Part shown: positions 1 through 64,000 of the stretch, in pieces
Position numbering within the stretch: position 1 is the first letter of the stretch
How the letters are laid out: every line of letters starts with the position of its first letter
Source of the DNA: an uncultured Clostridia bacterium
GTDB lineage: Bacteria; Bacillota; Clostridia; JAAYHZ01
Direction: 5' to 3'
Assembly: GCA_937894465.1 (NCBI GenBank)
Contig: CALCRE010000047.1
Coordinates: 2,208 to 66,207 of the forward strand
Length of the DNA stretch: 64,000 nucleotides
Notes under the pieces: generated by a model
The model's input: only the letters and a program-made list of their open reading frames with translations
Told to the model about the DNA's origin: nothing
Database searches by the model: none
Made by a program: the position numbers and the translations under genes

Positions 1-1
1 G

Positions 2-2077
2 GACATGCTCAACCTACCTGATTGTTGGTGCCCGAGTAATGATTGGATGAATACAGATTATTATTTGAAACATTTTTCCTATCAGCCCCGACCAGTACAA
101 ACCGCAATGTTGAATATACTTAAAAAAACGAACAATCCCGGTATAGTTATTCTTGAAGCTCCTATGGGTGAAGGAAAAACAGAAGCAGCGCTTGCTGCTG
201 CAGAATCAATGGCCTACACAACAAAGCGTAGTGGTATATTTTTTGCATTGCCGACTCAAGCCAGTGCTAACGGTCTGTTTTTACGAATTTGCCGTTGGAT
301 TGAAAAGTTAGGTGATGGTGTCGACCATTCGGTACAACTAGCACATGGTAAGGCGAACCTCAACGAGCTGTATAATTCTATAATTAAATCGACAAAAGAA
401 CAAGGTGCTTTTTGGGTAGGAGGCGAGGAAAGTGAAGGTACCGGAGATGATGCTATTATAGTTCATGATTGGTTTACCGGACGGAAAAAGGGTATCTTAG
501 CGGATTTTGTGATAGGCACTATCGATCAAGTCCTAATGGGTAGTCTTAAACAAAAGCATCTGGCACTACGTCATCTGGGACTTGCTAACAAAGTAGTGAT
601 TCTTGATGAATGCCACGCTTATGATGCTTATATGAGTCAATACCTGTATAAGGTTTTAAATTGGTTAGGAGCGTACAATGTTCCTGTGATTGTTCTTTCC
701 GCAACATTACCCGGTGACAAACGTAAGCAACTGATAGAATCCTACTTGAATCAAGACCCTTTAGTCGAACAAGAGTATGATCCGTTGTTTGATAATAATA
801 TTCATCAAGCCAAGTCGTTGCCTTCATGGGTTACCACTCTTGATTATCCGATCATTACATTGACGGATGGTTATAAAATTCTTCAAGAAAAGGTTCATGG
901 AAAACGACGTTCTATTAGTGTAGCGATAGATGTTTTATCGTCTGATGAGCAAATATTGACGATAATAGAAGATCTTCTATCTGATGGTGGATGTGCGGGG
1001 ATAATTGTAAATACCGTAAAAAAGGCGCAACAAATTGCGTGTTGCTTAAGAGAGCATTTTAATGAGGATTGCGTTTATCTGCTCCATTCTCGATTCATTG
1101 CTGCAGAACGTGCACAAAAAGAAAAAGTGTTGTTTGAAAAACTTGGTGCTGAGGGCAAACGCCCATATCGTTGCATAGTTGTCGGTACACAAATATTTGA
1201 ACAAAGTTGTGACTTGGATTTTGATGTGCTAATTTCTGATATTTGCCCTATGGAATTACTGATTCAACGCATTGGAAGATTACATAGACATAATCGGAAC
1301 AGACCGGACAAGCTACAAAACCCTGCTTGCTATATTTTGGGAATGAGTGAATCCGGATTTGATCGTGGTACTGAGTTAATCTATGGAAAATATCTGTTGA
1401 TGAATACACGAGCGTTGTTACCTTCTCAAATAAACTTACCAGATGATATTCCATTGCTTGTTCAAGAGACGTACCGTCCAGATGGACTAGCGATGCCACA
1501 GGCGTTATGTGATGAATATGAAGAAGCAAAAAGTTTACATGAAAGTCATATAGCTAAAAAACAAACAAAAGCAATGAATTTTCAAATTTCGGATCCATAC
1601 AAAGGTTTAGGTGATTTGGTAGGATGGTTGGATTCTAGTATAACTGAAGATCCATCTGGAAAGAGAGGTGAAGCAACTGTACGAGACACATATGATTCTA
1701 TCGAAGTTCTGGTTATACAACGCTGTAGTATGGGGTTCTATAAGATACCTTGGGGTACCAAATTTAGGAATGTTAAAATTCCTTATGATGTACCACCGGA
1801 ACCGGGGCTTGCAAAAGCAATAGCAGAATGTAGCATACAACTTCCTCACGAATTGTGTTGGGATATGGATAAGACAATCAAAGAACTTGAAAAAATTTCA
1901 CTACATGAATTACGAGCTTGGCAACAATCCAGTTGGCTCAAAGGTGAGTTGTTCTTGGTGCTCGATGATAAAAACAGTGCAGACCTTTGTGGATATTGCT
2001 TGCAATATGATGAGCTTTATGGATTATTATCAAATAAAATTGAAGAAGGGGATTTGAATGCAGGAAAAAGAATTTAA
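2..2077 (+). CDS. cas3: CRISPR-associated helicase Cas3 (type I-E), 5'-partial; only the helicase portion is in the window
   Basis: The reading frame is open to the window edge. Walker-A-like APMGEGKTEAAL, DExH-like LDECHAYD and the late helicase motif QRIGRLHRH are present. It is the first gene of a canonical I-E operon order. The expected N-terminal HD nuclease domain would lie upstream of position 1. Confidence 0.85.
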   Translation, partial: DMLNLPDCWCPSNDWMNTDYYLKHFSYQPRPVQTAMLNILKKTNNPGIVILEAPMGEGKTEAALAAAESMAYTTKRSGIFFALPTQASANGLFLRICRWIEKLGDGVDHSVQLAHGKANLNELYNSIIKSTKEQGAFWVGGEESEGTGDDAIIVHDWFTGRKKGILADFVIGTIDQVLMGSLKQKHLALRHLGLANKVVILDECHAYDAYMSQYLYKVLNWLGAYNVPVIVLSATLPGDKRKQLIESYLNQDPLVEQEYDPLFDNNIHQAKSLPSWVTTLDYPIITLTDGYKILQEKVHGKRRSISVAIDVLSSDEQILTIIEDLLSDGGCAGIIVNTVKKAQQIACCLREHFNEDCVYLLHSRFIAAERAQKEKVLFEKLGAEGKRPYRCIVVGTQIFEQSCDLDFDVLISDICPMELLIQRIGRLHRHNRNRPDKLQNPACYILGMSESGFDRGTELIYGKYLLMNTRALLPSQINLPDDIPLLVQETYRPDGLAMPQALCDEYEEAKSLHESHIAKKQTKAMNFQISDPYKGLGDLVGWLDSSITEDPSGKRGEATVRDTYDSIEVLVIQRCSMGFYKIPWGTKFRNVKIPYDVPPEPGLAKAIAECSIQLPHELCWDMDKTIKELEKISLHELRAWQQSSWLKGELFLVLDDKNSADLCGYCLQYDELYGLLSNKIEEGDLNAGKRI

Positions 2078-3653
2078 TTTATTATATGAACCATGGATTT
2101 TGGTGTTAACTCAAGAAGGTGAAACAAAGGAAGAATCCCTACTATCAGTACTAGAACATGCGCATGAGCTTCGCTGTATTTCCGGAGAGTTACCTACTCA
2201 GGACGTTGCTGTTTTGAGACTACTATTAGCCGTCTTACATGCGACTTTCACAAGAGTTGATGTGAAAGGAAATCAAGGGGGTATTAGTAATGCTATACAA
2301 GCATTAGAACGATGGGAAAATTTGTGGGAACTAAAGTGTTTTCCGGTAGAACCAATCAAAAAGCGTTTAATCTTCTATGAGGAACGTTTTTACCTTTTCC
2401 ATCCGGAGAGGCCCTTTTATCAGATCAGTGGCCTTAATTACGGGACAAGCTATACTGCAACGAAGCTATTGGGGAACCTATCCGAAAGTGGTAATAAAGT
2501 TAGGTTGTTTCCAGTTAGAACAGGGGATTCAAAACGTACAGTGTCATATGCCGAGGCAGCTAGATGGTTATTATATGTTAATGCTTTTGACGATACATCC
2601 GGTAAACCATCAAAACGAGGACAGAAAATGCCATCTCCCGGAGTGGGCTGGCTTGGTAAACTCGGATTGATTTATGCAGAAGGTTCAAGTCTTTTTGAAA
2701 CACTTATGTTGAACCTTGTGTTTTTAAATGATAAGAACGAGCCGTGGAGCAGTGGCAAAGCTACATGGGAAATTGATAAATCAAGAACAACGGAGCGGGT
2801 AGAAATTCCCTTACCCCAAGATCAAATTACATTACTTACATTACAATCACGCCGTTTACTCCTGCATCGAGAAGAGGGTAGCGTCAGTGGTTATTTGCTA
2901 CTAGGAGGTGACTTTTTTCCTAAAGAGAATTCGTTTACTGAACAAATGACACTCTGGAGAAAAGATCAAAAAAATGACATATATCATCCAAAACGTCACA
3001 ATCCGTCCAAACAATTATGGAGAGATTTCTCCTCACTTCTCGCAAGTAATAATGGCGCCAGAAAACCAGGTGTAGTTCATTGGTTATCATTATTGAAAGA
3101 TCATGATCTTATACGTAATAAGGTTATAATTAGTCTCCGTACTGCAAGTGTTAATTATGGAGATAAAGATTTCTTTGTAACTGATGTTTTTGAAGATTCT
3201 GTTTCAATCAATTCAAATATTCTGTCTCATCTTGGTGAGGAGTGGGTTATACGAATTATCAAGTTACTATCTGTCACTGAGGATTGTATAAGGTATATTG
3301 GTTATCTTGCCTCTGATTTGGCGATGGCTTGCGGTGACAGTGATAGCCAACATCATAAAGCCGGGGAAGGAAGCGGTAATGCTGCGAAGGCTGAAGCATA
3401 TTATCAAATGGACTTACCATTTCGAAAATGGCTTGCTGATATAAATCCGTCACAAACAGATCCGGATGAGGTAGAGCATGCTTGGAAGGAGACCGTAAGT
3501 CAGATACTCTTGAAACTCGGTGAAGAGATGGTGTATCGGACGGGAGAAAAAGGTATCACCGGTCGTTATGTCAATAATAGATACTATACTGCACCAAGTG
3601 CTTTGTTGAAGTTTCGTTCCAATGTAATACAAACATTAGAGAAAGGAGGTTAA
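2058..3653 (+). CDS. cse1: Cascade large subunit Cse1/CasA (Cas8e)
   Basis: 531 aa, with an N-terminal FNLLYEPWILV motif resembling the Cse1 N-terminus. Sits between cas3 and cse2 with a 20-nt overlap on cas3. Confidence 0.8.
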   Translation: MQEKEFNLLYEPWILVLTQEGETKEESLLSVLEHAHELRCISGELPTQDVAVLRLLLAVLHATFTRVDVKGNQGGISNAIQALERWENLWELKCFPVEPIKKRLIFYEERFYLFHPERPFYQISGLNYGTSYTATKLLGNLSESGNKVRLFPVRTGDSKRTVSYAEAARWLLYVNAFDDTSGKPSKRGQKMPSPGVGWLGKLGLIYAEGSSLFETLMLNLVFLNDKNEPWSSGKATWEIDKSRTTERVEIPLPQDQITLLTLQSRRLLLHREEGSVSGYLLLGGDFFPKENSFTEQMTLWRKDQKNDIYHPKRHNPSKQLWRDFSSLLASNNGARKPGVVHWLSLLKDHDLIRNKVIISLRTASVNYGDKDFFVTDVFEDSVSINSNILSHLGEEWVIRIIKLLSVTEDCIRYIGYLASDLAMACGDSDSQHHKAGEGSGNAAKAEAYYQMDLPFRKWLADINPSQTDPDEVEHAWKETVSQILLKLGEEMVYRTGEKGITGRYVNNRYYTAPSALLKFRSNVIQTLEKGG

Positions 3654-3654
3654 C

Positions 3655-4284
3655 ATGGAGGAAAGTAGGAATTTATCATACCTTATAAGGAAATTAACCG
3701 AGGAGAAGATCGAACGATTATTAATGGAAGATCCGTGGAGCCGTGCTATGCTAGCAAAATTGCGAAGAGGAATAGGGAAGCAACCGGGAGAACAACCGGA
3801 ACTATTTGAAATATTGCTTAATAATGTTCCGGAAGATCTATATGGGAAGGGTGACGAGGTCAGTAAACCCGTTTGGGCAATTTATACTGCATTGACATTG
3901 TTTGCACTACACCAGCAGGGTAACGAACAACCAATGAGTAATAGCGGTAATGCGGAGGGTAAAAAGCAGGGCAATTCTTTAGGTACTGCTGTCGGATACT
4001 TGGTAAAGAAAAATGATGAAGATCGAAAGAGTGCTGTAAAGCGCCGTTTTGATGCAGTGATAACCGCGAACGAATTTACTGAGTTTGCGTACCATGCGCG
4101 AAGTTTAATTCAATTGCTCAAAGCGGAGAAAATTACTTTAGATTATCCGCATTTGGCTGAGGACTTTTATTGGTACCAATTTGATGAAGTGAGAAATCGA
4201 ATTCGAATGCGCTGGGGCGAGGACTTTTATCGTATAGCGCAAAGGAATGATCATAAAGAAAACGGAGGAGTATGTAATGAGTAA
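3655..4284 (+). CDS. cse2: Cascade small subunit Cse2/CasB (Cas11e)
   Basis: 209-aa basic helical protein in the cse2 position, translationally coupled to cse1 and overlapping the cas7 start (ATGAGTAA). Confidence 0.7.
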   Translation: MEESRNLSYLIRKLTEEKIERLLMEDPWSRAMLAKLRRGIGKQPGEQPELFEILLNNVPEDLYGKGDEVSKPVWAIYTALTLFALHQQGNEQPMSNSGNAEGKKQGNSLGTAVGYLVKKNDEDRKSAVKRRFDAVITANEFTEFAYHARSLIQLLKAEKITLDYPHLAEDFYWYQFDEVRNRIRMRWGEDFYRIAQRNDHKENGGVCNE

Positions 4285-5362
4285 AATTAATAATCGGGTC
4301 TTTGTTGATATTCATGTTATCCAATCTCTGCCACCTAGTTGTGTCAACCGGGATGATACCGGTAGCCCGAAAACAGCAGTATATGGCGGTGTTCGCCGTG
4401 CAAGGATTTCGTCTCAATCTTGGAAACACGCTATGAGACAAATGTTTCGGGATTATTTTGATGAAATTGATCTGGGTGAAAGAACCAAAAAGATTGTTGA
4501 GAAAGTCGCAGAACAGATCCGTCTTTTATGTGAAATTGATTTGGAAGAAGCTATGACATTAGCTGAAAAAATCATTAACCAAACCGGGGTCGACACTAAA
4601 GACAAAGAGGCAAAAGCTCTCTTTTTTATGAGTAACAAACAAGCAGAGGCATTAGCACATATGGCTATTGTGGATCCTATTCCAAGTAAAAAAGAAGTAC
4701 AAGAAGCTTTAAATAAGGGTACAGGTGTAGATATAGCATTATTTGGACGTATGGTAGCTAATGATCCTGCTTTGAATGCAGATGCATCTGCGCAGGTAGC
4801 TCATGCGATTTCAACACACAAGGTAGAAAATGAATACGACTATTTTACTGCCATGGATGATCGTTCAGCAGAAGATCAGGCAGGTGCCGGTATGATCGGT
4901 ACAGTCGAATTTAATTCGTCTACTCTTTATCGTTATGCGACTGTTGCAGCTCATGATTTAAAAAAGAACCTTGGAGATGTAGCGATTTCCTCAAAAGCAA
5001 TCAAGGAATTTTTGCGAGCTTTTATATGTTCTATGCCCACCGGTAAGCAGAATACCTTTGCTAATAACACTCCGCCCTATGCAGTAATGGTGGCTATTCG
5101 CCAAGATCAGCCCATAAATTTTGTATGTGCTTTTGAGACACCGGTCAAGGCTAAAGAAGGTGGTTACCAGAGTAAGTCTGCAGTAGCATTAGCAAAGTAT
5201 GCGCAATTTGTTTATGATCGGTACTTTGCTGCACCAAAATATTCTTTTGTAATATCTATGGACAAGGAATTTGAAGGATTAGGTGATGCGGTCGAACTTC
5301 CCGATCTTTTAATTAAGGCAGAACAAATAGTGTACAAGCTCTTGCAAGAAAACGGGGTTTAA
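4277..5362 (+). CDS. cas7: Cascade backbone subunit Cas7e/CasC
   Basis: N-terminal VFVDIHVIQSLPPSCVNRDDTGSPK and GGVRRARISSQSWKH motifs match the CasC family. The start at ATG 4277 is preferred over ORF-track 4247 because of a GGAGGA ribosome-binding site 7 nt upstream. Confidence 0.85.
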   Translation: MSKINNRVFVDIHVIQSLPPSCVNRDDTGSPKTAVYGGVRRARISSQSWKHAMRQMFRDYFDEIDLGERTKKIVEKVAEQIRLLCEIDLEEAMTLAEKIINQTGVDTKDKEAKALFFMSNKQAEALAHMAIVDPIPSKKEVQEALNKGTGVDIALFGRMVANDPALNADASAQVAHAISTHKVENEYDYFTAMDDRSAEDQAGAGMIGTVEFNSSTLYRYATVAAHDLKKNLGDVAISSKAIKEFLRAFICSMPTGKQNTFANNTPPYAVMVAIRQDQPINFVCAFETPVKAKEGGYQSKSAVALAKYAQFVYDRYFAAPKYSFVISMDKEFEGLGDAVELPDLLIKAEQIVYKLLQENGV

Positions 5363-5364
5363 GC

Positions 5365-6087
5365 ATGAGTACATTATTACTACGATTAGCAGCACCTCTG
5401 CAATCTTGGGGCGTAGCAAGCAAATTTGACACTCGTGATACTGCAAGAGAACCGACCAAAAGTGGTGTGATTGGCTTGATTGCTGCAGCACTCGGTTGTA
5501 GTCGAACAGACAGTGGCGATGCCGCCAAGTGGCTTGAAAAGTTGAAAGATCTGAATTTTGCAGTACGAGTTGATCAAACCGGAGTGTTGTTGCGAGACTA
5601 TCATACAGCTAAGAAACTTAAGGACCAGACCTCCTTTGTCACCGTACGTTATTACTTAGCTGATGCGATTTTTCTAGTTGGCTTGGAGGGAGAAAAAAGT
5701 TTTTTGATGAAGCTTATGGAAGCATTACAAAATCCTGTTTTTCCTTTGTATCTTGGAAGGCGTTCTTGCCCTCCCACGGGCCGGATGGTTTTAGGAATAC
5801 GAGAACGGACACTTCAGCAAGCACTTGAGGAAGAATCTTGGCAAGCAAGTGAATGGTATCAAAAGAGAAAGTCATATCAAGCTAAGTTGACGATTGTTCG
5901 TGATGCAAAATCAAGTGAACAAGATGTCTTTTTAAGGAGAGATTTACCAATTTCTTTTGATCAAAGAAATCGCCGATATGGTTTTCGTTACGTGTCGGAC
6001 ATAGCTGAAGCGTTGTATGTATCGATACCTGAACGTGTTGCAGAGGAACCAACAGAGTGCGATGCAATGGAAGAATTGGAGGATTGA
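5365..6087 (+). CDS. cas5: Cascade subunit Cas5e/CasD
   Basis: N-terminal LLLRLAAPLQSWG...SGVIGLIAAALGCSR is the typical Cas5e glycine-rich signature. In the cas5 position. Confidence 0.8.
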   Translation: MSTLLLRLAAPLQSWGVASKFDTRDTAREPTKSGVIGLIAAALGCSRTDSGDAAKWLEKLKDLNFAVRVDQTGVLLRDYHTAKKLKDQTSFVTVRYYLADAIFLVGLEGEKSFLMKLMEALQNPVFPLYLGRRSCPPTGRMVLGIRERTLQQALEEESWQASEWYQKRKSYQAKLTIVRDAKSSEQDVFLRRDLPISFDQRNRRYGFRYVSDIAEALYVSIPERVAEEPTECDAMEELED

Positions 6088-6091
6088 TTAT

Positions 6092-6754
6092 ATGTATTTG
6101 TCTAGAATTGCGTTAAACACAAATAGAAAAGATACCATGACCGCTTTGGCTTCACCTCAGAAACTGCATGCAGCGGTGGAAAGCAGCTTTCCTCCAAGTG
6201 ATGAAAAAGCAAACCGAAATATTTGGCGCATTGATCGGTTAAACAATAATTTATATTTGCTTGTTCTCAGTGATAAGAAACCTGATTTTTTACATATAGT
6301 AGAGCAGTTTGGCTGGCCTGGCGCTGAGCAAAAGTGGGAAACCAAAGATTATACTATTTTGCTGGAGCGCATAAAAGAAGGTCAAACATGGCAGTTTCGG
6401 CTGAGAGCAAATCCGATACATCATGTAATAGCAAATGGTGAAACACAGACACAAGAAAAAAAGCAAAGAGGTAAGATTTATGCTCATGTCACAGAGGATC
6501 AGCAAAGCAAGTGGTTGCTAGATCGTGGAGAAAGATATGGATTTATGCTAAATGTTGACTCGTTTCGTGTTGTGCAACGAGACATAAAGAGATTTAAACA
6601 CCGTAATGGTTTTATAACATTGGGTATAGCTACGTATGAAGGGGTCTTGGAGGTTACGGATGTAACTTTGTTTCGAAATGCATTAATTAATGGTATAGGT
6701 CGAGCAAAAGCTTACGGGTGCGGTTTGATGACAATAGGTAAGGTGTCGACATGA
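6092..6754 (+). CDS. cas6e: crRNA endoribonuclease Cas6e/CasE
   Basis: Starts MYLSRIALNTNRKD (compare E. coli CasE MYLSKVII) with GGAGGA 8 nt upstream. The upstream in-frame ATG at 6017 would overlap cas5 by 70 nt and lacks a ribosome-binding site. The C-terminus carries the Gly-rich GIGRAKAYGCGLM motif. Confidence 0.8.
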   Translation: MYLSRIALNTNRKDTMTALASPQKLHAAVESSFPPSDEKANRNIWRIDRLNNNLYLLVLSDKKPDFLHIVEQFGWPGAEQKWETKDYTILLERIKEGQTWQFRLRANPIHHVIANGETQTQEKKQRGKIYAHVTEDQQSKWLLDRGERYGFMLNVDSFRVVQRDIKRFKHRNGFITLGIATYEGVLEVTDVTLFRNALINGIGRAKAYGCGLMTIGKVST

Positions 6755-7773
6755 GCGGTAATAGCGGAAAAATAAAGCCGAATCTTCAAGCTTTACCTGT
6801 TATTAAAGAACGAATCTCCTTCTTGTATTTAGAACGGTGTTTGGTTAATCGTCATGATAATGCTATTACAATAACAGATATCCGTGGTACAGTGTATGTC
6901 CCCGCCGCTGTTCTTTGTGTCATCATGCTAGGACCAGGCACAAATATCACACATCGCGCTATGGAACTCATTGGTGATACAGGAACTAGCGTTTTATGGA
7001 TCGGTGAACACGGAGTGCGCTATTATGCTCATGGGCGGCCATTGACGCACTCTGCTCGTTTACTGATACAACAGGCAGAACTGGTATCCAATACACGTAG
7101 CCGTTTAGCTGTTGCTCGCCGTATGTATTCTATGCGTTTTGAAGGTGAAGATGTCTCTAAGATGAGTATGCAACAATTACGAGGAAGAGAAGGTTCAAGG
7201 ATTCGCGCTGTTTACCGTGAGGCGTCTGATAAAACGGGAGTTCCTTGGAACAAACGAGAGTACGACCCTAATAATTTTACAGCAAGTGATCCTGTAAACA
7301 TGGCGCTATCCTCCGCACATGCATGCCTATACGGTGTGGCACATAGTGTTATCGTGGCATTGGGGTGCTCCCCGGGTCTTGGTTTTGTACATACAGGACA
7401 CGAGAGATCATTTGTTTATGATATCGCTGATCTCTATAAAGCAGAAATAACAATACCGATTGCATTTAAGGTTGCAGCACAACAACCGGAGGATATTGGC
7501 TCAGTGACCAGACGTGCTGTTCGTGATGCTATATCTGATGGTATGATTTTAGAACGCATGGTAAAAGATATTCGTGAGCTGATTTTAGGTTTTTCAGAAG
7601 ATGGTTCATCATTAGATGTTCCGGAAATTGAAACTAATATTATAAAACTATGGGACGAAAAGAATGGTTTTGTGAAAAATGCAGTTTCTTATGGAAAAGA
7701 ATTGGATGATATGGAATCCGAGATGATAGATTTTATTGAAGGTTACGGCACGTTTGTGGAGGAAGAGACATGA
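6751..7773 (+). CDS. cas1: CRISPR integrase Cas1 (I-E)
   Basis: Strong similarity to E. coli Cas1 (YgbT) throughout (ISFLYLERC, LGPGT, FVHTGHERSFVYDIADLYKAE). Start overlaps the cas6e stop (ATGA). Confidence 0.9.
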   Translation: MSGNSGKIKPNLQALPVIKERISFLYLERCLVNRHDNAITITDIRGTVYVPAAVLCVIMLGPGTNITHRAMELIGDTGTSVLWIGEHGVRYYAHGRPLTHSARLLIQQAELVSNTRSRLAVARRMYSMRFEGEDVSKMSMQQLRGREGSRIRAVYREASDKTGVPWNKREYDPNNFTASDPVNMALSSAHACLYGVAHSVIVALGCSPGLGFVHTGHERSFVYDIADLYKAEITIPIAFKVAAQQPEDIGSVTRRAVRDAISDGMILERMVKDIRELILGFSEDGSSLDVPEIETNIIKLWDEKNGFVKNAVSYGKELDDMESEMIDFIEGYGTFVEEET

Positions 7774-8654
7774 TAGTCATATCTTTAGCGGATTGTCCTG
7801 TCAGTTTGCGTGGTGATCTTACAAAATGGTTGATGGAAATAAGCGCAGGAGTATTTGTCGGACAAGTCAGTGCACGAGTTCGAGATCATCTATGGGAACT
7901 TATTAAGAAAACGGCCAAGAATGGTAAAGCGATAATGGTATTCAATACTAATAACGAGCAACGATTGGATTTCCGTGTTTATAATAATACGTGGGAGCCT
8001 ATTGATTTTGATGGTATAAAGTTGATGCTTCGACCTAGCCCTTCTCGGATTAAGCATTTAAGTGAACTCCGTTTAGGTTATAGTAAAGCAAGTAAAAGAC
8101 AGATAGCGAAGCAAGCTGCCAATAAACAAAGTTCCAATTTACCTGGTTCATATGTTGTAGTAGATGTTGAAACAAGTGGACTTAATCTAGAAGAACATAA
8201 AATAATTGAGATCGGAGCAATTCGTGTAGAAGATCATTGTATAGCAGAACGATTTTCTTTACTAGTGCGACTAGAAGAAGCTATTCCAACACAAATAGAA
8301 GAGCTAACAGGCATTACGAACGATTTATTACAAAAAGAAGGTATTGACATAGAAATTGCCTTAAAACAATTCATCTCCTTTGTACGTGATTTACCCATGG
8401 TATCCCATAATGCGGATTTCGACTATAGATTCCTACGCAAAGCATGCGACGATTGCAATATTTCATATATCGGCAATAGGTGCTTCGATACACTAACACT
8501 TGCCCGAAGGAAAATTAGGCAGATTGACAATTTCAAGTTGAGTACGCTAGCAAATTATTTTGGAATTGTAATTGCGAAACAACATCGAAGCATTGATGAC
8601 TGTGAAATAACCTATCAAATCTATGAGAAACTCATTAATTTAGACAAATTTTAA
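7770..8654 (+). CDS. cas2: Cas2 fused to a DnaQ-like DEDDh 3'-5' exonuclease domain
   Basis: The N-terminal ~95 aa has the Cas2e fold pattern (MIVISLADCPVSLRGDLTKWL...). The C-terminal domain carries Exo I VVDVETSG, Exo II SHNADFDYRFL and Exo III HRSIDDCEITYQI motifs of the DnaQ/epsilon family. Start overlaps the cas1 stop. Confidence 0.85.
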   Translation: MIVISLADCPVSLRGDLTKWLMEISAGVFVGQVSARVRDHLWELIKKTAKNGKAIMVFNTNNEQRLDFRVYNNTWEPIDFDGIKLMLRPSPSRIKHLSELRLGYSKASKRQIAKQAANKQSSNLPGSYVVVDVETSGLNLEEHKIIEIGAIRVEDHCIAERFSLLVRLEEAIPTQIEELTGITNDLLQKEGIDIEIALKQFISFVRDLPMVSHNADFDYRFLRKACDDCNISYIGNRCFDTLTLARRKIRQIDNFKLSTLANYFGIVIAKQHRSIDDCEITYQIYEKLINLDKF

Positions 8655-8660
8655 AACTGA

Positions 8661-8688
8661 AACTGGCTTCACAGGCCAGTTTTCTTAG
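8661..8688 (+). terminator. Hairpin (AACTGGC-7 nt-GCCAGTT) followed by a T-rich tract between the cas2 stop and the first CRISPR repeat
   Basis: Seen directly in sequence: a 7-bp stem and TTTTCTT tail. It sits where a leader would be expected, so it could be a terminator or a leader structural element. Confidence 0.4.
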
Positions 8689-8689
8689 T

Positions 8690-11098
8690 GTGTTCCCCGC
8701 GCATGCGGGGGTGATCCTTGCTTTTCCTCCGAAAACCAGGATCCATTAGTGTGTTCCCCGCGCATGCGGGGGTGATCCTATCATAAGTTACGTACTTTTG
8801 CAAGCATGTTTGTGTTCCCCGCGCATGCGGGGGTGATCCTATTGTGATCCCGAATGGCAAGCTGATGCTTTAGTGTTCCCCGCGCATGCGGGGGTGATCC
8901 TAAAAGGTGACCTACTTCATGGGCAATCGTAAAGTGTTCCCCGCGCATGCGGGGGTGATCCTAGCCGATTGAAATTACATTACGGCATTATCAAGTGTTC
9001 CCCGCGCATGCGGGGGTGATCCTGTGTCGGTGTTCGGTGTCTTGGATCTTGACCAGTGTTCCCCGCGCATGCGGGGGTGATCCTAAAGCATCCAAAGCTT
9101 CCGGCAAAGCATCTACGTGTTCCCCGCGCATGCGGGGGTGATCCTTTCTGACCGACAATTGGAAACTATTAGAAGCAGTGTTCCCCGCGCATGCGGGGGT
9201 GATCCTTACTGAAGAAATAATATTACATTTGTGTTACAGTGTTCCCCGCGCATGCGGGGGTGATCCTGCAGACATTGATTGATCGGCATGGAGGTAACTG
9301 TGTTCCCCGCGCATGCGGGGGTGATCCCTTTTTCTTTAGCCCAAAGTTTCACAACATCTTGTGTTCCCCGCGCATGCGGGGGTGATCCTTATCTTCGGGT
9401 TCCCCGTATGAATCTCTGCCGGTGTTCCCCGCGCATGCGGGGGTGATCCTGAATGACGTTTTTCAGAAGAAGAACAACGAGGGTGTTCCCCGCGCATGCG
9501 GGGGTGATCCTGAATGACGTTTTTCAGAAGAAGAACAACGAGGGTGTTCCCCGCGCATGCGGGGGTGATCCTTGGTCGTACTGGATCTGGTAAAACATAC
9601 GGAGGTGTTCCCCGCGCATGCGGGGGTGATCCTTAATGACAACGGATGGAAAGTTTTAAAACTTGTTGTTCCCCGCGCATGCGGGGGTGATCCGTATCCG
9701 GATATGCCGTTTGTTACGGCAATAATGTGTTCCCCGCGCATGCGGGGGTGATCCTTTGGATTAGACTATGAAAAAAGTGTCATAGAGGTGTTCCCCGCGC
9801 ATGCGGGGGTGATCCTGATGGAAAAGGATAAAAACACGTTAGACGAAAGTGTTCCCCGCGCATGCGGGGGTGATCCTGTTGGCATTCTGTGCAATCAAAT
9901 GGTGATCTGGTGTTCCCCGCGCATGCGGGGGTGATCCTACTACGACACAGATCACTTAGAAAAGGTTAAAGTGTTCCCCGCGCATGCGGGGGTGATCCTC
10001 GTCCCGGATCAGTTTGTAAGCCCCTAAATACGTGTTCCCCGCGCATGCGGGGGTGATCCTACTTTACAGTGAAATTTGCTGTTATAACGATAGTGTTCCC
10101 CGCGCATGCGGGGGTGATCCCAAATAAGTTGGTTTTTTTGTATCTCGTCCACAAGTGTTCCCCGCGCATGCGGGGGTGATCCTAACCCGAATATCAACTG
10201 AAACCAAGAAATACCGTGTTCCCCGCGCATGCGGGGGTGATCCTAAATCTTAACGGAGGTAATTTAACATGACGTAGTGTTCCCCGCGCATGCGGGGGTG
10301 ATCCCCATGCTCTGTTTTGGTAGTTTTCGCATGTTTCGTGTTCCCCGCGCATGCGGGGGTGATCCTGGTACCGATCATCATAACAGAAAAACAAAGACGT
10401 GTTCCCCGCGCATGCGGGGGTGATCCTTGAAATAGATTCTTTCCTTTTTTTTCTTCAAGTGTTCCCCGCGCATGCGGGGGTGATCCCAAAACATACAGAG
10501 GTATTATACAGATTTTGATGTGTTCCCCGCGCATGCGGGGGTGATCCTAGTTGCCTAACGTGATCTCATTCCTCGGTATAGTGTTCCCCGCGCATGCGGG
10601 GGTGATCCTATATCTTCATCAAGTGCGTTTGCATCACCTGTGTGTTCCCCGCGCATGCGGGGGTGATCCGTACAGCCCAAGAGAAATCGGATCCGAAAAG
10701 GCGTGTTCCCCGCGCATGCGGGGGTGATCCTAATGGGTATTTATAAAGGTAATGTAAGATTAAGTGTTCCCCGCGCATGCGGGGGTGATCCTACGGTTAG
10801 CCGGTCCGATAAAACCGGCGTTAGGTGTTCCCCGCGCATGCGGGGGTGATCCTAAACCCCTACTAACGGTTTAGCAATGCGTTATGTGTTCCCCGCGCAT
10901 GCGGGGGTGATCCTTAACCGGTTGCAAGGGCAGTTGGTTAGTGCATGTGTTCCCCGCGCATGCGGGGGTGATCCCTCGGGAGCATACAATCTTATATTTT
11001 CCAGAAGGGTGTTCCCCACTCATGCGGGGGTGATCCTGTCTGTATTATGTAGTGAGTAGGCATCCCCGTGTGTTCCCCGCGCATGCGGGGGTGATCCC
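8690..11098 (+). CRISPR. Type I-E CRISPR array: 40 repeats of 29 bp (GTGTTCCCCGCGCATGCGGGGGTGATCCT) and 39 spacers of 31-33 bp
   Basis: Repeats were read directly at a 61-bp period from 8690 to the last repeat at 11070-11098. The repeat is palindromic (CCCCGCGC/GCGGGGG) and ends GTGATCC, like firmicute I-E repeats. Read 5'->3' on the + strand it begins with the canonical I-E GTGTTCCCCGCGC head. The minus-strand ORFs the track lists across this region are artefacts. Confidence 0.97.
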
Positions 11099-11352
11099 TC
11101 CTGCAGCTCCAACCGTAAAGTAAAGAGTAAGCTTGCAAAACGAGGACTTCCAACGGAGGTTTTAAAAGTTATGCCTGAAAGAAGGTATCAGGTGACATCG
11201 TTATATGCTAAGTATCTTACCTGCGAAAGATGAAAAGAAAATTCGATAAATTCTGCATTTTTTCAGATACAATTGTTAATATATCACATACAAACAGAAA
11301 TAGTATCGAAATAATAAATTAGACTATTCAAGCAGATTGAAGCTGATAATTA

Positions 11353-11382
11353 TTGACTTATGTTTTAACCTAATAGTATGAT
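11353..11382 (+). promoter_or_regulatory. Candidate sigma-A promoter (TTGACT-18 nt-TATGAT) for the giant surface-protein gene
   Basis: Hexamers read in the AT-rich gap 120 bp upstream of the GTG/ATG start at 11500-11506. A GGGGGG ribosome-binding site lies 9 nt before the start. Confidence 0.35.
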
Positions 11383-11499
11383 ATGGATAGATATTTTATG
11401 GTCAAAAAAATTGTATACATAAAAAGTGAAGGCCAAAAGGACTAAAAGGATAATTATCTATATAGATAAATAAAAAAATAAAAATGGGGGGTACATATT

Positions 11500-14400
11500 G
11501 TGAAGATGTTAAAGAAAATCACAAGTATCATTCTAGCCTCTGTTATGTGTTTCACAAGTATGTCTGATCAACTGTTGGGTTTTACTGTAACTTCAACTGT
11601 ATATGCAGAAGGAAGTTCGGCAACGGTTAATATCTGTTACGACAACTTCGCCGATACAACGAATTTACAAGTAAACGGCGATATGATTGAAAATAATATC
11701 TTACGCTTTGTAAATGAAGGAGTCCCTGAAAGTATATTTACAAAAGATGCGATTGTTTTAGGTGAGAACCTTTCTTTTAGTACGGCTTTTTCTTTCAAAA
11801 ACCTCTCGCCTTCAGAACCCGCTCCGCAAACAAAGGGCGGTTTTATCTTCACACTGCAACCGATTGGAAACTTCGTTACGACGGATGATTTTCAACATAA
11901 TAATATTTCACCTGCAATTAGTATAGCTTTCGAATTTGAATATATTGATGCTTTTATACCTACAGCATTTAGTCCGTCAGTAAAATTAGAGAGCTCTTCT
12001 AGCACTGACTTTTTGATAGCCCAAGAAGCCCCCCCGAAACTTTGCAGTATCAATATGGTTACATATATCAACGGTGACTATGCTAACCCTATATCCCGGC
12101 ACCCTTTGACGACATATTATGTAACCGCTGAGATTGCTGAATATGATCATGTATGGATCGGATATGACGGTGTCAATAAGGAGCTTGAGATTTTGTATGT
12201 TGACCCTTCCGGTAAATATACACATATTACGGAACCGTTGGATCTTGTTTTACCAAATGAAGTGTATGCAGGTTTTATGGGTTCTTTCGGAAATGCCGGA
12301 AACACAAATACGATCAACAGCTGGTATTTTAAAGATGACTTGTCCATTATGGATCAAGGTATAGTGGATGCCGACATGGCTTTTCTAAATCTTGAGATGG
12401 AACAACTTGAAGTTGATTCTATTGATAATTATACATTTCCTCTTTGCGGGCATTTCGGGAGCACCATCAGTTGGACATCAAGCAATATGGGTGTGGTGGC
12501 AACAGACGGGACTGTAAATCCTCCCTCAATTGGGGAAGGGAATAAAACAGTGATACTAACTGCGGCATTATCGAAGGGGTTACAGGTACGGACGACAAGA
12601 CCGTTTATGATAACAGTCAGAGTACCGGATGTTGTAATTGTCAATGCAGATTTTGAATGGTTAACCGATTTCATTATAAAGAAGAATAACGACGATTTAA
12701 ATCATGTTGTTTCAAACTTGAACCTTCCTACCTTAGGTAATTTCGGAAGCGTGATCAGTTGGGAGTCTAATGATACGGTCATATTAAATTGGGATGGAAC
12801 GGTAAATAGACCTGCTTATAACGAAGTTGATAAGACGGTTACCCTTACTGCTCATATAACAATGAATTATTATACATTAGATAAGACATTCACTGTTACG
12901 GTAAAAGCTATAGAACCAACTGATGAAGAAAAATTGAATGCTGATGCTTCCTGGTTGAATTTATATATGTTGAATGAGGATTTAAGTGATGTAACTTCAG
13001 ATTTAACTCTTCCGGATACAGGTCCTTCCGGAAGTACCATCAGCTGGGCATCTAATAATACGACAGTCTTGAATGCTGACGGGACTGTAGCAAGACCTGC
13101 ATACACAGCAGGGAATGTTGTGGTTACACTGACAGCAACAATCAGCAAGGGTGTAGAAACTACTGATCTCGTATTTACTGTAACAGTCATAAAGCAAGCT
13201 CAAACTGATGTAGAAGCAGTATCTGCTGATGCCGCATTACTAACAGATGCTGTGATCTTAAATGGAAATAGCGCACTGAACAATGTTATGGGTCATTTAA
13301 CTTTACCTACTCTTGGTGCAAACGGGAGTACCATCAGCTGGACCTCCAATAATACAACAGTTTTGAATACAGACGGGACTGTGACAAGACCTGCATACAC
13401 AGCAGGGAATGTTGTGGTTACACTGACAGCAACAATCAGCAAGGGTGTAGAAACTACTGATCTCGTATTTACTGTAACAGTCATAAAGCAAGCTCAAACT
13501 GATGTAGAAGCAGTATCTGCTGATGCCGCATTACTAACAGATGCTGTGATCTTAAATGGAAATAGCGCACTGAACAATGTTATGGGTCATTTAACTTTAC
13601 CTACTCTTGGTGCAAACGGGAGTACCATCAGCTGGACCTCCAATAATACAACAGTTTTGAATACAGACGGGACTGTAGCAAGACCTGCATACGCGGCAGG
13701 GAATGATGTGGTTTCACTGACAGCAACAATCAGCAAGGGTGTAGAAACTACTGATATCGTATTTACTGTAACAGTCATAAAGCAAGCTCAAACAGATGCC
13801 GAAGCGGTATCTGCTGATGCGACATTGTTAACAGATAATGTGATCTTAAATGGAAATAGCGCACTGAACAATGTTACAGGTAATTTAAGCTTACCTACTC
13901 TTGGTGCAAACGGAAGTACGATCAGTTGGGCATCGAATAATACGACAGTTTTAAATGCTGACGGGACTGTAACAAGACCTACATACACAGCAGGAAATAT
14001 TGTTGTTACACTGACAGCAACCGTCAGCAAGGGTACAGAAACTACTGATGTTGTGTTTACTGTAACAGTCATAAAGCAAACACAAACCGATGCAGAAGCA
14101 GTATCTGCCGATGCGACATTGCTGACAGATGACGTAATCTTAAATGGAAATAGCGCACTGAACAATGTTGTGAATAATTTAAGCTTACCTACTCTTGGTG
14201 CAAACGGAAGCACCATCAGCTGGGCATCTGACAATACGACAGTCTTGAATGCTGGCGGGATTGTAACCAGGCCTGCATACACAGCAGGGAATGTTGTTGT
14301 TACGCTGACAGCAACGGTTAGCAAGGGAGTAGAAACTACTGATGTTGTGTTTACTGTAACGGTTATAAAACATGAACAAACAGATGCAGAAGCGGTATCT

Positions 14401-17400
14401 GCTGATGCCGCATTGCTAACAGATGATGTGATTTTAAATGAAAATAGCGCACTGGATAATGTTACGGGAAATTTAATCCTCCCTGTTCTTGGTGCAAACG
14501 GGAGCACCATCAGTTGGGAATCCAATAATACGACATTCTTGAGTAATGACGGGACTGTGATTAGACCTTCCTATACTGCAGGTAGCAAGACCGTTGTTAT
14601 TACCGCTACCATTAAAAAGGGAGTTGTTACTCAAACAAAATCTTTTGGATTGACGATAAAAGCTTCGGATATTACCGATGAAGAACGTGTATCATTAGAT
14701 TATGCATGGTTAACCAAATACAATGTATTAGAGCTCAATCCTTCGATAAATTCTGTAGAGTGGAATCTTTCATTCCCTGTAGCCGGTCCGAACAATTCTG
14801 TTATTACTTGGGAGTCAGATATGCTTTCGGTTATTACTAATGACGGTACCGTCATTCGACCGGAATATGGGCAGGGGCATAAATCGGTCAATGTCACAGC
14901 AACTGTAACAAAAGGGATTTTTCAACGAAAAGCACACTACATCTATGTGGTTTTACAAAAACCTGATCTGGAAGCTCCTATGGTGGTAAGCTCACTACCT
15001 TTTAATAACGGAAGAGCACTCTATGATACAAAGGAAATCACATTGGTATTCAATGAAAACATTATTTTAGGGCCTGCTGCTTTGAGTAATCCGAATACAT
15101 ATGGAATAAAGCTTCAAGGAACCGATACTGTTTTGTTCCGTGCAGCTATAGAGAATGAAAACAAGCTTATTGTATCAACAACTTCCGGTTTAAGTGCAGG
15201 GGAATACAAGCTAATCATTCCGGCGGGTACTTTTGTTGACAAAGCCGGTAATCAGACAAAAGCTTATGAATTAATCTTTATGGTTTCCCCGAAACCGGGA
15301 AAATTAACGGTTGTCTCCTCAACACCGAAAGACCTTGAAGTGGATGTAGATGTGAATATAAGAGAAATCCTCATTCAATTTGATTCCACTAATCTTGTAC
15401 GAAATACTAGCTCCATTCCAATATTTTTAAGGGAGAAAACAACTAAGATTAGTCGCTCAAGCTCTTTTTCAGTCACAGGGGATACGGTCACTTTGAGGAT
15501 ACCGGCACCTCTTTCTTCAGGATTGGTATATGAAATAGTCATACCCGGGGGGATTGTCAAAGATTCGAATAACAACATCAATGAAGAAAAAATCATTCAG
15601 TTTAGGACGAAGTATTCCGGAGCAAAGCCGGTGCTTGTGAAAACCAAACCTGTGAACGGGCAAATGAATGTTAGTTTAAATGATGTTAGTATTGAATTAG
15701 AGTTCTCGCAGAATATTGATTTTTTGACTCTGACGAATTATATAACTTACCTTGTGGATGACCAAGGAAATAAGTACAATTTTATGCCGTATAAAATTGG
15801 AGGAAGCTCAAAAAGGTGGAAGCTAACAACTCCCCACTTAAGTCATTATAAACAGGGTACAACATACACTTTAGTGGGTCCTTACGGTACTTTGGAAAAC
15901 CCGGATTTATTGGAATTCAATGTTCAATTTACAACAGCTTCAAATCGAATGCAGGTAGTTAACAAGTCTCCGAAGTCTTGGTTAGGAAATCCTTTGGATC
16001 AAAAAGTAGAAATTGAATATAACTATCCTGTGGAAATCGGTCCGACCTATTGGGACGTCACTTTCAAGGATTCAAAAGGAAATCCCGTTGACTTTATTAG
16101 GGAAGAGATCGGGAAAAAGGTAACTTTCACACCCATCTCATTACTATCACCGTCTGAAACCTATACGGTAACCATTCCTGAAGGCGCATATAAAGGAGAA
16201 AGTGGATATATAAACGACGGGATTCAGTTTGATTTCCGAACCGTCCAAAAGTTTGATATTAGTATCAATAACCTGATCATTCCGGATCAGGGGTTTGTTG
16301 ATAAGATCCTTTTATTCGATGCAGCTGAAGCTGGAAACATTGCCAGAAGAGCAGGGTCAAATGTCTCATCTTATGAGTGGAACATTGACGGGAAAGTAAT
16401 CGGAAATCAAAAATATGTGTATTATACATTCATTTCTCCGGGTATTCATAAGCTGACCCTTACCATCATCGATGACAAGAACATTCCTTATGTTTTCGAA
16501 AAAGACATCACTGTGAACCACTTGACTGATATAAGGATGACTTTAAAAGACAATGGTTATTCTCCCCGCGGTGTATTTTTAGCGGATCAAAATTCTAAGG
16601 GTATTGTATATAAACTTCAATTGACACAAGAAGGCAAAACCGTTTATGGTGAGAAAATTGATGTGGAACTATACTATAAAGGTGTGTTACAGCGACGATA
16701 CAACAAAATCACATCAAAATTTGGAGATGACACGTATCTATTTGAATTTAAACCGGAATTCGGAGCTTTTGGCAACTATGAGTTGGTGTTTACCTATCAA
16801 GGTGTCGGATATAAAGAGGTGATTCGAGAACCTGTGGTTGTTTCATCTTCCCAGGCTACCATGACTCAAGTATTCTCGTTTCGATTGAGAGACATTTTTG
16901 CATGGAATAGTCCTGAATATTTTGAGGAAGCTCAAAACCTTCAGGTGATCATCAATGGAGAAAAGATGCTTGCATATAAAAAGTGGGATTCTCAGCGTGG
17001 ATATTATGTCTATCAAATCAACAAGATGATGTTGGCAAATACCTACTATCAAATGGAAATTCCTTCTTTTAAGATTGATCGTTGGATTAAGTCTATTTAT
17101 GTCGGAAAAGAAGGATCGGATCCTACCGTTATATCCGGATGGCCTTTAAGACCCGGAGGTATTCAAGAAATCAGTGTTAATTACGATGAAAGCTCTGTGC
17201 TTTATCCTTTCACCGAATTCTATTTTGAAGGTGTATCCGCAAAGCTGGTATTTGATGTGGAAGCAGATTGGAAAGAGGCAGAACCCGGATACTATGAAAT
17301 CAAGTCAATGAATGATCGGTTCAATATAAAAGTTCGCTCTAACGGAAGCGGTGTTCAGAAGATTGTTCTTGATCCGGGATTGGAGTTGAAACCGGGAGAA

Positions 17401-20400
17401 AATTTGGTCATTCGAATGGTATCCAAGCAAGGTGCGGCATCCGGTTGGATATACTGCCCCTATTTCGTTGTAGTTCCTCAGCCTGAGATTTTAGGGCAAA
17501 AGCTGTCCATATCCCTTCAAAGTGGGGAATACGCAGTAAACTGGCCTAACGAGTTTACCGGTGCTTTAGGTAGTAAAATAAGTATGTTTGACGGTGTTCC
17601 GGTTTTGGATGGCGGGAACTTCGGCATTGGCGGCGGTATGCCTACATTCGAGGGTGATCTCGAAGGTGATTGGGCGAATCCCGAAATTAACCTTTCTTTT
17701 GGGGCTAGCGGAGGATATGGAGAAAAGAGTAAAAAGAAAGCAGATACTAAATACAAAAAGGTGAAGAAAGTCACCACGGTAGGTTATGAATTTAGCATTG
17801 AGATTGAAGGTGCATTCACCCTTACATATGATTCACAGAGTAAAGAATGGGATATGTATGGATTCTATATTATGTTGATCGGTGACTTTATCAAAGAGTG
17901 GTCCAAAGGATACGACATGATGGGTGTGGGATTCTCCGCAGGAGTTGGTGTCGGAGGTGAAGTCGCCGGAGGATTGAAGGTGGATATGGCAACCGACGAC
18001 ACCCAATACAGCGGATTTATAAGGATCACACCACGTGCTTTTCTCAGGGTATCGGGAGACTTTTTGGTGGCTTCTGTGAATGGGTATTTGAATGGTTGGA
18101 TTCCGGTTGAAGTACACTTTCCCACCGGATATATCGGTGCAGACATCCAAATCAGTGCTAAAATTCACGCAAAAGCACTATTATGGTCGAAGACAATCTA
18201 TGAAAAGAATCTGCTATCAGAGCATTGGGATAATGGAAAGCCCCAGGTTGTTATCAAGTCTTTAAAGAACTTTAAAATGTTTGAAGACCCTGATACTTTC
18301 CAATTGATGTCTAGGGACTATATCAACAGGCAATCCGTTTGGGCAGCACAGGATAGCGGTTTGGTCAGTGTTATGGCTGTTGGATTTAATGAAAACCCGG
18401 ATACTGAACTAATGATGGAAAACATGTATCCTGATGCTGAACTTATGATGGTAGAAAACCAAGATGAGTTATGGCTTGTATGGACAGATGACAATGCCGA
18501 AAGGGATGATGCAAATCGAACTCAATTACGTTTTGCAGTTCAAAGCAACGGCACATGGAGTAAGCCTGTGTGGATCCACGATGACAAAACAGCTGATTTT
18601 GCTCCCGTTGCAGCAAGTACTGGAAACGGTGTGCTCATGGCATGGCAAAACATCGGGAAACACATTACCGAAGAAGATGGCTTATCCGAAATGTTGAAAA
18701 ACTCCGAAATCAGTGTCACTCAAACCGGTTATACATCCACCGGGGTGGCACCGAATATTATCACACTGACAAGTGATGATGCTGTGGATCACTCTCCCCA
18801 TATTGCAGCACATGGTGATCAGGCATTGCTGGTTTGGACGAAATCAACCGGATTAACCACCGTATTGAATGCAGGAGAAGACCAGCCCGGAAAAGATGAT
18901 CATCGTTTATACTATTCTGCTTGGAACAACGGTGTCTGGAGTACCCCGGAAGCCATTTCAAGTGTGTCCGAAACTGTAATGGATGCTCATTTGGTTATGG
19001 AAGGGGAAACCGGCTTGCTGCTATATACATTAGATATGGATCAGGATCTGTATACCACAGAAGACAGAGAAGTTTTTGTAAGACTTTATGAGAGAAATGC
19101 TTGGAGTGATGCAATTCGGCTCTCAAATAATTCTTATCATGATTGTGCTCCGAAAGCTGTGTTTGTAGAAAGCAATTGGTTCATTACGTGGTTACAAGAA
19201 GGAAACATCCTGTACAGATACGGTTTAGACGGAGATATAAAAGATGAAGAACGATTGCAAAATATTCAAGGGGATTATCAAATTGCTGTTGTTCCGGGTG
19301 AAAAGCCCCTGGTTTCTTTAGTTCATATCAAGCCCGGTGAGGATATGACAACCGGTGCTCATGCTTTCTTCTATGACTTAACATTAGAACAATGGGGTAA
19401 TTCCGTTGCATTGTCGGATTTAGAAAACCATGTGAAAGCGATCAGTTTGGTTTCTACCCAAGATGGAAATATAAATGTTGCATATACCCAAGCTGACATC
19501 ATCACAGAGGCAAATCCTATAGTGATTGAAGGTGTGAAGCAATTTGTGGAAACCCCTGCAATCGGAAATCAGACGGATATGAAGTTGTTGACATATACAC
19601 CGGTTCATGATGTAGCCCTTTCTAAAGAAGATGGAATATTGCTCTCCACGGAATTCCCGTTGCCTGAAATTTTAACTTCTGTTTATGTAACTGTGCAAAA
19701 CCAAGGAGATTATGCAGAGTACGTGAAAGTACGAATTTATGACGGGGATCCTAACGAACAAGGAGTACTCATCGGTGAAACTCCCATGCAGTTACTCCCT
19801 GCACATACATCGAAAGAGTTGGAGATCCCTTGGCTGGTAGACACCGAAGAAAAAGCCACTTATCACTTGTACGCAACAATAGAGCCTCAATTCGGTGTGC
19901 AGGAGATCAATGTTGGGAACAACACCATTGATTTGGCATTTTCTACTGCAGATATTGCAATTACCGATTTGATATATGAAAACATGGTGGCGGATGAATA
20001 TGTAGTGACAGTTACTGTAACTAATACCGGAGGAAAAACCTTGGATGGTGCAACGGTGAATTTAGAAAGTGATGTTGATGGAACCGTTTTAGAGACTAAA
20101 TCACTTGGGGTTCTCGCACCCGGACAGCGGACTGTTGTAACTTATATGATTTCATCAGAAGGTTTGCCCCTAGGAACAGATGGAAAAGTCAACCTACTTG
20201 TTCGTGTCAACCCATCGGAGGGTATCACAGAGGATTTCACAGAGAACAATATGAGAAGGTTTTCACTGAAACCTACAGCAATTACCGTTACAGGAGTAAG
20301 CCCCGGGCCGAAAGACAAAAATGTTGCATTGACAAGTAACATAACACTATCATTTAACATGAATGTTTCCGAAGGCACCGGGTATGACCGCATCCGGTTA

Positions 20401-22131
20401 ATCGATGAAAACTTGAATGTGATCTCTTCCAAAAAGGAACTACAAGGAGCAACATTGATTGTAACACCGGATCAAACTTTAGATTATGATACCGAATACA
20501 CATTGACCATACCCAAAGAAGGGCTAGGTGATGCATACGGCCATTTAATGGAAGGTGATTATATCGTAAGCTTTACAACCGGTTCGTACTATCCTGAAGT
20601 TGTGTTTACTTATCCGGGAGAGGGTATGGAAAATGCAGCAATCGATACTCAAATCCGTTTGAAGTTCAATCAGACCATAAAAGAGGGCTTGCGTTTCTCA
20701 GACATTACCGGTCTTCAATCCGATACCGGAACCATTATTATGACTCCTCAGATACAAGGAGAATACTTGGTCTTGAACTATGATGGAAAGCTTCGTGAAA
20801 GCACGGACTACACAGTCGTGATTCCGGCCGGTGCGGTGCAAAATGATTATGAATTCGCATTGCAAGAAGATTATGTTCTGGTATTCACCACCGGTGTACT
20901 CCTGGATGGAGATGAAGAAGATGCCGATAGCGGAAGTATTGAGTTGAATATCAATCCGAATGAAACCATGGCATGTATGGACATCAACGGTATACAAAGG
21001 TTCATACCTATCATCAGAAACGGTAATCGTGGGGTGATAAAGATAGGAGCCATAACGGCTGATCTATTTAAAGATGACCAAAACACAGAGCTGACTGTCC
21101 CTGCTTTACCGGGGATGAATGCCTATACAGTTGAAATTCCCGCAGAACATTTAAGACAAGGGGAGTCATCCTTAACGATCCGTACTTCAATTGGCAGTAT
21201 TGTTATTCCCGCTGATCTTTTGTCCAATCAAGGCGATGTCAATGGAAAAATTGTGACAATCTCCATTACGTCTGTTGACAAATCCACACTACCGGAAGAT
21301 GTGAGAATAGCTGTTGGAAACAGACCGGTTCTGCAAATTAATGTGGCGATAGACGGAGAAACTATTTCCTGGAACAACCCGAATGCCCCTGTGATGATAT
21401 CTATTCCGTATGTACCAACACAAGAAGAATTGGGTGACCCGGAAAGCATTGTTGTTTGGTACATTGACTCCAATGATCAGATCATAGTGGTTCCTAACGG
21501 AAATTACAATCCTGATGCAAAAGCAGTGACATGTATCACGACTCATTTAAGCATTTTTGCCGTAGCATATGATGATGTAGTGTTTGAAGATGTACCAAAG
21601 GATTCATGGTATGAAAAGGCTGTAAAATATATTGCGGCAAGAGGAATCACCAAAGGTACAGGAGAAGGCTTGTTCAGTCCCTTGAGCAAGCTCACCAGAG
21701 CACAGTTTATCACCATGATCATGAGAGCCTGTAATATACAACCGGATGCCGATCCGAAAGAAAACTTTAGTGATGCGGGAGATACTTGGTATACAGGGTA
21801 TCTAGCGGCGGCAAAGCGACTTGGTATATCTCAAGGGGTGGGAAACAACTTGTTTGCTCCGGGAAAAGATATAACCCGTCAAGAGATGTTTACTTTGTTG
21901 TATAACACTTTAAAAATTACAAAGCAGTTACCAGAGATCCAAGAAGGAAAACCGATTCGAACGTTGTCCGACTTCACAGATGAAGGACAAATCGATCTTT
22001 GGGCAAAGGAAGCCATGACCTTTTTAGTTGAAAGCGGCATCATCAAAGGAAGTGATGGAAAGCTGATACCGAAGGGATCGTCTATAAGAGCGGAAATGGC
22101 ACAAGTGCTGTATAATTTGTTGGCGAAGTAG
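11500..22131 (+). CDS. Giant (3543 aa) secreted, S-layer-anchored multidomain surface protein
   Basis: Signal peptide (MKMLKKITSIILASVMCFTSMS). N-terminal L-type (legume-like) lectin domain (GGFIFTLQP). Nine ~98-aa Ig-like repeats (SWxSxN...DGTVxRP). SbsA/Big_5-like Ig domains and a PKD-like domain (YEWNIDGK). Two CARDB-like domains ending E-x-N-E-x-NN. A C-terminus with three SLH domains (FEDVPKDSWYEKAVKYIAARGITKG, FSDAGDTWYTGYLAAAKRLGISQG, FTDEGQIDLWAKEAMTFLVESGIIKG). Confidence 0.85.
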   Translation: MKMLKKITSIILASVMCFTSMSDQLLGFTVTSTVYAEGSSATVNICYDNFADTTNLQVNGDMIENNILRFVNEGVPESIFTKDAIVLGENLSFSTAFSFKNLSPSEPAPQTKGGFIFTLQPIGNFVTTDDFQHNNISPAISIAFEFEYIDAFIPTAFSPSVKLESSSSTDFLIAQEAPPKLCSINMVTYINGDYANPISRHPLTTYYVTAEIAEYDHVWIGYDGVNKELEILYVDPSGKYTHITEPLDLVLPNEVYAGFMGSFGNAGNTNTINSWYFKDDLSIMDQGIVDADMAFLNLEMEQLEVDSIDNYTFPLCGHFGSTISWTSSNMGVVATDGTVNPPSIGEGNKTVILTAALSKGLQVRTTRPFMITVRVPDVVIVNADFEWLTDFIIKKNNDDLNHVVSNLNLPTLGNFGSVISWESNDTVILNWDGTVNRPAYNEVDKTVTLTAHITMNYYTLDKTFTVTVKAIEPTDEEKLNADASWLNLYMLNEDLSDVTSDLTLPDTGPSGSTISWASNNTTVLNADGTVARPAYTAGNVVVTLTATISKGVETTDLVFTVTVIKQAQTDVEAVSADAALLTDAVILNGNSALNNVMGHLTLPTLGANGSTISWTSNNTTVLNTDGTVTRPAYTAGNVVVTLTATISKGVETTDLVFTVTVIKQAQTDVEAVSADAALLTDAVILNGNSALNNVMGHLTLPTLGANGSTISWTSNNTTVLNTDGTVARPAYAAGNDVVSLTATISKGVETTDIVFTVTVIKQAQTDAEAVSADATLLTDNVILNGNSALNNVTGNLSLPTLGANGSTISWASNNTTVLNADGTVTRPTYTAGNIVVTLTATVSKGTETTDVVFTVTVIKQTQTDAEAVSADATLLTDDVILNGNSALNNVVNNLSLPTLGANGSTISWASDNTTVLNAGGIVTRPAYTAGNVVVTLTATVSKGVETTDVVFTVTVIKHEQTDAEAVSADAALLTDDVILNENSALDNVTGNLILPVLGANGSTISWESNNTTFLSNDGTVIRPSYTAGSKTVVITATIKKGVVTQTKSFGLTIKASDITDEERVSLDYAWLTKYNVLELNPSINSVEWNLSFPVAGPNNSVITWESDMLSVITNDGTVIRPEYGQGHKSVNVTATVTKGIFQRKAHYIYVVLQKPDLEAPMVVSSLPFNNGRALYDTKEITLVFNENIILGPAALSNPNTYGIKLQGTDTVLFRAAIENENKLIVSTTSGLSAGEYKLIIPAGTFVDKAGNQTKAYELIFMVSPKPGKLTVVSSTPKDLEVDVDVNIREILIQFDSTNLVRNTSSIPIFLREKTTKISRSSSFSVTGDTVTLRIPAPLSSGLVYEIVIPGGIVKDSNNNINEEKIIQFRTKYSGAKPVLVKTKPVNGQMNVSLNDVSIELEFSQNIDFLTLTNYITYLVDDQGNKYNFMPYKIGGSSKRWKLTTPHLSHYKQGTTYTLVGPYGTLENPDLLEFNVQFTTASNRMQVVNKSPKSWLGNPLDQKVEIEYNYPVEIGPTYWDVTFKDSKGNPVDFIREEIGKKVTFTPISLLSPSETYTVTIPEGAYKGESGYINDGIQFDFRTVQKFDISINNLIIPDQGFVDKILLFDAAEAGNIARRAGSNVSSYEWNIDGKVIGNQKYVYYTFISPGIHKLTLTIIDDKNIPYVFEKDITVNHLTDIRMTLKDNGYSPRGVFLADQNSKGIVYKLQLTQEGKTVYGEKIDVELYYKGVLQRRYNKITSKFGDDTYLFEFKPEFGAFGNYELVFTYQGVGYKEVIREPVVVSSSQATMTQVFSFRLRDIFAWNSPEYFEEAQNLQVIINGEKMLAYKKWDSQRGYYVYQINKMMLANTYYQMEIPSFKIDRWIKSIYVGKEGSDPTVISGWPLRPGGIQEISVNYDESSVLYPFTEFYFEGVSAKLVFDVEADWKEAEPGYYEIKSMNDRFNIKVRSNGSGVQKIVLDPGLELKPGENLVIRMVSKQGAASGWIYCPYFVVVPQPEILGQKLSISLQSGEYAVNWPNEFTGALGSKISMFDGVPVLDGGNFGIGGGMPTFEGDLEGDWANPEINLSFGASGGYGEKSKKKADTKYKKVKKVTTVGYEFSIEIEGAFTLTYDSQSKEWDMYGFYIMLIGDFIKEWSKGYDMMGVGFSAGVGVGGEVAGGLKVDMATDDTQYSGFIRITPRAFLRVSGDFLVASVNGYLNGWIPVEVHFPTGYIGADIQISAKIHAKALLWSKTIYEKNLLSEHWDNGKPQVVIKSLKNFKMFEDPDTFQLMSRDYINRQSVWAAQDSGLVSVMAVGFNENPDTELMMENMYPDAELMMVENQDELWLVWTDDNAERDDANRTQLRFAVQSNGTWSKPVWIHDDKTADFAPVAASTGNGVLMAWQNIGKHITEEDGLSEMLKNSEISVTQTGYTSTGVAPNIITLTSDDAVDHSPHIAAHGDQALLVWTKSTGLTTVLNAGEDQPGKDDHRLYYSAWNNGVWSTPEAISSVSETVMDAHLVMEGETGLLLYTLDMDQDLYTTEDREVFVRLYERNAWSDAIRLSNNSYHDCAPKAVFVESNWFITWLQEGNILYRYGLDGDIKDEERLQNIQGDYQIAVVPGEKPLVSLVHIKPGEDMTTGAHAFFYDLTLEQWGNSVALSDLENHVKAISLVSTQDGNINVAYTQADIITEANPIVIEGVKQFVETPAIGNQTDMKLLTYTPVHDVALSKEDGILLSTEFPLPEILTSVYVTVQNQGDYAEYVKVRIYDGDPNEQGVLIGETPMQLLPAHTSKELEIPWLVDTEEKATYHLYATIEPQFGVQEINVGNNTIDLAFSTADIAITDLIYENMVADEYVVTVTVTNTGGKTLDGATVNLESDVDGTVLETKSLGVLAPGQRTVVTYMISSEGLPLGTDGKVNLLVRVNPSEGITEDFTENNMRRFSLKPTAITVTGVSPGPKDKNVALTSNITLSFNMNVSEGTGYDRIRLIDENLNVISSKKELQGATLIVTPDQTLDYDTEYTLTIPKEGLGDAYGHLMEGDYIVSFTTGSYYPEVVFTYPGEGMENAAIDTQIRLKFNQTIKEGLRFSDITGLQSDTGTIIMTPQIQGEYLVLNYDGKLRESTDYTVVIPAGAVQNDYEFALQEDYVLVFTTGVLLDGDEEDADSGSIELNINPNETMACMDINGIQRFIPIIRNGNRGVIKIGAITADLFKDDQNTELTVPALPGMNAYTVEIPAEHLRQGESSLTIRTSIGSIVIPADLLSNQGDVNGKIVTISITSVDKSTLPEDVRIAVGNRPVLQINVAIDGETISWNNPNAPVMISIPYVPTQEELGDPESIVVWYIDSNDQIIVVPNGNYNPDAKAVTCITTHLSIFAVAYDDVVFEDVPKDSWYEKAVKYIAARGITKGTGEGLFSPLSKLTRAQFITMIMRACNIQPDADPKENFSDAGDTWYTGYLAAAKRLGISQGVGNNLFAPGKDITRQEMFTLLYNTLKITKQLPEIQEGKPIRTLSDFTDEGQIDLWAKEAMTFLVESGIIKGSDGKLIPKGSSIRAEMAQVLYNLLAK
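13030..14793 (+). repeat. Six tandem 294-bp intragenic repeat units (98-aa Ig-like modules); units 2 and 3 are nearly identical
   Basis: The GG(G/A)AG(T/C)ACCATCAGCTGG anchor recurs at 13030, 13324, 13618, 13912, 14206 and 14500, exactly 294 bp apart. The region 13324-13911 is a near-perfect duplicate. More diverged copies flank it within 12355-14980. Confidence 0.85.
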
Positions 22132-22223
22132 TCGGTACAACGAAATATTTACATAATCCTAATAAAACCGCACTTATATATGATACATTTAAAATATGAG
22201 TGATTTATAAGGAGTATTTGTGT

Positions 22224-23462
22224 ATGAAACTGACGAAAGAAGAGAAGTCATGGATTTTGTATGATTGCGGTAACTCGGCATATTCCATGGCTGTTACTAC
22301 TGCGTTGTTTCCGATTGTTTTCGGTATGTTTGAGAATGTTCGAAGCAGTATGGATTTAGGATATTTTAATTCCATCGCAAGCATTCTCATTGCAGTTCTC
22401 AGCCCTATACTAGGTGCTATAGCAGATTACAAGGACAAGAAAAAACGATTTTTTATGTTCTTTGCAATCTTAGGAATCCTGTGCACGACATTTCTGGCTG
22501 TTGTTCCGCCATCAAGTGGACAGTGGCAGTTGATTATTGTTTTTTATATTTTGTCTGCCATTGGTTTTTCAGGAGCGAATATTTTCTATGACTCCTTTTT
22601 GGTGGACATCACCGCGGACGAAAAAATGGATAAGGTTTCTGCAAGCGGCTTCGCATATGGATACATTGCAAGCATCATACCTTTCGGATTGAGCCTTGTG
22701 TTAATTTATTTATTAGGTATGGATAAGGCAATCGGCTATCAAATAGGGTTTGTTACCACAGCTTTATGGTGGGGGCTTTTGACCATTCCCATGATTAAGA
22801 ATGTAAAGCAAAGGCACTATGTTGAACCGGAGCCTAAACCTGTGATCAACAGCTTTAAAAGACTGAAAAACACCTTTGTGAATATCAAGCAATACAAAAC
22901 TGTATTTGTATTTTTAATTGCATACTTTCTATATATCGACGGTGTGGATACCATTATTAAGATGGTGGTGCCCTATGCAACGGAAGCCTTAGGAGGTACC
23001 GCTCTAGACACATTAACATTGCTGGGTATTTTGTTAATTATACAGATCATCGCTTTTCCTTGTGCCCTTCTATACGGAAATTTGGCAAAAAAATATTCTA
23101 CCCGAACCATGATTATTGTGGGTATTGTTACATACATCATTGCATGTATCGCTGCATATTTCATAACTACTGTTTGGCATATTTTTATATTAGGAGCTAT
23201 GATCGGTTCAGCTCAAGGAGGAATCCAGGCATTAAGCCGATCCTATTATGCAAAAATCATACCAAAGGAGAACTCCAATGAGTTTTTTGGTTTCTTTAAT
23301 ATCTTTGGAAAATTTGCCGCGATTATCGGACCCGGTGTAATGGCTTTAACTACAACATTGACAGGGAACGCAAAGTATAGTATTTTCTCGATTATACCGT
23401 TGTTTGTTTTAGGATTGATTGTATTCCTTGCTTTGCCCAAGGAACAACCTAAAGAGAATTGA
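22224..23462 (+). CDS. MFS transporter, UMF1/Atg22-like family
   Basis: About 12 predicted TM segments and an N-terminal SWILYDCGNSAYS motif typical of the UMF1 family. Start taken at ATG 22224, with AAGGAG 9 nt upstream, rather than ORF-track 22200. Confidence 0.7.
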   Translation: MKLTKEEKSWILYDCGNSAYSMAVTTALFPIVFGMFENVRSSMDLGYFNSIASILIAVLSPILGAIADYKDKKKRFFMFFAILGILCTTFLAVVPPSSGQWQLIIVFYILSAIGFSGANIFYDSFLVDITADEKMDKVSASGFAYGYIASIIPFGLSLVLIYLLGMDKAIGYQIGFVTTALWWGLLTIPMIKNVKQRHYVEPEPKPVINSFKRLKNTFVNIKQYKTVFVFLIAYFLYIDGVDTIIKMVVPYATEALGGTALDTLTLLGILLIIQIIAFPCALLYGNLAKKYSTRTMIIVGIVTYIIACIAAYFITTVWHIFILGAMIGSAQGGIQALSRSYYAKIIPKENSNEFFGFFNIFGKFAAIIGPGVMALTTTLTGNAKYSIFSIIPLFVLGLIVFLALPKEQPKEN

Positions 23463-23479
23463 TTAAGGAGATGTGAAGA

Positions 23480-24763
23480 GTGAATAAAGAAGACCGGGGA
23501 ATGGCTAAGCATCTTGTGGTCATTTCATATGACGCTTTTTCAGGGGACAATTGGGAGTTAGCCAAAAGCCTCCCTAACTTATCCCGCTTAATAAAAGAAG
23601 GAGCTTATAGCACAAAACTTAAGAGTGTTTATCCTTCATTGACTTATGTGGTGCACTCTACCATGGTGACAGGTGTATGGCCGGATAAGCATGGTGTCAC
23701 ACATAACCATCCCCTCCAACCTTTTGTAGAGAATCGAAATCAAATGTGGTATTGGTTTCGAGATGACTTGAAGGTTCCTACCATTTACGATGCAGTAAAG
23801 GAAGCCGGTATGAAAACTGCGGGGATCTTGTGGCCGGTGACGGCCAGATCATCCATCGACTTTAACATGCCTGAAATTGTTGCGATCAATCGAGAGAACC
23901 AGGCAATAAAAATATTGAAAAACGGTAGTCCGTTTTTCTGTATCAGAATGCAATTAAAATATGGACATATCAGAAAAGGTATTGCGCAACCTTTTTTGGA
24001 TGATTTCTCTACGACATGTGCAGTGGATATCATTAAGAGAAAAAAACCCAATCTATTGTTGTTACACCTCATTGATTTGGATGATACAAAGCATCGATAC
24101 GGAACGAATAGCCCCGAAGTACATGAAACAGTGATGCGTATGGATCAAAGGCTAGGACAAATCGTGAATGCTGTTGAAGAAGCCGGGATAGGGGAGGATA
24201 CGGTTTTTATCGTCATTGGAGATCATGGACAAATCAATGTCAACTACAGAGTTCATTTGAATAACTTATTGGAAGAACAAAACCTCATCAATGGAAACAT
24301 GTGGAGGGCATATTTTCAAACCACCGGTGGGGCTGCTTATTTACACATAAAACCGGGGGATCAAGAAGCTGAAAAAACAGCTCTTGCAGTTCTTGAGAAA
24401 GCAATCAAAATGGATGAATACGGGATTGAATCCTTCTTCACAAGAAATGAATTAGATGGGTTGCATGTCGATCAATCCGTAAAGTATATGGTAGAAGCAA
24501 AAGAAGGATACTGCTTTGTAGACAGCTTGTCCGATCGCATGATCGATGATTTGGGTAAGCTGGGTATTTCATATGCAACCCATGGATTTTCGCCGGATAA
24601 GGAGAGCTACAAGTGCAATGTGGTGGTCTCCGGTAAGAAAATCAAGAATGAGTATGAACTAAGCAATATGGAGATGATAGATCTTGCACCTACTATGGCA
24701 AAGATATTGGGAATTCATTTTAACTGCGACGGAAAAAGCTTGGATGAAATATTTGATGTATAA
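23480..24763 (+). CDS. Alkaline-phosphatase-superfamily phosphodiesterase/nucleotide pyrophosphatase (type I phosphodiesterase family)
   Basis: VVISYDAF...SVYPSLTYVVHSTMVTGVWPDKHGVTHN is the core of the NPP/AlkP metal-binding region. GTG start with AAGGAG 9 nt upstream. Confidence 0.65.
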   Translation: MNKEDRGMAKHLVVISYDAFSGDNWELAKSLPNLSRLIKEGAYSTKLKSVYPSLTYVVHSTMVTGVWPDKHGVTHNHPLQPFVENRNQMWYWFRDDLKVPTIYDAVKEAGMKTAGILWPVTARSSIDFNMPEIVAINRENQAIKILKNGSPFFCIRMQLKYGHIRKGIAQPFLDDFSTTCAVDIIKRKKPNLLLLHLIDLDDTKHRYGTNSPEVHETVMRMDQRLGQIVNAVEEAGIGEDTVFIVIGDHGQINVNYRVHLNNLLEEQNLINGNMWRAYFQTTGGAAYLHIKPGDQEAEKTALAVLEKAIKMDEYGIESFFTRNELDGLHVDQSVKYMVEAKEGYCFVDSLSDRMIDDLGKLGISYATHGFSPDKESYKCNVVVSGKKIKNEYELSNMEMIDLAPTMAKILGIHFNCDGKSLDEIFDV

Positions 24764-24804
24764 GACCGTAGTAAAAAGATGAGATTACAAAAGGAGAAGG
24801 TTCA

Positions 24805-25326
24805 TTGTATATAGATACGAAATTAGAAGGTTTTCAGTTGAGATTCGCGAAAGAAAAAGATTGTGCTCTCATTCTGGAGTTTATAAAGGACTTGGCGGAA
24901 TATGAAAAGATGTCCCATGTGGTTGTTGCCACAGAGGAGGACTTGGCGAAATATTTGTTTGAACAAAAAACAGCTGAGGTGATCATCGGAGAATATAACC
25001 GCAAGCCGGTGGCATTTGCGCTATTCTTTCATAATTTTTCTACATTCTTGGGGAAACCGGGGCTTTATCTGGAGGATGTGTATGTAAAGACCGAAATGAG
25101 AGGAAGGGGGATTGGTAGTATCATTCTATCGTATCTTGCCAAACTGGCTAAAGAAAGAAATTGCGGACGAATGGAATGGTCTTGCTTGAATTGGAATGAG
25201 CCCTCTATTGCTTTTTATAAAAAGCTAGGAGCCGTCCCTTTGGACGAATGGACGGTTTATCGATTACAAGATGAGGCTTTGGATGATATGGCTGAGAATT
25301 TTGACCACACTTTGAGTGAGAAATAA
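24805..25326 (+). CDS. GNAT N-acetyltransferase, spermidine/spermine (diamine) N-acetyltransferase-like
   Basis: SSAT-like pattern (LAEYEKM...VAFALFFHNFSTFLGKPGLYLEDVYV...RGRGIGS acetyl-CoA motif). TTG start with AAGGAGAAGG ribosome-binding site. Confidence 0.7.
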   Translation: MYIDTKLEGFQLRFAKEKDCALILEFIKDLAEYEKMSHVVVATEEDLAKYLFEQKTAEVIIGEYNRKPVAFALFFHNFSTFLGKPGLYLEDVYVKTEMRGRGIGSIILSYLAKLAKERNCGRMEWSCLNWNEPSIAFYKKLGAVPLDEWTVYRLQDEALDDMAENFDHTLSEK

Positions 25327-25521
25327 CTATACCTTTATGTGACAAAACTATTTTAATTAAGTAAAAAAGGTGGAAAGTGTCATGAAAGATGCATTTGGTA
25401 AATTGATTTTTATTCGATATGGAAAAATGATGCATGAATGTGCTGCATTCATCGTATATCAACTGCGTTTGGCTGAAGAATCATTAGATCAAATTAAAAA
25501 GATACAATATAAAACGCATAC

Positions 25522-26061
25522 GTGGCAAAAGATATGAAGAAACCTAGAAAGATGTTAAGTGACTGGGATGCTCCCTATATTCAATCACTGGTAAAGTTAA
25601 TTGAAACACAAAGCAAATTAACACTGGCAAATTGGGCAATTGATTATTCTGAACAAGTTATGTTACCCATATGGTATAAACATTACCCGGATGATTTGCG
25701 TCCTCGAAATGCAATGGAAGATGCACGTTTGTGGTTAAAAGGCGTCATCAAACTGCCCCAAGCTAAAAAAACTATATTAGAATGCCATGCTGCAGCACGA
25801 GAAAGTGAAACGACTCCTGCTGCACAAGCTGCCGCAAGAGCGATCGGTCAATCTGCTTCCACCATACATTCGGCAAGACATTGTATCGGTCTTGCGCTGT
25901 ACGGAGCGGTGGCAGTAACATACGACATCCTTGGTGTCAATATAAAGAAGGAACAATTTCAATTATATACTGAAGAGGAATGCTCAAGAATGCTGAAAGC
26001 TTTGCAATCTGTGGCTGTAGAGAACGAGCCCAATCCTGCAAAAATCGATTGGAAGTGTTAA
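25522..26061 (+). CDS. Hypothetical all-alpha protein, Ala-rich (possible immunity-protein-like fold)
   Basis: 179-aa ORF with an AARESETTPAAQAAARAIGQSASTIHSARH helical low-complexity segment. No catalytic motif recognised. The family call is tentative. Confidence 0.45.
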   Translation: MAKDMKKPRKMLSDWDAPYIQSLVKLIETQSKLTLANWAIDYSEQVMLPIWYKHYPDDLRPRNAMEDARLWLKGVIKLPQAKKTILECHAAARESETTPAAQAAARAIGQSASTIHSARHCIGLALYGAVAVTYDILGVNIKKEQFQLYTEEECSRMLKALQSVAVENEPNPAKIDWKC

Positions 26062-26168
26062 CATAAAAACAAAAGAAAATAAAAGGTATCGCACGATATA
26101 TTGATTTAATACGTGCGATATGATATGATGATCGTATGATAATAAAACTAATCGTACGGGGTGATGTT

Positions 26169-26927
26169 ATGAATGATCAAAAGAGGAACAAAATCATTAC
26201 TGCAACGGAATTGAAGCGGAATTTGGGAAAGTACTTGGATTATGTCATTGACAACAATGAGGTAGTGATCTCTAAGAATGGAGAAAAGGCTGTTCGCATG
26301 ACTCCTTATTTGTCGGACTATTCAAGATATGAGTTGATGCAACTCAAAGAACAAGCATTAGATTATCAGTATGGGGGCAAAACAGTATCCTACGAGGAGT
26401 TCATGGAAATCTATGAAAAGAGTGAACTGAGGATGGAGTTTATTGATGGTCAGATCGTCATATTGGATTCCCCTAGTTTTAGGCATCAAGAAATATCCGG
26501 TCGTTTATTCATCATTTTCAGCCAGTTTCTAAAAAGCAAGAAATGCAAAGTTATTTTTGCACCCTTTGATGTTCATTTTTATAAGCCGGAAATCAAGGAT
26601 CCGGATGTTTGTCAGCCGGATTTATTGATTGCTTGTGATACCGATGAAAAAATCAATGAAAAAGGTCGTTATATGGGAACACCTTCGCTAGTGGTAGAAA
26701 TTCTTTCTCCTAGCACATGTTCAAAAGATATGGTAAAAAAGCTAAACACATATATGCTTTCAGGTGTAAAGGAATACTGGGTAATAGATCCGGAGCAAAA
26801 AACAATCATCATTTATGGTTTCAATAATGTGCAAATAGCAGGCTTTTTTATCTACAAAAATGATGAAACGGCAGCATCGAGTGCATTTGAGGGACTTGTA
26901 GCACCCTTGTCAGAAATATTTGGTTAA
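26169..26927 (+). CDS. Fusion protein: N-terminal Phd/YefM-type antitoxin-like domain plus C-terminal Uma2 (DUF820) PD-(D/E)xK endonuclease-like domain
   Basis: N-terminus ITATELKRNLGKYLDYVIDNNEVVISKNGEKAVRMTPY matches the Phd/YefM pattern. The C-terminus has Uma2 hallmarks (ELRMEFIDGQIVILDSP, QPDLLIACD, PSLVVEILSPST, EYWVIDPEQKTIIIY). Start at ATG 26169. Confidence 0.7.
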   Translation: MNDQKRNKIITATELKRNLGKYLDYVIDNNEVVISKNGEKAVRMTPYLSDYSRYELMQLKEQALDYQYGGKTVSYEEFMEIYEKSELRMEFIDGQIVILDSPSFRHQEISGRLFIIFSQFLKSKKCKVIFAPFDVHFYKPEIKDPDVCQPDLLIACDTDEKINEKGRYMGTPSLVVEILSPSTCSKDMVKKLNTYMLSGVKEYWVIDPEQKTIIIYGFNNVQIAGFFIYKNDETAASSAFEGLVAPLSEIFG

Positions 26928-26937
26928 ACATATTTCT

Positions 26938-27480
26938 TTATTTCAATAAATAACAGCTGGTATAGGTAATGGTTTTCGTCCCATAATAGTAGGGTAGATC
27001 GGACAACTCACACACTTTGCTGACCCATAAGCCGTATGCTTCCATGGATGAAATGGATTTGTCCGGAAAACGGCAAGGTTGGTTTGGATAAGAGCATTCT
27101 TCGCATAGGGTACATGTACCGGCACCCATAGGTAATACGTCGGGAAATTGCTCCTTCAATTGATCTACAAGGGTAGCAAAGTTTTGCTTATGTCGTTCAC
27201 CGGTTTCAGATATGGTTTCGTAATCAAAATCATCCTCTAAATTTCCGGTTGTTTGAACCAAAATGCCATATGAATACTTGGATGCTTCTTCTGTAGCATC
27301 TTCAATGCTTCCACATGCAGGAGGACAACGCCAGTTCTTGTTGTAACTTCGGCAAAGGTTCGCATTGCACATATCTCTTACCTCGGGCATAAAAACCAGA
27401 GCTTTCGTGTTAAGCTTGCCGGCATGAGTAAAACCGTAATCTATTGCTTGTTGAATCAATTCTTCCGTATTGTATATCAT
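26938..27480 (-). CDS. Cys-rich predicted metal-binding protein (DUF2284-like)
   Basis: 180 aa with CNANLCRSYNKNWRCPPAC and CTLCEECSYPNQPC cysteine clusters. Confidence 0.55.
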   Translation of the reverse strand: MIYNTEELIQQAIDYGFTHAGKLNTKALVFMPEVRDMCNANLCRSYNKNWRCPPACGSIEDATEEASKYSYGILVQTTGNLEDDFDYETISETGERHKQNFATLVDQLKEQFPDVLPMGAGTCTLCEECSYPNQPCRFPDKSISSMEAYGLWVSKVCELSDLPYYYGTKTITYTSCYLLK

Positions 27481-27740
27481 TTTTTCCTCACCTATATTTT
27501 CTTCATTGATTTTACATAGTAAAATATAAGTTTAGCATGGCACCTACTCTCGGTCAATGAAAGAATCCGTCATTCTTTTCATCATCTTGTGTTTTTTTTA
27601 TGTGTCCTAAGTTTATATAACCCGGCCGGGAGAAGGAAATTATTAAATATGTTAACGGAGGAAAAATAAAGCATAGAAGAAATTTGCTCGTCAACTTGGA
27701 AAGCTTTTTACCGTTTTGTTTATTATAAAGTCCAAAATCG

Positions 27741-28046
27741 GTGGCGTTGTCAGTAGAGGAGAGTGAACAAAAAAGTGTAGACGGTGGACATTCACCATGG
27801 AGGTTGGATCCGGTGTATGTTGCTCAAGCGTTTGTCAGCCTAGAAATTTCTCCGGAAGGAACCGAAGGTGATTATCCGGTCAAATATGAGGAATTAAAAC
27901 TTATCAAAAGTACCGGTACGGATGCCATTGTGGAAGTTACGGCAGAGGTCACACCGGTTAGTAAAGTGTATCTAAAAAGGTTGATCAGGCAAGATAGTAC
28001 AGGAATATGGACAGTGGTCGGGTATGATCCTGCACGTGAAAATTAA
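27741..28046 (+). CDS. Hypothetical small protein (start codon uncertain)
   Basis: 101-codon ORF with no in-frame ATG. It would need a GTG or TTG start and has no convincing ribosome-binding site. Retained only because it fills an otherwise empty gap. Confidence 0.3.
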   Translation: MALSVEESEQKSVDGGHSPWRLDPVYVAQAFVSLEISPEGTEGDYPVKYEELKLIKSTGTDAIVEVTAEVTPVSKVYLKRLIRQDSTGIWTVVGYDPAREN

Positions 28047-28229
28047 AGTTTTTACAAGCTAAATTTTTTCAGTAAAAGTAACAACGAAGCGTGATTGTAA
28101 AAAGATATAAAATTAATGTAAATTATGCTTGGATTGATAAAGGATTTATAAAATTTTTACATTAATATTGTATAATGGAGATGTAAAACAAAATGTTATT
28201 ATAAACAATTTTTAATTTGAGGAGTTTTT

Positions 28230-28874
28230 ATGAGCAGAATAGCAAAAGTTCTGATTCCCTTAGGAATGGTCGGTGTGGTTTTCTACTTTATACATACTTT
28301 TTTGGGAAACATTTTATGGACTGAGTATGACCCTCTAAGGATGGATATAAGCTCTCTTACTGCAGACGGAGCCCCGAATGCGCCTCTTTTAAAAATATTT
28401 ACCCTCATGTATGGCATATGTATGGTTTTAATGGCAGCAGGCTTGGTTCTTCATGCATTCAATAAGTACAATCGTCTGTTAAAAGTAGGTTTTGTCATTC
28501 TATTGATCATGCAACTTACCCCAATTATTGGATATGGATTGTTTCCTTTGACAGGCGATAAGACCGAAATGAACTTCCAAAATATGATGCATTACATGGT
28601 GACAGTGATTGTTGTATTCACCACAATTGCTTCTTCTTTTACGATTGCAAGGGGATTATCAAAACAAGAAAGCACCAAAAGAATGGGTAAGATAGCTTTG
28701 TTTTTTGCCATCACCATCACTGTTTTTGGCATGCTGAATCCTATTTCCATGGGTTTGGATTTAAACCTGCTAGGTTTGACGGAGCGGTTGGTCATTTATA
28801 CAATCCAAACCTTTTTGTTTGTACTGTCCTTCTATCATACATTTTATTATGAGAAAGCAGAGGTGGTTTCATAA
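28230..28874 (+). CDS. Integral membrane protein (DUF998-like)
   Basis: Six hydrophobic segments. A TGnTATAAT extended -10 lies upstream at about 28166 and a GAGGAG ribosome-binding site precedes the start. Confidence 0.55.
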   Translation: MSRIAKVLIPLGMVGVVFYFIHTFLGNILWTEYDPLRMDISSLTADGAPNAPLLKIFTLMYGICMVLMAAGLVLHAFNKYNRLLKVGFVILLIMQLTPIIGYGLFPLTGDKTEMNFQNMMHYMVTVIVVFTTIASSFTIARGLSKQESTKRMGKIALFFAITITVFGMLNPISMGLDLNLLGLTERLVIYTIQTFLFVLSFYHTFYYEKAEVVS

Positions 28875-29250
28875 TGTTGATTGAAAAGACGATAGATGAT
28901 TTTTCAGATGAAATACTTCTTTTTGTGTATGGAACATTGATGAAGAAAACCGACATGGTAGCTCTTATCTTGAAAATGCCGAGTTTTTATGTGAATGCAC
29001 ATTAAAGGATTATGCGTTATATGATATTGGGCCGTATCCTTGGATCATAATAGATGATTGTTCAAAAGTTTTGGGAGAATTATATAAGATCTCAGATGAT
29101 ATGCTCCCTGAAATAGACGGATATGAAGGGGAAGGAACTTTGTACAGTAGGACAAAAGTACAAGTGTATGATCAAAACAATAACCTATATAACCCATTTG
29201 TTTATGTGTATAATAAAAGTGTTATGAGTAAGATGAGAATAGACAATTAA
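28874..29250 (+). pseudogene. Gamma-glutamylcyclotransferase (GGCT/AIG2-like) gene interrupted by a -1 frameshift at an A-run
   Basis: Frame 0 gives MLIEKTIDDFSDEILLFVYGTLMKK then stops at 29003. The -1 frame continues the family-typical ENRHGSSYLENAEFLCECTLKDYALYDIGPYPWII...GELYKISDDMLPEIDGYEGEGTLYSRTKVQVY. The frame switch maps to AAGAAAACC at 28943-28951. Confidence 0.6.
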
Positions 29251-29463
29251 GGAGAAGCCGTATCGATTACCCATCCGATCTTATTTGCCAACCACAGTAG
29301 CAGATGGGGGCGTAAAGGCGTTGCGTTTCTTGATACCCAAAGAGAAGGAGAAAGTTTCGGGAAGTTGTACTTGATCACCAAAGAACAACTTGAGGAAATA
29401 CATGTGCAAGAAGGCCCGGGGGATCGTCGGTATAATAAGGTCATACCAATTGGTTCCGAATAA
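29251..29463 (+). pseudogene. Start-less ORF fragment (70 codons, no ATG); likely gene remnant
   Basis: The open frame runs from the stop at 29248 to the stop at 29461 with no ATG. It lies directly after the frameshifted GGCT gene. Confidence 0.3.
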
Positions 29464-29578
29464 GATATACCAATTGAAACTATCACTCATATGCCCCGGT
29501 ACTTGCAGTCTTGACGAATCGATGGTAGATGTTTATTTGTTAAGATCTCAATTAGAAAAATGATAACAGGAGGCTATA

Positions 29579-30229
29579 ATGGCAGCATTTGATTATAAAA
29601 AAGTATACAAGAATCTGTATGTTCCGAAAACACAAACAAGTCTTGTAGATGTACCTAAAATGCGCTTTGTGATGGTAGATGGAGAAGGGGATCCGAACAC
29701 TTCAGAATCATATAAAACAGCGGTGGAGGTTTTATATGGTTTGTCTTATACTATTAAAATGAGCAAAAAGGGTACTGATGTGCCTGAAGGCTATTTTGAT
29801 TATGTGGTACCTCCTTTAGAAGGCTTGTGGCGGTTTCAAGGTGATGCCTATTATGATAAAGCCATTGGTAAGAAGGATCAATTTATTTGGACCATGATGA
29901 TCCGTCAACCGGAATTTGTCACACAAAATGTCTTTGAGTGGGCAAAAGCCAAACTGTCCGTGAATAAGCCGGAATTAGAACCATCCATTGCTCGGCTGGA
30001 GGATTTTACAGAAGGCTTGTGCGCTCAAATTATGCACATCGGCTCTTATGACGATGAGCCGCCTACGATTGCTGCATTAGAGGCATTTATAAAAGAAAAG
30101 GGATACCGGACGCAAATGTTAGGATACAGGCAGCATCACGAAATTTACCTGGGCGATCCCCGTAAGACGGCCCCGGAGAAGCTAAAGACCGTAATACGTC
30201 ACCCTATTGCTCCTGTAATCACTCAATGA
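29579..30229 (+). CDS. GyrI-like small-molecule-binding domain protein
   Basis: FDYKKVYKNLYVPKTQTSLVDVPKMRFVMVDGEGDPN and a C-terminal IMHIGSYDDEPPTIAALEAFIKEKGY fit the GyrI-like (AraC effector-binding) duplicated fold. Confidence 0.65.
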   Translation: MAAFDYKKVYKNLYVPKTQTSLVDVPKMRFVMVDGEGDPNTSESYKTAVEVLYGLSYTIKMSKKGTDVPEGYFDYVVPPLEGLWRFQGDAYYDKAIGKKDQFIWTMMIRQPEFVTQNVFEWAKAKLSVNKPELEPSIARLEDFTEGLCAQIMHIGSYDDEPPTIAALEAFIKEKGYRTQMLGYRQHHEIYLGDPRKTAPEKLKTVIRHPIAPVITQ

Positions 30230-30239
30230 AAGGGAAACC

Positions 30240-31196
30240 ATGAAAACAAAAAAGAATCAAACACCACCGAGGTGGAAAAAAGTCGCTCCGATACTCATCT
30301 TATTTGTTCTGCTTTTTTTATTAGGCTATCTTTTACCTATGTTAGTGGATCCCATCTTTTCGGTAGGAGAGATGGATCCGGGTGAGTTAGTTTTTATGCT
30401 TGCAGGAATATTGATTACAGTGTATGTCGCTACTGTTATACATATCATATTGCATGAAGCCGGTCATTTGATTTTTGGAAGGCTGACCGGATATCAATTT
30501 TCATCCTTTCGAATCGGTAGCTTTATGTGGGTAAAACAAGAAGGCAAGATCAAATTTCGGAAGATGTCCATCGCCGGAACAGGTGGACAATGCTTGATGG
30601 TGCCACCTCGGATGAAGAAAGGAAAAATACCTTTTGTGCTCTATAATTTAGGAGGCGTCATTGTAAATATGATCGTTGCAGCACTGTTTGTCGCTTTGTT
30701 TTTCATTACACGAAGTTTACCGATTCTATCAACTTTCTTTTTTATCATGGCTGGTATGGGTGTTCTGTTAGCTGCCTTCAATGGTATTCCCATGCAATTC
30801 AATACCATTACAAATGACGGTCACAATGCGATTTCCCTTGGAAAGGATCCCCAAGCGTTGCGTTCTTTTTGGATTCAAATGAAGATAAACGAACAAGTGG
30901 TTAAGGGGAAACGTCTAAAGGAAATGCCGGAGGAATGGTTTGTCATTCCAAATGCTGAAGCAATGAAAAACAGTATGGTAGCGGCTATTGGTGTGTTTGC
31001 TTGCAATGGAATGATGGATTTAATGGAAATTGAGAAAGCAGACAAGCAAATGGCGGAGCTTTTGAAAATGGACACCGGTATGGTTGGGGTTCATCGTAAA
31101 TTACTTATTGCAGATCGGATCTATTGTATTTTGACCATCGAAGGCCACCTGGAGAATATAGATGACTTACTAGATAAGGAACAAAAAAATTTATGA
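30240..31196 (+). CDS. Polytopic membrane protein with an HExxH motif (HEAGHLIFGRL); putative intramembrane zinc metalloprotease, M50/DUF3267-like
   Basis: The HEAGH sits in the second TM helix, with several further TM segments and a C-terminal soluble helical region. Confidence 0.5.
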   Translation: MKTKKNQTPPRWKKVAPILILFVLLFLLGYLLPMLVDPIFSVGEMDPGELVFMLAGILITVYVATVIHIILHEAGHLIFGRLTGYQFSSFRIGSFMWVKQEGKIKFRKMSIAGTGGQCLMVPPRMKKGKIPFVLYNLGGVIVNMIVAALFVALFFITRSLPILSTFFFIMAGMGVLLAAFNGIPMQFNTITNDGHNAISLGKDPQALRSFWIQMKINEQVVKGKRLKEMPEEWFVIPNAEAMKNSMVAAIGVFACNGMMDLMEIEKADKQMAELLKMDTGMVGVHRKLLIADRIYCILTIEGHLENIDDLLDKEQKNL

Positions 31197-31396
31197 AGTA
31201 TATGAAAAGCTTTCCATCCATACTGCGCACACAATATGCTATTGCTTTATTGTCTGAAAACGATTCAACCAAAGCGGAAAGCTACAAGGATGAATTTGAA
31301 AGGATAGCAAAAACATATCCTCATAAAGGTGATGTGGAAGCTGATCGGGAACTGATGGCCCATGCATTGGAAACATATCATCGTAAGAAAAGTTGA
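31193..31396 (+). CDS. Small hypothetical protein (67 aa), translationally coupled (ATGA overlap) to the upstream membrane protein
   Basis: Only the ATGA overlap and a helical, charged composition support it. Confidence 0.3.
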   Translation: MKYMKSFPSILRTQYAIALLSENDSTKAESYKDEFERIAKTYPHKGDVEADRELMAHALETYHRKKS

Positions 31397-31500
31397 GAAC
31401 CCGGGTTAGATAACAGTAGAATAAATAATCTTTAAAAATTAATAATAAGGTATTTACAATAGTGTATGACGTACAGTATAATAATCACGAGGTGATGATC

Positions 31501-31857
31501 ATGGATTCGGTTGGAGAAATACTTGGCTCTCTAGCGGTGGAATTGAAAAGAGGTACATTGGTCCTTACAGTTCTAAGCCAGCTCATTACAAAAGAATATG
31601 GGTATTCCTTGGTACAAAAATTGGAAGAGAAAAAAGTTCCGATTGAAGCGGGTACACTGTATCCTTTACTACGAAGGTTGGAAAAACAAGGCCTTCTTCA
31701 AAGTGAATGGGATACCGGTGAAAGCAGACCGCGTAAATTTTATGTTCTAAGTGAAAAAGGGAAAGACGTATATATACAATTGAAAGATGAATGGAGAACC
31801 ATATCAAAACAAATGGAAATTTTGTTGAGGGAGGAAGAGAAAAATGAACCTGATTGA
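31501..31857 (+). CDS. PadR-family transcriptional regulator
   Basis: Winged-helix PadR pattern GTLYPLLRRLEKQGLLQSEWDTGESRPRKFYVLSEKGK. Start at ATG 31501 with GAGGTG 6 nt upstream. Confidence 0.8.
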   Translation: MDSVGEILGSLAVELKRGTLVLTVLSQLITKEYGYSLVQKLEEKKVPIEAGTLYPLLRRLEKQGLLQSEWDTGESRPRKFYVLSEKGKDVYIQLKDEWRTISKQMEILLREEEKNEPD

Positions 31858-32863
31858 ACGCTATATCGATACTGTAAAAAAGTATTTGCCGGAAGAGATT
31901 CGGGAGGATGTAGGGCTGGAGTTAAATGCCAACATTATGGATATGTTGCCTGAAAATTACACGGAGGATGATGTGTTTCAGGTGTTAACCGAGTTGGGCA
32001 GCCCAAAAAATTTAGCGGATGAGTATAATACCAAGAAAAAGTATTTGATCGGTCCCGCGTACTATGATAAATACATTTCGTTGTTAAAAAGTGTTATTGC
32101 CATATGTGCAGCAGTGGCTTTAGGGATCACATTGATCGAATGGATACTCAAAGCGCCAGCTGACTGGTATGAAGCAGGAGTAGTTGCTAACCTGATTGCC
32201 GAGTTAATTTCATCCGCTTTTGTCGGAGCGATGCAAGGCGCCTTTTGGGTGACTATTGTTTTTATCATACTTGAAAGAACCGGAGTGGAAATAGGATTCA
32301 CCCCTTTTAAGAATAAAGTCTGGACACCAGATGATCTGCCGGCTATTTCAGATGACAAGAATAAGATTTCTCGTGGAGAGACAATCTTTAGTATGGTGAT
32401 GACCATTGTTTTTACAGCCTTGCTGTACTTCCGTCCTGAAGTCATTGCAATGTATGTTAAAGGTGATAATGGTATACCCACTGTAACAACGTTGCTTAAT
32501 ATAGAGAGACTTCAAATCTATATTCCTGCCATCATCATTGTTGCACTGATCCAATTAGGGATATTCATATGGAAGTTTATAGCCGAACACCGCAACTTGC
32601 TTATGGCAATCACGGAAGCGGCATATAATATAGCGTTTATTGTGCTGATGGTTGTAATGTTGGCAGATCAAGGGCTGATCAACAATGAGTTTATTACAAC
32701 ACTTGCAAGTATAATGAAAACAACTGTCGATACTGCTTCGACGTGGGTTGAAACAGGCAAAAAAGTTTTTGGTGCATTTGTTGTGATCGTATGTGTTTGG
32801 GACATTGCTGAAACATTAATACGGACTTTGAAAAGTCCAAAAGGTTCAGGGAATATGAAGTAG
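31844..32863 (+). CDS. DUF1700-type membrane protein (PadR-associated sensor/anchor)
   Basis: N-terminus MNLIERYIDTVKKYLPEEIREDVGLELNANIMDM...LGSPKNLADEY follows the DUF1700 pattern, then about 6 TM helices. Overlaps the PadR stop. Confidence 0.6.
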   Translation: MNLIERYIDTVKKYLPEEIREDVGLELNANIMDMLPENYTEDDVFQVLTELGSPKNLADEYNTKKKYLIGPAYYDKYISLLKSVIAICAAVALGITLIEWILKAPADWYEAGVVANLIAELISSAFVGAMQGAFWVTIVFIILERTGVEIGFTPFKNKVWTPDDLPAISDDKNKISRGETIFSMVMTIVFTALLYFRPEVIAMYVKGDNGIPTVTTLLNIERLQIYIPAIIIVALIQLGIFIWKFIAEHRNLLMAITEAAYNIAFIVLMVVMLADQGLINNEFITTLASIMKTTVDTASTWVETGKKVFGAFVVIVCVWDIAETLIRTLKSPKGSGNMK

Positions 32864-32952
32864 CCAATTAGGATTCAATAGACGGACGATTCTATGTGCT
32901 ATATAATTAAATTAAGCTTTAAGTAAATAATTCTTGGAGGAGGTCTTACCTT

Positions 32953-33687
32953 ATGATTTACATCATCATCAGTTTGTTTTCTGTTTTTATGGGTTTGTCA
33001 GTTCATGTGTTTAAGTGGTATTTTCTCATTTCAGGCTATAACACTATGCCAAAGGAGCAAAAGAAAAACGTTGACACAAAGGGCCTCGGACGTCTGATGG
33101 GAATCTACGGATATGCCAATGGAGCTGTATTTCTGGTGTTAGGGGTATTGGAACTTTTGGGTAAAAAGCAGCCGATGCTACCTGCGCTTATATTTTTCGC
33201 TGTGTCCACAATTTATTTACTGATCAAGGCTCAAAAATATGACGGGAATGTTCATAAAAAAGGAGGAAAAATGTTAAAAAGACAAGGTCAGAACCCCACT
33301 GTATCTGTTGTTGTCACCATTGTTACTATCATCTTTGTAGCTGTTCTTATGCTCTTTTCAGCTCAAGCAACCAAGGCGACTTTTTTGGACGAAGGAGTAA
33401 AAATACATGGTATGTATGGTGATGTATATACATGGGAATCCATTGACGAAATTGAATTGATCGAGAAGTTGCCGACCATTGAAAGGCGTACCAACGGTTC
33501 TGCTGTCGGCTCATTTTTAAAAGGGCATTTTCGAACAACAGAAATGGGTTCGGTAAAACTGTTTGTCGATACAAAAATACCACCTTTTATATTTCTTAAA
33601 ACACAAGAAGATATCATCATATTTAATATGAGAACCCCTGAAGAAACACAAAATGTGTTTGAAGAGATTTTAAAGAGAAGTAGATAA
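32953..33687 (+). CDS. Membrane protein with DUF3784-like N-terminus ([17 protein letters not shown]) and a C-terminal PH-like domain
   Basis: Hydrophobic N-terminal pair of helices with the SGYNTM motif, a central TM, and a C-terminal beta-rich region. Confidence 0.45.
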
Positions 33688-33704
33688 GGAAGGAGAGATC
33701 TGCC

Positions 33705-34472
33705 ATGTCACAAGTAGAAGAAAAACTTGCCAAGTCATTAACGGCAGAATCTGTGGAGCTAATCCCTTTTCTGCCATATTTATTATGTGACTTATGGGAG
33801 CTAGGTTCCTCACCAACAGATATCATTTACTTAATAAAAAAACACATCAAGAAGCCGGAGCAAATGAAGGTTCTGGATTTGGCTTGTGGTAAAGGTGCTG
33901 TCAGTGTTCAGCTGGCAAAACAAATCGGTTGTCAGGTAAAAGGCATTGATATCACTTTGGAATTTATAGAATTCGCCCGGAAAAAAGCAAAAGAGTTGGG
34001 TGTGGAATGTTTGTGTGAATTTCAGGTAGAGGATATCAATGAGTCTGTTAATATTGAAAAGAATTATGACTTGGTGATCCTTGGTTCCGTAGGAGATGTA
34101 TTAGGAAATCCGGAAGAAACCATTTTAAAGTTAAAGAACATTATAAATCCGGGAGGATGGATTATCATTGACGATGCCTATGGTAAGGATGGTGTTAACA
34201 TCGATTATTATTCAAAGAATGAGTGGTGTGCTATATTTAATAAAACCAATGTTAAGCTGGTAGAGGAAGTATTTGTGAATGATGATGCATTGATTGACCT
34301 GAATCGGGAACAACAAGACTTTATTGTAAAAAGAGCAAAGGAACTAATAGAACAGTATCCGGAAAAAGCAAGTCTGTTTGAAAGCTATATACAAAGCCAG
34401 CAGGCTGAATGCGATGAATTGGAAAATCATATGACAGTTGTTACACTATTATTAAAAGCAATTGAAAAGTAA
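33705..34472 (+). CDS. Class I SAM-dependent methyltransferase
   Basis: Motif I VLDLACGKGAVSVQLA and motif II/post-I DLVILGSVGDV. Confidence 0.7.
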   Translation: MSQVEEKLAKSLTAESVELIPFLPYLLCDLWELGSSPTDIIYLIKKHIKKPEQMKVLDLACGKGAVSVQLAKQIGCQVKGIDITLEFIEFARKKAKELGVECLCEFQVEDINESVNIEKNYDLVILGSVGDVLGNPEETILKLKNIINPGGWIIIDDAYGKDGVNIDYYSKNEWCAIFNKTNVKLVEEVFVNDDALIDLNREQQDFIVKRAKELIEQYPEKASLFESYIQSQQAECDELENHMTVVTLLLKAIEK

Positions 34473-34574
34473 TTTTTAATTACTTTATTAAATTTCTTTT
34501 ATATTAGCCGAATATCTTTATTTATTCTCTGTCTATATAAGTGAAAGTGATCAATCTTAGACGAGGAGGAGATC

Positions 34575-35132
34575 ATGGAGGACCGGGAAATCATCAATCT
34601 GTACTGGTCGCGTAATGAAGCGGCGATCGGTCAGACCCATACAAAATATGGACGTTTACTACACAGCATATCCTATAACATACTGTCCAATCACGAAGAC
34701 TCTCAAGAGTGTGTCAATGACACATACCAAAAAGCTTGGAATGCAATGCCACCCCAAAGGCCTGATTCCTTAACGGCTTTTTTAGGACGTATCGTGAGAA
34801 ACCTGTCAATCAATTGTTGGCATAAAGCTCGAGCACAAAAACGTTCTAATGGAGCCAAAGAGTTGCTTTTGGAATTAGCCGAATGTGTTCCTGATAAAAA
34901 TAATGTGGAAAAGGTAATTGAAGCAAGGGAATTATCGGAATTTATCAGTGATTGGCTGTGCACTCTGTCACAGGAAAACCGTGTGTTGTTTCTACGTCGT
35001 TATTGGTATGGGGTTCCGCTGAAACGTCTGGCTCATGAATATGGAACGACTCCTAGTAAATTAGGGTCAAGGATGTACCGCTTAAGGCAGGATCTAAAAG
35101 CCACATTGGAAAAGGAAGGTGTGTCGATATGA
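34575..35132 (+). CDS. ECF-type sigma-70 family RNA polymerase sigma factor
   Basis: Region-2-like DTYQKAWNAM...FLGRIVRNLSINCWHK and region-4-like VPLKRLAHEYGTTPSKLGSRMYRLRQDL. Stop overlaps the next gene (ATGA). Confidence 0.75.
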   Translation: MEDREIINLYWSRNEAAIGQTHTKYGRLLHSISYNILSNHEDSQECVNDTYQKAWNAMPPQRPDSLTAFLGRIVRNLSINCWHKARAQKRSNGAKELLLELAECVPDKNNVEKVIEARELSEFISDWLCTLSQENRVLFLRRYWYGVPLKRLAHEYGTTPSKLGSRMYRLRQDLKATLEKEGVSI

Positions 35133-36520
35133 AAGAAAAAAAGATATTTGATGCTGTCACGGATGTTCGTGACGAATTAATTGAAGAAGCAAAGATCACC
35201 ATGTATAAGAAGAAAAAACCCATGTGGGTTATATGGGTGGCGATTGCGGCTTGTGCTGCAATAGTAATGGGTATAGGCTTGCTGATTCCGGGGACTGGAA
35301 ACAATAATCCTAATTCGGGAATGCTCCTGGAGGTAATGTATCCGAAGGCATATGCCTTTGAAGATTCTGACACAAAGAGAGCTATCAGGGAGCAAAACCC
35401 CGTTGATGAAAACTTCATCAACTCCATCAAGGAATTTTCTTATAAGACAGGTTCCGCTATTTTATCCGACAATGGAAAAAACAAAAATTACTCACCTTTA
35501 TCACTTTTTTATGCATTAGGGCTTGCAACCTCCGGTGCAAAAGGCGATACACAAGCTGAGCTATTGGATTTTCTGGGGGTACCGGATATAGAAACTTTAA
35601 CCCTGCAAAGTAGAAATTTGTATCGGACTCTTTACCGAGATAATGAAATCGGAAAGCTGAAAATTGCTAACTCCATTTGGATGGAAAATGAGCTAAACGG
35701 TAAACCCATTGTGTTTAAAGAGGATTTTGTAAAGCAAGCAGTGGAGAACTTCTATGCCAGCTCCCATAGTGTGGATTTTGCCAAGGAAGAAACGGGAAAA
35801 GCCATGGCCAAATGGATTCAAAATCAAACAAACGGTACATTGTCACCCACAATTGAGGTAGACCCGGAGCAAATACTGACCATAATCAATACAGTATACT
35901 TTTATGATCAATGGGTTGATCGGTTTGACAAACAAAAAACCGCCCAAAGCATATTTTACTTGGCAAACGGTGACAAAGAAAAAGCTGATTTTATGAACCA
36001 AACGTTTTCGTCGGCAGGCTTTTCAAGAGGAGAAGGTTTTACACGTGCCGGTTTACAACTTAAAAATGCAAGCCAAATGATATTTATTCTTCCGGATGCA
36101 GGAGTTTCACCTTATGATCTACTCTCGTCTTCCGAACAGATGAAGGAGATCTTTGAAGGAGGAGAAAGATTGAACGGTGAGGTGGTATGGAAAATACCCA
36201 AGTTCAACTTTGGTTCCGAGTTTTCTCTGAAGGATACGCTAGGAAGTTTGGGTATTGTGTCGGCTTTTCGACCGGACGCAGACTTTACCGGCATTACGGA
36301 CCACACGGCATTCATTTCGAATGTCCGTCAAGAAACCCACATCGCCATTGATGAAATCGGTGTGGAAGCTTCTGCTTTTACCCGTATAGAGTACGCAGGA
36401 GCTGCACTTCCTAACGGCAGAGCTGATATGATTCTCAATAGCCCCTTTATATATGGTATAACGGCGCAAAATGGCACCTTGTTATTTGTGGGTGTATGTG
36501 AAAATCCGGCGGAAAACTAA
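35129..36520 (+). CDS. Membrane-anchored serpin (serine protease inhibitor) with an anti-sigma-like N-terminal segment
   Basis: Short cytoplasmic N-terminus (TDVRDELIEEA) plus one TM (WVIWVAIAACAAIVMGIGLLI). Serpin N-terminal core NKNYSPLSLFYALGLATSGAKGDTQAEL. Hinge EIGVEASAFT resembling inhibitory serpins, and C-terminal serpin signature MILNSPFIYGI...LLFVGVCENP. Confidence 0.75.
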   Translation: MKEKKIFDAVTDVRDELIEEAKITMYKKKKPMWVIWVAIAACAAIVMGIGLLIPGTGNNNPNSGMLLEVMYPKAYAFEDSDTKRAIREQNPVDENFINSIKEFSYKTGSAILSDNGKNKNYSPLSLFYALGLATSGAKGDTQAELLDFLGVPDIETLTLQSRNLYRTLYRDNEIGKLKIANSIWMENELNGKPIVFKEDFVKQAVENFYASSHSVDFAKEETGKAMAKWIQNQTNGTLSPTIEVDPEQILTIINTVYFYDQWVDRFDKQKTAQSIFYLANGDKEKADFMNQTFSSAGFSRGEGFTRAGLQLKNASQMIFILPDAGVSPYDLLSSSEQMKEIFEGGERLNGEVVWKIPKFNFGSEFSLKDTLGSLGIVSAFRPDADFTGITDHTAFISNVRQETHIAIDEIGVEASAFTRIEYAGAALPNGRADMILNSPFIYGITAQNGTLLFVGVCENPAEN

Positions 36521-36548
36521 AAGTTATGAAAGATGAGGTAGGAAACAA

Positions 36549-37469
36549 ATGACGAACCTTTTCACATTTGAATTAAACGGCTGGAATTCCTGGAGCAAGG
36601 TGTTTCAATCAATCAAGGATTTCCAATCATTGATCAAGTATATATATGAAAGCAATTTCCTACCTCTTTCTCAAATTGAACAATGCACACCGGGTACCAA
36701 TGCGGTTTTCAAGGTTGGTTCCACTGTTATAAAGATATTTGCACCTAAAGAGTCCGGGTTTGATTCTGATTCGGATTATGTGACTGAACTTTTCGGCATG
36801 GAAAGGGCAAACAAGTTGGGAATATCAACACCAAAATTGTTGGCAAAGGGAATTGTAGAGGATCAATATGTTTTCCCTTATCTCATCATGGAATATATTC
36901 CGGGTGGCTCTTTCGGAATGCTTGAAAGTCAATGGACGGATGATGAGAAGACAAACTTTGCAAAGCAGTTACACTGCATAACGGACTTGATGAATACTTC
37001 CTGTGAGCCGTTTAATTATTTGGATGTTATCGATCGGGCACTATATTGTCAACGTTGGAGCAAATTTCCACGAAGTTTTCAACAAGAGCGTAGAAAATAT
37101 TTGGAGCAGTATAAGGGGTCGTCACAGGTTTATGTGCATGGGGACTTAAATCCGGACAATGTGCTTGTTGATCATAACGGAAAGCTTTATATCATCGACT
37201 TTGCCGATGCAGTGATTGCTCCTCCTGAATATGAGTTTGCAGCTATTGTATGTGAACTGTTTTGCTTTGAAAAACCTTATATGATCGGATATTTCGGAGA
37301 ATACAATATTGAAGAGCTTGCTGAAAAGTGCTTCAACGCCATACTGATGCATGACTTTGGTGCAGGGATCATCGAATGCAATTTAGGCCGGATCAATGAG
37401 ATCGCATCCCTTTCAGTGTTAAAAGAAAGGTTATGTATTGCGATTAAAAACAACAAAGGGATTGAATAA
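36549..37469 (+). CDS. Phosphotransferase-family kinase (APH/choline-kinase fold)
   Basis: Brenner motif HGDLNPDNVLVD and IIDFADA. Confidence 0.6.
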   Translation: MTNLFTFELNGWNSWSKVFQSIKDFQSLIKYIYESNFLPLSQIEQCTPGTNAVFKVGSTVIKIFAPKESGFDSDSDYVTELFGMERANKLGISTPKLLAKGIVEDQYVFPYLIMEYIPGGSFGMLESQWTDDEKTNFAKQLHCITDLMNTSCEPFNYLDVIDRALYCQRWSKFPRSFQQERRKYLEQYKGSSQVYVHGDLNPDNVLVDHNGKLYIIDFADAVIAPPEYEFAAIVCELFCFEKPYMIGYFGEYNIEELAEKCFNAILMHDFGAGIIECNLGRINEIASLSVLKERLCIAIKNNKGIE

Positions 37470-37530
37470 CTCAACGGAGCGTAGAGTGTATTTCAAGAAG
37501 GCGGTTATTGATTCCATACCGGTATCAAAT

Positions 37531-38631
37531 ATGATTATTAATATAGCAGACAATTTGAAAAGACTACGCAAACAGCGTGACATCACTCAAGAAGAATTGG
37601 CAAGCTTTATAGGCGTGTCTTTCCAAGCGGTATCGAAATGGGAGCGGAACGAAGGTTATCCGGACATTACACTTTTGCCGGTCATAGCAAATTTCTTTGA
37701 TGTGACTCTTGACGAGCTTATGGGAATGGACGGAATAAGAAACAAAGAGCACATGAATGATGTATTGGCAATGCTCAAAGAAAACTATTCAAATGGGCGA
37801 ATAGCTGATAATATCGCATTGATTCGTGATGAACTGAAAGCTTTTCCGACAAATTATAAATTACTATCCGAACTTGCAGCATCGTTGACCATGCTTCAAT
37901 CTGACCCGGATACAGAGAAAAAGAACAAGAAAGAAGCAATTAAGATTTGTGAAAGAATTATGGAACATTGCACAGGCACTAAAATTCGTAATAATACCCA
38001 AGCAAATCTGTGCTTTTATTACAGTTGGGTAGGAGAAACGGAGAAAGCAGTTGAACAAGCAAAAAAATTACCTTCCATTTGGAAATGCAAAGATGCTATT
38101 TTACCGGCGTTGCTCACCGGTGAAGACGCCGTAAAAGAAGGTCAACAAGCCATTGTTCAATTTGCCGATGCGATTCGTTTACAATTACGTGATTTGGCTG
38201 ATGCAGACCATAGAAAAAACTACAACTGGACAAACAAAGAATGTATTACCATGTTGCAAAAAAGCATCGACATATATGACATAGTGTTTGATCAGGGAGA
38301 CTACCTATTTTATCATGTATACTTATCCGAGACCTATCGTAACATGGCTGCATTCTCTTTGCTTGTTAACGAAAGGGAACAAGCTATAGGATTCTTGACA
38401 AAAGCGGTGGATCATTCGGTGCAGTTTGATCGGCTCCCGGGCCATATCAAGCATACATCATTGCTTGTCAATCGATTGGAGCACAATAAGCAGGATACAA
38501 GCAAAAACTTCTCCCATAATTGGAGCTACTTGCTGTTGAATCAAACCTTGACCCAAGATCGATATGATTGCATTCGATCTGACGTAAGATTCATTCAACT
38601 GGAGAATGCTCTTAAAGCAGTTGCTGAATAA
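37531..38631 (+). CDS. XRE-family HTH transcriptional regulator with a C-terminal TPR-like helical domain (RNPP-like architecture)
   Basis: HTH LKRLRKQRDITQEELASFIGVSFQAVSKWERNEGYPDITLL within the first 60 aa. The remaining ~300 aa are helical repeats. ATG 37531 is chosen so the HTH sits at the N-terminus. The ORF-track start at 37438 would overlap the kinase gene. Confidence 0.6.
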   Translation: MIINIADNLKRLRKQRDITQEELASFIGVSFQAVSKWERNEGYPDITLLPVIANFFDVTLDELMGMDGIRNKEHMNDVLAMLKENYSNGRIADNIALIRDELKAFPTNYKLLSELAASLTMLQSDPDTEKKNKKEAIKICERIMEHCTGTKIRNNTQANLCFYYSWVGETEKAVEQAKKLPSIWKCKDAILPALLTGEDAVKEGQQAIVQFADAIRLQLRDLADADHRKNYNWTNKECITMLQKSIDIYDIVFDQGDYLFYHVYLSETYRNMAAFSLLVNEREQAIGFLTKAVDHSVQFDRLPGHIKHTSLLVNRLEHNKQDTSKNFSHNWSYLLLNQTLTQDRYDCIRSDVRFIQLENALKAVAE

Positions 38632-38649
38632 ACACAATAAGTTTTTTTG

Positions 38650-38678
38650 TTGACAAAAAGGATACAATTGAATATTAT
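38650..38678 (+). promoter_or_regulatory. Candidate sigma-A promoter TTGACA-17 nt-TATTAT driving the T-box leader
   Basis: Hexamers read directly. Located about 20 bp before the start of the leader. Confidence 0.4.
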
Positions 38679-38694
38679 GGTATAAATCAATTGA

Positions 38695-39003
38695 ACACGA
38701 ACAAAATGGCGTTGATAAGGAGAAGTACATGCTTAACCTGAAGCAAAGAGAGAAGATGGCCGGTGCAAATCTTCGTGAAGGTAGTATGGAAGTAGCCTTT
38801 GAGCTGTGAACCGAAAGGATGGTATCTTAGTAGGCTTCAACGGAACTTTCCACTGTTAAAAGGAAAACAATATCGGATATTTTTAGTTCCCGTATTGGCA
38901 TGAGTGCAGATTAAAGAGATCTGAATTTAGGTGGTACCACGGACGCATACAGTTCGCCCTAAGCAAAATGTTAACAAAGCTTAAGGCGGACTTTTGTTTT
39001 GTG
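38695..39003 (+). promoter_or_regulatory. T-box riboswitch leader controlling valS
   Basis: Stem I region with AGAGA and GUGA motifs. Conserved T-box sequence AATTTAGGTGGTACCACGG at 38925-38943. Intrinsic terminator (CGCCCTAAGC...GCTTAAGGCG then TTTTGTTTTGTGTT) at 38955-39003. GAAGUAG/GUA triplets in Stem I are compatible with a valine specifier, but the specifier is not resolved. Confidence 0.8.
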
Positions 39004-39028
39004 TTCGGAATTTCAAGGAGGTATTACT

Positions 39029-41407
39029 ATGAAGAACTATGATTACAAACAAGTGGAAAAGCAAATGCAGAGTTTTTGGGAGGAAAACGAAATTTATCGT
39101 TTTGACTTGGATAGCCGGAAGGAAATCTACTCCATTGACACACCGCCGCCCACAGTCAGTGGAAGCTTGCATATCGGGCATATTTTTTCCTATGCCCAAG
39201 CGGAAATGATTGCACGCTTTAAACGTATGCAAGGATATAACGTTTTTTATCCTTTTGGATTTGATGACAATGGACTACCAACAGAAAGACTCGTAGAAAG
39301 GGAAGAGGGTATTGTAGCAAAGGATTTTCAAAGAAGTGAATTCATAAAAAAATGTATTGCAACAACGGCAAAGTATGAAGAGGAATTTAAAAGTTTGTGG
39401 CAATCCCTTGGGTTTTCTGTTGACTGGTCTTATCAATATGAAACAATAAACCCTATGGTTCAGCGGATATCGCAAAAATCATTTATTCGCCTTCTAAAGG
39501 ATGGAAAAGCCTATATGAAAGAGTCTCCGGTTTTATGGTGCACAGAATGCCAAACCTCTATAGCCCAAGCCGAATTAGAGACGATTGAAAAAAAGACTAC
39601 ATTCAATTACCTGATATTTAAGTGCGGTGAAGATGATTTGTTGATCGCCACAACCAGACCGGAGCTTTTGTATGGTTGTGTTTGCTTGTTCGTCCATCCG
39701 GAGGATGACAGATACAAAAAATATATCGGCAAAAATGCTACTGTTCCCTTATATAATTATGAAATTCCCGTATTATCAGATCATAAAGTTGACCTATGTA
39801 AAGGAACCGGTATTGTGATGTGTGCCACTTTTGGTGACAGCACGGATATGGAATGGTATGAAACCCATCAACTTCCCTATAGAAAAGTACTATTACCGAA
39901 TGGTTTGATAGATAGCGATGTTCCGCTTATTGGGGACTTAAGTGTCTTGGATGCTAGAAAGCGGATCATCGAATTACTATCAGAAACCGGTTTGATGACA
40001 GATTCAAAGATGATTACTCATACCGTTTCTGTTCATGAACGTTGCGGAAGAGAAACGGAGATTATTCCCTCAAAACAGTGGTACATTGAACTTTTGTCTC
40101 AAAAACAGGAATTTTTACAAGCTGCCGATAAAATAAACTGGTATCCGGAATACATGAAAAACAGGTATACTACTTGGGTTGAAAATCTTAAGTGGGATTG
40201 GTGTATATCTCGACAACGCTATTTTGGTGTTCCATTTCCCATTTGGTACTGTAAAAGTTGTGGAAAGGTTATGGCTGCAAGTGAAGATCGCTTGCCTGTT
40301 AATCCACTTGAAACAAACCCGGAAAAACCTTGTCATTGTGGATGTAATGAGTTTTTTCCTGAGCATGCTGTTTTCGACACTTGGGCTACTTCATCGGTAA
40401 CACCGCAAATCAACGGGAAATGGGGCGAAGAAAATGACTTAACGGAAAAGCTATTGCCCATGAGTTTAAGAACCCAAGCACACGAGATTATCCGAACATG
40501 GGCCTTCTATACAATTGTAAAAAGCTTGTACCATACAGGGCAAATTCCTTGGAAGGATATAATGGTTTGTGGTTTTGTTCTGGCAAAGAAAGGCGAGAAG
40601 ATCAGTAAATCGAAAGGAAATTCAGCATTATCACCAAAGGAACTGATTGAAAACCATTCGGCTGACGTAATAAGGTATTGGGCTGCCAATGCCAAGCTTG
40701 GAACAGACACCTTTTTCTCAATGGATGAGCTGAGCACGGCAAAAAGATTCATTACAAAGCTATGGAATGCATCGAAGTTTGCAATATCTCATTTACAGGA
40801 TTTTGACAATACGGAGGACATGGAGTTGATGCCCGTAGACAGGTGGATTATACAGCGATGTAAGCAAACTACCCGTGCAGCAGAAGAACTGCTTAACCTA
40901 TATGAAATAGGTGCTGCAAGGCACAAGATCGACGAGTTTTTCTGGAAAGACTTATGTGATTATTATTTCGAGATTGTTAAAGAGCGATTGTACCAGCCTG
41001 AAAAGCACGGGATTAAACAACGAAAGTCAGCTCAACATGCTTTGTATTATTGTGTCCTTCAAGTGTTGAAGGTATATGCCATTTATATACCCCATATCAC
41101 TGAATATATATATCAGGAGTTTTTTAAACAGCATGAGAACAGTGTTTCATTACACATATTAAATTGGGAAACGGAAAAAGTAACGGATCACAAGTTCATC
41201 ATGTTTGGCGAAAAATTAAAAGAGGTTATTGGGGATACAAGAAAATACAAGGCAGAGAACGCATTATCCATGAAAACCGAGATGAAAGAGGTTGTGATCC
41301 TTACAGATGAGAAACTAATAGGGCTGTTTGAGCAAAGCGTGAATGATATAAAAGCATGTTGCCAAGCGAGAGAAGTGATCATTCAAGTAAACCGTATGGA
41401 TGCGTAA
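39029..41407 (+). CDS. valS: Valine--tRNA ligase, short (archaeal-type) form lacking the C-terminal coiled-coil
   Basis: HIGH motif PPPTVSGSLHIGH and KMSKS variant KISKSKGN. The N-terminus YDYKQVEKQMQSFWEEN parallels bacterial ValRS. Zinc-knuckle cysteines are present (WCTECQT, CKSCGK). The length of 793 aa is below that of typical bacterial ValRS, which is about 880 aa. Start at ATG 39029 with AAGGAGG 7 nt upstream. An IleRS or LeuRS identity is not fully excluded. Confidence 0.65.
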   Translation: MKNYDYKQVEKQMQSFWEENEIYRFDLDSRKEIYSIDTPPPTVSGSLHIGHIFSYAQAEMIARFKRMQGYNVFYPFGFDDNGLPTERLVEREEGIVAKDFQRSEFIKKCIATTAKYEEEFKSLWQSLGFSVDWSYQYETINPMVQRISQKSFIRLLKDGKAYMKESPVLWCTECQTSIAQAELETIEKKTTFNYLIFKCGEDDLLIATTRPELLYGCVCLFVHPEDDRYKKYIGKNATVPLYNYEIPVLSDHKVDLCKGTGIVMCATFGDSTDMEWYETHQLPYRKVLLPNGLIDSDVPLIGDLSVLDARKRIIELLSETGLMTDSKMITHTVSVHERCGRETEIIPSKQWYIELLSQKQEFLQAADKINWYPEYMKNRYTTWVENLKWDWCISRQRYFGVPFPIWYCKSCGKVMAASEDRLPVNPLETNPEKPCHCGCNEFFPEHAVFDTWATSSVTPQINGKWGEENDLTEKLLPMSLRTQAHEIIRTWAFYTIVKSLYHTGQIPWKDIMVCGFVLAKKGEKISKSKGNSALSPKELIENHSADVIRYWAANAKLGTDTFFSMDELSTAKRFITKLWNASKFAISHLQDFDNTEDMELMPVDRWIIQRCKQTTRAAEELLNLYEIGAARHKIDEFFWKDLCDYYFEIVKERLYQPEKHGIKQRKSAQHALYYCVLQVLKVYAIYIPHITEYIYQEFFKQHENSVSLHILNWETEKVTDHKFIMFGEKLKEVIGDTRKYKAENALSMKTEMKEVVILTDEKLIGLFEQSVNDIKACCQAREVIIQVNRMDA

Positions 41408-41477
41408 TCACCGGAATACTGTATAATAAAAGGTGCATGGAAGATAATTTCATGTACCTGGTAATGGGAGGTGTTAC

Positions 41478-42029
41478 ATGAAAGATTTTAACAGAGAGAA
41501 CTTGTCATTGTCACTGTGTGGGCTAAATTGTGGATTGTGTCCTATGCAGCTTGGGGGCTACTGCCCGGGATGCGGTGGTGGAGATGGCAACCAATCTTGC
41601 GCAATTGCAAAATGCAGTTTGCAACATGATCAAGTGGAATACTGTTTTCTTTGCATTGAATTTCCGTGTAGTAAATTTGAAAAAACAACAGAATATGATT
41701 CATTCATCACGCATCAAAGACAGTTAGAAGACATGAAAAGAGCAAAAGCAATAGGAATCCAAGCATATACTAAAGAACAAGTCAAAAAACGAGAAATCCT
41801 GGAAAAGATTTTGTCCGAGTACAATGACGGACGGAGAAAAACATTTTATTGTGTAGCAATCAATCTTTTAACGTTAGGGGATATTGAAGAAGTCATGAAA
41901 CAAATTGAAGAAAACACCTCATTTAATAATCTATCCATAAAAGAAAAAGCAGCTTATATTGTTACTCATTTTCAAAGAATTGCTGACAAGTCGGATGTAG
42001 AGCTAAAACTTCGCAAAAAACCCGGTTAA
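41478..42029 (+). CDS. Cys-rich protein (DUF3795-like)
   Basis: CGLNCGLCPMQLGGYCPGCGGGDGNQSCAIAKCSLQHDQVEYCFLCIEFPC cysteine cluster. Confidence 0.5.
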   Translation: MKDFNRENLSLSLCGLNCGLCPMQLGGYCPGCGGGDGNQSCAIAKCSLQHDQVEYCFLCIEFPCSKFEKTTEYDSFITHQRQLEDMKRAKAIGIQAYTKEQVKKREILEKILSEYNDGRRKTFYCVAINLLTLGDIEEVMKQIEENTSFNNLSIKEKAAYIVTHFQRIADKSDVELKLRKKPG

Positions 42030-42084
42030 AACAATTTGTAAGATTATCAGTTCTCATGCGTCATATAAGAAAGGAGGTGAATAT

Positions 42085-42561
42085 GTGACCGAGCTCGAGC
42101 AAATATACAATCGATACTTTAAAGATGTTTACTTGTTTACACTGGGGTTATCAAAAGATAAACATGTAGCAGAGGATATTACCTCTGAAACATTTATGAA
42201 GGCCATAAAAGCCATTGACAGTTTCAATGGAGATTGTGATATCCGTGTGTGGCTGTGCCAAATAGCAAAAAACGCTTACATATCGTATGTAAGAAAGAAT
42301 AAAAAGCAAGTGAATGTGGAATCTATACCGGAACAAAAAGACGATATGGATGTAGAAAGAATAGTCTTTTCATCTGTGGAAGCTATGAAAGTTCATAAGA
42401 TTCTACATAAACTTGAAGAGCCCTATAAAGAAGTATTTTCCCTTCGTGTTTTCGGGGAATTAAGCTTCAAACAGATCGCTGATGTATTTGGTAAAACGGA
42501 TAACTGGGCTTGTGTTACATTTCACCGGGCAAAGGGAATGATTGTAAAAGAAATGAGGTAG
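42085..42561 (+). CDS. ECF-type sigma factor (SigV/SigM-like)
   Basis: Region 2 DIRVWLCQIAKNAYISYVRK and region 4 FKQIADVFGKTDNWACVTFHRAKGMI. GTG start with AGGAGGTGA ribosome-binding site. Confidence 0.75.
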   Translation: MTELEQIYNRYFKDVYLFTLGLSKDKHVAEDITSETFMKAIKAIDSFNGDCDIRVWLCQIAKNAYISYVRKNKKQVNVESIPEQKDDMDVERIVFSSVEAMKVHKILHKLEEPYKEVFSLRVFGELSFKQIADVFGKTDNWACVTFHRAKGMIVKEMR

Positions 42562-42565
42562 ATGA

Positions 42566-43459
42566 ATGAAAGTAACTTGTGAAGTTATAAGAGATTTATT
42601 GCCGTTGTATCAGGAAAATATGATCAGTGATGACTCGAAGGCTTTAGTGGATGATCATATAGCAGGTTGTGATGCATGTAAGAAAGTGCTGGATTACATG
42701 AAAACGGAAACGGTGCTCATGGACACTAATGTGACTCCGTTGTTAAAAATAAAGACCAAGCTACGTAGGAAGAAAGTAATTACGGTCTTGTTTTCTGTGA
42801 TGCTTTCTCTTGCTGTTGCTGTTTTGTTTGTTGCTTATCTGACTGCACCGGAATATACATCCTATCGCGATTCAAAAATATCTATAACAGAAGTGGACAA
42901 TGGGATGGTTGTTGCCGTTTTTAGCGACCAAGTGTCAGGATACGATATTAGTAAATACCAATCGGATGAATATGACGGTTATGTGGTTCACATGACTACT
43001 TGGGATAGTGTTTGGAACAGGATTTTTGGCAGGTCCCGTGTCAACAGCGTTGTTTTAAATCCTGACGGTGAAGCGGTTACAGCAGTTTACTATTATCAAA
43101 CCGATAGTCAAGTTGACAGATTAATCTATGGTTTTGATATAAATCCGAGCGGTGGAATTCTCACCTTGCCTAGATTAGTTTTATCCTATTACTTTCTCCT
43201 GGCATTAGGTTTTGCCGGATTCTGTGCGCTATTGGTTTTTATATTCCGTAAGAACGAGATAGCGAGAAATCTGTTGACCAAGGTTTTGCTTGTACCGATC
43301 TCTTATCTTTTAGCTCATCTATTGATAAAAGGATTTGATTCAACATCCTATTTGGCACTACGAGACTTTCTAGCAATATTATTAATAACCATACCACTAT
43401 ACATCGCTTTTCTTGCAGCAATGACCTACATCAAGGAATATAAGAAAAAGAAAGCATAA
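42566..43459 (+). CDS. Anti-sigma factor with zf-HC2 zinc finger, single TM and extracytoplasmic domain
   Basis: N-terminal CEVIRDLLPLYQENMISDDSKALVDDHIAGCDACKK (H-x3-C-x2-C), a TM at about aa 75-95, and two further C-terminal TMs. Confidence 0.7.
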   Translation: MKVTCEVIRDLLPLYQENMISDDSKALVDDHIAGCDACKKVLDYMKTETVLMDTNVTPLLKIKTKLRRKKVITVLFSVMLSLAVAVLFVAYLTAPEYTSYRDSKISITEVDNGMVVAVFSDQVSGYDISKYQSDEYDGYVVHMTTWDSVWNRIFGRSRVNSVVLNPDGEAVTAVYYYQTDSQVDRLIYGFDINPSGGILTLPRLVLSYYFLLALGFAGFCALLVFIFRKNEIARNLLTKVLLVPISYLLAHLLIKGFDSTSYLALRDFLAILLITIPLYIAFLAAMTYIKEYKKKKA

Positions 43460-43766
43460 CAAGAATCCTTTAAAGGCAATAGAATCGTAGCTAAGAAGTC
43501 GCCGAGCTCATTTACGAAAACGATTCTATTATAGACTGTAGAGGTATCACAACAAAGGAGAATGTGGCATGAAGATAACTGTGATCAACGGCACGGAAGT
43601 AAGAGGATGTACGTATCTGAAGTGACTATGTGGGAATACCGTGTATGTAGCAATCTTGTTATGGGAAAGAAAGCTCCGGAGGGTTGCCCGGTATTAAATA
43701 CGTTCAAAGCTTCTTTGAGGTACGTAAAGAGAACTATTAAAACAAAACTATTTTTATAGTGGTTAG

Positions 43767-43810
43767 CAAAAGAGTACTTGTGTTGTCGCAAGTACTCTTT
43801 TGCTTTTGGC
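43767..43810 (+). terminator. Rho-independent terminator (12-bp perfect stem AAAGAGTACTTG / CAAGTACTCTTT)
   Basis: Stem at 43769-43780 and 43789-43800, followed by TGCTTTTGG. Confidence 0.6.
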
Positions 43811-44186
43811 TAGGGTATTTAAAGAACATCAACTAATACTTTTGTGAATCCTAACATTAGGCACCCACCCTAAAAAGAGCAAAGTAATATAAACCCATCT
43901 ATGTGCAAAAAAATAAAGGCTGCAAAAGGTTTTCTATGTTTTGCATAAAAATAAAACCGCTAACCTATGTCATTTGCGGCTAAGTTAACTTGCTTCCTCT
44001 AAAAATTACTTTTTAATTAATAAATTCTGACATGATTGAACAAATAATGTCTGATTTCCTTATTTGCACATCATATAGTTTGATGGTATAATTAACATAT
44101 AATGTAATAAATAAAATATAATACTTACCCGCGAAGTCATGATTTTTACAATATAATCGTGCAAAAAACGGAGGTGGATAATTAAA

Positions 44187-46010
44187 ATGAAGAAGCTACT
44201 GTGTTTACTATTAGCGGTGATGTTGGTTACATCCGTTGCAGCTTGCTCAAAGGGGGAAAATGCCCCTGATGGAACAACAGCGGAAGGTGGTACGGAGACG
44301 ATAAAAGTCGAGGAGAACCCTTTCAAGGAGTTTTTCGAAATTTCCTGGCTTGTACAAACGAACGAAACCTGGACCGAAAAACGATGGGATCAAAAAGAGT
44401 TGGAAAAAATGTTTAACGTGGACATTAATGTGTGGCCGGAGAACAGTGGAAATACAGAAAGAATGGCTCAGCTGATTGCAGCCGGGGATATCGCGGACTT
44501 CTTCTTTATGCCCGGGGCTCCCATGGATCCTTACGACATGTATGATAACGGTTTGATCCGGTCGATCACACTGCAACAAATGAAGGATTGGATTCCCAGC
44601 TTTGTTAAAGACCTAGATAGAATCCCTGTAGGGTACTTATATCATCTTGTACCCGGGAAAACCGACGAATTTATTGGGTTTTCACACAATAGCGTTGGAA
44701 ACTGTCAATATTTCTATGATGCGGCCTGTATCAACCTTGACTGGCTTGAAGAGATCGGATACGGAATTGATACAAGTAATTTAAAATCTGCGTATTACGA
44801 TCCTGAGGGAGAGTTTGCCTATTTTAATAACAAACTATTTTTCACACATGATCTATTTTCCTTTGACGAATTTAACGATATCTTGAAAAAGTTCACAGAA
44901 AACGACCCTGACGGCAACGGTGTAGACGATACTTTCGGCATGTTATACCTGCCTGAATCTAGTTCGACGAACTTTACACAAGAAGGATTGTTTGGTTTCG
45001 TTGATGATGGCAACTACCTGTACAAAGATCCTGTCACAGGTGATCACGTACCTAAGTATGCTTATACACCCTATAAGGATTATTTGGCATGGGTACAAGA
45101 TACCATTACTAAAGGTTATATGGTTAGACTGCCGGGCCAAGGTGGATGGTATGAAGAATATCAAGCTTTAACCCGTTCAAACAAGTTCGGTGTAATGGGT
45201 ATTAACGGTGGCGGCTATTACTCCTTGACCAGTGATGGTTACAGGGTGTTGCCTCCACAAAACATTATTCTTGACACAGACAAAGAAGCCCGTTTTGTTA
45301 TCGGGCCCCTGTTAAATGGTCCTAACGGAAGAGCCGGAAGTCGTACATACGGGCTTGATCCATACGCCCCCTTGGGATCTTGGAGACTGCAAATGATTGG
45401 TGGCGAGGTAAGTGATGCGAAACTTGAAAGAATTTGCGCAATCTTACAACATACTACCTGGGATGAAGGTGGAGATATCTATAAGAGCAAGTATGTACGA
45501 GGCATCGAAGGTATTCACTATACTTGGGAAGGTGAGCCTGAAATCAGCATGAGAAAAGTTGTTCCTTTAGCCGAGCAACCTGATGAGTGGAAACACTTTG
45601 GTAATCCGTATACATTCGTCCTATGGAATTTCCCTTCAACTGTACAACAAGGTATCGATAATGCCAAACGTACAGGACAATGGAGCTTTATGACTTATGT
45701 GAATGACAACAACTTGTTCCAATCTTATGCCATTGACCCTGTAAAACATATCTCAGCGGCTTATATGGGAAGCGAATTGTTTAAGGCTCACAACATTGAC
45801 AAGAGTGAAGCTAATAATCAGCTAAATCCCATCATTAGCGACTTTAAAACTCGTACATTGAACGGTGAAATTGCGAATATCAACACGGAATGGACCCAAT
45901 ACATAGATCAACTTTATGCAAACGGGCTTCAAATGTTGATAGATAAATACTATAACAATCCGGATTTTGTCGAATATGATCCGGGACAAAAATATACCAT
46001 GAGAGATTAA
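44187..46010 (+). CDS. Lipoprotein, extracellular solute-binding protein of an ABC carbohydrate-uptake system (large ~600-aa class)
   Basis: Lipobox VAAC at aa 17-20. Conserved FTENDPDGNGVDDTFG. Paralogue of the 57278 gene. No permease or ATPase genes are adjacent. Confidence 0.6.
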   Translation: MKKLLCLLLAVMLVTSVAACSKGENAPDGTTAEGGTETIKVEENPFKEFFEISWLVQTNETWTEKRWDQKELEKMFNVDINVWPENSGNTERMAQLIAAGDIADFFFMPGAPMDPYDMYDNGLIRSITLQQMKDWIPSFVKDLDRIPVGYLYHLVPGKTDEFIGFSHNSVGNCQYFYDAACINLDWLEEIGYGIDTSNLKSAYYDPEGEFAYFNNKLFFTHDLFSFDEFNDILKKFTENDPDGNGVDDTFGMLYLPESSSTNFTQEGLFGFVDDGNYLYKDPVTGDHVPKYAYTPYKDYLAWVQDTITKGYMVRLPGQGGWYEEYQALTRSNKFGVMGINGGGYYSLTSDGYRVLPPQNIILDTDKEARFVIGPLLNGPNGRAGSRTYGLDPYAPLGSWRLQMIGGEVSDAKLERICAILQHTTWDEGGDIYKSKYVRGIEGIHYTWEGEPEISMRKVVPLAEQPDEWKHFGNPYTFVLWNFPSTVQQGIDNAKRTGQWSFMTYVNDNNLFQSYAIDPVKHISAAYMGSELFKAHNIDKSEANNQLNPIISDFKTRTLNGEIANINTEWTQYIDQLYANGLQMLIDKYYNNPDFVEYDPGQKYTMRD

Positions 46011-46040
46011 TCATATATCTTTTGATCATGAAATGTTTGT

Positions 46041-46090
46041 AGGAAGGTGTTTTAAGCGCAATAATTGAGCAACACCTTCCTTTTTCTTTT
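46041..46090 (+). terminator. Rho-independent terminator (AGGAAGGTGTT...AACACCTTCCT plus T-run)
   Basis: 11-bp stem at 46041-46051 and 46070-46080, followed by TTTTTCTTTT. Confidence 0.6.
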
Positions 46091-46237
46091 GCGGGGAACA
46101 GCTTGCATATTTTTGGGTGCTGTTTAAACTGCAGCTTGTTTTTTGTTGAGAACCGTCCCTATCACATTTCTACAGTATGATAATTCGATATTAACATATA
46201 CTACCTAACAATAGAAAAATTGAAAAGGAGTATACTG

Positions 46238-48355
46238 ATGAACACAAATCAAAATGGGTTAAATATGAATGAACATGCTAAGAACAATCAACTTGCTGCA
46301 TTTAGGGTAAAGCATGATGACCAGGTTCTTACAACCGACCAGGGAGTTCATGTATCGAATACCGATGATTCGCTAACGGCAGGGGCACGTGGTCCTACTT
46401 TGATGGAGGATTTTCATTTCCGTGAAAAACTGACGCATTTTGATCACGAACGTATTCCTGAACGTGTTGTGCACGCAAGAGGATTTGGTGTGCATGGTTA
46501 TTTCCAAGTATATGAACCTATGACACAGTTGACTAAAGCGAAGTTCCTTCAGGATCCTAATGTAAAAACACCGGTGTTTACACGTTTTTCTACCGTAGTA
46601 GGTTCTAGGGGGTCAGCGGACACTGTAAGAGATGTTCGCGGATTTGCTGTAAAATTTTACACAGAGGATGGAAACCTTGATATTACAGGTAATAATATGC
46701 CCATATTTTTTATACAGGATGCCATCAAATTTCCTGATCTTGTTCATGCAATCAAACCGGAACCGGACAATGAAATACCGCAAGCAGCTTCTGCTCATGA
46801 CACTTTTTGGGACTTTGTCGTTAACACCCCGGAATTGACCCATATGATAATGTGGTTGATGTCTGACCGTGCTATTCCGCGTAGTTATCGAATGATGGAA
46901 GGTTTTGGAGTTAACACTTTTAGACTGATCAATGAACAAGGCATTGCACGTTTTGTGCGATTTCATTGGAAGCCTTTGTTAGGTGTCCATTCCCTTGTAT
47001 GGGATGAAGCACAAAAAATATCCGGAAAAGATCCTGACTTCCACCGACGTGATATATGGGATGCCATTAATAAAGGGGAATTTCCTGAATATGAATTCGG
47101 CATCCAAGTAATCGAAGAGCAAGATGAGTTCAAGTTTGGTTTTGATATTTTGGATCCTACGAAATTTTGGCCGGAAGAATTAATCCCTGTAAAAATCATT
47201 GGGAAAATGACACTGAATAAAAATGTCGAAAACTTTTTTGCTGAAACAGAGCAGGTGGCATTTTGTCCGTCAAATATTGTGCCCGGTCTGGATTTCAGTA
47301 ATGATCCTCTGTTGCAAGGCAGATTGTTCTCTTATTTGGATACCCAACTGATCCGCTTAGGGGGACCTAACTTCCATGAAATTCCGATCAATCGCTCCAT
47401 AGCACCGGTTCATAATAATCAAAGAGACGGTTACCACAGAATGACCATTGATCATGGTAAAGTGAGCTATTCACCGAATTCATTGGCAAACAACCGACCA
47501 AACCCCTGCGAGACGAGTGGATATCAGCATTACCAAGAGAAGGTGGAGGGTGTGAAGATCAGAGCTAGAAGCCTAAGCTTCCAAGATCATTTTTCCCAGG
47601 CGACTATGTTCTGGAATAGTATGTCACCTCCTGAAAAGCAACACATTATAAATGCTTTTCAATTTGAAGTGGGCAGTGTCAAGGACAAGCAAATAAAACA
47701 ACGGGTTGTGGATTTGTTTAACAATGTGGATCATGAGCTTGCAAAGCAAATCGCTATAGGTGTTGGTGCTACGCAACCCGGTAGCGGTAGAACAGGTGCT
47801 TCGGAAACTTCCCCTGCAGTCAGTCAACTAAATACTATTATGACGGCAAAAACAAGGAAAGTCGCCATTCTGGCAGAAGACGGATTCAATCATGCAGAGG
47901 TTTCCAAGTTGATGAATAGTTTAAACGGAGCAGGAGTTTGCTTTGAGGTGATCAGTAAAAACTTAGGCACTATAAAAAGCAGTGACCAAAAAGAACTGGA
48001 GGTTGTGAAGAATCATCATACAGGCACCTCTGTCTTATACGACGCTGTTTATGTTGCAGGTGGTAGAGCAAGTGTGGATGCAATGCTTGAATGCGGAGAG
48101 GCACTCCATTTTGTCAATGAGGCTTTTAAACACTGCAAAACAGTAGGCGCTGCCAATGAAGGTGTGGATCTGTTGAAAGTTAGCAGTATTACAGGGGTTA
48201 ACTATTCCAAAGGAGAGAATATTGTTTCAGAGCTTGGTGTGCTCACCCAAAACAAAGCTGATAATTTAACGGAATTTTGTAAACAGTTTATTGATGCAAT
48301 CGCAAAACACCGCCACTGGGAACGCGAAAGCGTCAAGGGCACTGTTCCGGCTTAA
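46238..48355 (+). CDS. katE: Catalase HPII (large-subunit catalase with C-terminal DJ-1/PfpI-like domain)
   Basis: Catalase core (FDHERIPERVVHARG, RLFSYLDTQLIRLGGPN) plus a C-terminal ~150-aa flavodoxin-like domain. Start at ATG 46238 because the ORF-track start at 46220 contains the AAAAGGAG ribosome-binding site. Confidence 0.85.
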   Translation: MNTNQNGLNMNEHAKNNQLAAFRVKHDDQVLTTDQGVHVSNTDDSLTAGARGPTLMEDFHFREKLTHFDHERIPERVVHARGFGVHGYFQVYEPMTQLTKAKFLQDPNVKTPVFTRFSTVVGSRGSADTVRDVRGFAVKFYTEDGNLDITGNNMPIFFIQDAIKFPDLVHAIKPEPDNEIPQAASAHDTFWDFVVNTPELTHMIMWLMSDRAIPRSYRMMEGFGVNTFRLINEQGIARFVRFHWKPLLGVHSLVWDEAQKISGKDPDFHRRDIWDAINKGEFPEYEFGIQVIEEQDEFKFGFDILDPTKFWPEELIPVKIIGKMTLNKNVENFFAETEQVAFCPSNIVPGLDFSNDPLLQGRLFSYLDTQLIRLGGPNFHEIPINRSIAPVHNNQRDGYHRMTIDHGKVSYSPNSLANNRPNPCETSGYQHYQEKVEGVKIRARSLSFQDHFSQATMFWNSMSPPEKQHIINAFQFEVGSVKDKQIKQRVVDLFNNVDHELAKQIAIGVGATQPGSGRTGASETSPAVSQLNTIMTAKTRKVAILAEDGFNHAEVSKLMNSLNGAGVCFEVISKNLGTIKSSDQKELEVVKNHHTGTSVLYDAVYVAGGRASVDAMLECGEALHFVNEAFKHCKTVGAANEGVDLLKVSSITGVNYSKGENIVSELGVLTQNKADNLTEFCKQFIDAIAKHRHWERESVKGTVPA

Positions 48356-48565
48356 ATAAACGAAAGGAACTAAAACCATGCATCAATTTATAACGGTTGT
48401 ATGGAAATCCGTTTTAATTTTTGTCGAATTAGTAGGAGGTTGTGTGCTTACGTTGTACAAATGATTGAGTGAATGTGGTTTTTTCCTTCATTTAAAAAGC
48501 TTGAAATTCAGAAAGATAGCCGAAGGATGGTTTGTATGTCAGCTTGAAGAAAGGCCATTTACACA

Positions 48566-49006
48566 ATGTTCAAAAAGTTGAGGACTAAAGTACAAAGCGG
48601 TTTTGGTGCAAAGAGAACCATACTGATGGGCATAGGGTCTGTTTTCGTCGGGTTAGGATTGCTGGGTATCCTTTTACCTGTTCTTCCTACCACTCCTTTT
48701 TTGCTGATTGCTTCTGCATGCTACTTCAAATCATCAGAAAAGTGTTATTGGCGTTTATTGAGCAACCGATTTTGCGGTCATATTCTTAGAGGCTACAGGG
48801 AAGGTAGAGGCATTCCCATTAGAACAAAGCTTTTTGCCATATCAATGATATGGTTGAGTATTCCACTATCAATTCGTTATGTGATTTCTTCTGTTCTCAT
48901 CAAGGTGCTTATATCGGTAATTGCTATGGTTGTGACGGTTTACTTGATTTTAATCAAAGCAAAAGATGACATAAGTAATGATGTTATCTTCAAAGCAGAC
49001 GAGTAA
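48566..49006 (+). CDS. YbaN-family inner-membrane protein (DUF454)
   Basis: GLLGILLPVLPTTPFLLIASACYFKSSEKCYWRLL matches the YbaN signature. Confidence 0.6.
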   Translation: MFKKLRTKVQSGFGAKRTILMGIGSVFVGLGLLGILLPVLPTTPFLLIASACYFKSSEKCYWRLLSNRFCGHILRGYREGRGIPIRTKLFAISMIWLSIPLSIRYVISSVLIKVLISVIAMVVTVYLILIKAKDDISNDVIFKADE

Positions 49007-49175
49007 GAAAAATTATGGTAAATAGATCAAGGCGCTTTTTGGAACTTTTAATTCTACTTAGCGCTTTGCTTATATACATCAAACTTTCTTAAAAAGCTTA
49101 AGTTAACATAAAAAAGGTTGTATAGTGACGCATTTGCCGTTATTATGTTACTAGATAATTTGTGAGGTAACATGT

Positions 49176-49628
49176 ATGGGAATGGATCGTCACGATAAAA
49201 GGATACCTTGGAGTACCTTTTTAAAGGATGTTTTCATCTGTTCGTTGGGTTCGTATGGTGGCCCCGAAGCACACTTTGGTGTCTTTACCGACCAATTGGT
49301 AACCAAGAAAAAATATTTGACAGAAGAAGAGTTGGCTGAACTGATCGCATTGACCATCATTTTGCCCGGTCCTAGCAGCACACAAACCATTGTGGCTGTC
49401 GGTCATAAGGTGGGAGGGCAAGGTTTGGCGCTTTTAACCATGTTGGCATGGTCTTTACCTGTTCTTGTGCTAATGACTTTGCTTTCTTTCTTGATTCCGT
49501 TCTTAGGAAATATCACCGGTTTTAAAGAAGGGCTCCGTTACATCGGCCCAATGGCGGTAGGCTTTATATTCATAGCAGCTTTTCGCATCGGGAAAAGCGT
49601 CATAAAGGATAAAATCACTTTTTTGTGA
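49176..49628 (+). CDS. Chromate-transporter (CHR) family half-protein, apparently C-terminally short and without a partner half
   Basis: GSYGGPEAHFGVFTDQLVTKKKYLTEEELAELIALTIILPGPSSTQ is the CHR N-terminal motif. 150 aa versus about 180-200 for typical half-ChrA. No second half is adjacent. Confidence 0.5.
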   Translation: MGMDRHDKRIPWSTFLKDVFICSLGSYGGPEAHFGVFTDQLVTKKKYLTEEELAELIALTIILPGPSSTQTIVAVGHKVGGQGLALLTMLAWSLPVLVLMTLLSFLIPFLGNITGFKEGLRYIGPMAVGFIFIAAFRIGKSVIKDKITFL

Positions 49629-49641
49629 GGTTATAAAGGTT

Positions 49642-50070
49642 TTGTACGAGCCTGATTTGGAAAGGATCTACAGAGCGATATCCATGCTTCAAACATACGC
49701 ATGTATGGAAAACAAGGGAGCATATGAAGGGCTGCTTCAATATTACGAGAGCTTAGGTTCCGCAGAAACCCTTGAGGATGTTCACCTGAGAAAGAGAATT
49801 GTTGAGGTGCTTGGAAGGTTTGACTCAGAAAGAAGAGTCATAGAGGCTTATGTTAACGAATTGAAACGCTCACCGTCAAACAACACCACAAATCAATTGT
49901 ATCAATTGATATTGGATCGTCTGAATAAGGCTGATCATGAAATTGTCAGTGAATTGTTATGGAAGCTGCTGGAGGAGAAAAAGTATAGTACCAAGATGAA
50001 GAATAAGATCACGGTAATTGCAGAAGGATATGATGACGATGAATATGAAAGAGGATATTTTTTTCTATGA
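49642..50070 (+). CDS. Hypothetical protein (142 aa), coupled to the downstream aadK-like gene
   Basis: TTG start and an ATGA overlap with the next gene. No recognisable motif. Confidence 0.35.
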   Translation: MYEPDLERIYRAISMLQTYACMENKGAYEGLLQYYESLGSAETLEDVHLRKRIVEVLGRFDSERRVIEAYVNELKRSPSNNTTNQLYQLILDRLNKADHEIVSELLWKLLEEKKYSTKMKNKITVIAEGYDDDEYERGYFFL

Positions 50071-50906
50071 GAACCCAACAAGAATTTATGGGCACAATCC
50101 ATGATTTTGCAAAACTACATGAAAAGATACGTGTGGTAACAATTGAAGGCTCTCGTACCAATGTTAATGTTCCAAAAGATGAGTTTCAAGATTTCGACAT
50201 CACCTTTTTTGTGACGGACATGAATTCTTTTTTATCAAATGATGAATGGCTTGCATGTTTCGGTAAAATTCTGATCTTGCAAAAGCCGGAAAACATGGTG
50301 TTATTTCCATCGGAAGAAGAAGGTTTCTCTTATCTTATGATGTTTGATGATTACTTGAAGATGGATTTAACATTATTACCTCTGGAAGAATGGAATGAAT
50401 ACTTACTTCGAGAGCCTTTGGCCGAAATTTTACTGGATAAGGACGGTATCGTTAAGGTGAATGTGGTACCAAGTGATGAAAGCTTCCATGTAAAGAAGCC
50501 CACAGAGCGGGAGTTTGACGATTGCTGCAATGAATTTTGGTTTGTAACCACCTATGTCGTAAAGGGATTGTGTCGAAAGGAAATATTGTTTGCCAATCAT
50601 CATATGGATCAAATCTTACGAAGAGAATTATTGCGGATGATCTCTTGGAAGGTGGGGATAGAAACGAATTTTTCACTAAGTGTAGGTAAACATTATAAAT
50701 ATCTGGATCAATATGTCTCGAAAGAGTTGTGGGACAAGCTGTTATCCACCTACGTTATAGATTCCTATGAAAATGTTTGGAAGTCATTGCTCACATGTAA
50801 TGAATTATTTCGGAGAGTATCTAGAGAAGTAGCTGAAAAACTAAAGTTTTTCTATCCTGATTATGATCGGAATGTGTCCGGATATGTGAAGGATATGGAG
50901 CAATAA
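50067..50906 (+). CDS. aadK: Aminoglycoside 6-nucleotidyltransferase ANT(6)/AadK-like (streptomycin adenylyltransferase family)
   Basis: N-terminus MRTQQEFMGTIHDFAKLHEKIRVVTIEGSRTNVNVPKDEFQDFDITFFVTD closely parallels B. subtilis AadK. Confidence 0.7.
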   Translation: MRTQQEFMGTIHDFAKLHEKIRVVTIEGSRTNVNVPKDEFQDFDITFFVTDMNSFLSNDEWLACFGKILILQKPENMVLFPSEEEGFSYLMMFDDYLKMDLTLLPLEEWNEYLLREPLAEILLDKDGIVKVNVVPSDESFHVKKPTEREFDDCCNEFWFVTTYVVKGLCRKEILFANHHMDQILRRELLRMISWKVGIETNFSLSVGKHYKYLDQYVSKELWDKLLSTYVIDSYENVWKSLLTCNELFRRVSREVAEKLKFFYPDYDRNVSGYVKDMEQ

Positions 50907-50940
50907 TATTCAAAGTAATTAACCAGGAGGAGTAAATGAT

Positions 50941-51510
50941 ATGGAGAAGAATATTGCTAACAAACTGTCTTTGGACCGACAACAAGAATTGCTCCAAATA
51001 TTAAAGGAACGTTTTGAGAAAAACAGAAAATATCATCAAAACATAGAGTGGAACCATGTGCAAGAGAAGCTGTTGGCTAATCTGGAAAAGTTATGGTCTC
51101 TTGATCAAATGGAAATCACCGGTGGGGAACCGGATGTGATTGGTTATGATAAAAAAACCGATGAATATATTTTTGTTGATTGCTCCCCTGAAACACCAAA
51201 AGGCCGTAGAAGTATATGCTACGACCGACAAGCATTGGAGTCCAGAAAGCAAAACAAACCGGAAACCAGTGCGATGGATATGGCATTTGCTATGGGGATC
51301 GAAATGTTAACCGAGGAACAATACCGGACACTACAAGAGCTTGGTGAATTTGACACCAAAACTTCCAGTTGGTTGAAAACACCGGACAGCATAAGAAAAT
51401 TGGGAGGCGCACTCTTTTGTGACCGCCGTTACAACAGGGTTTTTGTATATCACAATGGTGCGGAATCCTATTACGCAGTCCGGGGATTTCGCGGTATGTT
51501 AAGGGTGTAA
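50941..51510 (+). CDS. DUF4256-like hypothetical protein
   Basis: 189 aa with CAGGAGGAG ribosome-binding site. Confidence 0.45.
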   Translation: MEKNIANKLSLDRQQELLQILKERFEKNRKYHQNIEWNHVQEKLLANLEKLWSLDQMEITGGEPDVIGYDKKTDEYIFVDCSPETPKGRRSICYDRQALESRKQNKPETSAMDMAFAMGIEMLTEEQYRTLQELGEFDTKTSSWLKTPDSIRKLGGALFCDRRYNRVFVYHNGAESYYAVRGFRGMLRV

Positions 51511-51512
51511 GG

Positions 51513-52154
51513 TTATTCTTCCGGTACTTTGCAATCGGCCAGTATATCAGGTTTGTAACGCATGCTGTCCTCTTCCGTGATTTGACGAATCACTTTACAG
51601 GGCACACCGGCGGCAATAGAATTCGGCGGGATGTCACGGGTTACCACACTTCCTGCGCCTATGACACATCCGTCTCCTATTGTGACGCCACCGCAAACAG
51701 TGACGTTGGCTGAGAGCCACACATCATTTCCTATTGTGACGGGCTTGGCATAACACATATGCTTTGGCTCGCCGTTTTGATTAATCATGGTGCGACGTTC
51801 CGAGGCAATGAGGGGATGAATGGGTGTCACAATGGTTACGTTAGGGCCAAAACTGCAATGATCCCCAATAGTGACATTTGCATCATCTTGAATGGTCAGG
51901 TTATAGTTGCCGAAGAATCGATCTCCGATTTGGGTATGGATGCCATAATGAAAGAAGACCGGCCCTTGGATAAAGCAGTTCTTTCCTCTTTTCCCTACGA
52001 GTTTAGCCAAAATAGCTTCCCGTTCTTCCGTTTCATCTTCTAATGTACGGCTATACAAACTGCTTAGGTTATGAGCGCGTAATTTGATCGCTCGCAATTC
52101 AGGAGCACCCGGGGCAAATAGAATACCTTGCATGATTCGTTTTTCTTCACTCAT
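51513..52154 (-). CDS. Sugar O-acetyltransferase (maltose/galactoside acetyltransferase family, left-handed beta-helix)
   Basis: Hexapeptide repeats (VTIGDHCSFGPNVTI, VTVCGGVTIGDGCVIGAGSVV) and an N-terminal Maa-type segment. Confidence 0.8.
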   Translation of the reverse strand: MSEEKRIMQGILFAPGAPELRAIKLRAHNLSSLYSRTLEDETEEREAILAKLVGKRGKNCFIQGPVFFHYGIHTQIGDRFFGNYNLTIQDDANVTIGDHCSFGPNVTIVTPIHPLIASERRTMINQNGEPKHMCYAKPVTIGNDVWLSANVTVCGGVTIGDGCVIGAGSVVTRDIPPNSIAAGVPCKVIRQITEEDSMRYKPDILADCKVPEE

Positions 52155-52167
52155 TTAATTTTTTCTC

Positions 52168-52947
52168 CTAATCTTCTGATAAAGGACTTTTAATCCCTTT
52201 GCTTATTATATATTCAAAACTTTCTCTTGCACAGACAAATGCATCTTTCCGGAAACTTTCCTGCTCGGCTAATCCCCACTGGACACCGGTACGCCGGCAT
52301 GCTTCAAATATGAGAGGCCAACGGATTTGCCCTTGCCCTGCAGGGACCAAATACTCTTTATCGTCAGAGAATACTGCAGAGTCTTTTATATGGCAGATTT
52401 GTATCCGTCCTTTGTAACGTTCTAAAAGCCCGACAGGGTCAATTTCGGCTTTTACGGCGTGGTATATGCAAAAAACCAACCCTATATCCTCCGGTAGCAT
52501 TTCCATTACCAGATCCACAGCGCTAACACCTCTTACTTTTGCAAAATTAAAACTTACCGGATGGTATGTCAGCTGGATTCCATGATTCTCTAGTACCTTT
52601 GACATATGAACCATATCAGTGCAAAATGCTTGGATCCCTTCCGGGTTCATTTGGCTTTCAGGGATGGTGCTGACACAGAGGCTGGGGCTGTTCCACACTT
52701 TGTTCATGGTGATATATAGATCGAGGTTGTTCTTGACATTGGAAAAGCTGTCTTGGGTGGCAATACAGGTAAGGCCTGTCTCTTGTAAGGCTTCCTTTAC
52801 AGATTCGAAAGGCACATCCGGGTGAATCCATTGAAGCTGCAGATGTCGGTAACCGATGTCTTTAAGCTTTGCAAAGGTGGATAGGACATCCGAAGCTGTG
52901 GTAAGGTAATCTTTAAGGCTGGATGCTTGATAGCCGATAGTAGTCAT
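52168..52947 (-). CDS. Sugar phosphate isomerase/epimerase (xylose-isomerase-like TIM barrel)
   Basis: 259 aa with AP-endonuclease-2/TIM-barrel pattern. Co-oriented and adjacent to the acetyltransferase. Confidence 0.65.
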   Translation of the reverse strand: MTTIGYQASSLKDYLTTASDVLSTFAKLKDIGYRHLQLQWIHPDVPFESVKEALQETGLTCIATQDSFSNVKNNLDLYITMNKVWNSPSLCVSTIPESQMNPEGIQAFCTDMVHMSKVLENHGIQLTYHPVSFNFAKVRGVSAVDLVMEMLPEDIGLVFCIYHAVKAEIDPVGLLERYKGRIQICHIKDSAVFSDDKEYLVPAGQGQIRWPLIFEACRRTGVQWGLAEQESFRKDAFVCARESFEYIISKGIKSPLSED

Positions 52948-53117
52948 AGAAATCCTCCTTTGACGAACATAAGATAAATGTTTTAACTATTTGAAACAAC
53001 CCTACATCAAAAATAAAGTAAAGTCAATGAAGTGTCTGTTTACAAACAAAGGCCAAATGGGATAAATTATATTGTGTTTAATAAAAGAAAAATAGATTCA
53101 AGGTAAAAGGAGAGCCC

Positions 53118-54203
53118 ATGAAAAAGCCTGGGAAAAAGAGAGTGTTAAAGTACCTATTGATTTCAGTGTTGGTCGCAGTTGTCGGTTTTATCGGCTATGC
53201 AATAATTGGAATGAACAAGTTGAATCGTTTGGCAGATATGTCATTTGAAGAGATGCTGCAATTCACCACAAAGGATCGAAAAGATGCCTATATCACGGTA
53301 GGGATCTTGCAAGATGATGAAATGACTTACACTGTTTATGGGGAGAACGGTGAAGTGTTACCTCAAAAAGAAACTATTTATGAGATCGGATCCATTACAA
53401 AGACATTTACCGCATCGATGATTTGCAAAGCCATTAATGAAGGCCTTATTCGTTTGGACGACTCCATTGATCAATATTTGAACCTTCCTGAAAAAGACTA
53501 TTACCCTACTATTCGTAAGCTTTTGACTCATACGTCCGGATACAAGGCGTACTATTTTGAAAAGCCCATGATTTCCAACTTTCTATTCGGTAAAAATGAT
53601 TTTAAAGGCATCTCAAAAGATATGGTGATGAAAAGAATTAAAAAAGTTCAAATCAAGGACGTTGAACATTCATTCTTGTATTCTAATTTTGGTATGTCGG
53701 TTTTAGGGTTGGTGTTGGAGGAAGTTTATGACGAAGATTATATGTCCTTGATGAACCGATATGTACAAGAGCTTCAACTTTCCAACACAAAAGTTTCGGA
53801 TGGAACGGGGGATTTGGAAGGTTATTGGGAATGGGCAAAATCCGATGCCTATTTACCGGCAGGAGGCCTTTTGTCCACCGTTACCGATATGATGCAATAC
53901 GCAAAAATTCATATGAATGAAGAGTTTGAATATTTACATATGTCACATGAACAAATGGCAAAGGGAGCATCAAATCCAACTTATGAAAAAATGAACATAC
54001 GAATGGATGGTATTGGTGCCGGTTGGATGATGGATCAAGAAAACAACATCATTTGGCATAACGGGGGAACAAGTGAGTTTAACAGCTACTTAGGCTTTAA
54101 CCAAGAAAGCAAAACGGCGGTGGTCGTTTTATCCAATCTACCGCCGAATTTTCGTATTCCGTCTACTGTGATGGGGATTGAGCTCCTTACGAGCTTGAGA
54201 TAA
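53118..54203 (+). CDS. Serine hydrolase of the beta-lactamase/PBP fold (class C-like), N-terminally membrane anchored
   Basis: S-x-x-K (GSITKTF), Y-x-N (LYSNFG) and H-x-G (HNGGT) motifs, plus an N-terminal TM. Confidence 0.75.
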   Translation: MKKPGKKRVLKYLLISVLVAVVGFIGYAIIGMNKLNRLADMSFEEMLQFTTKDRKDAYITVGILQDDEMTYTVYGENGEVLPQKETIYEIGSITKTFTASMICKAINEGLIRLDDSIDQYLNLPEKDYYPTIRKLLTHTSGYKAYYFEKPMISNFLFGKNDFKGISKDMVMKRIKKVQIKDVEHSFLYSNFGMSVLGLVLEEVYDEDYMSLMNRYVQELQLSNTKVSDGTGDLEGYWEWAKSDAYLPAGGLLSTVTDMMQYAKIHMNEEFEYLHMSHEQMAKGASNPTYEKMNIRMDGIGAGWMMDQENNIIWHNGGTSEFNSYLGFNQESKTAVVVLSNLPPNFRIPSTVMGIELLTSLR

Positions 54204-54230
54204 AAATAGGTACTTCTTAAATGATCTAGT

Positions 54231-56702
54231 CTAATTCGTATCAGTTATAGAAAAAGTCACATTACCTTGATAGTCGGTAAGCGTGGCTTTTTTAATACCA
54301 TGTTTTTTTAGATGCTTATAAAGGTTGCCAATTAACAGTTCGTGTAGTTCGTCATGATTGCTGTATTCACGAATCATTTGATCTGCTAGTCCCTTAATAT
54401 TCTTTTTGGATTTAGGCATGCTGCAAAAATTCTTAATGGAGGGACTAAATTGAGAACCGTCCCCGGCTTGCACATATTCCTTCAAGACAAAATTTCCATC
54501 GGTATCCTTTTGATAGGTGATGGCTGCCGGAATGATACTGCCTCCGGCTTCGGACAAGGTGTCCCCATATAGTTCATATCGGACTGTGAAGGTGGTGACA
54601 AATACTTTTAACATATCCTCTTCTTTATAACTTCCGAAAATCTTAGGAGCTACAATGATGAATCCCCTTTTTTCTGAGGTTGCTCTTTGTTGAACTTCTG
54701 TTGAGTAAACAAGCTTTTCAATCGGATCGTCTCCATCGTACTTAAAATGGGGTAGCTTGGTTTCCAGAAGAATATCTAGTGCTGCATACCACTGCTGAGG
54801 CGATAAGCCTAAGTCTTTGACATTATTTCTTGGACCTAAAAGCTCTTTGCATAAGATCATCATAACAACTCCGCGAAGCCCCTCGGCTTTTCCTGCTTTA
54901 AATTCAGAAAGCATATATTGTAAAGCATCTTCACCCCCGTACTTTAGAATGTTTTCATATTCGTCCATGTGGGTATTGATATAGTCTTGGGCATTAGATG
55001 ATTCTAGCGGGGAAGACAAAATGGTATCCAAACTTTTTCCTATATCAAACCCGGAGTTGTCGAAAATGGAGGTGATGGTTTTCATGATGTCGGAATCGAT
55101 CTTATGAATGCGCTCATAAGGCTGATCGATATAGTAACTTTTGTTGTCTTGGATATATAAATAATATCGATGGTATACATGTTCCCCGTTCATTTCCACT
55201 TTTAGGTAATCCGATACCGGAGGTACATCATTTAATGTGGAATTAAAAAACAAGGAAGGCTTGTATCTTTCACCTTGTTGCATAAGCACAGCCATCCGCA
55301 TGATGATCTTTTCATCTTCCGTGATGATTTTGTTGGTATCTTGACCGTTTACATGGTTTGTGACTGTTATTTGTTGTACATGAGGAATTCCGGATGCAGC
55401 CATTTGCCGAATGGACTGATAGTCTTGCTCGGGTATTTTGTAATACCTGAACTCATCTTGATAAACGGTCATGACGTAAGTTTCAGATTCAAAAAACCGA
55501 ATTTCATTTCCTGTTTCTGCACTGACATGAACAATGATGGAAGGGGTAAGTTCATTGGGTATATTCCTTCTTTTTCTTTTCCATCGGTTTTCGGCTATAT
55601 CCAACCACTTTGCAAACTCGGTACCGCTGACCGCAGACTCACCATATTCAATGGATTCAATGATGATTTGCTCTTGTTCTGCAATGGCGGACAGCATACT
55701 GTTGGGATTGAGAAATGATAAATCCGGTTGTCCGTTCACAGGGTTGGAGATCAAAGAAATACCAACAACAAGGACTAAGATTATTGAAGCGGTTATAACC
55801 CAAAAAACCGGCTTTTTGTAGTTTACGATATTCTTGATACGGGATTTTACATGACTTTCCCCAAAGGCCAAAGGACTTGCGGTAAAGGGATTTCTGTTTT
55901 TTAACGAAAGTGAAAGCAAAGAGTTGGAATAGCCCCGCCTTATATCTTGATTCATACTGCGGAGGACGGTTTCGTCACAGGACATTTCCATGTCTTTGCT
56001 CATCAGATTAAATGAAAGCCACATAATCGGGTTAAACCAATGGGGGATTAGAGCAAGAAAAGAAACAAACTTTACTAAGTGATCTTTTCTGTGGATGTGT
56101 GTTCTTTCATGGGATAGGATGTATGGCAGATCGGATTGATCTATATTGGCAGGAATATAGATTTTAGGGTAAATCAGTCCGCACACAAATGCCGTGGTGA
56201 TTTGATCAGATTCATAGATATTGTCTTTTACAAGAGTTGAAAACCGTAAATTCCTTTTTGTATTTATATATGAAATCACACTATAGATCAATAATACAAC
56301 CATTCCTGCAACCCAAACCACACTGAGTATTCCCATCCATATTTGCATGGGGTTTGCACTGGCAAGAGGTGTAGCCTGTGGTAATACTTTATTTACTACA
56401 GGATCTAAGCTGCTGATACCGGATTGGATCGTCGGTGTATTCATGATTCCAATATCCATAGGTACATATTCCGGATGACCGGATTGATTGTTTAACCGAA
56501 TATTTAAAAGATTCAACAAACTGAAATTTGTTTGAATGGAAATAGGACATACAAGCCGAAATAAAACAACGCCCCATAATGCGTATGAGAAGATCCGCGG
56601 TGTTTTTTTCAATAACATCCGAACAAGAATAACACCGATGGCTACATAAGAGGATGTGATACTCATGTTTAAAACGACAATGAATAATTCTTGTAAGCTC
56701 AT
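54231..56702 (-). CDS. BlaR1/MecR1-like M56-family membrane metallopeptidase with a ~500-aa extracytoplasmic domain that is not a class-D beta-lactam sensor
   Basis: M56 zinc motif HERTHIHRKDHLVKF and four N-terminal TM helices. No S-T-F-K penicillin-binding motif in the C-terminal domain. Confidence 0.7.
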   Translation of the reverse strand: MSLQELFIVVLNMSITSSYVAIGVILVRMLLKKTPRIFSYALWGVVLFRLVCPISIQTNFSLLNLLNIRLNNQSGHPEYVPMDIGIMNTPTIQSGISSLDPVVNKVLPQATPLASANPMQIWMGILSVVWVAGMVVLLIYSVISYINTKRNLRFSTLVKDNIYESDQITTAFVCGLIYPKIYIPANIDQSDLPYILSHERTHIHRKDHLVKFVSFLALIPHWFNPIMWLSFNLMSKDMEMSCDETVLRSMNQDIRRGYSNSLLSLSLKNRNPFTASPLAFGESHVKSRIKNIVNYKKPVFWVITASIILVLVVGISLISNPVNGQPDLSFLNPNSMLSAIAEQEQIIIESIEYGESAVSGTEFAKWLDIAENRWKRKRRNIPNELTPSIIVHVSAETGNEIRFFESETYVMTVYQDEFRYYKIPEQDYQSIRQMAASGIPHVQQITVTNHVNGQDTNKIITEDEKIIMRMAVLMQQGERYKPSLFFNSTLNDVPPVSDYLKVEMNGEHVYHRYYLYIQDNKSYYIDQPYERIHKIDSDIMKTITSIFDNSGFDIGKSLDTILSSPLESSNAQDYINTHMDEYENILKYGGEDALQYMLSEFKAGKAEGLRGVVMMILCKELLGPRNNVKDLGLSPQQWYAALDILLETKLPHFKYDGDDPIEKLVYSTEVQQRATSEKRGFIIVAPKIFGSYKEEDMLKVFVTTFTVRYELYGDTLSEAGGSIIPAAITYQKDTDGNFVLKEYVQAGDGSQFSPSIKNFCSMPKSKKNIKGLADQMIREYSNHDELHELLIGNLYKHLKKHGIKKATLTDYQGNVTFSITDTN

Positions 56703-57064
56703 TTGGTGGCCTCCTCAATGATCTGTCTTAGCTCATTTGCCTCTTCCGAGGTGATTTTTCTGTTATCAAGAAAGGCTGTTAAGAATTTCGGGAGAGATCC
56801 GTCAAATGTTTTCTCCACGATGGTATTGCTTTCATACTTTTGAACATCCTCTTTTTTAACCAGTGAGGTTACCATAGCGTCAACATTTTGCAAAACATTT
56901 CGCTCACAAAGCTTCTTTAAAACGGTATAGGTGGTTGATTTTTTCCAACCGAGTTCTTTCGCACAAAGCTTAACAAGTTCAGTAGAGTTAATGGGCTCGC
57001 GCTCCCATACAATACATGCAAATTTGTATTCGGCATCAAACAGTTTGTAATTTTCCAAAAGCAA
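56699..57064 (-). CDS. blaI: BlaI/MecI/CopY-family winged-helix repressor
   Basis: N-terminal EYKFACIVWEREPINSTELVKLCAKELGWKKSTTYTVLKKLCERNVL. Overlaps the downstream M56 gene by 4 nt. Confidence 0.8.
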   Translation of the reverse strand: MLLENYKLFDAEYKFACIVWEREPINSTELVKLCAKELGWKKSTTYTVLKKLCERNVLQNVDAMVTSLVKKEDVQKYESNTIVEKTFDGSLPKFLTAFLDNRKITSEEANELRQIIEEATK

Positions 57065-57086
57065 TCATCTCCTTAACAAACATTAA

Positions 57087-57131
57087 GTCTATCTAAATAG
57101 ACCTTGTGCCGAGTTTATTCCAATAGACCTT
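57087..57131. promoter_or_regulatory. Candidate operator: near-palindrome GTCTATCTAAATAGAC plus an extra ATAGACC half-site upstream of blaI
   Basis: 14 of 16 positions are dyad-symmetric at 57087-57102, and the half-site repeats at 57123-57129. It lies in the promoter region of the divergently arranged repressor. Confidence 0.3.
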
Positions 57132-57277
57132 TAAAGTCAAGCTCTTTTTGAATTTTTGTTCAAACCTAGGTAACATGACTGTTTTGGTTAAGTAAAATAC
57201 CGAAAATGTCAAATAATAAATAATTGATAAATGGTAGCATCTATGTATATCTATTAACCTTATAAGGAGGATTATGT

Positions 57278-59161
57278 ATGAAACTGTCTAAACCTATTAT
57301 TATCTTAATTGTTTTATCAATGATGCTTTCTTTTGTTGCTTGTTCACAAACTGAGAATCAACCTGGAGCAACAACAACAAGTGCACAAGTAACGACTACG
57401 AAAGCTGTAACAACCACGCAAAAACAGGCAGAAACCACAACTGGCGCTGTAACGACGACTCAACAAGTTGAGGAAAATCCATTTGCTGAGTTTTATGAAA
57501 TCAGCTGGTTACATGGGATGTGTGCCAATTATGAGGAGGGTGCATGGGATGAGTTGATGCTCGAAGAAAAGTATAATATCGATCTGAAGATATGGACCAT
57601 CAACCACACTGACACAGAAGGATTGTCCATGATGCTTGCAGCCGGTGAAATTCCGGATGTTGGATTGCTAACAAATGCTCCTTTATGGCCTCCGGCTCAA
57701 TATGCAGAAAAGTTTACTCGTTCGGTACCATTATCTATGATTCAACAATATTTTCCGCACTACTATGAGAAGATGTTACAGAATCAACCATCAAGCTTTC
57801 AATACAACAAGATCGGTGATACAGATGAGTATTACGGTTTGTCGGCAATTAATGTAACCTTCTTGCGTTCGTATAACGTATCCCTTCTACGCTTAGACTG
57901 GATGGAGAATGTAGGTCATGAGATTCCCGAGAATGAATTGACAAACATCACTATGACAGATGATAAGTTTGGTAAATTCGACGGACAATTATACATCACA
58001 AACTATTTGTTTGAACATGATGAAATGAATGACATCTTTAGAGCATTCACCGAAGACGACCCGGATGGAAATGGTGAAGATGATACATACGCTGCTGTAA
58101 CTTGGCCACATACATGGAGAAACCATTGGTCGGATTTATACTGGGGACAATTTGGAATCATCGGTTCTGATTTGGGCTGGTTGTATTTAGACGATGTATC
58201 CGGAAACATAGTTCCTGCATATGCAGTGACCGGATACAGGGACTATATGAAATGGGCAAGCGAAATGTATGAAAAAGGTTACATGAGAACATTAGGTGAA
58301 GGAAACTGGCGTGATGTTCAAAATATGACCTGGATGACCGGTAAGGTCGGATACTTTAATGCAGACAGGCAAGTTATTGCCAGACCGGATCTACCTGAAA
58401 CAACAGATAAGCAACCGCCTCAAAGCATTTGGTTAAATACTGACCCGGATGCTAAATTCGTGATCGTTCCTTGTTTGGCAGGTCCTAATGATAACTTCGG
58501 AACAAGAAGATACGAATTAACCGCTATGAGCGAAAACAGAAACAGAGTGTATACATTTGCATCTACTGTATCCGATGGTAAATTGGCACGTGTGTTTACC
58601 ATGTGGAATGATTACTGCATGGACCCTTTCAGTGACTTTAATGACAAGGTACACAATGGTATTGAAAACATCCATTTTAAATGGTCAGGAGAACCTTTTA
58701 ACAGTTCTAGAATGATAACTGATGCAACTAAAATTCCTCCGCAGTATAGAATGGGTAAATTCTGGAGCGGTAACTTCTTAGGAGAAGAAAATTTCTTCGC
58801 TTATGAAGCACAACGTCAAATATTGCTGTTCCAATATAAAAACAGATGGGTTGAGAAATACATGGTAGAACCATATAAATTTATCAGTATACTTGACATG
58901 GGTCAGGAAATGTACGATGCATACAGAAAAGACTATAACGAAATGAATTCCACAATAATGGCGGTCGTTAATGACTTTGCTACTCGCGTTTGGGAAGGTC
59001 AAGTCGGTGATGTGAATACCGAGTGGGAGCAATATCTGACACAGTTATACAGTGCAGGGCTGCAGACCATGGTAGATAAATATTACAACAATGAAGCATT
59101 CAAGCTGTATGATGTACCTGACTTTGATAAAATTATAAAAGGATTTAAACAATTTCAATGA
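57278..59161 (+). CDS. Lipoprotein extracellular solute-binding protein, paralogue of the 44187 gene
   Basis: Lipobox FVAC and a Thr-rich linker. Shared blocks ENPFAEFYEISWL, FTEDDPDGNGEDDTY and NTEWEQYLTQLYSAGLQTMVDKYYNNEAF. Confidence 0.6.
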   Translation: MKLSKPIIILIVLSMMLSFVACSQTENQPGATTTSAQVTTTKAVTTTQKQAETTTGAVTTTQQVEENPFAEFYEISWLHGMCANYEEGAWDELMLEEKYNIDLKIWTINHTDTEGLSMMLAAGEIPDVGLLTNAPLWPPAQYAEKFTRSVPLSMIQQYFPHYYEKMLQNQPSSFQYNKIGDTDEYYGLSAINVTFLRSYNVSLLRLDWMENVGHEIPENELTNITMTDDKFGKFDGQLYITNYLFEHDEMNDIFRAFTEDDPDGNGEDDTYAAVTWPHTWRNHWSDLYWGQFGIIGSDLGWLYLDDVSGNIVPAYAVTGYRDYMKWASEMYEKGYMRTLGEGNWRDVQNMTWMTGKVGYFNADRQVIARPDLPETTDKQPPQSIWLNTDPDAKFVIVPCLAGPNDNFGTRRYELTAMSENRNRVYTFASTVSDGKLARVFTMWNDYCMDPFSDFNDKVHNGIENIHFKWSGEPFNSSRMITDATKIPPQYRMGKFWSGNFLGEENFFAYEAQRQILLFQYKNRWVEKYMVEPYKFISILDMGQEMYDAYRKDYNEMNSTIMAVVNDFATRVWEGQVGDVNTEWEQYLTQLYSAGLQTMVDKYYNNEAFKLYDVPDFDKIIKGFKQFQ

Positions 59162-59198
59162 AGTTCGTTAATATAGGATGTTTATACAAAGCAGATAG

Positions 59199-59228
59199 AA
59201 AACAGGAGCCAGCTCCTGTTTTCTTCCT
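59199..59228 (+). terminator. Rho-independent terminator (AACAGGAGC-CAG-CTCCTGTT then TTCTTCC)
   Basis: Read directly, 38 bp after the lipoprotein stop. Confidence 0.6.
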
Positions 59229-59269
59229 TGTTGTAACTGTTTATTCCATCACACTTTAGCTGTTATTTA

Positions 59270-59510
59270 ATGTTTTTAAACAGTATAATGAAATTAATGA
59301 TCAACATAAAAAATGATGTGATGCAGAAAGTGATGTTCAATCAACCATTGATATTTCATTTTAATAAATTGTTCGACCAAATGAATCGAAAGGTCGGTCC
59401 ATATATTATCTATCAAGTTGGGGATTTATGTAGTGAGCCCGGATATCGGGTAGGAACCCACATTCAATATAATGTATGAAATCAGCTTTATAGTAGCTAC
59501 CTAGCGATTA
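59270..59510 (+). pseudogene. Decayed 5' remnant of an AraC-family regulator gene, paralogous to the gene at 61497
   Basis: Encodes FHFNKLFDQMNRKVGPYIIYQVGDLCSEPGYRVGTHIQYNV, about 60% identical to residues 12-55 of the downstream AraC (FHFDNWFNETNNKIGPYIIYQVGDLCCEPGYQV). It then suffers a 1-nt indel relative to the paralogue and stops. No HTH domain follows. Confidence 0.55.
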
Positions 59511-59756
59511 CGAAAAGTGGATAGAAGAAAATAATGAGACCTTCGATGGGGAACTATGACCTTTCACACAGTGCATCTTTTATCAAATTTATAAACAATG
59601 ACAAAGATGATCCTATAATTATCAAATCTATTGCAATATATCCTAAATTCCTTATCTGAATTAGCGTAGACACCTTTTACAAACAAAGAATACCTAAACC
59701 TTTGGAAGTCCCTGCATATTGGGGCTTTTTTTATTTTAATCTTTCCAATTTTTCTC

Positions 59757-59796
59757 TTGACATTTTATAGATGTATACACTATAATTAGTGTATAC
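59757..59796 (+). promoter_or_regulatory. Transposase promoter TTGACA-18 nt-TATAAT whose -10 is bracketed by a perfect 8-bp inverted repeat (GTATACAC / GTGTATAC)
   Basis: -35 at 59757-59762, -10 at 59781-59786, inverted-repeat arms at 59773-59780 and 59789-59796. GGGGGTG ribosome-binding site before ATG 59818. Confidence 0.5.
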
Positions 59797-59817
59797 ATTG
59801 ATGTGGGGGTGTCGTAA

Positions 59818-61437
59818 ATGACTACATATAGAAAACCGTTGGTCGACATACCGGATGATAAAGGTGTTCATGTAAAAACCGCCGGTGCAAAAAGTGAGAT
59901 GTACGTCTATAAATATGTAAAGTATTACAGGAATGATCAAGGCAATCCCAGAAACAAGGCTAAGGCAATCGGTAAGTTGGATCCGGAAACCGGCAGAATG
60001 GTTCCAAATAGCAACTACTTTCAAATGTATCACTTGGATCCTTTGCTACCGGACATCACAATTTGGAAATACGGTTACACATACTTGATCCTAAAAGTCT
60101 GCAAAGACATAAAACTTCTCGACTGCCTTACCCGTGTATTCGGTGAGCGTGCCATTGACATTATTGTAATGGCTTCCTACATCATCCGTAAGGGAAACGC
60201 CATGGACGGAATTGATGATTGGCAGCAAGAAAATTATTTTCCGGGCTTTGAACGTTTGTTGACTTCACAATCCACCAGCAGGATATTCGGCACACTGTCG
60301 GCGGTCAAGATGAATGATTTCTTTAAACATTGGATACAAGAGGCTTTTCATGGAGGCAGCGTGTTTTATGACGTTACTTCAATATCGTCATATTCTCAGG
60401 AGATGCCTGATGTCGAGTACGGCTACAATAGGGACGGTGAAGACTTGGCACAGTTCAATGTGGGACTCTTTTGTGATGAGTCCACCAGAACACCGCTGTA
60501 TTACAACCGTTACAACGGCAGCCTGACTGACAAGGTGAATCTCTCCTATGTTCTTAAAAATGCAGAATCTGTGGGGATAAAAAATATCAAGGCAGTTGTG
60601 GACGGAGGCTTCTGGAGCGAAGAATGTATCAAAAGCCTCAATTCTTGTTGTGATACTTTTACCATAGGTATGCCGGCTTTTTTGAAAGAGTCACAGAAGA
60701 TACTTTCCGAATATGCGGACGGCATTGAAAAATATGAAAATGAATTAATCGAATACCATGTTTATTGTGTAGAGGTAAATACAACCCTATACGGTGTCCC
60801 CGGTAAGGTTCTTTTATACTACGACCCTTGGAATCACCTTAATTTGTGCAACGAAATGTCTGAACGGATCAACAAGCTCAAGTCGGAGCTTTCAGCTCTT
60901 AAACGTTATCCGAAGAGCAAGTTGAGCCGTTACACTAAGTATTTCATCATAACAAAACATGAAAATGACAATGGATTTGATTTTATGGTAGATACAGACA
61001 ATGTCGAACAACTGCGAAAATATAAAGGATTCTTTCCCATTTTTACAACCGATATGAATGCCACGCCGTCAGATAATCTTTATTTTTATCGTACGAAGGA
61101 TGTCGAGGAGAAGCTATTCGATCAGATTAAGGTGGATATGGATGGCGGACGTATTCGTACCCACAGTATGGAAGCAACCGAGGGAAAAACATTCGTCACA
61201 TTCATAGCATGTGTTATCCGATCATACATGTTTAATAAACTTTCAAAGCATTTTACAGAAAATTCAACCTCCTTAAAAAAGGTGTTGAATAAATTATCGA
61301 ACATAACAATAATATCAAGCTATGACGGATATCGTTTTACAAAAGCATTGACCAAAGAACAGAAAGACATACTTTCGGCGTTTGACGCAGTTAATGATAT
61401 CAAGGTTAGTGTCAAGAATGAAAAATGTCTACGCTAA
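59818..61437 (+). CDS. DDE transposase (539 aa), IS4/IS1634-like
   Basis: Size and position inside the inverted-repeat-bounded element. The family assignment is by length and general pattern only. Confidence 0.7.
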   Translation: MTTYRKPLVDIPDDKGVHVKTAGAKSEMYVYKYVKYYRNDQGNPRNKAKAIGKLDPETGRMVPNSNYFQMYHLDPLLPDITIWKYGYTYLILKVCKDIKLLDCLTRVFGERAIDIIVMASYIIRKGNAMDGIDDWQQENYFPGFERLLTSQSTSRIFGTLSAVKMNDFFKHWIQEAFHGGSVFYDVTSISSYSQEMPDVEYGYNRDGEDLAQFNVGLFCDESTRTPLYYNRYNGSLTDKVNLSYVLKNAESVGIKNIKAVVDGGFWSEECIKSLNSCCDTFTIGMPAFLKESQKILSEYADGIEKYENELIEYHVYCVEVNTTLYGVPGKVLLYYDPWNHLNLCNEMSERINKLKSELSALKRYPKSKLSRYTKYFIITKHENDNGFDFMVDTDNVEQLRKYKGFFPIFTTDMNATPSDNLYFYRTKDVEEKLFDQIKVDMDGGRIRTHSMEATEGKTFVTFIACVIRSYMFNKLSKHFTENSTSLKKVLNKLSNITIISSYDGYRFTKALTKEQKDILSAFDAVNDIKVSVKNEKCLR

Positions 61438-61496
61438 AATTTTGCGGAATTCAGGATACTAAAAATAATTACAATGTAAAAAGTGGGGCACATGAA

Positions 61497-62390
61497 ATGG
61501 CGACAAACCGAAGAGCAAAATTTCACTTTGATAATTGGTTTAATGAGACGAACAACAAAATTGGACCGTATATCATCTATCAAGTGGGAGATTTATGTTG
61601 TGAACCCGGTTACCAAGTCTGGAACCACACCCAAAAGGTATATGAAATCAGCTATATCGTATCAGGGAAAGGAACTTTCTGTGTAAACGGAGACCAATAT
61701 GAGGTATCCGACGGTATGTTGTTCTTAAACAGGATCGGAGAAAAGCATGAAGTAAAATCATCATCGGTTGAGCCGTTAAGGTTCTTTTATTTAGGTTTTA
61801 CTTTTGCCGCGGGCGATGATAATCAGCAAATAAACCGGTTAATTGATTTTTTTAATAATTCGGAAAACCGCATTGTTTACCATGTAAATGGAATGACCGA
61901 ATTATTTACTAAACTTTTTATCGAACTAAAGACAGGGGATTTTTTTACTGAAAAAATGTTGGAAGACTATATTGATCAAATTCTGATCAGCACTTATCGT
62001 TGCTTCAGTCAAAAGAAATATCATTCATATACATTAAAAGAAAACGATATAGATAAGAAACTTGTGTATGACATCGTCCATTACATTGATACCGAGGTAG
62101 AGAATATCACAAATTTGTCAAGCTTAAGCAAAGAATTCGGATATAGCTATTCTCATATATCCCACAAGTTTAATGATATCATGAGTGAAAACCTAAAATC
62201 ATATTATAGTAAAAGACGATTTGACAAGGCTAAGGAGAAGGTGGCCTCCGGCATGACCATTACAGATATTGCCGAGGAATTAGGTTATAAGTCTATTCAC
62301 GCATTCAGCAGAGCTTTTCGCAATTATGTAGGCATGACCCCCACTGCCTACAAAAAATGGGTGGATGAAAACAAGACGCTTCAAGTTTAA
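61497..62390 (+). CDS. AraC-family transcriptional regulator (N-terminal cupin/effector domain plus C-terminal dual HTH)
   Basis: C-terminal HTH_AraC pattern (LSSLSKEFGYSYSHISHKFN...ITDIAEELGYKSIHAFSRAFRNYVGMTPTAYKK). Start at ATG 61497 rather than ORF-track 61425, which lies inside the IS right end. Confidence 0.8.
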   Translation: MATNRRAKFHFDNWFNETNNKIGPYIIYQVGDLCCEPGYQVWNHTQKVYEISYIVSGKGTFCVNGDQYEVSDGMLFLNRIGEKHEVKSSSVEPLRFFYLGFTFAAGDDNQQINRLIDFFNNSENRIVYHVNGMTELFTKLFIELKTGDFFTEKMLEDYIDQILISTYRCFSQKKYHSYTLKENDIDKKLVYDIVHYIDTEVENITNLSSLSKEFGYSYSHISHKFNDIMSENLKSYYSKRRFDKAKEKVASGMTITDIAEELGYKSIHAFSRAFRNYVGMTPTAYKKWVDENKTLQV

Positions 62391-62428
62391 TAACTATGAA
62401 ATAAATTCAAAATGTAGAGAGGTTTTTA

Positions 62429-64000
62429 ATGGACAAAAAGATATTGGTCATTATAGATGGCAAAACAAATGATCTGTTGGAAGTAATGAAGAGAAATCAT
62501 GTAAGTTATGATGTTGTACATCCGGATATGGTACACAAATTGGATATGAATGATTATCATGGAATTATGATTTTAGGTGGAAACAATGAAGAGCCACTCC
62601 ATATTCATCCGAAGGACAGATTGGTTATTGATGAACAAATCAAAATGGGAAAAAGAGTTTTTGGAGAATACTTCAAGAGTATTCACAATGTCTCTTTTAT
62701 CGATTGCATATCTACCCGATTTGAAAGACCTGTGGCTTTTATGGATTTTCCTAAAGCCGGATTGGAAAAGGGAGATATATTGGATGAACAAAGCAATAAC
62801 CGGCAAAAGGTCTATCTGCACACGTCTAAAGGATGGCCATTGTTGCAATATGTTGGTAACCCCACAGGGTTCTACAAAACAGAAATTGATTTTGCCAAAT
62901 CAAGAGCCAAGGCGGCCTATGCATTGTGGTTTGAGCTGGACAATTTTTTAGCTTGCTCCTTCCGTATGGTGAATTTCATCAAAGCGAAATTCTCTCCACG
63001 ACATAAATGGAAAAAATTAATCCAATACATACTTGAATGGGTCACCGGGCAATCCATTGATATGAGTGTTGCAGATTCCATGTATGACAGTGCTTATCAT
63101 TTTAATGAAAACACCGAACCTTTTGAGGAAAGATGCATCGAGTCCGTTGACAAGGTTTTCGATTGGTTTGAAAACAACGATATGGTGGATCAAAGGTATG
63201 GAAGATATAATAGCATCAAAGAAGGATTGGGCACAGCGGTTTTTGCAGACGGCACCCATAAAATAGAGGATGTTATTCGAACGGACAATACCGGTGAAAT
63301 GTCTTTGGCATGGCTCATGCGATATTTGCGCACCAAGGATGAAAAATATTTGGAGATATCCGACTCCTTAACAGAATATATCTTAGAGCTTCAAGTCAAA
63401 GATGAAGGGCCTTATTACGGAATGGTAAGAAATGGCCCCTTTACTTGGTGGAATATTTGCTATCAGGATGACAGTGCACGTGGATTCCTATTGCCGAAAC
63501 TTTTCGAAATGCTATACACCGGTAATATGAAATATGAAACACCGGTAAGAGAATGCCTTGACTTTCTAATCAGCACAACCGGAAAAGATGGATTAAGAAC
63601 ACCGAATACATATTGCATAGACCCAACGTCTAATGAGACATATGCCAGAGCATATCGACAATATGAAGACGAGGGTATTATTCGATATGCACCGGATGGG
63701 GAATTGATAAAAGATATTACTTTATTAGCTCTTAAAAACGGCGGAAACCCCAGCGGACATTATAACGGGTGGTATTTAGCATCCTTGTTCTTGGCATACA
63801 AAGTCCTAGGAGATGAAAGATATTTGCAAACAGCCAAAAAGGGATTGAACAGTATCAAAAGCGTATATCCTTTTACATCTAGAGAGCATTCTGAAACCCA
63901 GGAGCTATGCCGTCTGGTTTTACCTTGTGCCATGCAATACTTTGCCACCGGAGAGCAAGAAGATAAAGAATTTTTGTATCGAGTGGTAAATGATCTGCAG
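62429..64000 (+). CDS. 3'-partial CDS (at least 524 aa) missing from the ORF track; N-terminal flavodoxin/GATase1-like domain followed by a large helical domain (putative glycoside-hydrolase-like)
   Basis: The frame stays open from ATG 62429 (AGAGAGG ribosome-binding site 7 nt upstream) to the window end. Translation is MDKKILVIIDGKTNDLLEVMKRNHVSYDVVHPDMVHKLDMNDYHGIMILGG...GHYNGWYLASLFLAYKVLGDERYLQTAKKG. It lies downstream of the AraC regulator. Confidence 0.6.
   Translation, partial: MDKKILVIIDGKTNDLLEVMKRNHVSYDVVHPDMVHKLDMNDYHGIMILGGNNEEPLHIHPKDRLVIDEQIKMGKRVFGEYFKSIHNVSFIDCISTRFERPVAFMDFPKAGLEKGDILDEQSNNRQKVYLHTSKGWPLLQYVGNPTGFYKTEIDFAKSRAKAAYALWFELDNFLACSFRMVNFIKAKFSPRHKWKKLIQYILEWVTGQSIDMSVADSMYDSAYHFNENTEPFEERCIESVDKVFDWFENNDMVDQRYGRYNSIKEGLGTAVFADGTHKIEDVIRTDNTGEMSLAWLMRYLRTKDEKYLEISDSLTEYILELQVKDEGPYYGMVRNGPFTWWNICYQDDSARGFLLPKLFEMLYTGNMKYETPVRECLDFLISTTGKDGLRTPNTYCIDPTSNETYARAYRQYEDEGIIRYAPDGELIKDITLLALKNGGNPSGHYNGWYLASLFLAYKVLGDERYLQTAKKGLNSIKSVYPFTSREHSETQELCRLVLPCAMQYFATGEQEDKEFLYRVVNDLQ

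Follow-up and report, generated by a model that had tools for sequence, protein, structure and literature searches.

Type I-E CRISPR-Cas systems in which Cas2 is fused to an exonuclease domain have been described previously, and such Cas2-DnaQ/DEDDh fusions are documented to trim prespacers in the type I-E systems of Streptococcus thermophilus (PMC10470216) and Megasphaera (PMC10284694). Here we describe a locus in a 64,000-nucleotide stretch of contig CALCRE010000047.1 from an uncultured Clostridia bacterium (the window). With a probability of roughly 0.93, it is an intact type I-E CRISPR-Cas locus whose Cas2 carries a fused DnaQ-like DEDDh 3′-5′ exonuclease, and thus a member of the "trimmer-integrase" subgroup. 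What was observed in support of this reading comprises the genes present and their domain architecture, the catalytic and PAM-pocket residues, the structure and polarity of the array, and spacers of phage origin with an AA PAM. As a representative of a known variant, the locus is ordinary.

The Megasphaera NM10-related type I-E Cas1-Cas2/DEDDh system (Wang et al. 2023, Nature; PDB 8FY9-8FYD) has the same Cas2e-linker-DEDDh architecture, with a fusion protein of 289 aa compared with 294 aa in the window, and likewise has 33 bp spacers. Residue D132 of the window protein is the position mutated (D132A) in the 2023 study, and the TT reported on the complementary strand equates to the AA PAM found here (PMC10284694). 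The host lineages differ, Cas2-DEDDh identity is only ~37%, and the C-terminus of the window Cas1 extends ~24 aa further; the window locus, for its part, is known from sequence.

In S. thermophilus CRISPR4 type I-E (Tang et al. 2023, PMC10470216; PDB 8HI1, 8H18), the adaptation module consists of cas1 and a fused cas2-dnaQ, as it does here. The window Cas1 has 8hi1_A as its best PDB match (E 4e-116), while the window DEDDh domain matches the 8h18 DnaQ (E 2e-27). We take both structures to be those of S. thermophilus from the subject of the paper, as the PDB table gives no organism. Repeats of 28 nt that end in GGGGGTGATCC at the 3′ side, and spacers of 33 nt, are presumably common to CRISPR4 and the window. 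The organism and the sequence of the repeat stem-loop are different.

The type I-E system of Escherichia coli K-12 (cas3-casABCDE-cas1-cas2) has an identical gene order, the same gene families and a 61-nt period, and its repeat shares the core GTGTTCCCCGCGC..GCGGGG and the hairpin with that of the window. Its PAM, AAG, is 5′-sided and starts with AA, as in the window. Ahead of the E. coli array lies a far longer leader that includes a promoter and an IHF site, whereas the window has only 35 bp between cas2 and repeat 1. Cas2 of E. coli, 94 aa long, is not fused and depends on host DnaQ-family exonucleases (PMC10470216), whereas the window Cas2 carries its own exonuclease domain.

Gene content and packing

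Eight open reading frames on the + strand occupy positions 2-8654 of the window.

2..2077, + strand: cas3 (type I-E Cas3), 5′-truncated by the window edge; Pfam DEAD, Cas3-like_C_2 and Cas3_C; NCBIfam PRK09694 and cas3_core; PADLOC Cas3e, E 7e-163
2058..3653, + strand: cse1/cas8e, large Cascade subunit, 531 aa; PF09481, E 1.6e-95; TIGR02547; PADLOC Cas8e, E 1e-94
3655..4284, + strand: cse2/cas11e, small Cascade subunit, a separate gene, 209 aa; PF09485, E 3e-36; TIGR02548; PADLOC Cas11e, E 2.5e-55
4277..5362, + strand (probable start): cas7e, Cascade backbone subunit, 361 aa; PF09344, E 3.5e-120; TIGR01869; PADLOC Cas7e, E 1.5e-120
5365..6087, + strand: cas5e, 240 aa; PF09704, E 1e-44; TIGR01868; PADLOC Cas5e
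6092..6754, + strand (probable start): cas6e, pre-crRNA endoribonuclease, 220 aa; PF08798, E 3.5e-67; TIGR01907; PADLOC Cas6e
6751..7773, + strand: cas1e integrase, 340 aa; TIGR03638 cas1_ECOLI, E 1e-109; PDB 8hi1_A, E 4e-116; Megasphaera Cas1 8fy9_B, E 2e-114
7770..8654, + strand: cas2e-DEDDh fusion, 294 aa; PF09707 and PF00929; PADLOC Cas2e and Cas-associated DEDDh model; PDB 8fy9_A

All eight Cas proteins exceed the curated Pfam/NCBIfam cut-offs and also match PADLOC subtype I-E models, in agreement with the first-pass annotation of this DNA, which had listed all eight I-E genes in canonical order. HMM searches with Cse1, Cse2, Cas7, Cas5 and Cas6e, a check proposed at that stage, gave strong I-E matches (E 1e-25 to 1e-120). 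Cse1 scored 138.7 bits against TIGR02547 (cut-off 70) and Cse2 132.5 bits against TIGR02548 (cut-off 28.5); the order cas7-cas5-cas6e is present, with TIGR01869, TIGR01868 and TIGR01907 all above the NCBIfam cut-off. The enzymatic activities attributed here to the locus proteins are those predicted from their homologues. Within the visible window, which leaves the region upstream of cas3 out of view, cas4 was found neither among the ORFs between cas3 and the array nor in the Pfam matches of neighbouring genes.

Two start codons were revised. The cas7 gene probably begins at ATG 4277 rather than at the longest-ORF start, 4247, because a GGAGG lies upstream and the family profile begins there. 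For cas6e, ATG 6092 is probably the start rather than 6017, on the same grounds of an upstream GGAGG and the beginning of the family profiles: PF08798 begins at residue 26 of the long ORF, and position 1 of the PADLOC profile falls on residue 1 counted from 6092. With these starts, genes overlap at four of the seven junctions (cas3/cse1 by 20 nt, cse2/cas7 by 8 nt, cas6e/cas1 and cas1/cas2 by 4 nt each) and are separated by gaps of 1-4 nt at the other three. The tight packing noted in the first-pass annotation thus stands, but its overlapping starts and stops "throughout" do not.

The visible part of Cas3, 691 aa, aligns to the Cas3 model PRK09694 (878 positions) over positions 283-764. Helicase motifs I, II, III and VI are intact (GEGKT56, DECH202, SAT233 and QRIGR422). 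The helicase and C-terminal domains lie in the window, whereas the HD nuclease domain (~250 aa) would fall before base 1; as had been pointed out earlier, cas3 runs off the window, and the visible 691 aa contain no HD domain. Its presence in this genome is nevertheless predicted. In the two closest relatives (71-72% identical), Cas3_HD is N-terminal and Cas3 measures 944-967 aa; the nearest cas3 relatives are MAGs of Pelotomaculum, Syntrophomonas and Peptococcaceae. An exact-protein look-up of Cse1 led to two short contigs only (GCA_003504795.1 DNZH01000248.1 and an ENA contig), from which the HD region was not recovered, and a 24-nt probe from the 5′ end of the window had zero matches in the metagenome collection.

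CRISPR array and spacer targets

The array follows cas2 after a short leader.

8655..8689, + strand: leader and leader-repeat junction, 35 bp, ending ...GGCTTCACAGGCCAGTTTTCTTAGT immediately 5′ of repeat 1
8690..11098, + strand: CRISPR array of 40 repeats and 39 spacers; 28-nt repeat plus a mostly-T 29th base, 61-nt period

The 28-nt repeat GTGTTCCCCGCGCATGCGGGGGTGATCC occurs in 40 copies at 8690-11097, 37 of them exact and three with one or two mismatches, against zero expected in shuffles; variant repeats lie at positions 9666 and 11009. The 29-nt unit folds into a 7-bp stem with a 4-nt loop and a 7-nt 3′ tail (-13.2 kcal/mol), and Rfam gave zero matches across the array region. Spacers are 33 nt long in 36 of 39 cases, 34 nt in two and 32 nt in one; 38 are unique, one spacer-repeat unit being duplicated. 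Allowing up to seven mismatches, no spacer matched any other part of the window. The repeat was found in 17 metagenome contigs, none of which has spacers or flanking sequence in common with the window.

IMG/VR was searched with eight single spacers, of which two matched and six did not; all 39 spacers were then re-scanned against the fetched phage loci only, which yielded a third protospacer and brought the spacers traced to three of 39. Spacers 6 and 7 match perfectly and spacer 28 with one mismatch, to protospacers in two phage contigs, one of which encodes an integrase. The protospacers fall within two kinds of gene, one encoding a virion structural protein and the other a tape-measure protein. 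A search of the whole array against GenBank phages returned other CRISPR-like repeats only. When the array is read on the + strand, 5′-AA directly precedes all three protospacers, and AA is the PAM known for the S. thermophilus/Megasphaera subgroup of type I-E. The three phage matches with this PAM therefore reflect real past acquisition and confirm the orientation of the array; they also back the earlier view of the 40-repeat array as that of an actively or formerly acquiring system. The two perfectly matching spacers sit close to cas2 and spacer 28, with its mismatch, lies deeper in the array, which fits a leader on the cas2 side.

The reverse polarity, with a leader located in the AT-rich stretch 11100-11500, was ruled out by the E. 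coli I-E-like orientation of the repeat, by the occurrence of 5′-AA only in the + reading, and by the position of the perfect-match spacers at the cas2 end. The AT-rich stretch contains promoter-like sites ahead of a gene for a 3543-aa surface protein.

The main competing explanation is an inactive relic, in which the genes look intact and acquisition or interference has been lost, for example through damage to cas3 upstream of the window or through silencing of the operon. Silencing of this kind is known from E. coli K-12, where H-NS silences the cas operon. The Cas3 HD region outside the view, the lack of a called promoter-like site before the array, the duplicated spacer-repeat unit, the two variant repeats and the majority of tested spacers that found no match would all suit a relic. 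They have to be weighed against eight open reading frames with intact catalytic motifs (the 5′ part of cas3 being off-window), 37 identical repeats among 40, and two leader-proximal spacers that match phage contigs perfectly. As these two carry the correct PAM, they argue for recent, functional acquisition, and we regard a relic as improbable.

Cas1 and the Cas2-DEDDh fusion

Cas1 scored 365.9 bits against TIGR03638 (cut-off 215.6) and keeps the catalytic residues E147, H214, D224 and D227. It also keeps the PAM-complement pocket (Y126, G148 and Y171) as well as K168 and Q141, in numbering identical to that of the Megasphaera complex, for which the roles of the PAM-pocket and junction residues have been described (PMC10284694).

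The fused protein consists of a Cas2e part (residues 1-85; 59.5 bits against TIGR01873, cut-off 33.15), a linker (~86-126) and a DnaQ-like 3′-5′ exonuclease domain (127-290, with the PF00929/RNase_T match at 129-285). Its best solved-structure match is Megasphaera 8fy9_A (E 6e-53, residues 1-288, 37% identity). The five DEDDh residues are intact, namely D132 and E134 (Exo I), D218 (Exo II), and H272 and D277 (Exo III), and all align with their counterparts in 8fy9_A, 8h18_A and 2p1j_A. The first-pass annotation had proposed a full DEDDh domain with Exo I-III intact, and had suggested aligning the C-terminus to DnaQ; the alignment to the 8h18 DnaQ found no catalytic D, E or H missing. Its statement that Cas2-DnaQ fusions with prespacer trimming are known from S. 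thermophilus I-E agrees with the literature (PMC10470216), which extends to Megasphaera (PMC10284694). The same fusion is present in ~39 of 48 related type I-E loci and is therefore the norm in this Firmicutes clade.

It is conceivable that the DEDDh domain plays no part in adaptation, being a proofreading or repair exonuclease fused by chance or a catalytically irrelevant appendage. The closest non-Cas relatives of the domain are the exonuclease domains of PolC and DinG type, and the exonuclease activity of the window protein is itself a prediction. Such a reading is very unlikely given that the in-frame fusion is kept in most of the related loci, that the protein matches the Cas-associated DEDDh model and, over its full length and with all catalytic residues, a characterised Cas2-DEDDh structure, and that mutants of two homologues implicate the domain in trimming prespacers and removing the PAM (PMC10284694, PMC10470216). 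That an assembly or frameshift artefact merged separate cas2 and dnaQ-like genes is hardly credible: nothing specific speaks for it beyond the absence of an exact copy of the 294-aa product from the contig index, and against it are a single 885-nt ORF with no internal stop, Cas2 and DEDDh matches in one frame in dozens of independent assemblies, and a length and architecture equal to those of the 289-aa solved protein.

Proposed pathway and the compact leader

By homology to S. thermophilus and Megasphaera, the intact fused system would work as follows. A Cas1(4)-Cas2/DEDDh(2) complex would take up fragments of phage DNA, with the complement of the 5′-AA PAM held in the Cas1 pocket of Y126, G148 and Y171. 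The tethered DEDDh domain may then cut the 3′ overhangs back to ruler length, with the PAM removed later, by analogy with the two characterised systems (PMC10284694, PMC10470216). The 33-bp product would be inserted at the leader-proximal repeat adjoining cas2. The array transcript is predicted to come from the + strand and to be cleaved by Cas6e in every repeat, 3′ of the hairpin. Cascade (Cse1, Cse2, Cas7, Cas5 and Cas6e with crRNA) would locate AA-flanked protospacers and recruit Cas3, leading to degradation of the target.

The 35-bp spacing between the cas2-DEDDh stop and repeat 1 makes for a compact leader, which is mildly unusual. A short gap is seen in the window and in 27 of 32 fused relatives, and the gap is at least 94 bp in six loci with no detectable DEDDh; the junction motif GGCGT..GGGAT..TTTTTAGT is common to 32 related loci. 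The promoter scan called no sigma-70-like site ahead of the array. The possibility of a terminator in the gap between cas2 and repeat 1 was considered and rejected: the 8-bp hairpin AAACTGGC/GCCAGTTT is not significant against shuffles (z = -1.6), is uncalled by the terminator scan and is not conserved in relatives.

In E. coli, the upstream leader provides the pre-crRNA promoter and a host-factor bending site. We tentatively suggest, as a possibility that we do not favour, that the leader in the Cas2-DEDDh branch has been compressed to ~30-45 bp bearing just the conserved junction motif, and that the promoter and bending-site functions either lie inside the 3′ part of the cas2-DEDDh coding sequence or are dispensable. 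If this is true and they are dispensable, the array would be transcribed by read-through from the cas operon, and a short motif alone would specify leader-proximal integration. In the Megasphaera study, leader-side specificity was left unexplained in vitro and an unknown host factor was invoked (PMC10284694).

The locus adds one more natural Cas1-Cas2/DEDDh system and has little importance beyond annotation. Its AA PAM and traceable targets link an uncultured anaerobe to two phage contigs, and a leader of 30-45 bp common to the fused clade narrows the location of the leader-side specificity determinant.

The cas operon and its truncated Cas3

Eight consecutive open reading frames occupy the + strand of window positions 2-8654, and each was profile-scanned against Pfam, NCBIfam and PADLOC.

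Genes of the type I-E locus, with their main family matches
2-2077, +, cas3 (partial): DEAD, Cas3-like_C_2 and Cas3_C domains; PADLOC Cas3e, E 7e-163
2058-3653, +, cse1/cas8e: PF09481, E 1.6e-95
3655-4284, +, cse2/cas11e: PF09485, E 3e-36
4247 or 4277 to 5362, +, cas7e: PF09344, E 3.5e-120
5365-6087, +, cas5e: PF09704, E 1e-44
6017 or 6092 to 6754, +, cas6e: PF08798, E 3.5e-67
6751-7773, +, cas1e: TIGR03638, E 1e-109
7770-8654, +, cas2e-DEDDh: PF09707 at residues 1-85 and PF00929 at residues 129-285

The eight I-E genes named in the first-pass annotation are thus confirmed, at the coordinates it gave, by these family matches, and the curated NCBIfam cut-offs were exceeded by all I-E equivalogs except the whole-protein Cas3 model, which fell short because cas3 is truncated. 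For cas7 and cas6e, ATG 4277 and ATG 6092 are more likely starts than those of the longest reading frames, because each is preceded by GGAGG and coincides with the point at which the family profile begins. The same annotation had described translational coupling throughout the operon. With the revised starts, the tight packing stands, but genes overlap at only four of the seven junctions (by 20, 8, 4 and 4 nt), the other three being gaps of 1-4 nt.

It had also been noted that cas3 runs off the window and that its HD domain could not be confirmed there, and the profile match indeed enters the 878-position Cas3 model only at about position 283. Four helicase motifs are kept: I (GEGKT), II (DECH), III (SAT) and VI (QRIGR). 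The closest relatives found, Pelotomaculum and Peptococcaceae MAGs at 71-72% identity, encode a Cas3 of 944-967 aa with an N-terminal Cas3_HD domain; by this measure about 250 residues are missing from the window, and the HD domain would lie outside it. An upstream extension of this genome was sought to reach the HD domain, and none was obtained. A Cse1 identical to that of the window is present in NCBI assembly GCA_003504795.1.

The Cas2-DEDDh fusion and its Cas1 partner

Residues 1-288 of the Cas2-DEDDh protein align to the solved Megasphaera Cas2-DEDDh structure (8fy9_A; E 6e-53, 37% identity), and the protein matches the curated Cas-associated DEDDh model in PADLOC (E 8e-34). Together with the PF00929 match, this alignment bears out the DnaQ-like nature of its C-terminal part. 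The exonuclease motifs are intact, as had been proposed: Exo I (D132, E134), Exo II (D218) and Exo III (H272, D277) are all in place. Cas1 aligns to its Megasphaera counterpart (8fy9_B; E 2e-114) with identical residue numbering, and the alignment shows that the catalytic residues E147, H214 and D224/D227 are kept. Also kept are Y126, G148 and Y171, which in Megasphaera Cas1 are reported to hold the PAM-complementary TT, and K168 and Q141, which sit at the leader-repeat junction (PMC10284694). The view that Cas2-DnaQ fusions trimming prespacers are established agrees with the mechanism published for two homologues, which comprises ruler-guided 3′ trimming, delayed removal of the PAM by the fused exonuclease, and integration by Cas1 (PMC10284694; PMC10470216).

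When the window's Cas3 fragment was searched against species-representative genomes, 80 related I-E loci were returned, mostly in Clostridia and Negativicutes MAGs of anaerobic habitats. A DEDDh domain follows Cas2 in-frame in about 39 of the approximately 48 loci that reach cas2. The 80 include archaeal I-E loci (L030, L032, L058 and L070; Methanomethylophilaceae and Methanomassiliicoccales MAGs), whose Cas3 is 40-46% identical to that of the window. In L030 and L032, Cas2 is 275-277 aa long and its C-terminal part gave no hit with the DEDDh query at a threshold of E 1e-5; this part could be a diverged or a different fused domain.

Leader, repeat array and phage targets

Only 35 bp (8655-8689) separate the cas2-DEDDh stop codon (8654) from repeat 1 (8690), and this compact leader is the one feature of the locus that is slightly off textbook. 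Among the related loci compared (L003-L082), 27 of 32 that carry the fusion have a gap of 20-51 bp, and six that have no detectable DEDDh domain have one of 94-1024 bp, both being raw counts that ignore kinship. Among the fused relatives, the last ~25 nt before the repeat form a conserved motif, GGCGT..ATT..GGGAT..TTTTTAGT, which reads GGCTTCACAGGCCAGTTTTCTTAGT in the window. No sigma-70-like promoter was called in 8200-8690, and a small hairpin in the gap was neither significant when folded nor conserved when relatives were compared. Pre-crRNA could be made in two ways: from a promoter within the coding sequence of cas2-DEDDh, or by co-transcription of the array with the operon.

The array of 40 repeats at 8690-11097 matches the earlier description. 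Its 28-nt repeat (GTGTTCCCCGCGCATGCGGGGGTGATCC), of which no copies are expected by chance, recurs with a period of 61 nt, and the 39 spacers are 33 nt long in 36 cases, 34 nt in two and 32 nt in one. The 29-nt unit is predicted to fold into a 7-bp stem closed by a 4-nt loop, leaving a 7-nt tail, a geometry expected of repeats that Cas6e processes. Repeats 17 and 39 carry one and two substitutions, respectively. Spacers 13 and 14 (9450-9482 and 9511-9543) are identical (TGAATGACGTTTTTCAGAAGAAGAACAACGAGG), representing a duplicated repeat-spacer unit.

IMG/VR was searched with eight of the 39 spacers, and all spacers were then re-scanned against the fetched loci. Spacer 6 (9023-9055) perfectly matches IMGVR_UViG_3300029822_000071 and spacer 7 (9084-9116) perfectly matches IMGVR_UViG_3300029822_000434, which in the re-scan was also matched, with one mismatch and on the opposite strand, by spacer 28 (10366-10398). 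One target is a virion structural gene adjoining holin, endolysin and integrase genes, and the other is a tape-measure gene adjoining a major tail protein gene. This gene context makes the targets tailed phages, and the integrase identifies one of them as temperate. Spacers 7 and 28 fall ~1 kb apart in the same tape-measure gene (1713-1745, -, and 2731-2763, +, of the fetched phage contig L101), a pairing compatible with primed acquisition or repeated encounters. No spacer matched elsewhere in the window when all were checked for self-targeting.

Read in + orientation, all three protospacers are immediately preceded by 5′-AA, the PAM of the S. thermophilus/Megasphaera subgroup, which corresponds to TT on the opposite strand (PMC10284694), and its position on the 5′ side independently fixes the direction of array transcription as +. 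The perfectly matching spacers 6 and 7 are near cas2 and the mismatched spacer 28 is deeper in the array, consistent with a leader on the cas2 side. All three protospacers read AA|T, and the base that follows the 28-nt repeat (8718-11069) is T in 32 of the 39 units, C in five and G in two. In E. coli, the G of the AAG PAM is carried into the array; by analogy, T at spacer position 1 could be either the favoured base at a third PAM position or a PAM-derived +1 base, carried into the array. Where active or former acquisition had been proposed, the three phage protospacers with their AA PAM attest to past use.

Genomic setting and standing of the locus

The remainder of the window is ordinary chromosome, with G+C of ~40% throughout that rises only over GC-rich repeats.

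Other features of the window
11500-22131, +, 3543-aa SLH-anchored ORF with Ig-like repeats: nine aBig_2, six Big_5 and C-terminal SLH domains
25522-26061, +, Imm5-like putative immunity protein
26136-26927, +, 263-aa protein with a Phd/YefM antitoxin domain and a Uma2 putative endonuclease domain
34575-36520, +, gene with a sigma-70 region 2 match, overlapping the 5′ end of the gene for a bacterial serpin of 463 aa
38703-41407, +, class I aminoacyl-tRNA synthetase (802 aa) under T-box control, immediately preceded by the leader (RF00230, 117.5 bits)
46220-48355, large-subunit catalase with a DJ-1/PfpI-like C-terminal domain
50067-50906, streptomycin adenylyltransferase-family gene
53118-57064, beta-lactamase-family gene beside a divergent BlaR1/BlaI pair
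59818-61437, DDE transposase

Transporters and regulators can also be found. The 3543-aa ORF, which contains a tandem repeat at 13029-14558 (5.2 copies of 294 bp, or 98 aa, at 89% identity), presumably encodes a giant S-layer-anchored surface protein. The Imm5-like gene is followed by the Phd/YefM-Uma2 gene on the same strand (25522-26927, +). Co-expression of the sigma-70 region 2 and serpin genes is suggested because the two overlap.

The domain, residue, array and spacer results, together with the published mechanism, support the interpretation of the first-pass annotation in every testable respect. Judged from its sequence, this type I-E CRISPR-Cas locus looks complete and has been used; a Cas3 HD domain would lie outside the window, and the Cas2-DEDDh trimmer-integrase is of a type already known, of which the locus is a further example.

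Follow-up and report, generated by a model that had tools for sequence, protein, structure and literature searches.

The 35-bp gap that lies between cas2-dnaQ and the CRISPR array in the window (the whole 64,000-nucleotide stretch of DNA analysed here, from an uncultured Clostridia bacterium) probably belongs to a compact type I-E leader some 62 bp long: it would be the portion next to the repeat, and the last 27 nt of cas2-dnaQ itself would be the upstream portion. The initial annotation had treated so short a gap as an anomaly. Comparison with related loci points the other way: a short gap is the rule among Cas2-DEDDh I-E loci, including those of the Streptococcus CRISPR4 type, and the apparent anomaly is ordinary for its clade, apart from a small hairpin that is limited to the immediate lineage.

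The CRISPR-Cas locus

The operon in the window consists of cas3, cse1, cse2, cas7, cas5, cas6e, cas1 and cas2, which is the complete type I-E gene set. The cas open reading frames match I-E-specific NCBIfam models above cut-off, except Cas3, which is truncated at the window edge. The features at the end of the operon and in the array are as follows.

7770..8654, + strand: cas2-dnaQ, coding for 294 aa, a fusion of Cas2e with a DEDDh 3'-5' exonuclease, with NCBIfam and PDB matches
8652..8654, + strand: stop codon TAA of cas2-dnaQ, at -38..-36 relative to repeat 1
8690..11097, + strand: CRISPR array with a 61-nt period, made up of 39 spacers and 40 repeats, the repeats 28 nt long
8690..8717, + strand: repeat 1, without mismatch, where spacer integration is expected
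11009..11036, + strand: penultimate repeat, 2 mismatches, stem broken (CCCCACT for CCCCGCG), marking the trailer end

In the cas2-dnaQ product, NCBIfam TIGR01873 covers residues 1-85 and exonuclease models cover residues ~120-290, and PDB entry 8FY9 ('Cas2-DEDDh') aligns with it over the full length (E 6e-53). Four of the DEDDh residues (D132, E134, D218 and D277) are invariant in alignment A1, and H272 is nearly so. No protein identical to this exact Cas2 is on record. Judged from its gene content, the locus is a CRISPR-Cas system of type I-E with a Cas2-DEDDh (Cas2-DnaQ) adaptation module.

The repeat, GTGTTCCCCGCGCATGCGGGGGTGATCC, is of the CCCCGCG...CGCGGGG hairpin type expected of I-E, and 38 of its 40 copies are perfect. 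Spacers are 33 nt long in 36 of 39 cases, and T is the first spacer base in 32 of 39. As had been proposed, the repeat reads in canonical I-E orientation on the + strand, the same as the Megasphaera Cas2-DEDDh repeat with its leader (Wang et al. 2023). The further claim that degenerate repeats stand at the far end holds weakly: the penultimate repeat has its 2 mismatches, but there are none in the last repeat, and an internal one (at about 9666) has an altered first base. Of 31 complete arrays in the family, 29 begin with a perfect repeat, and 20 have at least one mismatch within the last two repeats. No Rfam family matched across 8300-11600, and a search for a terminator downstream of the array found none. 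Protospacers, which would allow PAM-based orientation, were sought in 50,697 phage records by blastn with the entire array as query, and only other CRISPR-like arrays were returned.

A probable leader of fixed length that enters cas2-dnaQ

The gap itself (8655-8689, between the cas2-dnaQ stop and repeat 1 at 8690) was confirmed. It had been described as holding only a hairpin in place of a leader; the T-tract found there is the conserved I-E leader-repeat junction motif. The E. coli I-E standard, an intergenic, non-coding leader of about 100 bp or more, does not describe this locus, in which 35 bp only are intergenic. For comparison, a Cas2-DnaQ profile scan of 185,579 species genomes yielded 245 relatives; 80 of these were fetched, and 58 had an array. 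In nearly all of the 58 array-bearing relatives, the array follows on the same strand after a gap of 14-51 bp.

The codon of Leu288, an invariant residue, keeps a distance of 58-60 nt to repeat 1 in 51 of the 59 related Cas2-DEDDh I-E loci, while across the family the stop codon lies 14-47 bp before repeat 1 and the C-terminal tail has 2-13 aa. The 59-nt spacing also occurs in L085, in L111 (Streptococcus CRISPR4-type, gap 20) and in L112 (gap 29). Since the distance from the Leu codon to the repeat is fixed while the position of the stop floats, the tail of the gene reads into a segment of fixed length, the probable leader. The gap then varies from 14 to 47 bp among relatives, and is 35 bp here, because the reading frame enters the fixed-length segment until a stop is met.

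Conserved blocks were sought from repeat-anchored information content over 54 non-redundant loci. The block at the junction, TTTTT(T/A)AGT, occupies -9..-1 and reaches up to 1.87 bits at -5..-1; an A-rich block is conserved at -31..-27; and an upstream block with the consensus AAA(C/G)TnA(A/T)T(G/A)AA occupies -62..-50, with A in 89% of loci at -62 and in 98% at -61. The trailer flank of the 31 complete family arrays has no conserved block, its maximum being 0.34 bits. The corresponding features in the window are listed below.

8628..8689, + strand: putative compact leader, -62..-1 from repeat 1, from repeat-anchored information content and the fixed Leu288 spacing
8628..8640, + strand: upstream leader block AAACTCATTAATT, which also codes Lys287-Leu288-Ile-Asn, at -62..-50
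8681..8689, + strand: leader-repeat junction motif TTTCTTAGT, with one mismatch to the consensus

The putative leader overlaps cas2-dnaQ at 8628-8654, stop codon included. Its A+T content over -62..-1 is 69% in the window, and the family mean is 68%, compared with 51% in the trailer flanks.

It is important to note that the -62 block falls in codons of a conserved helix, which counts against reading it as leader. Seven loci are long-gap exceptions, and all seven have a match of the position weight matrix to the -62 block at -61..-63, outside its coding context, in sequence that is non-coding or read differently. Four matches are strong (L017, 11.4 bits; L018, 16.4; L040, 8.8; L056, 7.5; null frequency at most 1e-4) and three are weak; in L017 and L018 the block lies within a degenerate second copy of the 3' end of cas2. 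Codon usage in the block is also biased. With the kinship of the loci ignored in the Fisher tests, AAA is preferred at Lys287 (39:4 vs a background of 463:373, p = 2e-6) and CTN at Leu288 (42:5, p = 8e-5). The synonymous excess is modest, as the AAA share is 0.91 at Lys287 vs 0.78-0.79 at other conserved Lys columns.

Of the three options raised in the initial annotation, the comparison therefore backs a leader that overlaps the 3' end of cas2-dnaQ, through the 58-60-nt spacing, the blocks reaching to -62, and the -62 block that is kept as non-coding sequence in long-gap loci. A proposed check for nucleotide-level conservation of the last ~100 bp of cas2 came out negative between the window and its closest diverged relative, L081, which have 13 mismatches per 100 nt there vs a gene average of 11.7%. 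An identical run of 38 nt (8610-8647) is about what chance would give by our estimate. Another close relative, L100, equals the window over 7807-8717 (911 nt) and is for that reason uninformative on conservation of the cas2 3' end specifically. L100 may be a chimeric low-coverage contig or a recombinant, since its cas1 part is ~10% diverged and L081-like. The literature searched holds no explicit description of the leader-cas2 overlap or of the 59-nt rule, and an earlier description is possible.

The hairpin before repeat 1

8660..8682, + strand: lineage-specific hairpin, AAACTGGC (8660-8667), loop TTCACAG, GCCAGTTT (8675-8682)

The gap had been reported to contain a hairpin with a 7-bp stem and a T-tract. 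Both elements are present, and the stem proves to have 8 perfect pairs, followed by TCTTAGT. The RNA fold of 8652-8692 has -13.8 kcal/mol (z = -2.8), and 3 of 200 shuffles fold as well. The hairpin of L081 has -10.6 kcal/mol; a swap of G:C to C:G keeps its stem, and 5 of 7 loop bases are changed. The L100 hairpin is identical to that of the window, and none is found in the next relatives, L002 and L004. Conservation of the hairpin thus amounts to one diverged sequence and one compensatory pair.

Two readings of the hairpin were rejected. As a feature of the family it fails, with z < -2 in 4 of 48 non-redundant loci and a mean z of 0.02; and as a dispersed palindromic element it fails as well, with one copy in the 64-kb window.

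A different reading of the same sequence takes the hairpin and T-tract as the intrinsic terminator of the cas operon, with transcription of the array starting inside or just after the hairpin, so that the 5' arm would be missing from crRNA transcripts and they would not be terminated. As in a Rho-independent terminator, the stem has a core rich in G+C, with 4 G:C pairs, follows an A-tract and leads into UUUUCUU, an arrangement that resembles a bidirectional terminator, and the fold energy is -13.8 kcal/mol in the window and -10.6 in L081, where compensation has kept the stem. The -10-like block of the family would, moreover, put the start near -20, in the hairpin loop. Against this, the window has no acceptable -10 or -35 and no downstream promoter to restart transcription, a consensus scan for terminators passed the site over, the distance from the hairpin to repeat 1 is 10 nt only, and most relatives are without the hairpin. 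The T-tract of the window also differs from that of a terminator in doubling as the conserved integration junction motif. We consider this reading possible but doubtful.

Promoter and transcription of the array

A consensus scan, of sigma-70 type only, found no sigma-70-like site on the + strand from 8207 to the array. In the family, a match to TTGAAA-N17-TAAAAT (TA(A/G)AAT) at a fixed leader position scores at least 9/12 in 11 of 48 loci vs 0.9% of background positions. The window reads TTAATT-N17-TGAAAC at that position and scores 6/12, which is background level. Read from these sequences, the two upstream blocks can also be read as a promoter in about a quarter of the relatives, and not in the window. 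The 5 hairpin-like loci and the 11 promoter-strong ones do not overlap; the probability of this by chance is ~0.25 by hand calculation, and an anti-correlation of hairpin and promoter is not claimed.

The fixed spacing and the blocks might serve a promoter instead of the integrase, and this counts against the leader reading. In its full form, the idea is that the upstream blocks and their spacing constitute the pre-crRNA promoter alone (-35 at -55..-50, -10 at -32..-27, start near -20), and that integration needs only the junction motif and repeat 1. Type II-A systems offer a parallel: a short leader-anchoring sequence, about 10 bp, reportedly suffices for integration there (Wei et al., 2015). 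A spacing of 17 nt would account for the fixed distance between the two blocks, the high promoter scores fall at exactly the expected place, and the Megasphaera half-site structure has no base-specific leader contacts (PMC10284694). On the other hand, most loci score at background yet keep the spacing, including the window, its near relatives and the spacer-acquiring Pelotomaculum; promoters need no fixed distance to repeat 1, yet the distance is 59 ± 1 nt; and the window has lost critical -10 bases (TGAAAC). A promoter function alone is an unlikely explanation of the conserved blocks.

As for the window array, transcription most likely enters by read-through from the cas operon, a view held with low confidence and by analogy. 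The hairpin and U-tract right before repeat 1 sit awkwardly with the read-through idea.

Array polarity and activity

Ten Pelotomaculum strains are identical in Cas2-DnaQ and in the leader and have a gap of 29 bp. At the cas2 end, 1, 2, 5 or 25 additional spacers set their arrays apart; at the far end, spacers 29 and 30 are common to them. The strain-specific spacers of Collinsella L050/L051 are likewise at the cas2 end. From these spacer comparisons, spacers enter at the cas2-proximal end in relatives of the same design. A leader at the far end had been disfavoured from the outset, and this check of the newest-spacer end in relatives, which gives the cas2 end in two independent lineages, upholds that judgement.

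For the window's own species, a leader-junction pattern search of metagenome contigs returned nothing, and a repeat-only search returned 17 loci, none with a spacer in common with the window. The spacer comparison within its lineage covers one spacer of L100 and three of L081, all next to cas2. The first three spacers of L081 match 0 of the 39 window spacers, and the first spacer of L100 differs from that of the window despite the identical flank. We consider, from sequence, that the locus is a normal I-E system of the Cas2-DEDDh clade and probably active.

That the leader was lost by deletion, leaving a frozen, non-acquiring relic whose short gap is accidental, is very improbable. Such a relic would fit a gap of only 35 bp, the missing promoter-like site and the absence of protospacer matches in the phage records; it does not fit an architecture that nearly every relative shares at a ruler-like 59-nt distance, intact cas genes, almost uniformly perfect repeats, or first spacers that differ in L100 and L081. 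It is scarcely credible that the array is transcribed and extended on the - strand from its far (11.1-11.5 kb) end, where the true leader and promoter would then be: the AT-rich 400-bp stretch past the array (GC 0.23-0.27) and a promoter-like site on the - strand (11405..11378, TTGACC-16-TATCAT, 10/12) would suit it, but the + strand orientation of the repeat is canonical, as in the Megasphaera leader-repeat substrate, the degenerate repeat sits at the far end, the cas2 flank is conserved and the far flank is not (31 complete family arrays), strain-specific spacers are at the cas2 end in both lineages, A+T is merely 50% in the first 62 nt past the array, and the AT-rich stretch lies upstream of a 3543-aa surface-protein gene with its own + strand promoter-like site.

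Proposed mechanism and its implications

In the Cas2-DEDDh clade of I-E systems, the stretch of DNA from the end of the exonuclease fold to repeat 1 is of constant length, 59 ± 1 nt counted from the invariant Leu codon. We propose that the conserved junction, A-rich and -62..-50 blocks would position Cas1-Cas2/DEDDh on repeat 1. In E. coli, IHF bridges the leader junction and an upstream integrase-anchoring site. By analogy, a DNA-bending host protein probably bridges the blocks here, and the A-rich block at -31..-27 is a candidate site for such an IHF-like protein. In the lineage of the window, and with low confidence, the promoter may have become degenerate while -30..-8 became a selected hairpin and U-tract. 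Pre-crRNA would then most likely come from transcription that enters via cas2-dnaQ or the cas operon, and the hairpin, placed between the cas mRNA and the array, may terminate leakily or attenuate, or it may stabilise an RNA end; each of these steps is likewise held with low confidence.

Taken to its full extent, the proposal is tentative and less likely than not to hold: Cas2-DEDDh I-E systems may have a ruler-like leader of ~62 bp with an upstream recognition block inside cas2-dnaQ, and in the lineage of the window a selected hairpin may have replaced the leader promoter, making crRNA output dependent on attenuated read-through of the cas operon. If it is true, the gene for an integrase subunit also carries part of the homing site of the integrase. 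A clade-wide rule comes out of the comparison itself: repeat 1 stands 59 ± 1 nt past the conserved Leu codon, with the stop floating inside the putative leader and its three conserved blocks, and in annotation this rule sets the orientation of the array and the boundaries of the leader. For users of the compact Cas1-Cas2/DEDDh integrase, such as builders of molecular recorders, the 'leader' would have to take in the 3' end of cas2-dnaQ.

Comparison with known systems

Read-through has a precedent in the type III-B CRISPR4 of Myxococcus xanthus (M. xanthus), in which the leader promoter activity is negligible and the array is reached by read-through of a polycistronic cas mRNA (PMC6061681). The cas genes and the array are on one strand in both cases. 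The M. xanthus system differs in CRISPR type and phylum and lacks a hairpin or terminator-like element right before repeat 1.

The CRISPR-I of E. coli K-12 resembles the window locus in subtype, in gene order and in having the array downstream of cas2 on the same strand. Its leader ends in CTTTTAGA, followed by the repeat GAGTTCCCC, and this junction, CTTTTAGA|GAGTTCCCC, nearly equals TTCTTAGT|GTGTTCCCC here; an A-tract lies ~30 nt upstream of the repeat in both. About 60 bp of leader is said to be the functional unit in E. coli (Yosef et al., 2012). E. coli requires an upstream element ~50-60 nt away from the repeat; its integrase-anchoring region, which lies upstream of the IHF site, was mapped among constructs that spanned -46 to -57 (PMC5224486). 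The differences are that the E. coli leader is wholly intergenic (the gap from cas2 to the repeat being 105 bp), that the E. coli Cas2 is without an exonuclease domain, and that the E. coli upstream element GTTGGTGGGTTG is unrelated to AAACTnATTGAA here.

The closest likeness is to the Cas1-Cas2/DEDDh 'trimmer-integrase' of Megasphaera NM10 and to the Cas1-Cas2-DnaQ of S. thermophilus CRISPR4, which have the same fused protein (8FY9 being the match described above), the same repeat family (...GCGGGGGTGATCC) and the leader on the cas2 side. The Megasphaera leader strand, with TAAAAG at -31..-26, GGC at -25..-23 and ATAAAGGAAT, resembles the family consensus, and the Streptococcus CRISPR4-type locus obeys the 59-nt rule with its 20-bp gap. 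Neither system has a hairpin like that of the window. The published work on them takes the leader as given, and the text consulted does not describe an overlap with cas2. Judging from the protein tail and the oligonucleotide length, the gap is short in the Megasphaera system too: the leader strand of the half-site substrate is 44 nt, the very gap that the 59-nt rule predicts. The Megasphaera complex in vitro had no preference for the leader-proximal repeat (PMC10284694). If the proposal is true, substrates that end at the intergenic gap, such as this 44-nt strand, omit a required element, and the omission could explain the preference that the reconstituted integrase is missing. The last ~20-30 nt of cas2-dnaQ, perhaps together with HU/IHF, should then restore polarity, and the 59-nt rule points to a testable candidate for whatever determinant of leader-proximal integration is missing.

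The cas operon and the CRISPR array

Positions 1-8654 of the window hold a type I-E operon on the + strand. The features considered here are:

truncated at the window edge, + strand, cas3 of the type I-E operon
2058-3653, + strand, cse1
3655-4284, + strand, cse2
4247-5362, + strand, cas7
5365-6087, + strand, cas5
6017-6754, + strand, cas6e
6751-7773, + strand, cas1
7770-8654, + strand, cas2-dnaQ, a fusion of Cas2 and a DEDDh/DnaQ exonuclease (294 aa; stop codon 8652-8654)
8628-8640, upstream (-62) block, AAACTCATTAATT
8660-8682, gap hairpin, AAACTGGC-TTCACAG-GCCAGTTT, with TCTTAGT next
8681-8689, leader-repeat junction block, TTTCTTAGT
8690-11097, CRISPR array of 40 repeats and 39 spacers, 61-nt period, repeat GTGTTCCCCGCGCATGCGGGGGTGATCC, repeat 1 from 8690
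11500-22131, + strand, giant ORF of 3543 aa with a GTG start, directly past the array

Along its whole length, the fusion protein aligns with the solved Megasphaera Cas2-DEDDh (8FY9; E 6e-53). As the initial annotation had described, repeat 1 begins 35 bp after the cas2-dnaQ stop, and the gap contains a hairpin.

Within the array, spacers 13 and 14 (9451-9483 and 9512-9544) are identical (TGAATGACGTTTTTCAGAAGAAGAACAACGAGG), which is a tandem duplication of a single repeat-spacer unit. Comparable internal duplications are found in Pelotomaculum arrays (spacers 39-42 repeated in L104; one doubled spacer each in L103 and L105). Two spacers are 34 nt long and one is 32 nt. The first base after the 28-nt repeat (position 29; 8718-11069) is most often T (32 spacers), otherwise C (5) or G (2); by analogy with the final G in the E. 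coli repeat, it looks like a PAM-derived base that enters with each spacer, and the Megasphaera data have the same variable base after the repeat. The array was also matched, in four pieces at ~69% identity, by MT835722.1 13891-14220 ('Bacteriophage sp.', human faeces, unannotated), presumably a type I-E-like repeat array on a phage or a misbinned contig.

A fixed distance from cas2-dnaQ to the array

A search profile of 27 Cas2-DnaQ homologues, run against 185,579 species genomes, retrieved 245 relatives, of which the best 80 were fetched. Among these, 58 loci have an adjacent array, on the same strand and in the same repeat orientation, and in nearly all of them the array starts 14-51 bp past the stop (modes 29-30, 43-45 and 26 bp). 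The distance from the first base of an invariant Leu codon (Leu288 in the window, 8631-8633) to repeat 1 is 58-60 nt in 51/59 loci, while the protein tail past this Leu ranges from 2 to 13 aa and the gap from 14 to 47 bp. Tail and gap trade off exactly: counting Leu codon, tail, stop codon and gap, the sums 3+24+3+29, 3+9+3+44, 3+39+3+14 and, for the window, 3+18+3+35 each come to 59, and the stop codon therefore floats within a DNA segment of fixed length. Since the loci compared reach down to ~44% Cas2 identity, encode proteins of 288-335 aa and have no sequence conservation in the middle of the segment, this length is kept by selection on DNA and not by recent ancestry.

The distance of 59 nt also holds in a further metagenome locus (L085, gap 20 bp), in a Streptococcus CRISPR4-type locus where a Val codon replaces Leu (L111, gap 20 bp) and in L112 (Streptococcus-type, gap 29 bp). 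In the latter two (L111 2771-3654, L112 2807-3639), gene calling splits Cas2 and the DnaQ domain into two ORFs, and several other cas genes are in pieces; the rule holds all the same. These loci may be decaying, or their assemblies may carry frameshifts. For the Megasphaera Cas2-DEDDh, with a tail of 3 aa, the rule predicts a gap of 44 bp, equal to the length of the 44-nt 'leader strand' in Wang et al. 2023. The short gap had been regarded as an anomaly; in these comparisons it is instead a family rule of Cas2-DEDDh I-E loci. In E. coli K-12, where Cas2 is unfused, 105 bp separate the stop from repeat 1, against 35 bp in the window. We consider the clade-wide 59-nt rule, together with the hairpin of the window lineage, to be modestly interesting and testable.

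Conserved blocks of the leader

When 54 non-redundant loci were anchored ungapped on repeat 1, three blocks emerged (negative positions are nt upstream of repeat 1): TTTTT(T/A)AGT at -9..-1 (up to 1.87 bits), AAAAA at -31..-27, and AAA(C/G)TnA(A/T)T(G/A)AA at -62..-50, where -62 is A in 89% of loci and -61 in 98%. Window 8681-8689 fits the first block, so the 'T-tract' is the conserved leader-repeat junction, which resembles the end of the E. coli leader (CTTTTAGA/GAGTTCCCC); the gap thus holds more than the hairpin to which it had been reduced.

The -62 block encodes Lys-Leu-Ile/Asn where the exonuclease fold ends, and protein constraint is therefore a confounder. Seven loci break the 59-nt rule (gaps 51-157 bp), with the block lying in non-coding DNA or another reading context. 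All seven have a PWM match at -61..-63, which in 6/7 is the best or second-best within the 260 nt preceding the repeat. Scores are 11.4 bits in L017, 16.4 in L018, 8.8 in L040, 7.5 in L056 and 3.8 in L073, and weak in L029 and L052; under the null, a score of at least 8 bits occurs at 1e-4 per position. Codon usage is also skewed: Lys287 is AAA in 39:4 (463:373 elsewhere in the same genes) and Leu288 is CTN in 42:5 (832:509 elsewhere). Against other conserved columns only, AAA at Lys287 (0.91; others 0.37-0.79) and CTN at Leu288 (0.89; others 0.48-0.83) are the most extreme by a small margin, in tests that ignore phylogeny and are counted as supportive only. The rule-breaking loci and the codon skew argue for a DNA-level role of the block beyond protein constraint.

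In L017 (6892-7047, Desulfoscipio) and L018 (6892-7048, Sporotomaculum), ~115 extra bp lie between cas2-dnaQ and the leader, which starts with a degenerate duplicate of the last ~45 nt of cas2-dnaQ; the leader copy of the -62 block sits inside this no-longer-coding duplicate, as if an ancestral leader/cas2 overlap had been resolved through duplication.

Of the options raised initially, a leader overlapping the 3' end of cas2-dnaQ is supported by the fixed 58-60 nt from the Leu codon and by blocks extending to -62. The suggested check for nucleotide-level conservation at the cas2 3' end was negative for L081, the closest diverged relative (13 differences in the last 100 nt, vs 11.7% overall).

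The hairpin and transcription of the array

The RNA of window 8652-8692 folds at -13.8 kcal/mol (z = -2.8), and the hairpin is single-copy within the 64-kb window. It stands in place of a segment reading AAAATGGC...(T)ATAAGGGGAT in other members. Across 48 non-redundant loci, -50..-1 has no folding excess over shuffles (mean z 0.02; z < -2 in 4/48), and the hairpin is absent from the next relatives, L002 and L004. L081 (Cas2 84% identical, same 35-bp gap) has AAACTCGC-CATGCAA-GCGAGTTT (-10.6 kcal/mol, z = -3.2), and L100, a contig of the window's own lineage, has the window hairpin itself. Of the 8 gap differences between L081 and the window, 5 fall in the 7-nt loop and another 2 compensate each other in the stem, turning G:C into C:G, with no pair broken. 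On this pattern, the hairpin is a real feature, specific to the lineage and probably under selection.

A promoter-like TTGAAA-N17-TA(A/G)AAT scores at least 9/12 in 11/48 loci at one constant position, with the -35 at -55..-50 and the -10 at -32..-27, a score reached by 0.9% of background positions. In part of the family, the leader blocks therefore double as a promoter, from which pre-crRNA would start near -20; where the gap is 29-30 bp, the stop codon often supplies the first three -10 bases. The window scores 6/12 (TTAATT-N17-TGAAAC, with the critical -10 bases A and T missing), and a consensus scan from 8207 to the array found no + strand promoter-like site. Our best guess is that transcription enters the window array from cas2-dnaQ or the cas operon and would be modulated by the hairpin and U-tract; such entry from the cas operon is documented for M. 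xanthus type III-B (PMC6061681). A serious rival is that the hairpin is the terminator of the cas mRNA, with an unrecognised array start inside it.

The end at which spacers are added

A leader at the far end, already disfavoured initially, is rejected: the far flank is unconserved, new spacers lie at the cas2 end in relatives, and in most family arrays a degenerate repeat lies at the far end. In the 31 complete arrays of the family, no position of the far flank is conserved (maximum 0.34 bits), against many in the cas2 flank; A+T is 51% in the far flank and 68% in the cas2 flank. The first repeat is perfect in 29/31, and one of the last two is degenerate in 20/31. The AT-rich stretch at 11.2-11.5 kb is the upstream region of the 3543-aa SLH/Ig-domain gene. 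Having numerous atrophied Ig (aBig_2) and Big_5 domains, and SLH domains at its C-terminus, this ORF encodes a cell-surface protein; ~400 bp at 23-27% GC precede it, and promoter-like sites occur on either strand at 11353-11405.

The end carrying strain-specific spacers could be read from ten Pelotomaculum contigs of different samples with identical Cas2-DnaQ (71% identity to the window protein), an identical leader (gap 29 bp) and, in most, the same downstream genes. The arrays of these contigs nest within one another: spacers 1-15 and 18-30 make up that of one strain, and others add 1, 2 or 5 new ones at the cas2 end. In another strain, the cas2 end carries 25 spacers of its own, and what it has in common with the others is confined to spacers 29 and 30 at the far end. 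In two Collinsella loci (gap 26 bp), strain-specific spacers are likewise at the cas2 end. In this Pelotomaculum population, L105 and L106 have the upstream part of the cas operon swapped for unrelated genes (a RuvC-Cas7 fusion call after YebC-like genes in L105; an HTH_17/PBP_like gene where cse1 is expected in L106) and retain Cas1, Cas2-DnaQ and long arrays.

L100 equals the window exactly from 7807 through repeat 1, and its first spacer differs and is absent from the window; this is weak evidence by itself, as L100 may be recombinant or chimeric. L100 1-1934, compared with window 6830-8717, is a mosaic that switches at 7806/7807, just inside cas2-dnaQ: its cas1 part is ~10% diverged from the window, with identical runs common to L081, and the next 911 nt are 100% window-identical. 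It reflects either strain recombination at the cas1/cas2 junction or chimeric assembly (coverage 2.3x).

Comparison with known systems

The window element probably functions as a type I-E leader. Like that of E. coli, it has a junction motif, an A-rich middle and an upstream element ~50-60 nt away; in E. coli, constructs spanning -46 to -57 served to map an integrase-anchoring site, which is upstream of the IHF site (PMC5224486). Unlike the E. coli leader, that of the window extends into the 3' end of the fused cas2-dnaQ, and the sequence of its upstream element is unrelated. The locus belongs, as a regular representative, to the Cas2-DEDDh I-E clade known from work on Megasphaera and S. thermophilus. 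The Megasphaera integrase showed no preference in vitro for the leader-proximal repeat, for which its authors suspected the lack of a host factor (PMC10284694); that setup could also have missed an upstream DNA element inside cas2.

Follow-up and report, generated by a model that had tools for sequence, protein, structure and literature searches.

The gene at 26169–26927 on the forward strand of the window (the whole 64,000-nt stretch of DNA that was analysed) encodes a 252-amino-acid protein in which a Phd/YefM-type domain is joined to a Uma2 domain, and its promoter carries four operator-like versions of an 8-bp palindrome that recurs upstream of homologous genes. We regard the locus as probably a stand-alone, autorepressed and dosage-limited nuclease gene—a one-component unit resembling a toxin–antitoxin system. 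Judged from the promoters compared, these conserved palindromic sites very probably allow the proteins of the fusion family, which is widespread in anaerobic Firmicutes, to switch off their own genes. Phd/YefM–Uma2 proteins are already present in databases and absent as a subject from the 8 million papers searched, in which we found no study of the fusion or of its operators; the promoter palindromes are a new finding.

Architecture of the fusion protein

Both open reading frames (ORFs) named in the preliminary description were present in the sequence, and the fusion gene is defined by the ORF list, Pfam matches to both domains and 3,614 homologous database clusters (the fusion gene, its domains, its −35 and −10 elements and the upstream Imm5_like gene lie on the forward strand). 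The start codon assigned earlier, ATG 26169, proved correct: it is preceded by the ribosome-binding site GGGGTGA (26158–26164), and homologues are approximately 250 amino acids long. An alternative start, ATG 26136, was rejected because it lies inside the promoter (−10 region) and the starts of homologues are equivalent to 26169. We also rejected a frameshift or assembly artefact, given the number of matching clusters, the best 120 of which all carry both domains.

Residues 8–54 (26190–26330), the N-terminal dimerisation and DNA-binding domain (N-domain), matched Pfam PhdYeFM_antitox (PF02604; 34.9 bits, cut-off 29.8; E = 1.3e-8), and NCBIfam TIGR01552 (phd_fam) also matched the protein (28.9 bits against 20.8). 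Residues 76–244 (26394–26900) matched Pfam Uma2 (PF05685, the COG4636/DUF820 group of PD-(D/E)XK nucleases; E = 2.8e-29; 102.2 bits against a cut-off of 27) over positions 2–168 of the 172 in the profile; Pfam revealed no domain beyond these two. An AlphaFold2 model (mean pLDDT 82) showed a β-α-α-β-β-α arrangement for the N-domain and a PD-(D/E)XK fold for the C-terminal domain. With both domains above their Pfam cut-offs and the fold seen in the model, the earlier reading of one polypeptide that combines Phd/YefM and Uma2 stands. Foldseek related the N-domain to 4zlx, 4zm2, 3hs2, 2a6q and 6l8e, each with a probability of 1.0; a sequence search of the PDB with the N-domain alone returned no Phd or YefM match.

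The PF02604 match covers positions 2–48 of the 74-position profile and leaves positions 49–74 unmatched. A linker (residues 55–75; 26331–26393), delimited by low model confidence and unmatched Pfam positions, partly helical and with pLDDT values below 50 at residues 55–64, stands where canonical Phd/YefM antitoxins have their toxin-binding C-terminal half. Because the toxin-neutralising C-terminal part of the profile is unmatched, and only the DNA-binding half of an antitoxin is present, to call the protein a 'self-neutralised' toxin–antitoxin fusion, as had been suggested, is too strong.

Predicted active site of the Uma2 domain

The nuclease prediction for Uma2/COG4636 reportedly dates back twenty years. 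The family is very large (13,865 clusters at 50% identity and E ≤ 0.001 in a representative-library search), and the literature searched yielded no biochemical or biological function for any of its members. Its signature is H...P-D...E-x-x...K, with the lysine moved to the following helix (PMC551604). This signature is complete in the window—H106 (26484–26486), D151 (26619–26621), E177 (26697–26699) and K191 (26739–26741)—and the catalytic residues on which the earlier nuclease assignment depended are therefore intact. H106, P150-D151, E177 (followed by I-L-S180) and K191 were invariant across 34 diverse fusion proteins; among representatives, at least 53 of 55 fusions and at least 79 of 81 solo proteins retain them. 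The restriction-endonuclease-like fold of the domain agrees with solved Uma2 structures (1wdj, 3ot2, 6okh and 9y1l), and the domain is predicted to be a metal-dependent nuclease effector. Cys126 and Cys156 were considered as a trait specific to the fusion and discarded, as solo members of the same clade have both.

Residues 71–251 also matched the PADLOC defence candidate PDC-S03 (model PDLC04832; E = 4.9e-57). Uma2 has been proposed as a likely solo toxin that forms cassettes of paralogues (PMC2701414); tandem or multiple copies were found at loci L017, L053, L020 and L004.

Promoter and operator-like palindromes

A promoter scan upstream of the fusion gene identified a −35 element (TTGATT, 26101–26106), at the position taken by TTGCA or TTGACA in 51 anchored homologue promoters, and a −10 element (TATGAT, 26124–26129) extended by a TG at 26121–26122, which corresponds to ATATG.TATAAT in the family. 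Four operator-like sites, each one or two mismatches from the consensus TCGTACGA, are arranged along these elements. O1 (TCGCACGA, 26089–26096) lies just 5′ of the −35 element and shares seven of its eight bases with the consensus; O2 (ACGTGCGA, 26111–26118) lies within the −35/−10 spacer and corresponds to the degenerate O2 of the family; O3 (TCGTATGA, 26132–26139) directly follows the −10 element, at the expected transcription start; and O4 (TCGTACGG, 26152–26159) overlaps the ribosome-binding site. O1 and O2 are the two arms of a perfect 9-nt inverted repeat, and the centre-to-centre distances are 22 bp (O1–O2) and 21 bp (O2–O3). The four-site layout is common to the 80%-identical relatives L001 and L002.

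Across the family, the 8-bp palindrome (GTAC core) occurs three to four times at intervals of approximately 21 bp, covering the promoter from the −35 region through the spacer and the transcription start to the ribosome-binding site. In the 51 anchored promoters, the motif occupies fixed positions relative to the −35 element, the −10 element and the ribosome-binding site, with centre spacings of 21 and 50 bp, and of the 82 homologue promoters, 51 have a site joined to the ribosome-binding site as ATCGTACGAGGTGAT. Exact copies of TCGTACGA are approximately 770-fold enriched upstream of fusion homologues (86 in 12.7 kb of upstream 150-nt windows versus 7 in the remaining 791 kb of the loci), and the per-locus listing contained none located more than 200 nt from a gene. 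Among all 256 possible 8-bp palindromes, the commonest upstream of fusion genes were TCGTACGA (79) and TTAGCTAA (29); upstream of 33 Uma2-only relatives, allowing up to one mismatch, there were no TCGTACGA and two TTAGCTAA sites. Rfam matched no structured RNA in 25300–27700 at E values up to 1, and the sole terminator-like site in 24700–27800 lies at 25046–25062. A second regulated gene in the window was sought and rejected: the one further site that matches TCGTACGA perfectly (61089) falls inside a 539-amino-acid ORF, a putative transposase, with no fusion-type gene nearby.

The palindrome changes with the type of N-domain. In a distant clade of fusion proteins, the place of TCGTACGA is taken by TTAGCTAA (28 exact copies in 4.9 kb of upstream sequence versus 1 in 129.5 kb), and the N-domain of that clade differs at the positions aligned with the base-contacting residues of YefM. 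All 69 GTAC-type promoters pair with K16-x-N-L N-domains; AGCT-type promoters pair with Q16-N17-N-F (26), K-N-N-L (4) or other (1) N-domains. In the window, K16 and R17 (26214–26219) align, by profile comparison, with YefM R10 and Q11, the residues that recognise the GTAC core in the operator of YefM (PMC7544224; PMC1802561). A two-residue specificity switch is predicted, in which K16/T17 could specify TCGTACGA and Q16/N17 TTAGCTAA. The conserved palindromes and their co-variation with N-domain type back the earlier idea that the nuclease may be autoregulated; another conserved host factor could in principle be the reader of the palindromes.

Proposed mechanism

We propose that the locus works as a one-gene unit, a coding sequence preceded by an operator-bearing promoter. 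The N-domain would dimerise the protein, as its fold suggests, and would bind the GTAC-core palindromes of its own promoter; conservation and co-variation suggest that this binding leads to tight negative autoregulation. The Uma2 domain, with its complete PD-(D/E)XK site, would be the effector, and the antitoxin-type domain would cap the dose of this attached, potentially harmful nuclease, while probably also giving the dimer geometry that the nuclease needs. From the proposed autorepression and the attached nuclease it follows that the antitoxin-type domain would neutralise no partner toxin, and the protein may be viewed as a fused equivalent of the 'solo toxin' that Uma2 genes have been proposed to encode.

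Distribution and genomic context

The fusion is not the unusual architecture that it had been taken for: it is shared by thousands of database clusters (more than 3,600), most of them labelled 'Phd/YefM family antitoxin', and 55 of the best 150 clusters at 50% identity in the representative-library search were fusions. Its spread is patchy, with 174 relatives across 185,579 species genomes, and several paralogues, some in tandem, can be found per genome. The flanks differ among all contexts inspected. All-against-all clustering of 675 flanking ORFs from 80 loci of different species revealed no conserved neighbour of the fusion gene—the best recurrent one was a generic ABC ATPase (11 of 80 loci)—and no cognate toxin gene (Doc, YoeB, RelE or PIN) was found in the fusion operon. 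In the window, a convergent DUF2284 gene ends 10 nt from the 3′ end of the fusion gene, and a GNAT gene and a 51-amino-acid ORF lie 5′ of the upstream Imm5_like gene. A tblastn search with every neighbour in the window found no match in the 80 related loci, and Imm5_like, DUF2284 and GNAT were on that ground rejected as conserved partners. We also rejected a split Phd gene beside solo Uma2 genes as evidence of a toxin–antitoxin origin, the matches at 40 Uma2-only loci being marginal (E ≥ 0.03).

The contexts inspected contained housekeeping neighbours (SmpB, NrdD, glycoside hydrolase and topoisomerase), with neither a defence-island or mobile-element setting nor an integrase or transposase adjoining the fusion gene. 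Among 72,556 plasmids and 50,697 phages, no record covered at least 80% of the fusion protein. This makes a toxin-like, addictive or defensive character less likely and would suit an ordinary DNA-processing enzyme of the chromosome just as well. A role in defence or addiction, as envisaged for a small module in the preliminary description, is speculative.

An ordinary chromosomal enzyme of DNA repair or recombination (for example, a structure-specific one resembling Holliday-junction resolvases) would be autoregulated homeostatically and would be neither toxin-like nor defensive. The housekeeping neighbourhoods, the absence of the full-length gene from the plasmids and phages searched and a stable position within species—protein P0020 occurs on more than 150 contigs, with the same neighbours in the three places shown—all suit such an enzyme. 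Its patchy distribution does not, and several paralogues per genome without cross-species synteny are typical of accessory or selfish genes; three to four operators would, moreover, be unusually heavy repression for a housekeeping enzyme. We consider a repair function unlikely.

Xre-type HTH_3, another classic antitoxin DNA-binding module, is independently fused to the same Uma2 clade, a pattern in keeping with the mechanism proposed above. The Phd/YefM (or Xre-HTH) domain might further be seen as an interchangeable DNA-reading head with two tasks, repression of the gene and guidance of Uma2, which would define a new class of one-component, self-limiting nucleases acting as abortive-infection toxins or in a site-directed manner. 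We hold this broader proposal to be rather unlikely; if true, it would provide the first functional handle on the Uma2 family.

It is doubtful that the Phd/YefM domain serves as a targeting module that brings Uma2 to the 8-bp palindromes in the manner of a restriction or homing enzyme, the promoter sites then doubling as operators and as targets or docking points. The modular build (DNA-binding domain, flexible linker and nuclease), the existence of the Xre-type fusions and the resemblance of rare 8-bp palindromes to restriction sites are all compatible with such targeting. The sites, however, lie in the promoter of the gene itself, where cutting would be self-destructive, and the 80 loci contain no conserved methyltransferase or other partner gene nearby. 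Avoidance of TCGTACGA was undetected in 755 kb of flanks (1 observed versus 1.4 expected under a maximal-order Markov model, a comparison of low power), and the perfect site at 61089 lies inside the putative transposase ORF.

We regard as very improbable a pure transcription factor whose Uma2 domain, devoid of catalysis, would serve as a sensor or as an oligomerisation domain bridging dimers on the operators. The solved Uma2 entries 9y1l, 6okh and 3ot2 hold two chains each, and the 21-bp phasing of the operators would suit the bridging of neighbouring dimers, but the predicted catalytic residues are invariant or nearly so in fusion and solo members alike, which argues for retained enzymatic activity. 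In addition, the only detectable targets across approximately 790 kb of flanking DNA are the family's own promoters, so a pure regulator would regulate only itself.

The upstream Imm5_like gene

The ORF upstream of the fusion gene, previously described as an alanine-rich orphan, is real but not an orphan: it matched Pfam Imm5_like (PF21805; 130 bits, cut-off 25; E = 5.7e-38), and its homologues fall into 2,047 clusters. Since the homologues are 175 amino acids long, its true start is ATG 25534 rather than GTG 25522, and the gene (25534–26061) encodes 175 amino acids. The profile search places it in a family named putative immunity proteins, in keeping with the resemblance noted earlier. Imm5_like proteins keep 70–76% identity between metagenome-assembled genomes (MAGs) that bear the labels of different phyla, a slower divergence than is usual for immunity proteins. 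No polymorphic-toxin gene precedes the Imm5_like gene in the window or in either of the two further contexts inspected.

A two-gene module in which Imm5_like would counter the Uma2 nuclease as its immunity protein or antitoxin, as the shared strand, the 107-nt gap without a predicted terminator and the family name might suggest, is scarcely credible and largely refuted by the comparative data: no Imm5_like match was found in the 80 related loci, DUF6544 and not Imm5_like lies upstream of the 81%-identical homologue, neither Uma2 nor a toxin gene adjoins the Imm5_like genes of Desulfitobacterium and of another MAG, the adjacency occurs only in contigs of the same organism with a 100%-identical protein, and the fusion gene has its own conserved promoter within the gap. 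On these genome comparisons, the Imm5_like gene is an unrelated neighbour, adjacent by chance.

Implications

If the fusion gene is indeed an autorepressed nuclease gene, the Phd–Uma2 subfamily offers a testable circuit, with defined operators, a promoter layout and a predicted two-residue specificity switch. The proposed circuit implies that the dose of nuclease must be tightly limited, and such a limit would be indirect evidence that the predicted nuclease is active and potentially harmful. The analysis also exposes a systematic error of annotation, in that the name 'type II toxin-antitoxin system Phd/YefM family antitoxin' is given to thousands of these proteins, which have neither a toxin partner nor a neutralising segment.

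Comparison with known systems

With the Phd/YefM antitoxins (Phd–Doc, YefM–YoeB and Axe–Txe), the fusion shares the fold of the N-domain, GTAC-core palindromes that overlap the promoter (TGTACA for YefM and TCGTACGA for the fusion), an expected occupancy of one dimer per palindrome and, at the positions of YefM R10/Q11, its predicted specificity-switching residues. It differs in having no toxin-binding C-terminal segment and no downstream toxin gene, in the spacing of its operators (approximately 21 bp versus 12 bp in Escherichia coli YefM) and in their number (three to four versus two). The NCBI name 'Phd/YefM family antitoxin' covers only the first 55 residues of the fusion.

The likeness to Uma2/COG4636 proteins (1wdj, 3ot2, 6okh and 9y1l) includes the occurrence of paralogous and tandem copies. 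In contrast to classical and solved Uma2 proteins, the fusion adds an N-terminal Phd/YefM DNA-binding domain, and it comes from anaerobic Firmicutes, whereas classical Uma2 was described in cyanobacteria and Thermus; compared with Uma2-only relatives, dedicated palindromic operator-like sites are found in the fusion promoter only. PDC-S03 is a candidate only, for which we found no paper in the literature searched; its likeness is limited to the Uma2 part, and the fusion gene had metabolic or housekeeping neighbours in the contexts inspected. Polymorphic toxin–immunity pairs differ in gene order, the fusion gene lying 3′ and not 5′ of Imm5_like, and in their secreted or trafficked multidomain build, the fusion having no domain beyond Phd and Uma2.

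Fusions of antitoxin-type DNA-binding domains with effectors have been described as Xre–COG2856 (IrrE, ImmR/ImmA-like) and RHH–HEPN (Makarova et al. 2009, PMC2701414). Together with Xre-HTH–Uma2, these have the same build as the present protein—a small DNA-binding domain and an enzyme in one chain, encoded by a gene that often stands alone—with the difference that the DNA-binding partner in the present protein is Phd/YefM.

Domain architecture and active site

The region contains two ORFs on the same strand, the second of which (26169–26927, forward strand) encodes a protein of 252 amino acids. Residues 8–54 match the Pfam family PhdYeFM_antitox (E = 1.3e-8, above the gathering score, covering only profile positions 2–48 of 74), an assignment with which NCBIfam TIGR01552 agrees, and residues 76–244 match Uma2 (Pfam, E = 2.8e-29). 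The start at ATG 26169 is supported by a ribosome-binding site (GGGGTGA, 26158–26164) and by the length of the homologues (~250 amino acids), neither of which supports a longer ORF from 26136. An AlphaFold2 model built from 72 homologues (mean pLDDT 82) comprises an N-domain with the beta-alpha-alpha-beta-beta-alpha order of Phd/YefM N-domains, a linker of low model confidence (residues 55–64) and a C-domain with a PD-(D/E)XK core. Fold searches group the N-domain with those of Phd and YefM, the DNA-bound structures 4zm2 and 6l8e among them. The C-domain has the unusual Uma2 active site H...PD...EXX...K, in which the lysine has moved to the next helix, as defined by Feder and Bujnicki (PMC551604): H106, P150–D151, E177, S180 and K191 are invariant in 34 fusion proteins 34–58% identical to the query, and the same residues hold in 55 fusion and 81 solo (Uma2-only) representatives. 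The single-polypeptide fusion proposed in the preliminary description is thus confirmed by Pfam, NCBIfam, fold searches and the conserved active site; the YefM fold and the catalytic residues, on which the proposal depended, are both present (fold searches and alignment).

Two cysteines, Cys126 (26544–26546) and Cys156 (26634–26636), are nearly invariant in the Firmicute Uma2 clade, in fusion and solo proteins alike, and are missing from the aligned 9y1l sequence; since these proteins belong to strict anaerobes, the pair might serve as a disulfide, redox or metal site.

Distribution of the architecture

The fusion protein matches 3,614 clusters at 90% identity, and both Pfam domains are found in 120/120 of the best-matching clusters, many of which bear the source name 'type II toxin-antitoxin system Phd/YefM family antitoxin'. 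In a representative library at 50% identity, 13,865 proteins matched at E up to 0.001, with the fusion architecture in 55 of the best 150, and one-genome-per-species data contained 174 relatives, nearly all from anaerobic Firmicutes (hosts include Clostridia, Syntrophomonas, Desulfitobacterium and Thermincola) and often in several copies per genome. Far from unusual, as it had been considered, the Phd–Uma2 architecture is therefore widespread and already in databases; we found no discussion of it in the literature searched. Makarova et al. (PMC2701414) describe Uma2 as a 'likely solo toxin', seldom associated with antitoxins and occurring in paralogue cassettes. In close Uma2 relatives from the representative library (P0221, P0241, P0253, P0267, P0213 and P0215), an Xre-type HTH_3 N-domain replaces Phd/YefM, so antitoxin-type DNA-binding heads have been joined to Uma2 nucleases of this clade more than once. 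Other relatives in that library are tandem double-Uma2 proteins of 400–490 amino acids (for example, P0131).

Genomic context

The upstream neighbour (25534–26061, forward strand), originally regarded as an orphan, belongs to the Imm5_like family (Pfam PF21805, E = 5.7e-38) and has homologues in 2,047 clusters; almost all of these are 175 amino acids long, which places the start of the gene at ATG 25534. Imm5_like, DUF2284, GNAT and other window neighbours recur in none of 80 related loci (0/80), clustering of 675 flanking ORFs gave no conserved neighbour of the fusion gene, and the Imm5_like/fusion adjacency is repeated solely in contigs encoding a 100%-identical protein. An 81%-identical homologue has DUF6544 and GntR-family genes on its two sides, and others lie next to SmpB and NrdD or next to a xylanase and a topoisomerase; the Imm5_like genes of Desulfitobacterium metallireducens and another MAG adjoin neither Uma2 nor a recognisable toxin gene. 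Judged by gene order, the two genes do not form the module that had been suggested. The Imm5_like protein keeps 70–76% identity across its full 175 amino acids (homologues P0271–P0390) in MAGs labelled Clostridia, Bacteroidota, Chitinophagales and Methylocystaceae; as immunity proteins usually diverge faster, its real function may differ from immunity.

A 51-amino-acid ORF (MKDAFGKLIF..., 25382–25537) with a good ribosome-binding site (AAGGTGG) ends in an ATGA overlap with the Imm5_like start codon, a sign of possible translational coupling; gene calls include it in loci L174 and L175, but it has no counterpart 5' of the Imm5_like genes in L084–L087. On the other side, the fusion gene and a convergent DUF2284 metal-binding-protein gene (26938–27480, minus strand) end 10 nt apart (26927–26938), with no terminator predicted between them. 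Elsewhere, a 3,543-amino-acid ORF (11500–22131) with a signal-like segment at its N terminus and numerous internal repeats, almost identical and each roughly 90 amino acids long, presumably encodes a cell-surface protein.

Promoter palindromes and putative operator classes

The 107-nt gap 5' of the fusion gene holds promoter elements and four operator-like sites (O1–O4), each similar to the palindrome TCGTACGA. O1 (TCGCACGA, 26089–26096) is followed by the −35 element (TTGATT, 26101–26106), O2 (ACGTGCGA, 26111–26118), a TG-extended −10 element (TATGAT, 26124–26129), O3 (TCGTATGA, 26132–26139) and O4 (TCGTACGG, 26152–26159), which overlaps the ribosome-binding site. Centre spacings are 22, 21 and 20 bp, and the window shares this four-site variant with L001 and L002, its relatives at 80% identity. 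The only perfect TCGTACGA in the window beyond this promoter, at 61089, lies inside a 539-amino-acid ORF (59818–61437) that we take to be a transposase, and is probably coincidental.

Across related loci, 12.7 kb of upstream windows contain 86 exact copies of TCGTACGA, against 7 in the other 791 kb, each of which lies within ~200 nt of a fusion gene. The consensus of 51 promoters, anchored on the site adjoining the ribosome-binding site, reads ttTCGTaCGAtA ... TTGcaT ... TaTCGTaC.ATATG.TATAAT.ATCGTACGAGGTGAT ... ATG, with three sites whose centres are 21 and 50 bp apart: the first lies 5' of the −35 element, the second, which is degenerate, falls in the spacer, and the third joins the ribosome-binding site at the transcription start. 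A distant fusion clade from metagenomes, with the N terminus MxVxsTdlQNNFGKYL, has another 8-bp palindrome, TTAGCTAA, at the same promoter positions (28 exact matches within 4.9 kb of upstream sequence versus 1 in 129.5 kb). These are the two commonest of all 256 8-bp palindromes upstream of fusion genes, where N-domain type and operator type partition together; both motifs are absent upstream of 33 Uma2-only relatives used as a control. Profile alignment places R10 and Q11 of YefM, which read the GTAC core of its operator through base-specific contacts (PMC7544224; TGTACA operators are described in PMC1802561), opposite fusion positions 16 and 17; these are K and T/S/Q in the TCGTACGA class (R at 17 in the window) and Q and N in the TTAGCTAA class.

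Both palindromes are missing upstream of a few fusion genes (L122, upstream of 2501; L104; L061/L070/L116/L117). Other repeated palindrome-like motifs take their place, among them TTGATTAA/TTAATCAA (L122) and half-sites of the CGCAC type (EGVVITATELKQNLGKY group), and hint at further specificity classes. Tandem fusion genes or adjoining Uma2-only paralogues occur in L017 (6001–7520), L053 (5147–6744), L020 (486–2599), L004 (6001–7644) and L018. The MAG JAJOKP01 has at least four fusion-gene copies with one operator type; given this shared type, paralogous fusion proteins may cross-regulate one another.

Proposed mechanism and alternatives

Autorepression through the protein's own N-domain, with binding predicted, is the most economical explanation, because motif and N-domain co-vary, the sites are conserved in position and no other gene is conserved. 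The conserved, co-varying palindromes likewise support, as a prediction, the earlier idea of an autoregulated nuclease. An N-domain dimer would bind each palindrome, and the phased sites would permit cooperative occupation of the whole promoter and tight negative feedback; the Uma2 domain would be the effector, whose cellular level would have to be limited. By computation, the gene encodes a two-domain protein with an intact predicted nuclease site, is inherited as a stand-alone unit and carries operator-like sites specific to fusion genes. We favour a one-component, toxin-like, dosage-limited predicted nuclease.

The full-length fusion is absent from plasmid and phage collections, in which Uma2-only genes are present. 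Because the contexts are housekeeping and lack mobile-element association, we retain three alternatives—a structure-specific nuclease with a housekeeping role, a nuclease targeted to particular sites, or a Uma2 part that serves as a silent oligomerisation domain. PADLOC model PDC-S03, itself only a defence candidate, matches the Uma2 part.

Comparison with known systems

Databases already list the family, under a misleading name; the literature searched gave no account of its operator code or of its predicted autoregulation as a stand-alone gene. The locus is an ordinary genomic object, yet a clean experimental entry to a large uncharacterised nuclease family. The protein is a true Uma2 member with a true Phd/YefM N-domain, but does not qualify as a bona fide type II antitoxin, having neither a neutralising segment nor a toxin partner, and its gene belongs to no toxin–immunity pair. 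Its closest analogues in logic are the Xre–COG2856 and RHH–HEPN single-chain fusions (PMC2701414).

Follow-up and report, generated by a model that had tools for sequence, protein, structure and literature searches.

The two genes at 34575..35132 and 35129..36520 on the forward strand of the window (the whole stretch of 64,000 nucleotides that was analysed) probably form a self-contained, autoregulated ECF sigma/anti-sigma cassette, with a serpin as the extracytoplasmic domain of the anti-sigma factor. We assign a probability of roughly 0.55 to this reading. The upstream gene encodes a sigma-70 family sigma factor of the ECF type (group 4; 185 aa), and the downstream gene encodes a serpin-bearing membrane protein (463 aa), which was recognized from its open reading frame and its Pfam Serpin match. 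The latter protein consists of a cytoplasmic N-terminus of 32 aa, one transmembrane (TM) helix (residues 33–53), a linker, and a complete serpin. An earlier note on this DNA had described a short cytoplasmic N-terminus, one TM helix, and a complete serpin domain; this architecture was borne out, while the cytoplasmic part turned out to be about 32 aa in length, not 45 aa.

The mutual arrangement of the two genes agrees exactly with another claim of that note, namely, an ECF sigma gene and a partner gene that overlap by 4 nt: the ATG of the serpin gene overlaps the TGA of the sigma gene (ATGA, 35129–35132). A ribosome-binding site (AGGAAGG, 35113–35119) lies within the end of the sigma gene and, together with the overlap, makes up a predicted translational-coupling junction (35113..35132, forward strand). 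The sigma gene is preceded by the ribosome-binding site GAGGAGG (34563..34569, forward strand), as read from the sequence. No terminator was found between the two genes, and abutting or overlapping sigma-partner junctions recur in the related loci. A database search for sigma-factor-adjacent serpins, which had been proposed earlier, revealed no fewer than 23 genomes and metagenome contigs in which the pair recurs with its junction unchanged: 18 genome loci selected by serpin similarity, the cultured organisms Cohnella sp. AR92 and Alkalicella caledoniensis, and three metagenome loci (L050, L051, and L063). The expectation that the pair is kept together in relatives was thus satisfied, widely in Clostridia and also in one Bacillus-class genome. 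That 23 or more independent loci conserve the pair and its junction shows that these are not due to chance. Among the compared loci, no conserved third gene (for a target protease or a site-2 protease) was found beside the pair, and thus the sigma gene and the serpin gene constitute the unit. A weak M50-like ORF occurs at 30240–31196 in the window, and its neighbourhood with the pair is not conserved. The window also contains a second ECF pair (42085–43459), whose partner has a canonical zf-HC2 domain.

ECF autoregulatory promoters are located upstream of their own sigma genes and contain AA in the −35 element and GTC in the −10 element. A putative promoter with both of these characteristics was found at 34509..34540 on the forward strand, 35 nt upstream of the sigma ATG: the −35 element is CGAATAT (34509–34515), and after a 14-nt spacer, the −10 element is TGTCTATATAA (34530–34540). 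The pattern CGAATAT-N14-TGTCT was found with identical spacing in all of the 25 close-clade loci, where its distance to the sigma start is 28–40 nt (112 nt in L019). It occurs once in the 64-kb window, as compared with an expectation of 0.01 copies, and across 572 kb of loci, it occurs almost exclusively in front of sigma genes. With this one copy, the window offers no further candidates for the regulon. The fixed-spacing promoter before the sigma gene implies that the operon is autoregulated, as far as can be judged from sequence. The sigma factor itself matched TIGR02937 (E = 1.2e-16; score, 60.8 bits; cut-off, 42.9; residues 18–176 covered) and, above the cut-off, Pfam Sigma70_r2 (E = 1e-9); the match to Pfam r4_2 was weak (17.8 against a cut-off of 25.7). 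A homology search provided 3,526 homologues. The nearest solved sigma factor is CnrH (4cxf, E = 1.6e-4), which is a weak match, and no NCBIfam subfamily was reached. Among the group descriptions of the ECF classification 2.0, there was no group with a CGAATAT..TGTCT promoter. Taken together, these features strongly support a translationally coupled sigma factor and single-pass membrane protein with an ECF-type promoter ahead of them.

The predicted extracytoplasmic part of the partner protein (35327..36520, forward strand) is composed of a conserved N-terminal extension (aa 67–100; ..YPKAYAFED..NPVDE.F) and a serpin core (aa 100–460). The core matched Pfam Serpin (PF00079) with E = 9.9e-65, over residues 100–460 and profile positions 3–370 of 370, and the nearest solved relatives are conserpin, tengpin, and miropin. 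In the AlphaFold model, pLDDT exceeds 85 across residues of about 80–420, and Foldseek gave a TM-score of 0.90 against cleaved miropin. The serpin fold supposed in the earlier note is therefore upheld by the profile, the structure prediction, and the fold search. The hinge E-I-G-V-E-A-S-A-F-T and the signature NSPFIYGI, which had also been noticed, are located at residues 409–418 and 437–444, respectively. According to the hinge pattern ExGVEASAFT and the loop length, the reactive-centre loop (RCL) extends from P17 Glu409 to the s1C strand (aa 409–439; 36353..36445, forward strand). The hinge residues E409, G411, V412, A414, A416, and T418 are nearly invariant in 119 homologues, and 116 of them have a loop of 32 residues between P17 and the RPF of s1C. 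The P′ side of the loop is three residues longer than that in alpha1-antitrypsin. Locating P1 had been left as a task for structure prediction; since a P17–P1 distance of 17 residues is required in inhibitory serpins, and since Met358 of alpha1-antitrypsin aligns with Ala425, the predicted scissile bond is P1 Ala425/P1′ Ala426 (36401–36406, forward strand). Tyr422 and Arg431 were considered as P1 and rejected, because the 17-residue rule and the alignments with alpha1-antitrypsin and conserpin favour Ala425. With reference to the shutter and breach residues of alpha1-antitrypsin (Ser53, Ser56, Asn186, Trp194, His334, and Lys290), Ser122, Ser125, Asn254, Trp262, and Lys358 are kept, whereas Gln401 takes the place of His334. 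The AlphaFold model adopts the loop-inserted form, which is in line with inhibitory competence. There is strong support for a complete serpin in the ectodomain, one whose sequence has the typical features of inhibitors; it looks inhibitory, with Ala425 as P1.

The proposed sigma-binding peptide occupies aa 1–24 (MKEKKIFDAVTDVRDELIEEAKIT; 35129..35200, forward strand) and was delimited by its conservation and its association with sigma genes. It is an acidic peptide of about 24 residues, for which AlphaFold gives no structure in isolation. Neither Pfam, NCBIfam, nor PDB provided a match to it, and no known anti-sigma domain was found to match. Its motif consensus is MKEKK[IL]FDAITxVxDELIEEA. 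When conservation is expressed as the mean share of the most frequent residue, the 24-residue motif scores 0.79, the serpin core 0.75, and the TM helix 0.54. The idea that the N-terminal conservation comes from a nucleotide-level constraint of the gene overlap was rejected, because the overlap is merely 4 nt. The earlier note had allowed that this segment might be a plain signal anchor; its conserved motif, which is sigma-associated and common to non-serpin partners, indicates that it is more than that. When loci were selected by the module, a sigma homologue abutted it in 14 of 15, and only three were serpins. The module heads unrelated ectodomains directly after homologous sigma factors: in P. 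thermosuccinogenes, it is found on an unrelated ectodomain of 504 aa at a syntenic site, where the flanking tRNA synthetase is 79% identical. Some partners of 64–69 aa, which are essentially the module alone, follow sigma genes on mobile elements. The module family, for which Pfam has no model, comprises 4,525 clusters, a number that is no measure of the serpin share, since the MNAKKFSD clade dominated the exhaustive search. A homology search with the module only returned short proteins only; this looks like a candidate-selection bias, and the result, which did help to reveal the module-only partners, is unfit for ectodomain counts. These observations strongly support the view that the N-terminal peptide of about 24 residues is a portable module tied to this sigma family. 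We infer that it binds the sigma factor and holds it at the membrane, as a minimal anti-sigma element that is not as long as the class I domains and has no sequence relationship to class II.

Class I anti-sigma domains (ASDI or ZAS) are three-helix bundles with a fourth helix, have a length of about 70–90 aa, and often carry an HxxxCxxC zinc motif. Here, the cytoplasmic part of about 32 aa is too short for such a classical domain, and no zf-HC2, RskA, or other anti-sigma Pfam match and no His/Cys motif was found in it. Class II anti-sigma factors form a two-helix clamp around the sigma factor (PMC6101532). Their sigma-binding elements, as in CnrY and NepR, are very short; CnrY is, moreover, a small single-pass membrane protein, and its partner is CnrH, the weakly matching nearest solved sigma factor described above. 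However, when the module was compared with solved chains, including those of class II, no sequence similarity was detected, and a two-helix clamp is doubtful, because the residues before the TM helix contain one stretch of about 20 residues, for which a single helix is possible. CnrY also differs in that it pairs with a periplasmic sensor, CnrX, whereas the sensor candidate is fused here.

The module is followed by a Lys-rich stop-transfer segment (aa 25–32) and the single TM helix (aa 33–53), together at 35201..35287 on the forward strand. Hydrophobicity peaks at residues 33–53, just after KKKK, and AlphaFold places a helix at 33–51; the KKKK before the TM helix, together with the positive-inside rule, indicates that the N-terminus is cytoplasmic. 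About eight residues into the helix lies A40-A41-C42 (35246–35254), which does not vary in either of the two module clades. RseP cleaves RseA at Ala108|Cys109, and site-2 proteases have low sequence specificity (PMC10024687). The Ala-Ala-Cys in the module proteins matches the local sequence of that site, which is a resemblance in sequence only; likewise, the single-pass anti-sigma factors of the RseA/RseP and RsiW/RasP systems have small residues in the TM helix. A variable and probably disordered juxtamembrane linker follows (aa 54–66; 35288..35326, forward strand), with the lowest conservation in the serpin protein (0.36) and a pLDDT below 50 in AlphaFold; it is longer by 20–40 residues in L004, L008, L020, and L024. 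It is a candidate region for site-1 cleavage.

These elements suggest how the cassette might work. The N-terminal peptide would bind the sigma factor and keep it at the membrane, while the surface serpin, with Ala or Ser at P1 and Tyr at P4, would trap elastase- or subtilisin-type serine proteases outside the cell. At a high protease load, the ectodomain would be removed, either through consumption of the serpin by covalent complex formation and loop insertion or through a cut in the exposed linker. A site-2 protease would then cut within the TM helix, for which the invariant Ala-Ala|Cys is a possible site, and free the sigma factor, which would re-induce the operon and replace the spent serpin. 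Output (an inhibitor) and input (a protease) would thus correspond. The same logic is known from BlaR1/MecR1, membrane signal transducers whose extracellular sensor is a homologue of the resistance protein and undergoes covalent, irreversible modification by the detected threat. The output there is different: a zinc-protease domain cleaves a repressor, and no sigma factor is involved, so that the analogy is one of logic only. In function, the nearest counterpart of the proposed mechanism is RsiV, sigma-V's receptor-type anti-sigma factor and a lysozyme receptor as well: lysozyme binds to the ectodomain, site-1 cleavage follows, and then RasP carries out site-2 cleavage (PMC9044953). In RsiV/sigma-V of Bacillus subtilis, Clostridioides difficile, and Enterococcus faecalis, a single-pass anti-sigma factor likewise comes directly after an autoregulated ECF sigma factor, and the ectodomain binds the enzyme defended against. 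However, RsiV has a classical cytoplasmic anti-sigma domain, to which the peptide of about 24 aa in the serpin protein shows no similarity. The ectodomain of RsiV is of the DUF4179 type and binds lysozyme non-covalently, whereas the serpin would react covalently and irreversibly and, unlike RsiV, would itself be a resistance factor. The fullest form of the proposal, in which the serpin is a suicide-substrate sensor whose capture of a protease triggers intramembrane proteolysis and sigma release, and in which the module represents a minimal anti-sigma class of more than 4,500 clusters serving as a universal adaptor in Firmicutes, is one that we put forward tentatively.

The anti-sigma function may also be real without the serpin being the sensor. 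The serpin would then be a constitutively displayed inhibitor, release would be brought about by envelope stress or turnover, and the feedback would fix the surface level of the protein. The RCL is nearly identical in the sigma-linked proteins and in the sigma-less lipoprotein relatives, and the serpin thus shows no sensor-specific adaptation. The absence of a conserved partner protease gene beside the pair points in the same direction, and since the module works with many unrelated ectodomains, or even with almost none, release need not hinge on ectodomain chemistry. On the other hand, interchangeable sensors would be expected to show such a variety of ectodomains on one module. In characterized single-pass anti-sigma factors such as RsiV, it is the ectodomain that governs site-1 cleavage (PMC9044953), and irreversible consumption by a ligand makes a domain an obvious trigger for release. 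We therefore regard a serpin without a sensory role as rather unlikely.

The reading of the serpin protein as an anti-sigma factor depends on its relationship with the sigma gene, which was examined in the loci picked by serpin similarity alone. Among these loci, 18 have both the motif and the sigma gene, two have the motif only, none has the sigma gene only, and 18 have neither (Fisher p = 5.7e-9). The two exceptions (L013 and L029) have retained the motif with neither a sigma gene nor the promoter adjacent to it. In the sigma-less serpins of L011, L012, L015, L017, and L043, which are nested separately among the sigma-linked serpins, the motif is deleted or scrambled. Their separate nesting indicates that the sigma gene was lost several times independently and that the motif then decayed, while the anchor and the serpin were kept. 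An explanation that dispenses with the anti-sigma function is that the serpin is merely a co-transcribed effector, i.e., a member of the regulon whose N-terminal peptide serves in targeting, sorting, or stability, with the sigma factor controlled in another way. The shortness of the peptide, its lack of a match to known anti-sigma domains, and its retention in L013 and L029 would fit this explanation. However, none of the 18 motif-less serpins has a sigma gene, while nearly all of the module-selected loci do; the decay of the motif after sigma loss, with the TM anchor and the serpin persisting, and the use of ordinary lipoprotein signals or plain TM anchors by the sigma-less relatives are also at variance with it. 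The 4-nt overlap at the +1 position is, furthermore, a typical sigma/anti-sigma arrangement. A pure effector role is accordingly judged to be improbable. The comparative evidence supports the anti-sigma reading of the serpin protein, which is adjacent to the sigma gene, overlaps it, and shows conserved co-occurrence with it.

By sequence and fold, the closest characterized serpins are tengpin (Thermoanaerobacter tengcongensis), miropin, the siropins, and the Bifidobacterium serpin (group T). Tengpin and miropin are protease inhibitors, the N-terminal extension of tengpin packs on the serpin body and stabilizes the native state, and membrane-anchored prokaryotic serpins are a recognized class (PMC8233489). 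The YPKAYAF..NPVD extension found here sits at the position equivalent to the tengpin extension. For group T serpins, no link to a sigma factor has been described, whereas the present serpin is sigma-linked. That this serpin is a non-inhibitory binding or sensor domain for a non-protease ligand, like ovalbumin or the hormone carriers, is highly improbable: an invariant Gln (Gln401) stands in for the shutter His334, P9 is an unusual aromatic residue (Phe/Tyr), and AlphaFold gave the loop-inserted and not the native form, but P17 Glu, P15 Gly, and the small residues at P14, P12, P10, and P8 fit an inhibitory hinge, the strict conservation of the RCL length is a requirement of the inhibitory mechanism, the nearest characterized relatives are inhibitors, and P9 is an odd-numbered position, which is solvent-facing in the inserted strand of serpins.

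The literature was searched for serpins in connection with anti-sigma, ECF, or other sigma factors, with Clostridia, and for protease-inhibitor domains, and nothing relevant was found. The terms "serpin" and "PF00079" are absent from the main text and nine supplementary files of the ECF classification 2.0; a phylogeny of the serpin superfamily never mentions sigma factors or operons, and a paper on C. thermocellum has the cellulosomal serpins Cthe_0190 and Cthe_0191 merely in an expression table. Serpins are known as soluble or anchored inhibitors, and ECF anti-sigma factors sense lysozyme, peptides, metals, misfolded porins, and polysaccharides. To our knowledge, serpins have not been connected with transcriptional signalling in any organism, and we know of no ECF anti-sigma factor that senses proteases through an inhibitor domain. 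We rate the predicted serpin-tipped anti-sigma factor, of which no earlier description was found, as a variation on the sigma/anti-sigma theme.

The serpin pair suggests a previously undescribed way in which bacteria may sense or buffer proteases outside the cell. The hypothesis is directly testable, since Alkalicella caledoniensis and Cohnella sp. AR92 are cultured hosts. The wider result may matter more: a portable module, occurring in thousands of clusters, lies outside Pfam and the reference ECF classification. It would define a minimal class of anti-sigma factors and would provide a simple rule for finding uncharacterized sensor domains, and its small size makes it a possible compact part for synthetic sigma/anti-sigma switches. 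If the proposed mechanism is true, the cassette would be the first serpin-based transmembrane signalling device, a "protease alarm" that re-makes its own inhibitor. In protease-rich anaerobic habitats, such as digesters and guts, the circuit would then gauge proteolytic attack by the consumption of a decoy and restock that decoy.

The earlier note had described a gene for an ECF sigma factor that overlaps by 4 nt with a gene for a membrane-tethered serpin, and this architecture was borne out. Both ORFs lie on the + strand, at 34575-35132 (185 aa) and 35129-36520 (463 aa) of the window; the sigma stop codon and the serpin start codon overlap as ATGA, and the RBS of the serpin gene (AGGAAGG, +) is located inside the 3′ end of the sigma gene. 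The upstream product was identified as an ECF sigma factor (TIGR02937, E=1.2e-16, over the cut-off; also Pfam Sigma70_r2), and residues 100-460 of the downstream product cover the entire Pfam Serpin model (E=9.9e-65), so that the domain is complete as claimed; conserpin, tengpin, and miropin are its nearest solved relatives. The sole strongly hydrophobic stretch of the serpin protein spans residues 33-53, preceded by four lysines, and AlphaFold places a helix over residues 33-51 and predicts the serpin core with confidence (pLDDT >85). Therefore, the N-terminus is placed inside and the serpin outside, in agreement with the topology proposed earlier. An extracytoplasmic, inhibitory-type serpin on a single-pass membrane protein is strongly supported.

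In a genome scan with the serpin as the query, 46 loci were found across Clostridia, 18 of which have a gene for a sigma (56-72% identity) ending exactly at the serpin start. The pair was also found, with the same 4-nt overlap, in Cohnella sp. AR92, a cultured member of the class Bacilli, and in Alkalicella caledoniensis (complete genome), and it occurs in three metagenome loci: the search for sigma-adjacent serpins in relatives thus returned a retained pair. No third gene is conserved beside it among the related loci; therefore, the unit consists of two genes. An APH-family phosphotransferase gene (36549-37469, +) begins 28 nt past the serpin stop codon, and because no terminator-like site was found between them, it may be co-transcribed with the pair in this genome; elsewhere, the gene is not a conserved downstream neighbor of the pair. 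A 318-aa ORF at 30240-31196 (+), 3.4 kb upstream of the sigma gene, weakly matches the site-2 protease family Peptidase_M50, scoring just below the cut-off (26.5 against 27.2 bits), and is likewise not conserved beside the pair elsewhere. Other genes of the window (all +) encode a 3,543-aa protein (11500-22131) with at least nine aBig_2 and four Big_5 Ig-like domains and C-terminal SLH domains, which is a cell-surface, S-layer-anchored protein, an Imm5-like immunity protein (25522-26061), and a 263-aa protein with PhdYeFM antitoxin and Uma2 restriction-endonuclease-like domains (26136-26927).

The element CGAATAT-N14-TGTCT(A/T)TA was found upstream of the sigma genes, with spacing invariant in 25/25 close-clade loci, two of which have non-serpin partners. 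Its distance to the downstream sigma ATG is 28-40 nt at all of these loci but one (L019; 112 nt). The copy at 34509-34534 (CGAATAT-N14-TGTCT) is the only one in the window, as compared with 0.01 expected; in 572 kb of loci the element occurs almost exclusively before sigma genes, and it is absent at sigma-less serpins. A -10 that contains GTC, as in this element, is a typical ECF promoter trait; GTCT at -10 has been described for ECF02, for example (ECF classification supplement). Its conservation ahead of the sigma genes implies, at the level of sequence, that the two-gene operon would be positively autoregulated. An autoregulated, translationally coupled two-gene cassette is strongly supported. 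One decayed cassette was seen (L023:4869-5978), where the promoter is followed by the first 25 codons of the sigma gene, which run directly into a truncated serpin that begins at about residue 138.

The first 24 residues of the serpin protein are strikingly conserved among the homologues (MKEKK[IL]FDAIT[DN][VI]xDELIEEAK). For the sigma-linked members, conservation was expressed as the frequency of the commonest residue, which averages 0.79 in this motif, 0.75 in the serpin core, 0.54 in the TM helix, and 0.36 in the juxtamembrane linker. When loci picked by serpin similarity alone were tabulated, 18 had the motif and an adjacent sigma, two had the motif only, none had a sigma without the motif, and 18 had neither (Fisher p=5.7e-9). 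The N-terminal segment is not the plain anchor that the earlier note had considered: it is better conserved than the TM helix and co-occurs with an adjacent sigma. The serpins that have no adjacent sigma form two groups: the first is an outgroup clade whose members carry lipoprotein signal peptides, and the second comprises single lineages nested among the sigma-linked serpins (L011, L012, L015, L017, and L043), in which the motif is deleted or scrambled and the TM anchor and serpin are intact. Such a pattern would be predicted if selection acted on the motif only while the sigma is present.

The motif and TM helix, together referred to as the module, are also found with other ectodomains. In the window, which is part of a Clostridiales MAG, the class-I tRNA synthetase at 38999-41407 is 79% identical to the counterpart flanking a Pseudoclostridium thermosuccinogenes locus (L048:4001-6069; JBAIZC010000013.1), where the gene for a 61% identical sigma at the syntenic site likewise overlaps by 4 nt with the next gene, whose 504-aa product begins MKEKKIFDAITEVRDEYIEEARTAKLKK...WRKWTAIAAC. 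Its ectodomain is unrelated to the serpin and has no Pfam match, and it seems that the sensor domain was exchanged in place here. When metagenomes were scanned with only the module as the query, 15 loci were recovered; a sigma homologue abuts the module ORF in 14 of them, the other (L055) being without upstream DNA. Only three of the 15 carry serpins, and the remaining ectodomains (184-333 aa) have no Pfam match. A distant clade (MNAKKFSDAMSELDTKYVDEA...), very abundant in human-gut metagenomes, includes partners of 64-69 aa, essentially the module alone (helix and TM), directly after an ECF sigma; such partners occur on mobile elements (L065:1944-2695 and L066:1944-2710) carrying a serine recombinase, TnpW, and a MobA/MobL relaxase. 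An exhaustive profile search yielded 4,525 representative clusters (50% identity) at E<=1e-3 and 384 at E<=1e-10, nearly all with the module at residue 1 and with mostly unannotated ectodomains. No Pfam or NCBIfam model covers the module, and no solved anti-sigma domain matches it. Two members also contain Sigma70_r4 and could be sigma-module fusions or gene-call read-through. It is strongly supported that the presence and conservation of the cytoplasmic peptide depend on the neighboring sigma, and that the peptide is exchangeable between ectodomains.

The hinge was confirmed as canonical: E409-I-G-V-E-A-S-A-F-T418 has small residues at the buried P14, P12, P10, and P8 positions. The P17-to-s1C loop has a length of 32 residues in 116/119 homologues, and the reactive-centre loop (RCL) is nearly invariant (ExGVEASAFTQIDYxG[A/S]AxPEGRA). 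P1, whose location the earlier note had asked for, is predicted to be Ala425 (P1′, Ala426), since hinge counting and alignment to conserpin and alpha1-antitrypsin agree. P4 Tyr and P2 Gly are conserved; such a loop suits elastase-like or subtilisin-like, not trypsin-like, enzymes. The shutter and breach residues Ser53, Ser56, Asn186, Trp194, and Lys290 (alpha1-antitrypsin numbering) are kept. AlphaFold models the RCL as an inserted strand, and the best low-RMSD structural matches are cleaved miropin, cleaved antichymotrypsin, and latent tengpin; the model is compatible with a stressed-to-relaxed transition and says nothing on the native state.

The reading we prefer is an autoregulated ECF sigma with an anti-sigma factor bearing the serpin as its extracytoplasmic domain; the signalling step is hypothetical. 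The N-terminal peptide would sequester the sigma, and protease attack would remove the ectodomain, by serpin consumption or by a cut in the variable, disordered linker; loop insertion might be communicated to the membrane-proximal region. A site-2 protease would then cut the TM helix, whose only invariant residues, Ala40-Ala41-Cys42, resemble the site at which RseP cuts RseA, between Ala108 and Cys109 (PMC10024687), and the freed sigma would re-induce the operon. Sigma-linked and sigma-less forms share a practically identical RCL, which counts against this reading; the module could instead be the anti-sigma and the serpin only an effector, with another trigger releasing the sigma, an alternative we hold to be possible but rather unlikely. 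Also weighing against the preferred reading, two loci (L013:1177-2562 and L029:5001-6386) keep the motif intact (VRDE[LM][IL]EEV) with neither an adjacent sigma nor the promoter, their upstream genes being on the opposite strand. Each of these genomes may have the gene for a cognate sigma at another site. A serpin that is co-transcribed and no more, with a peptide acting independently of the sigma, is improbable: it is disfavored by the strict motif-sigma co-occurrence and by the way the motif decays once the sigma is lost. A non-inhibitory serpin seems very improbable, even though the shutter residue His334, highly conserved in serpins, is an invariant Gln (residue 401) in this bacterial family, which also counts against the preferred reading.

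Under the preferred reading, the pair would work in the manner of the receptor-type RsiV/sigma-V, the closest functional precedent: RsiV binds lysozyme directly, after which signal peptidase and RasP cut it (PMC9044953). The serpin protein does not qualify as a class I anti-sigma factor, as only about 32 of its residues are cytoplasmic and neither zf-HC2 nor RskA gave a match. In contrast, a second ECF pair in the window (sigma, 42085-42561, +, Sigma70_r2 and r4_2; anti-sigma, 42566-43459, +) has a canonical zf-HC2 (class I, zinc-finger) anti-sigma of 297 aa, 4 nt after its sigma. Class II anti-sigma factors (CnrY/NepR) form a two-helix clamp (PMC6101532), and CnrH is the top, albeit weak, PDB match of the sigma; however, the peptide is not similar to CnrY, and its length seems insufficient for a pair of helices. 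Membrane-anchored prokaryotic serpins are recognized in an account in which sigma factors are not mentioned (PMC8233489), the ECF classification and its supplements mention neither serpins nor the CGAATAT-N14-TGTCT promoter, and no prior description of a sigma-linked serpin was found in full-text literature searches. On these grounds, we regard the pair as a putative system of an ECF sigma and its anti-sigma in which the sensor or effector domain is new and the minimal anti-sigma element is non-canonical. The coupling would surprise specialists in serpins and in sigma factors alike; the module family is large and without annotation, and the cultured hosts make the sigma-serpin hypothesis testable.
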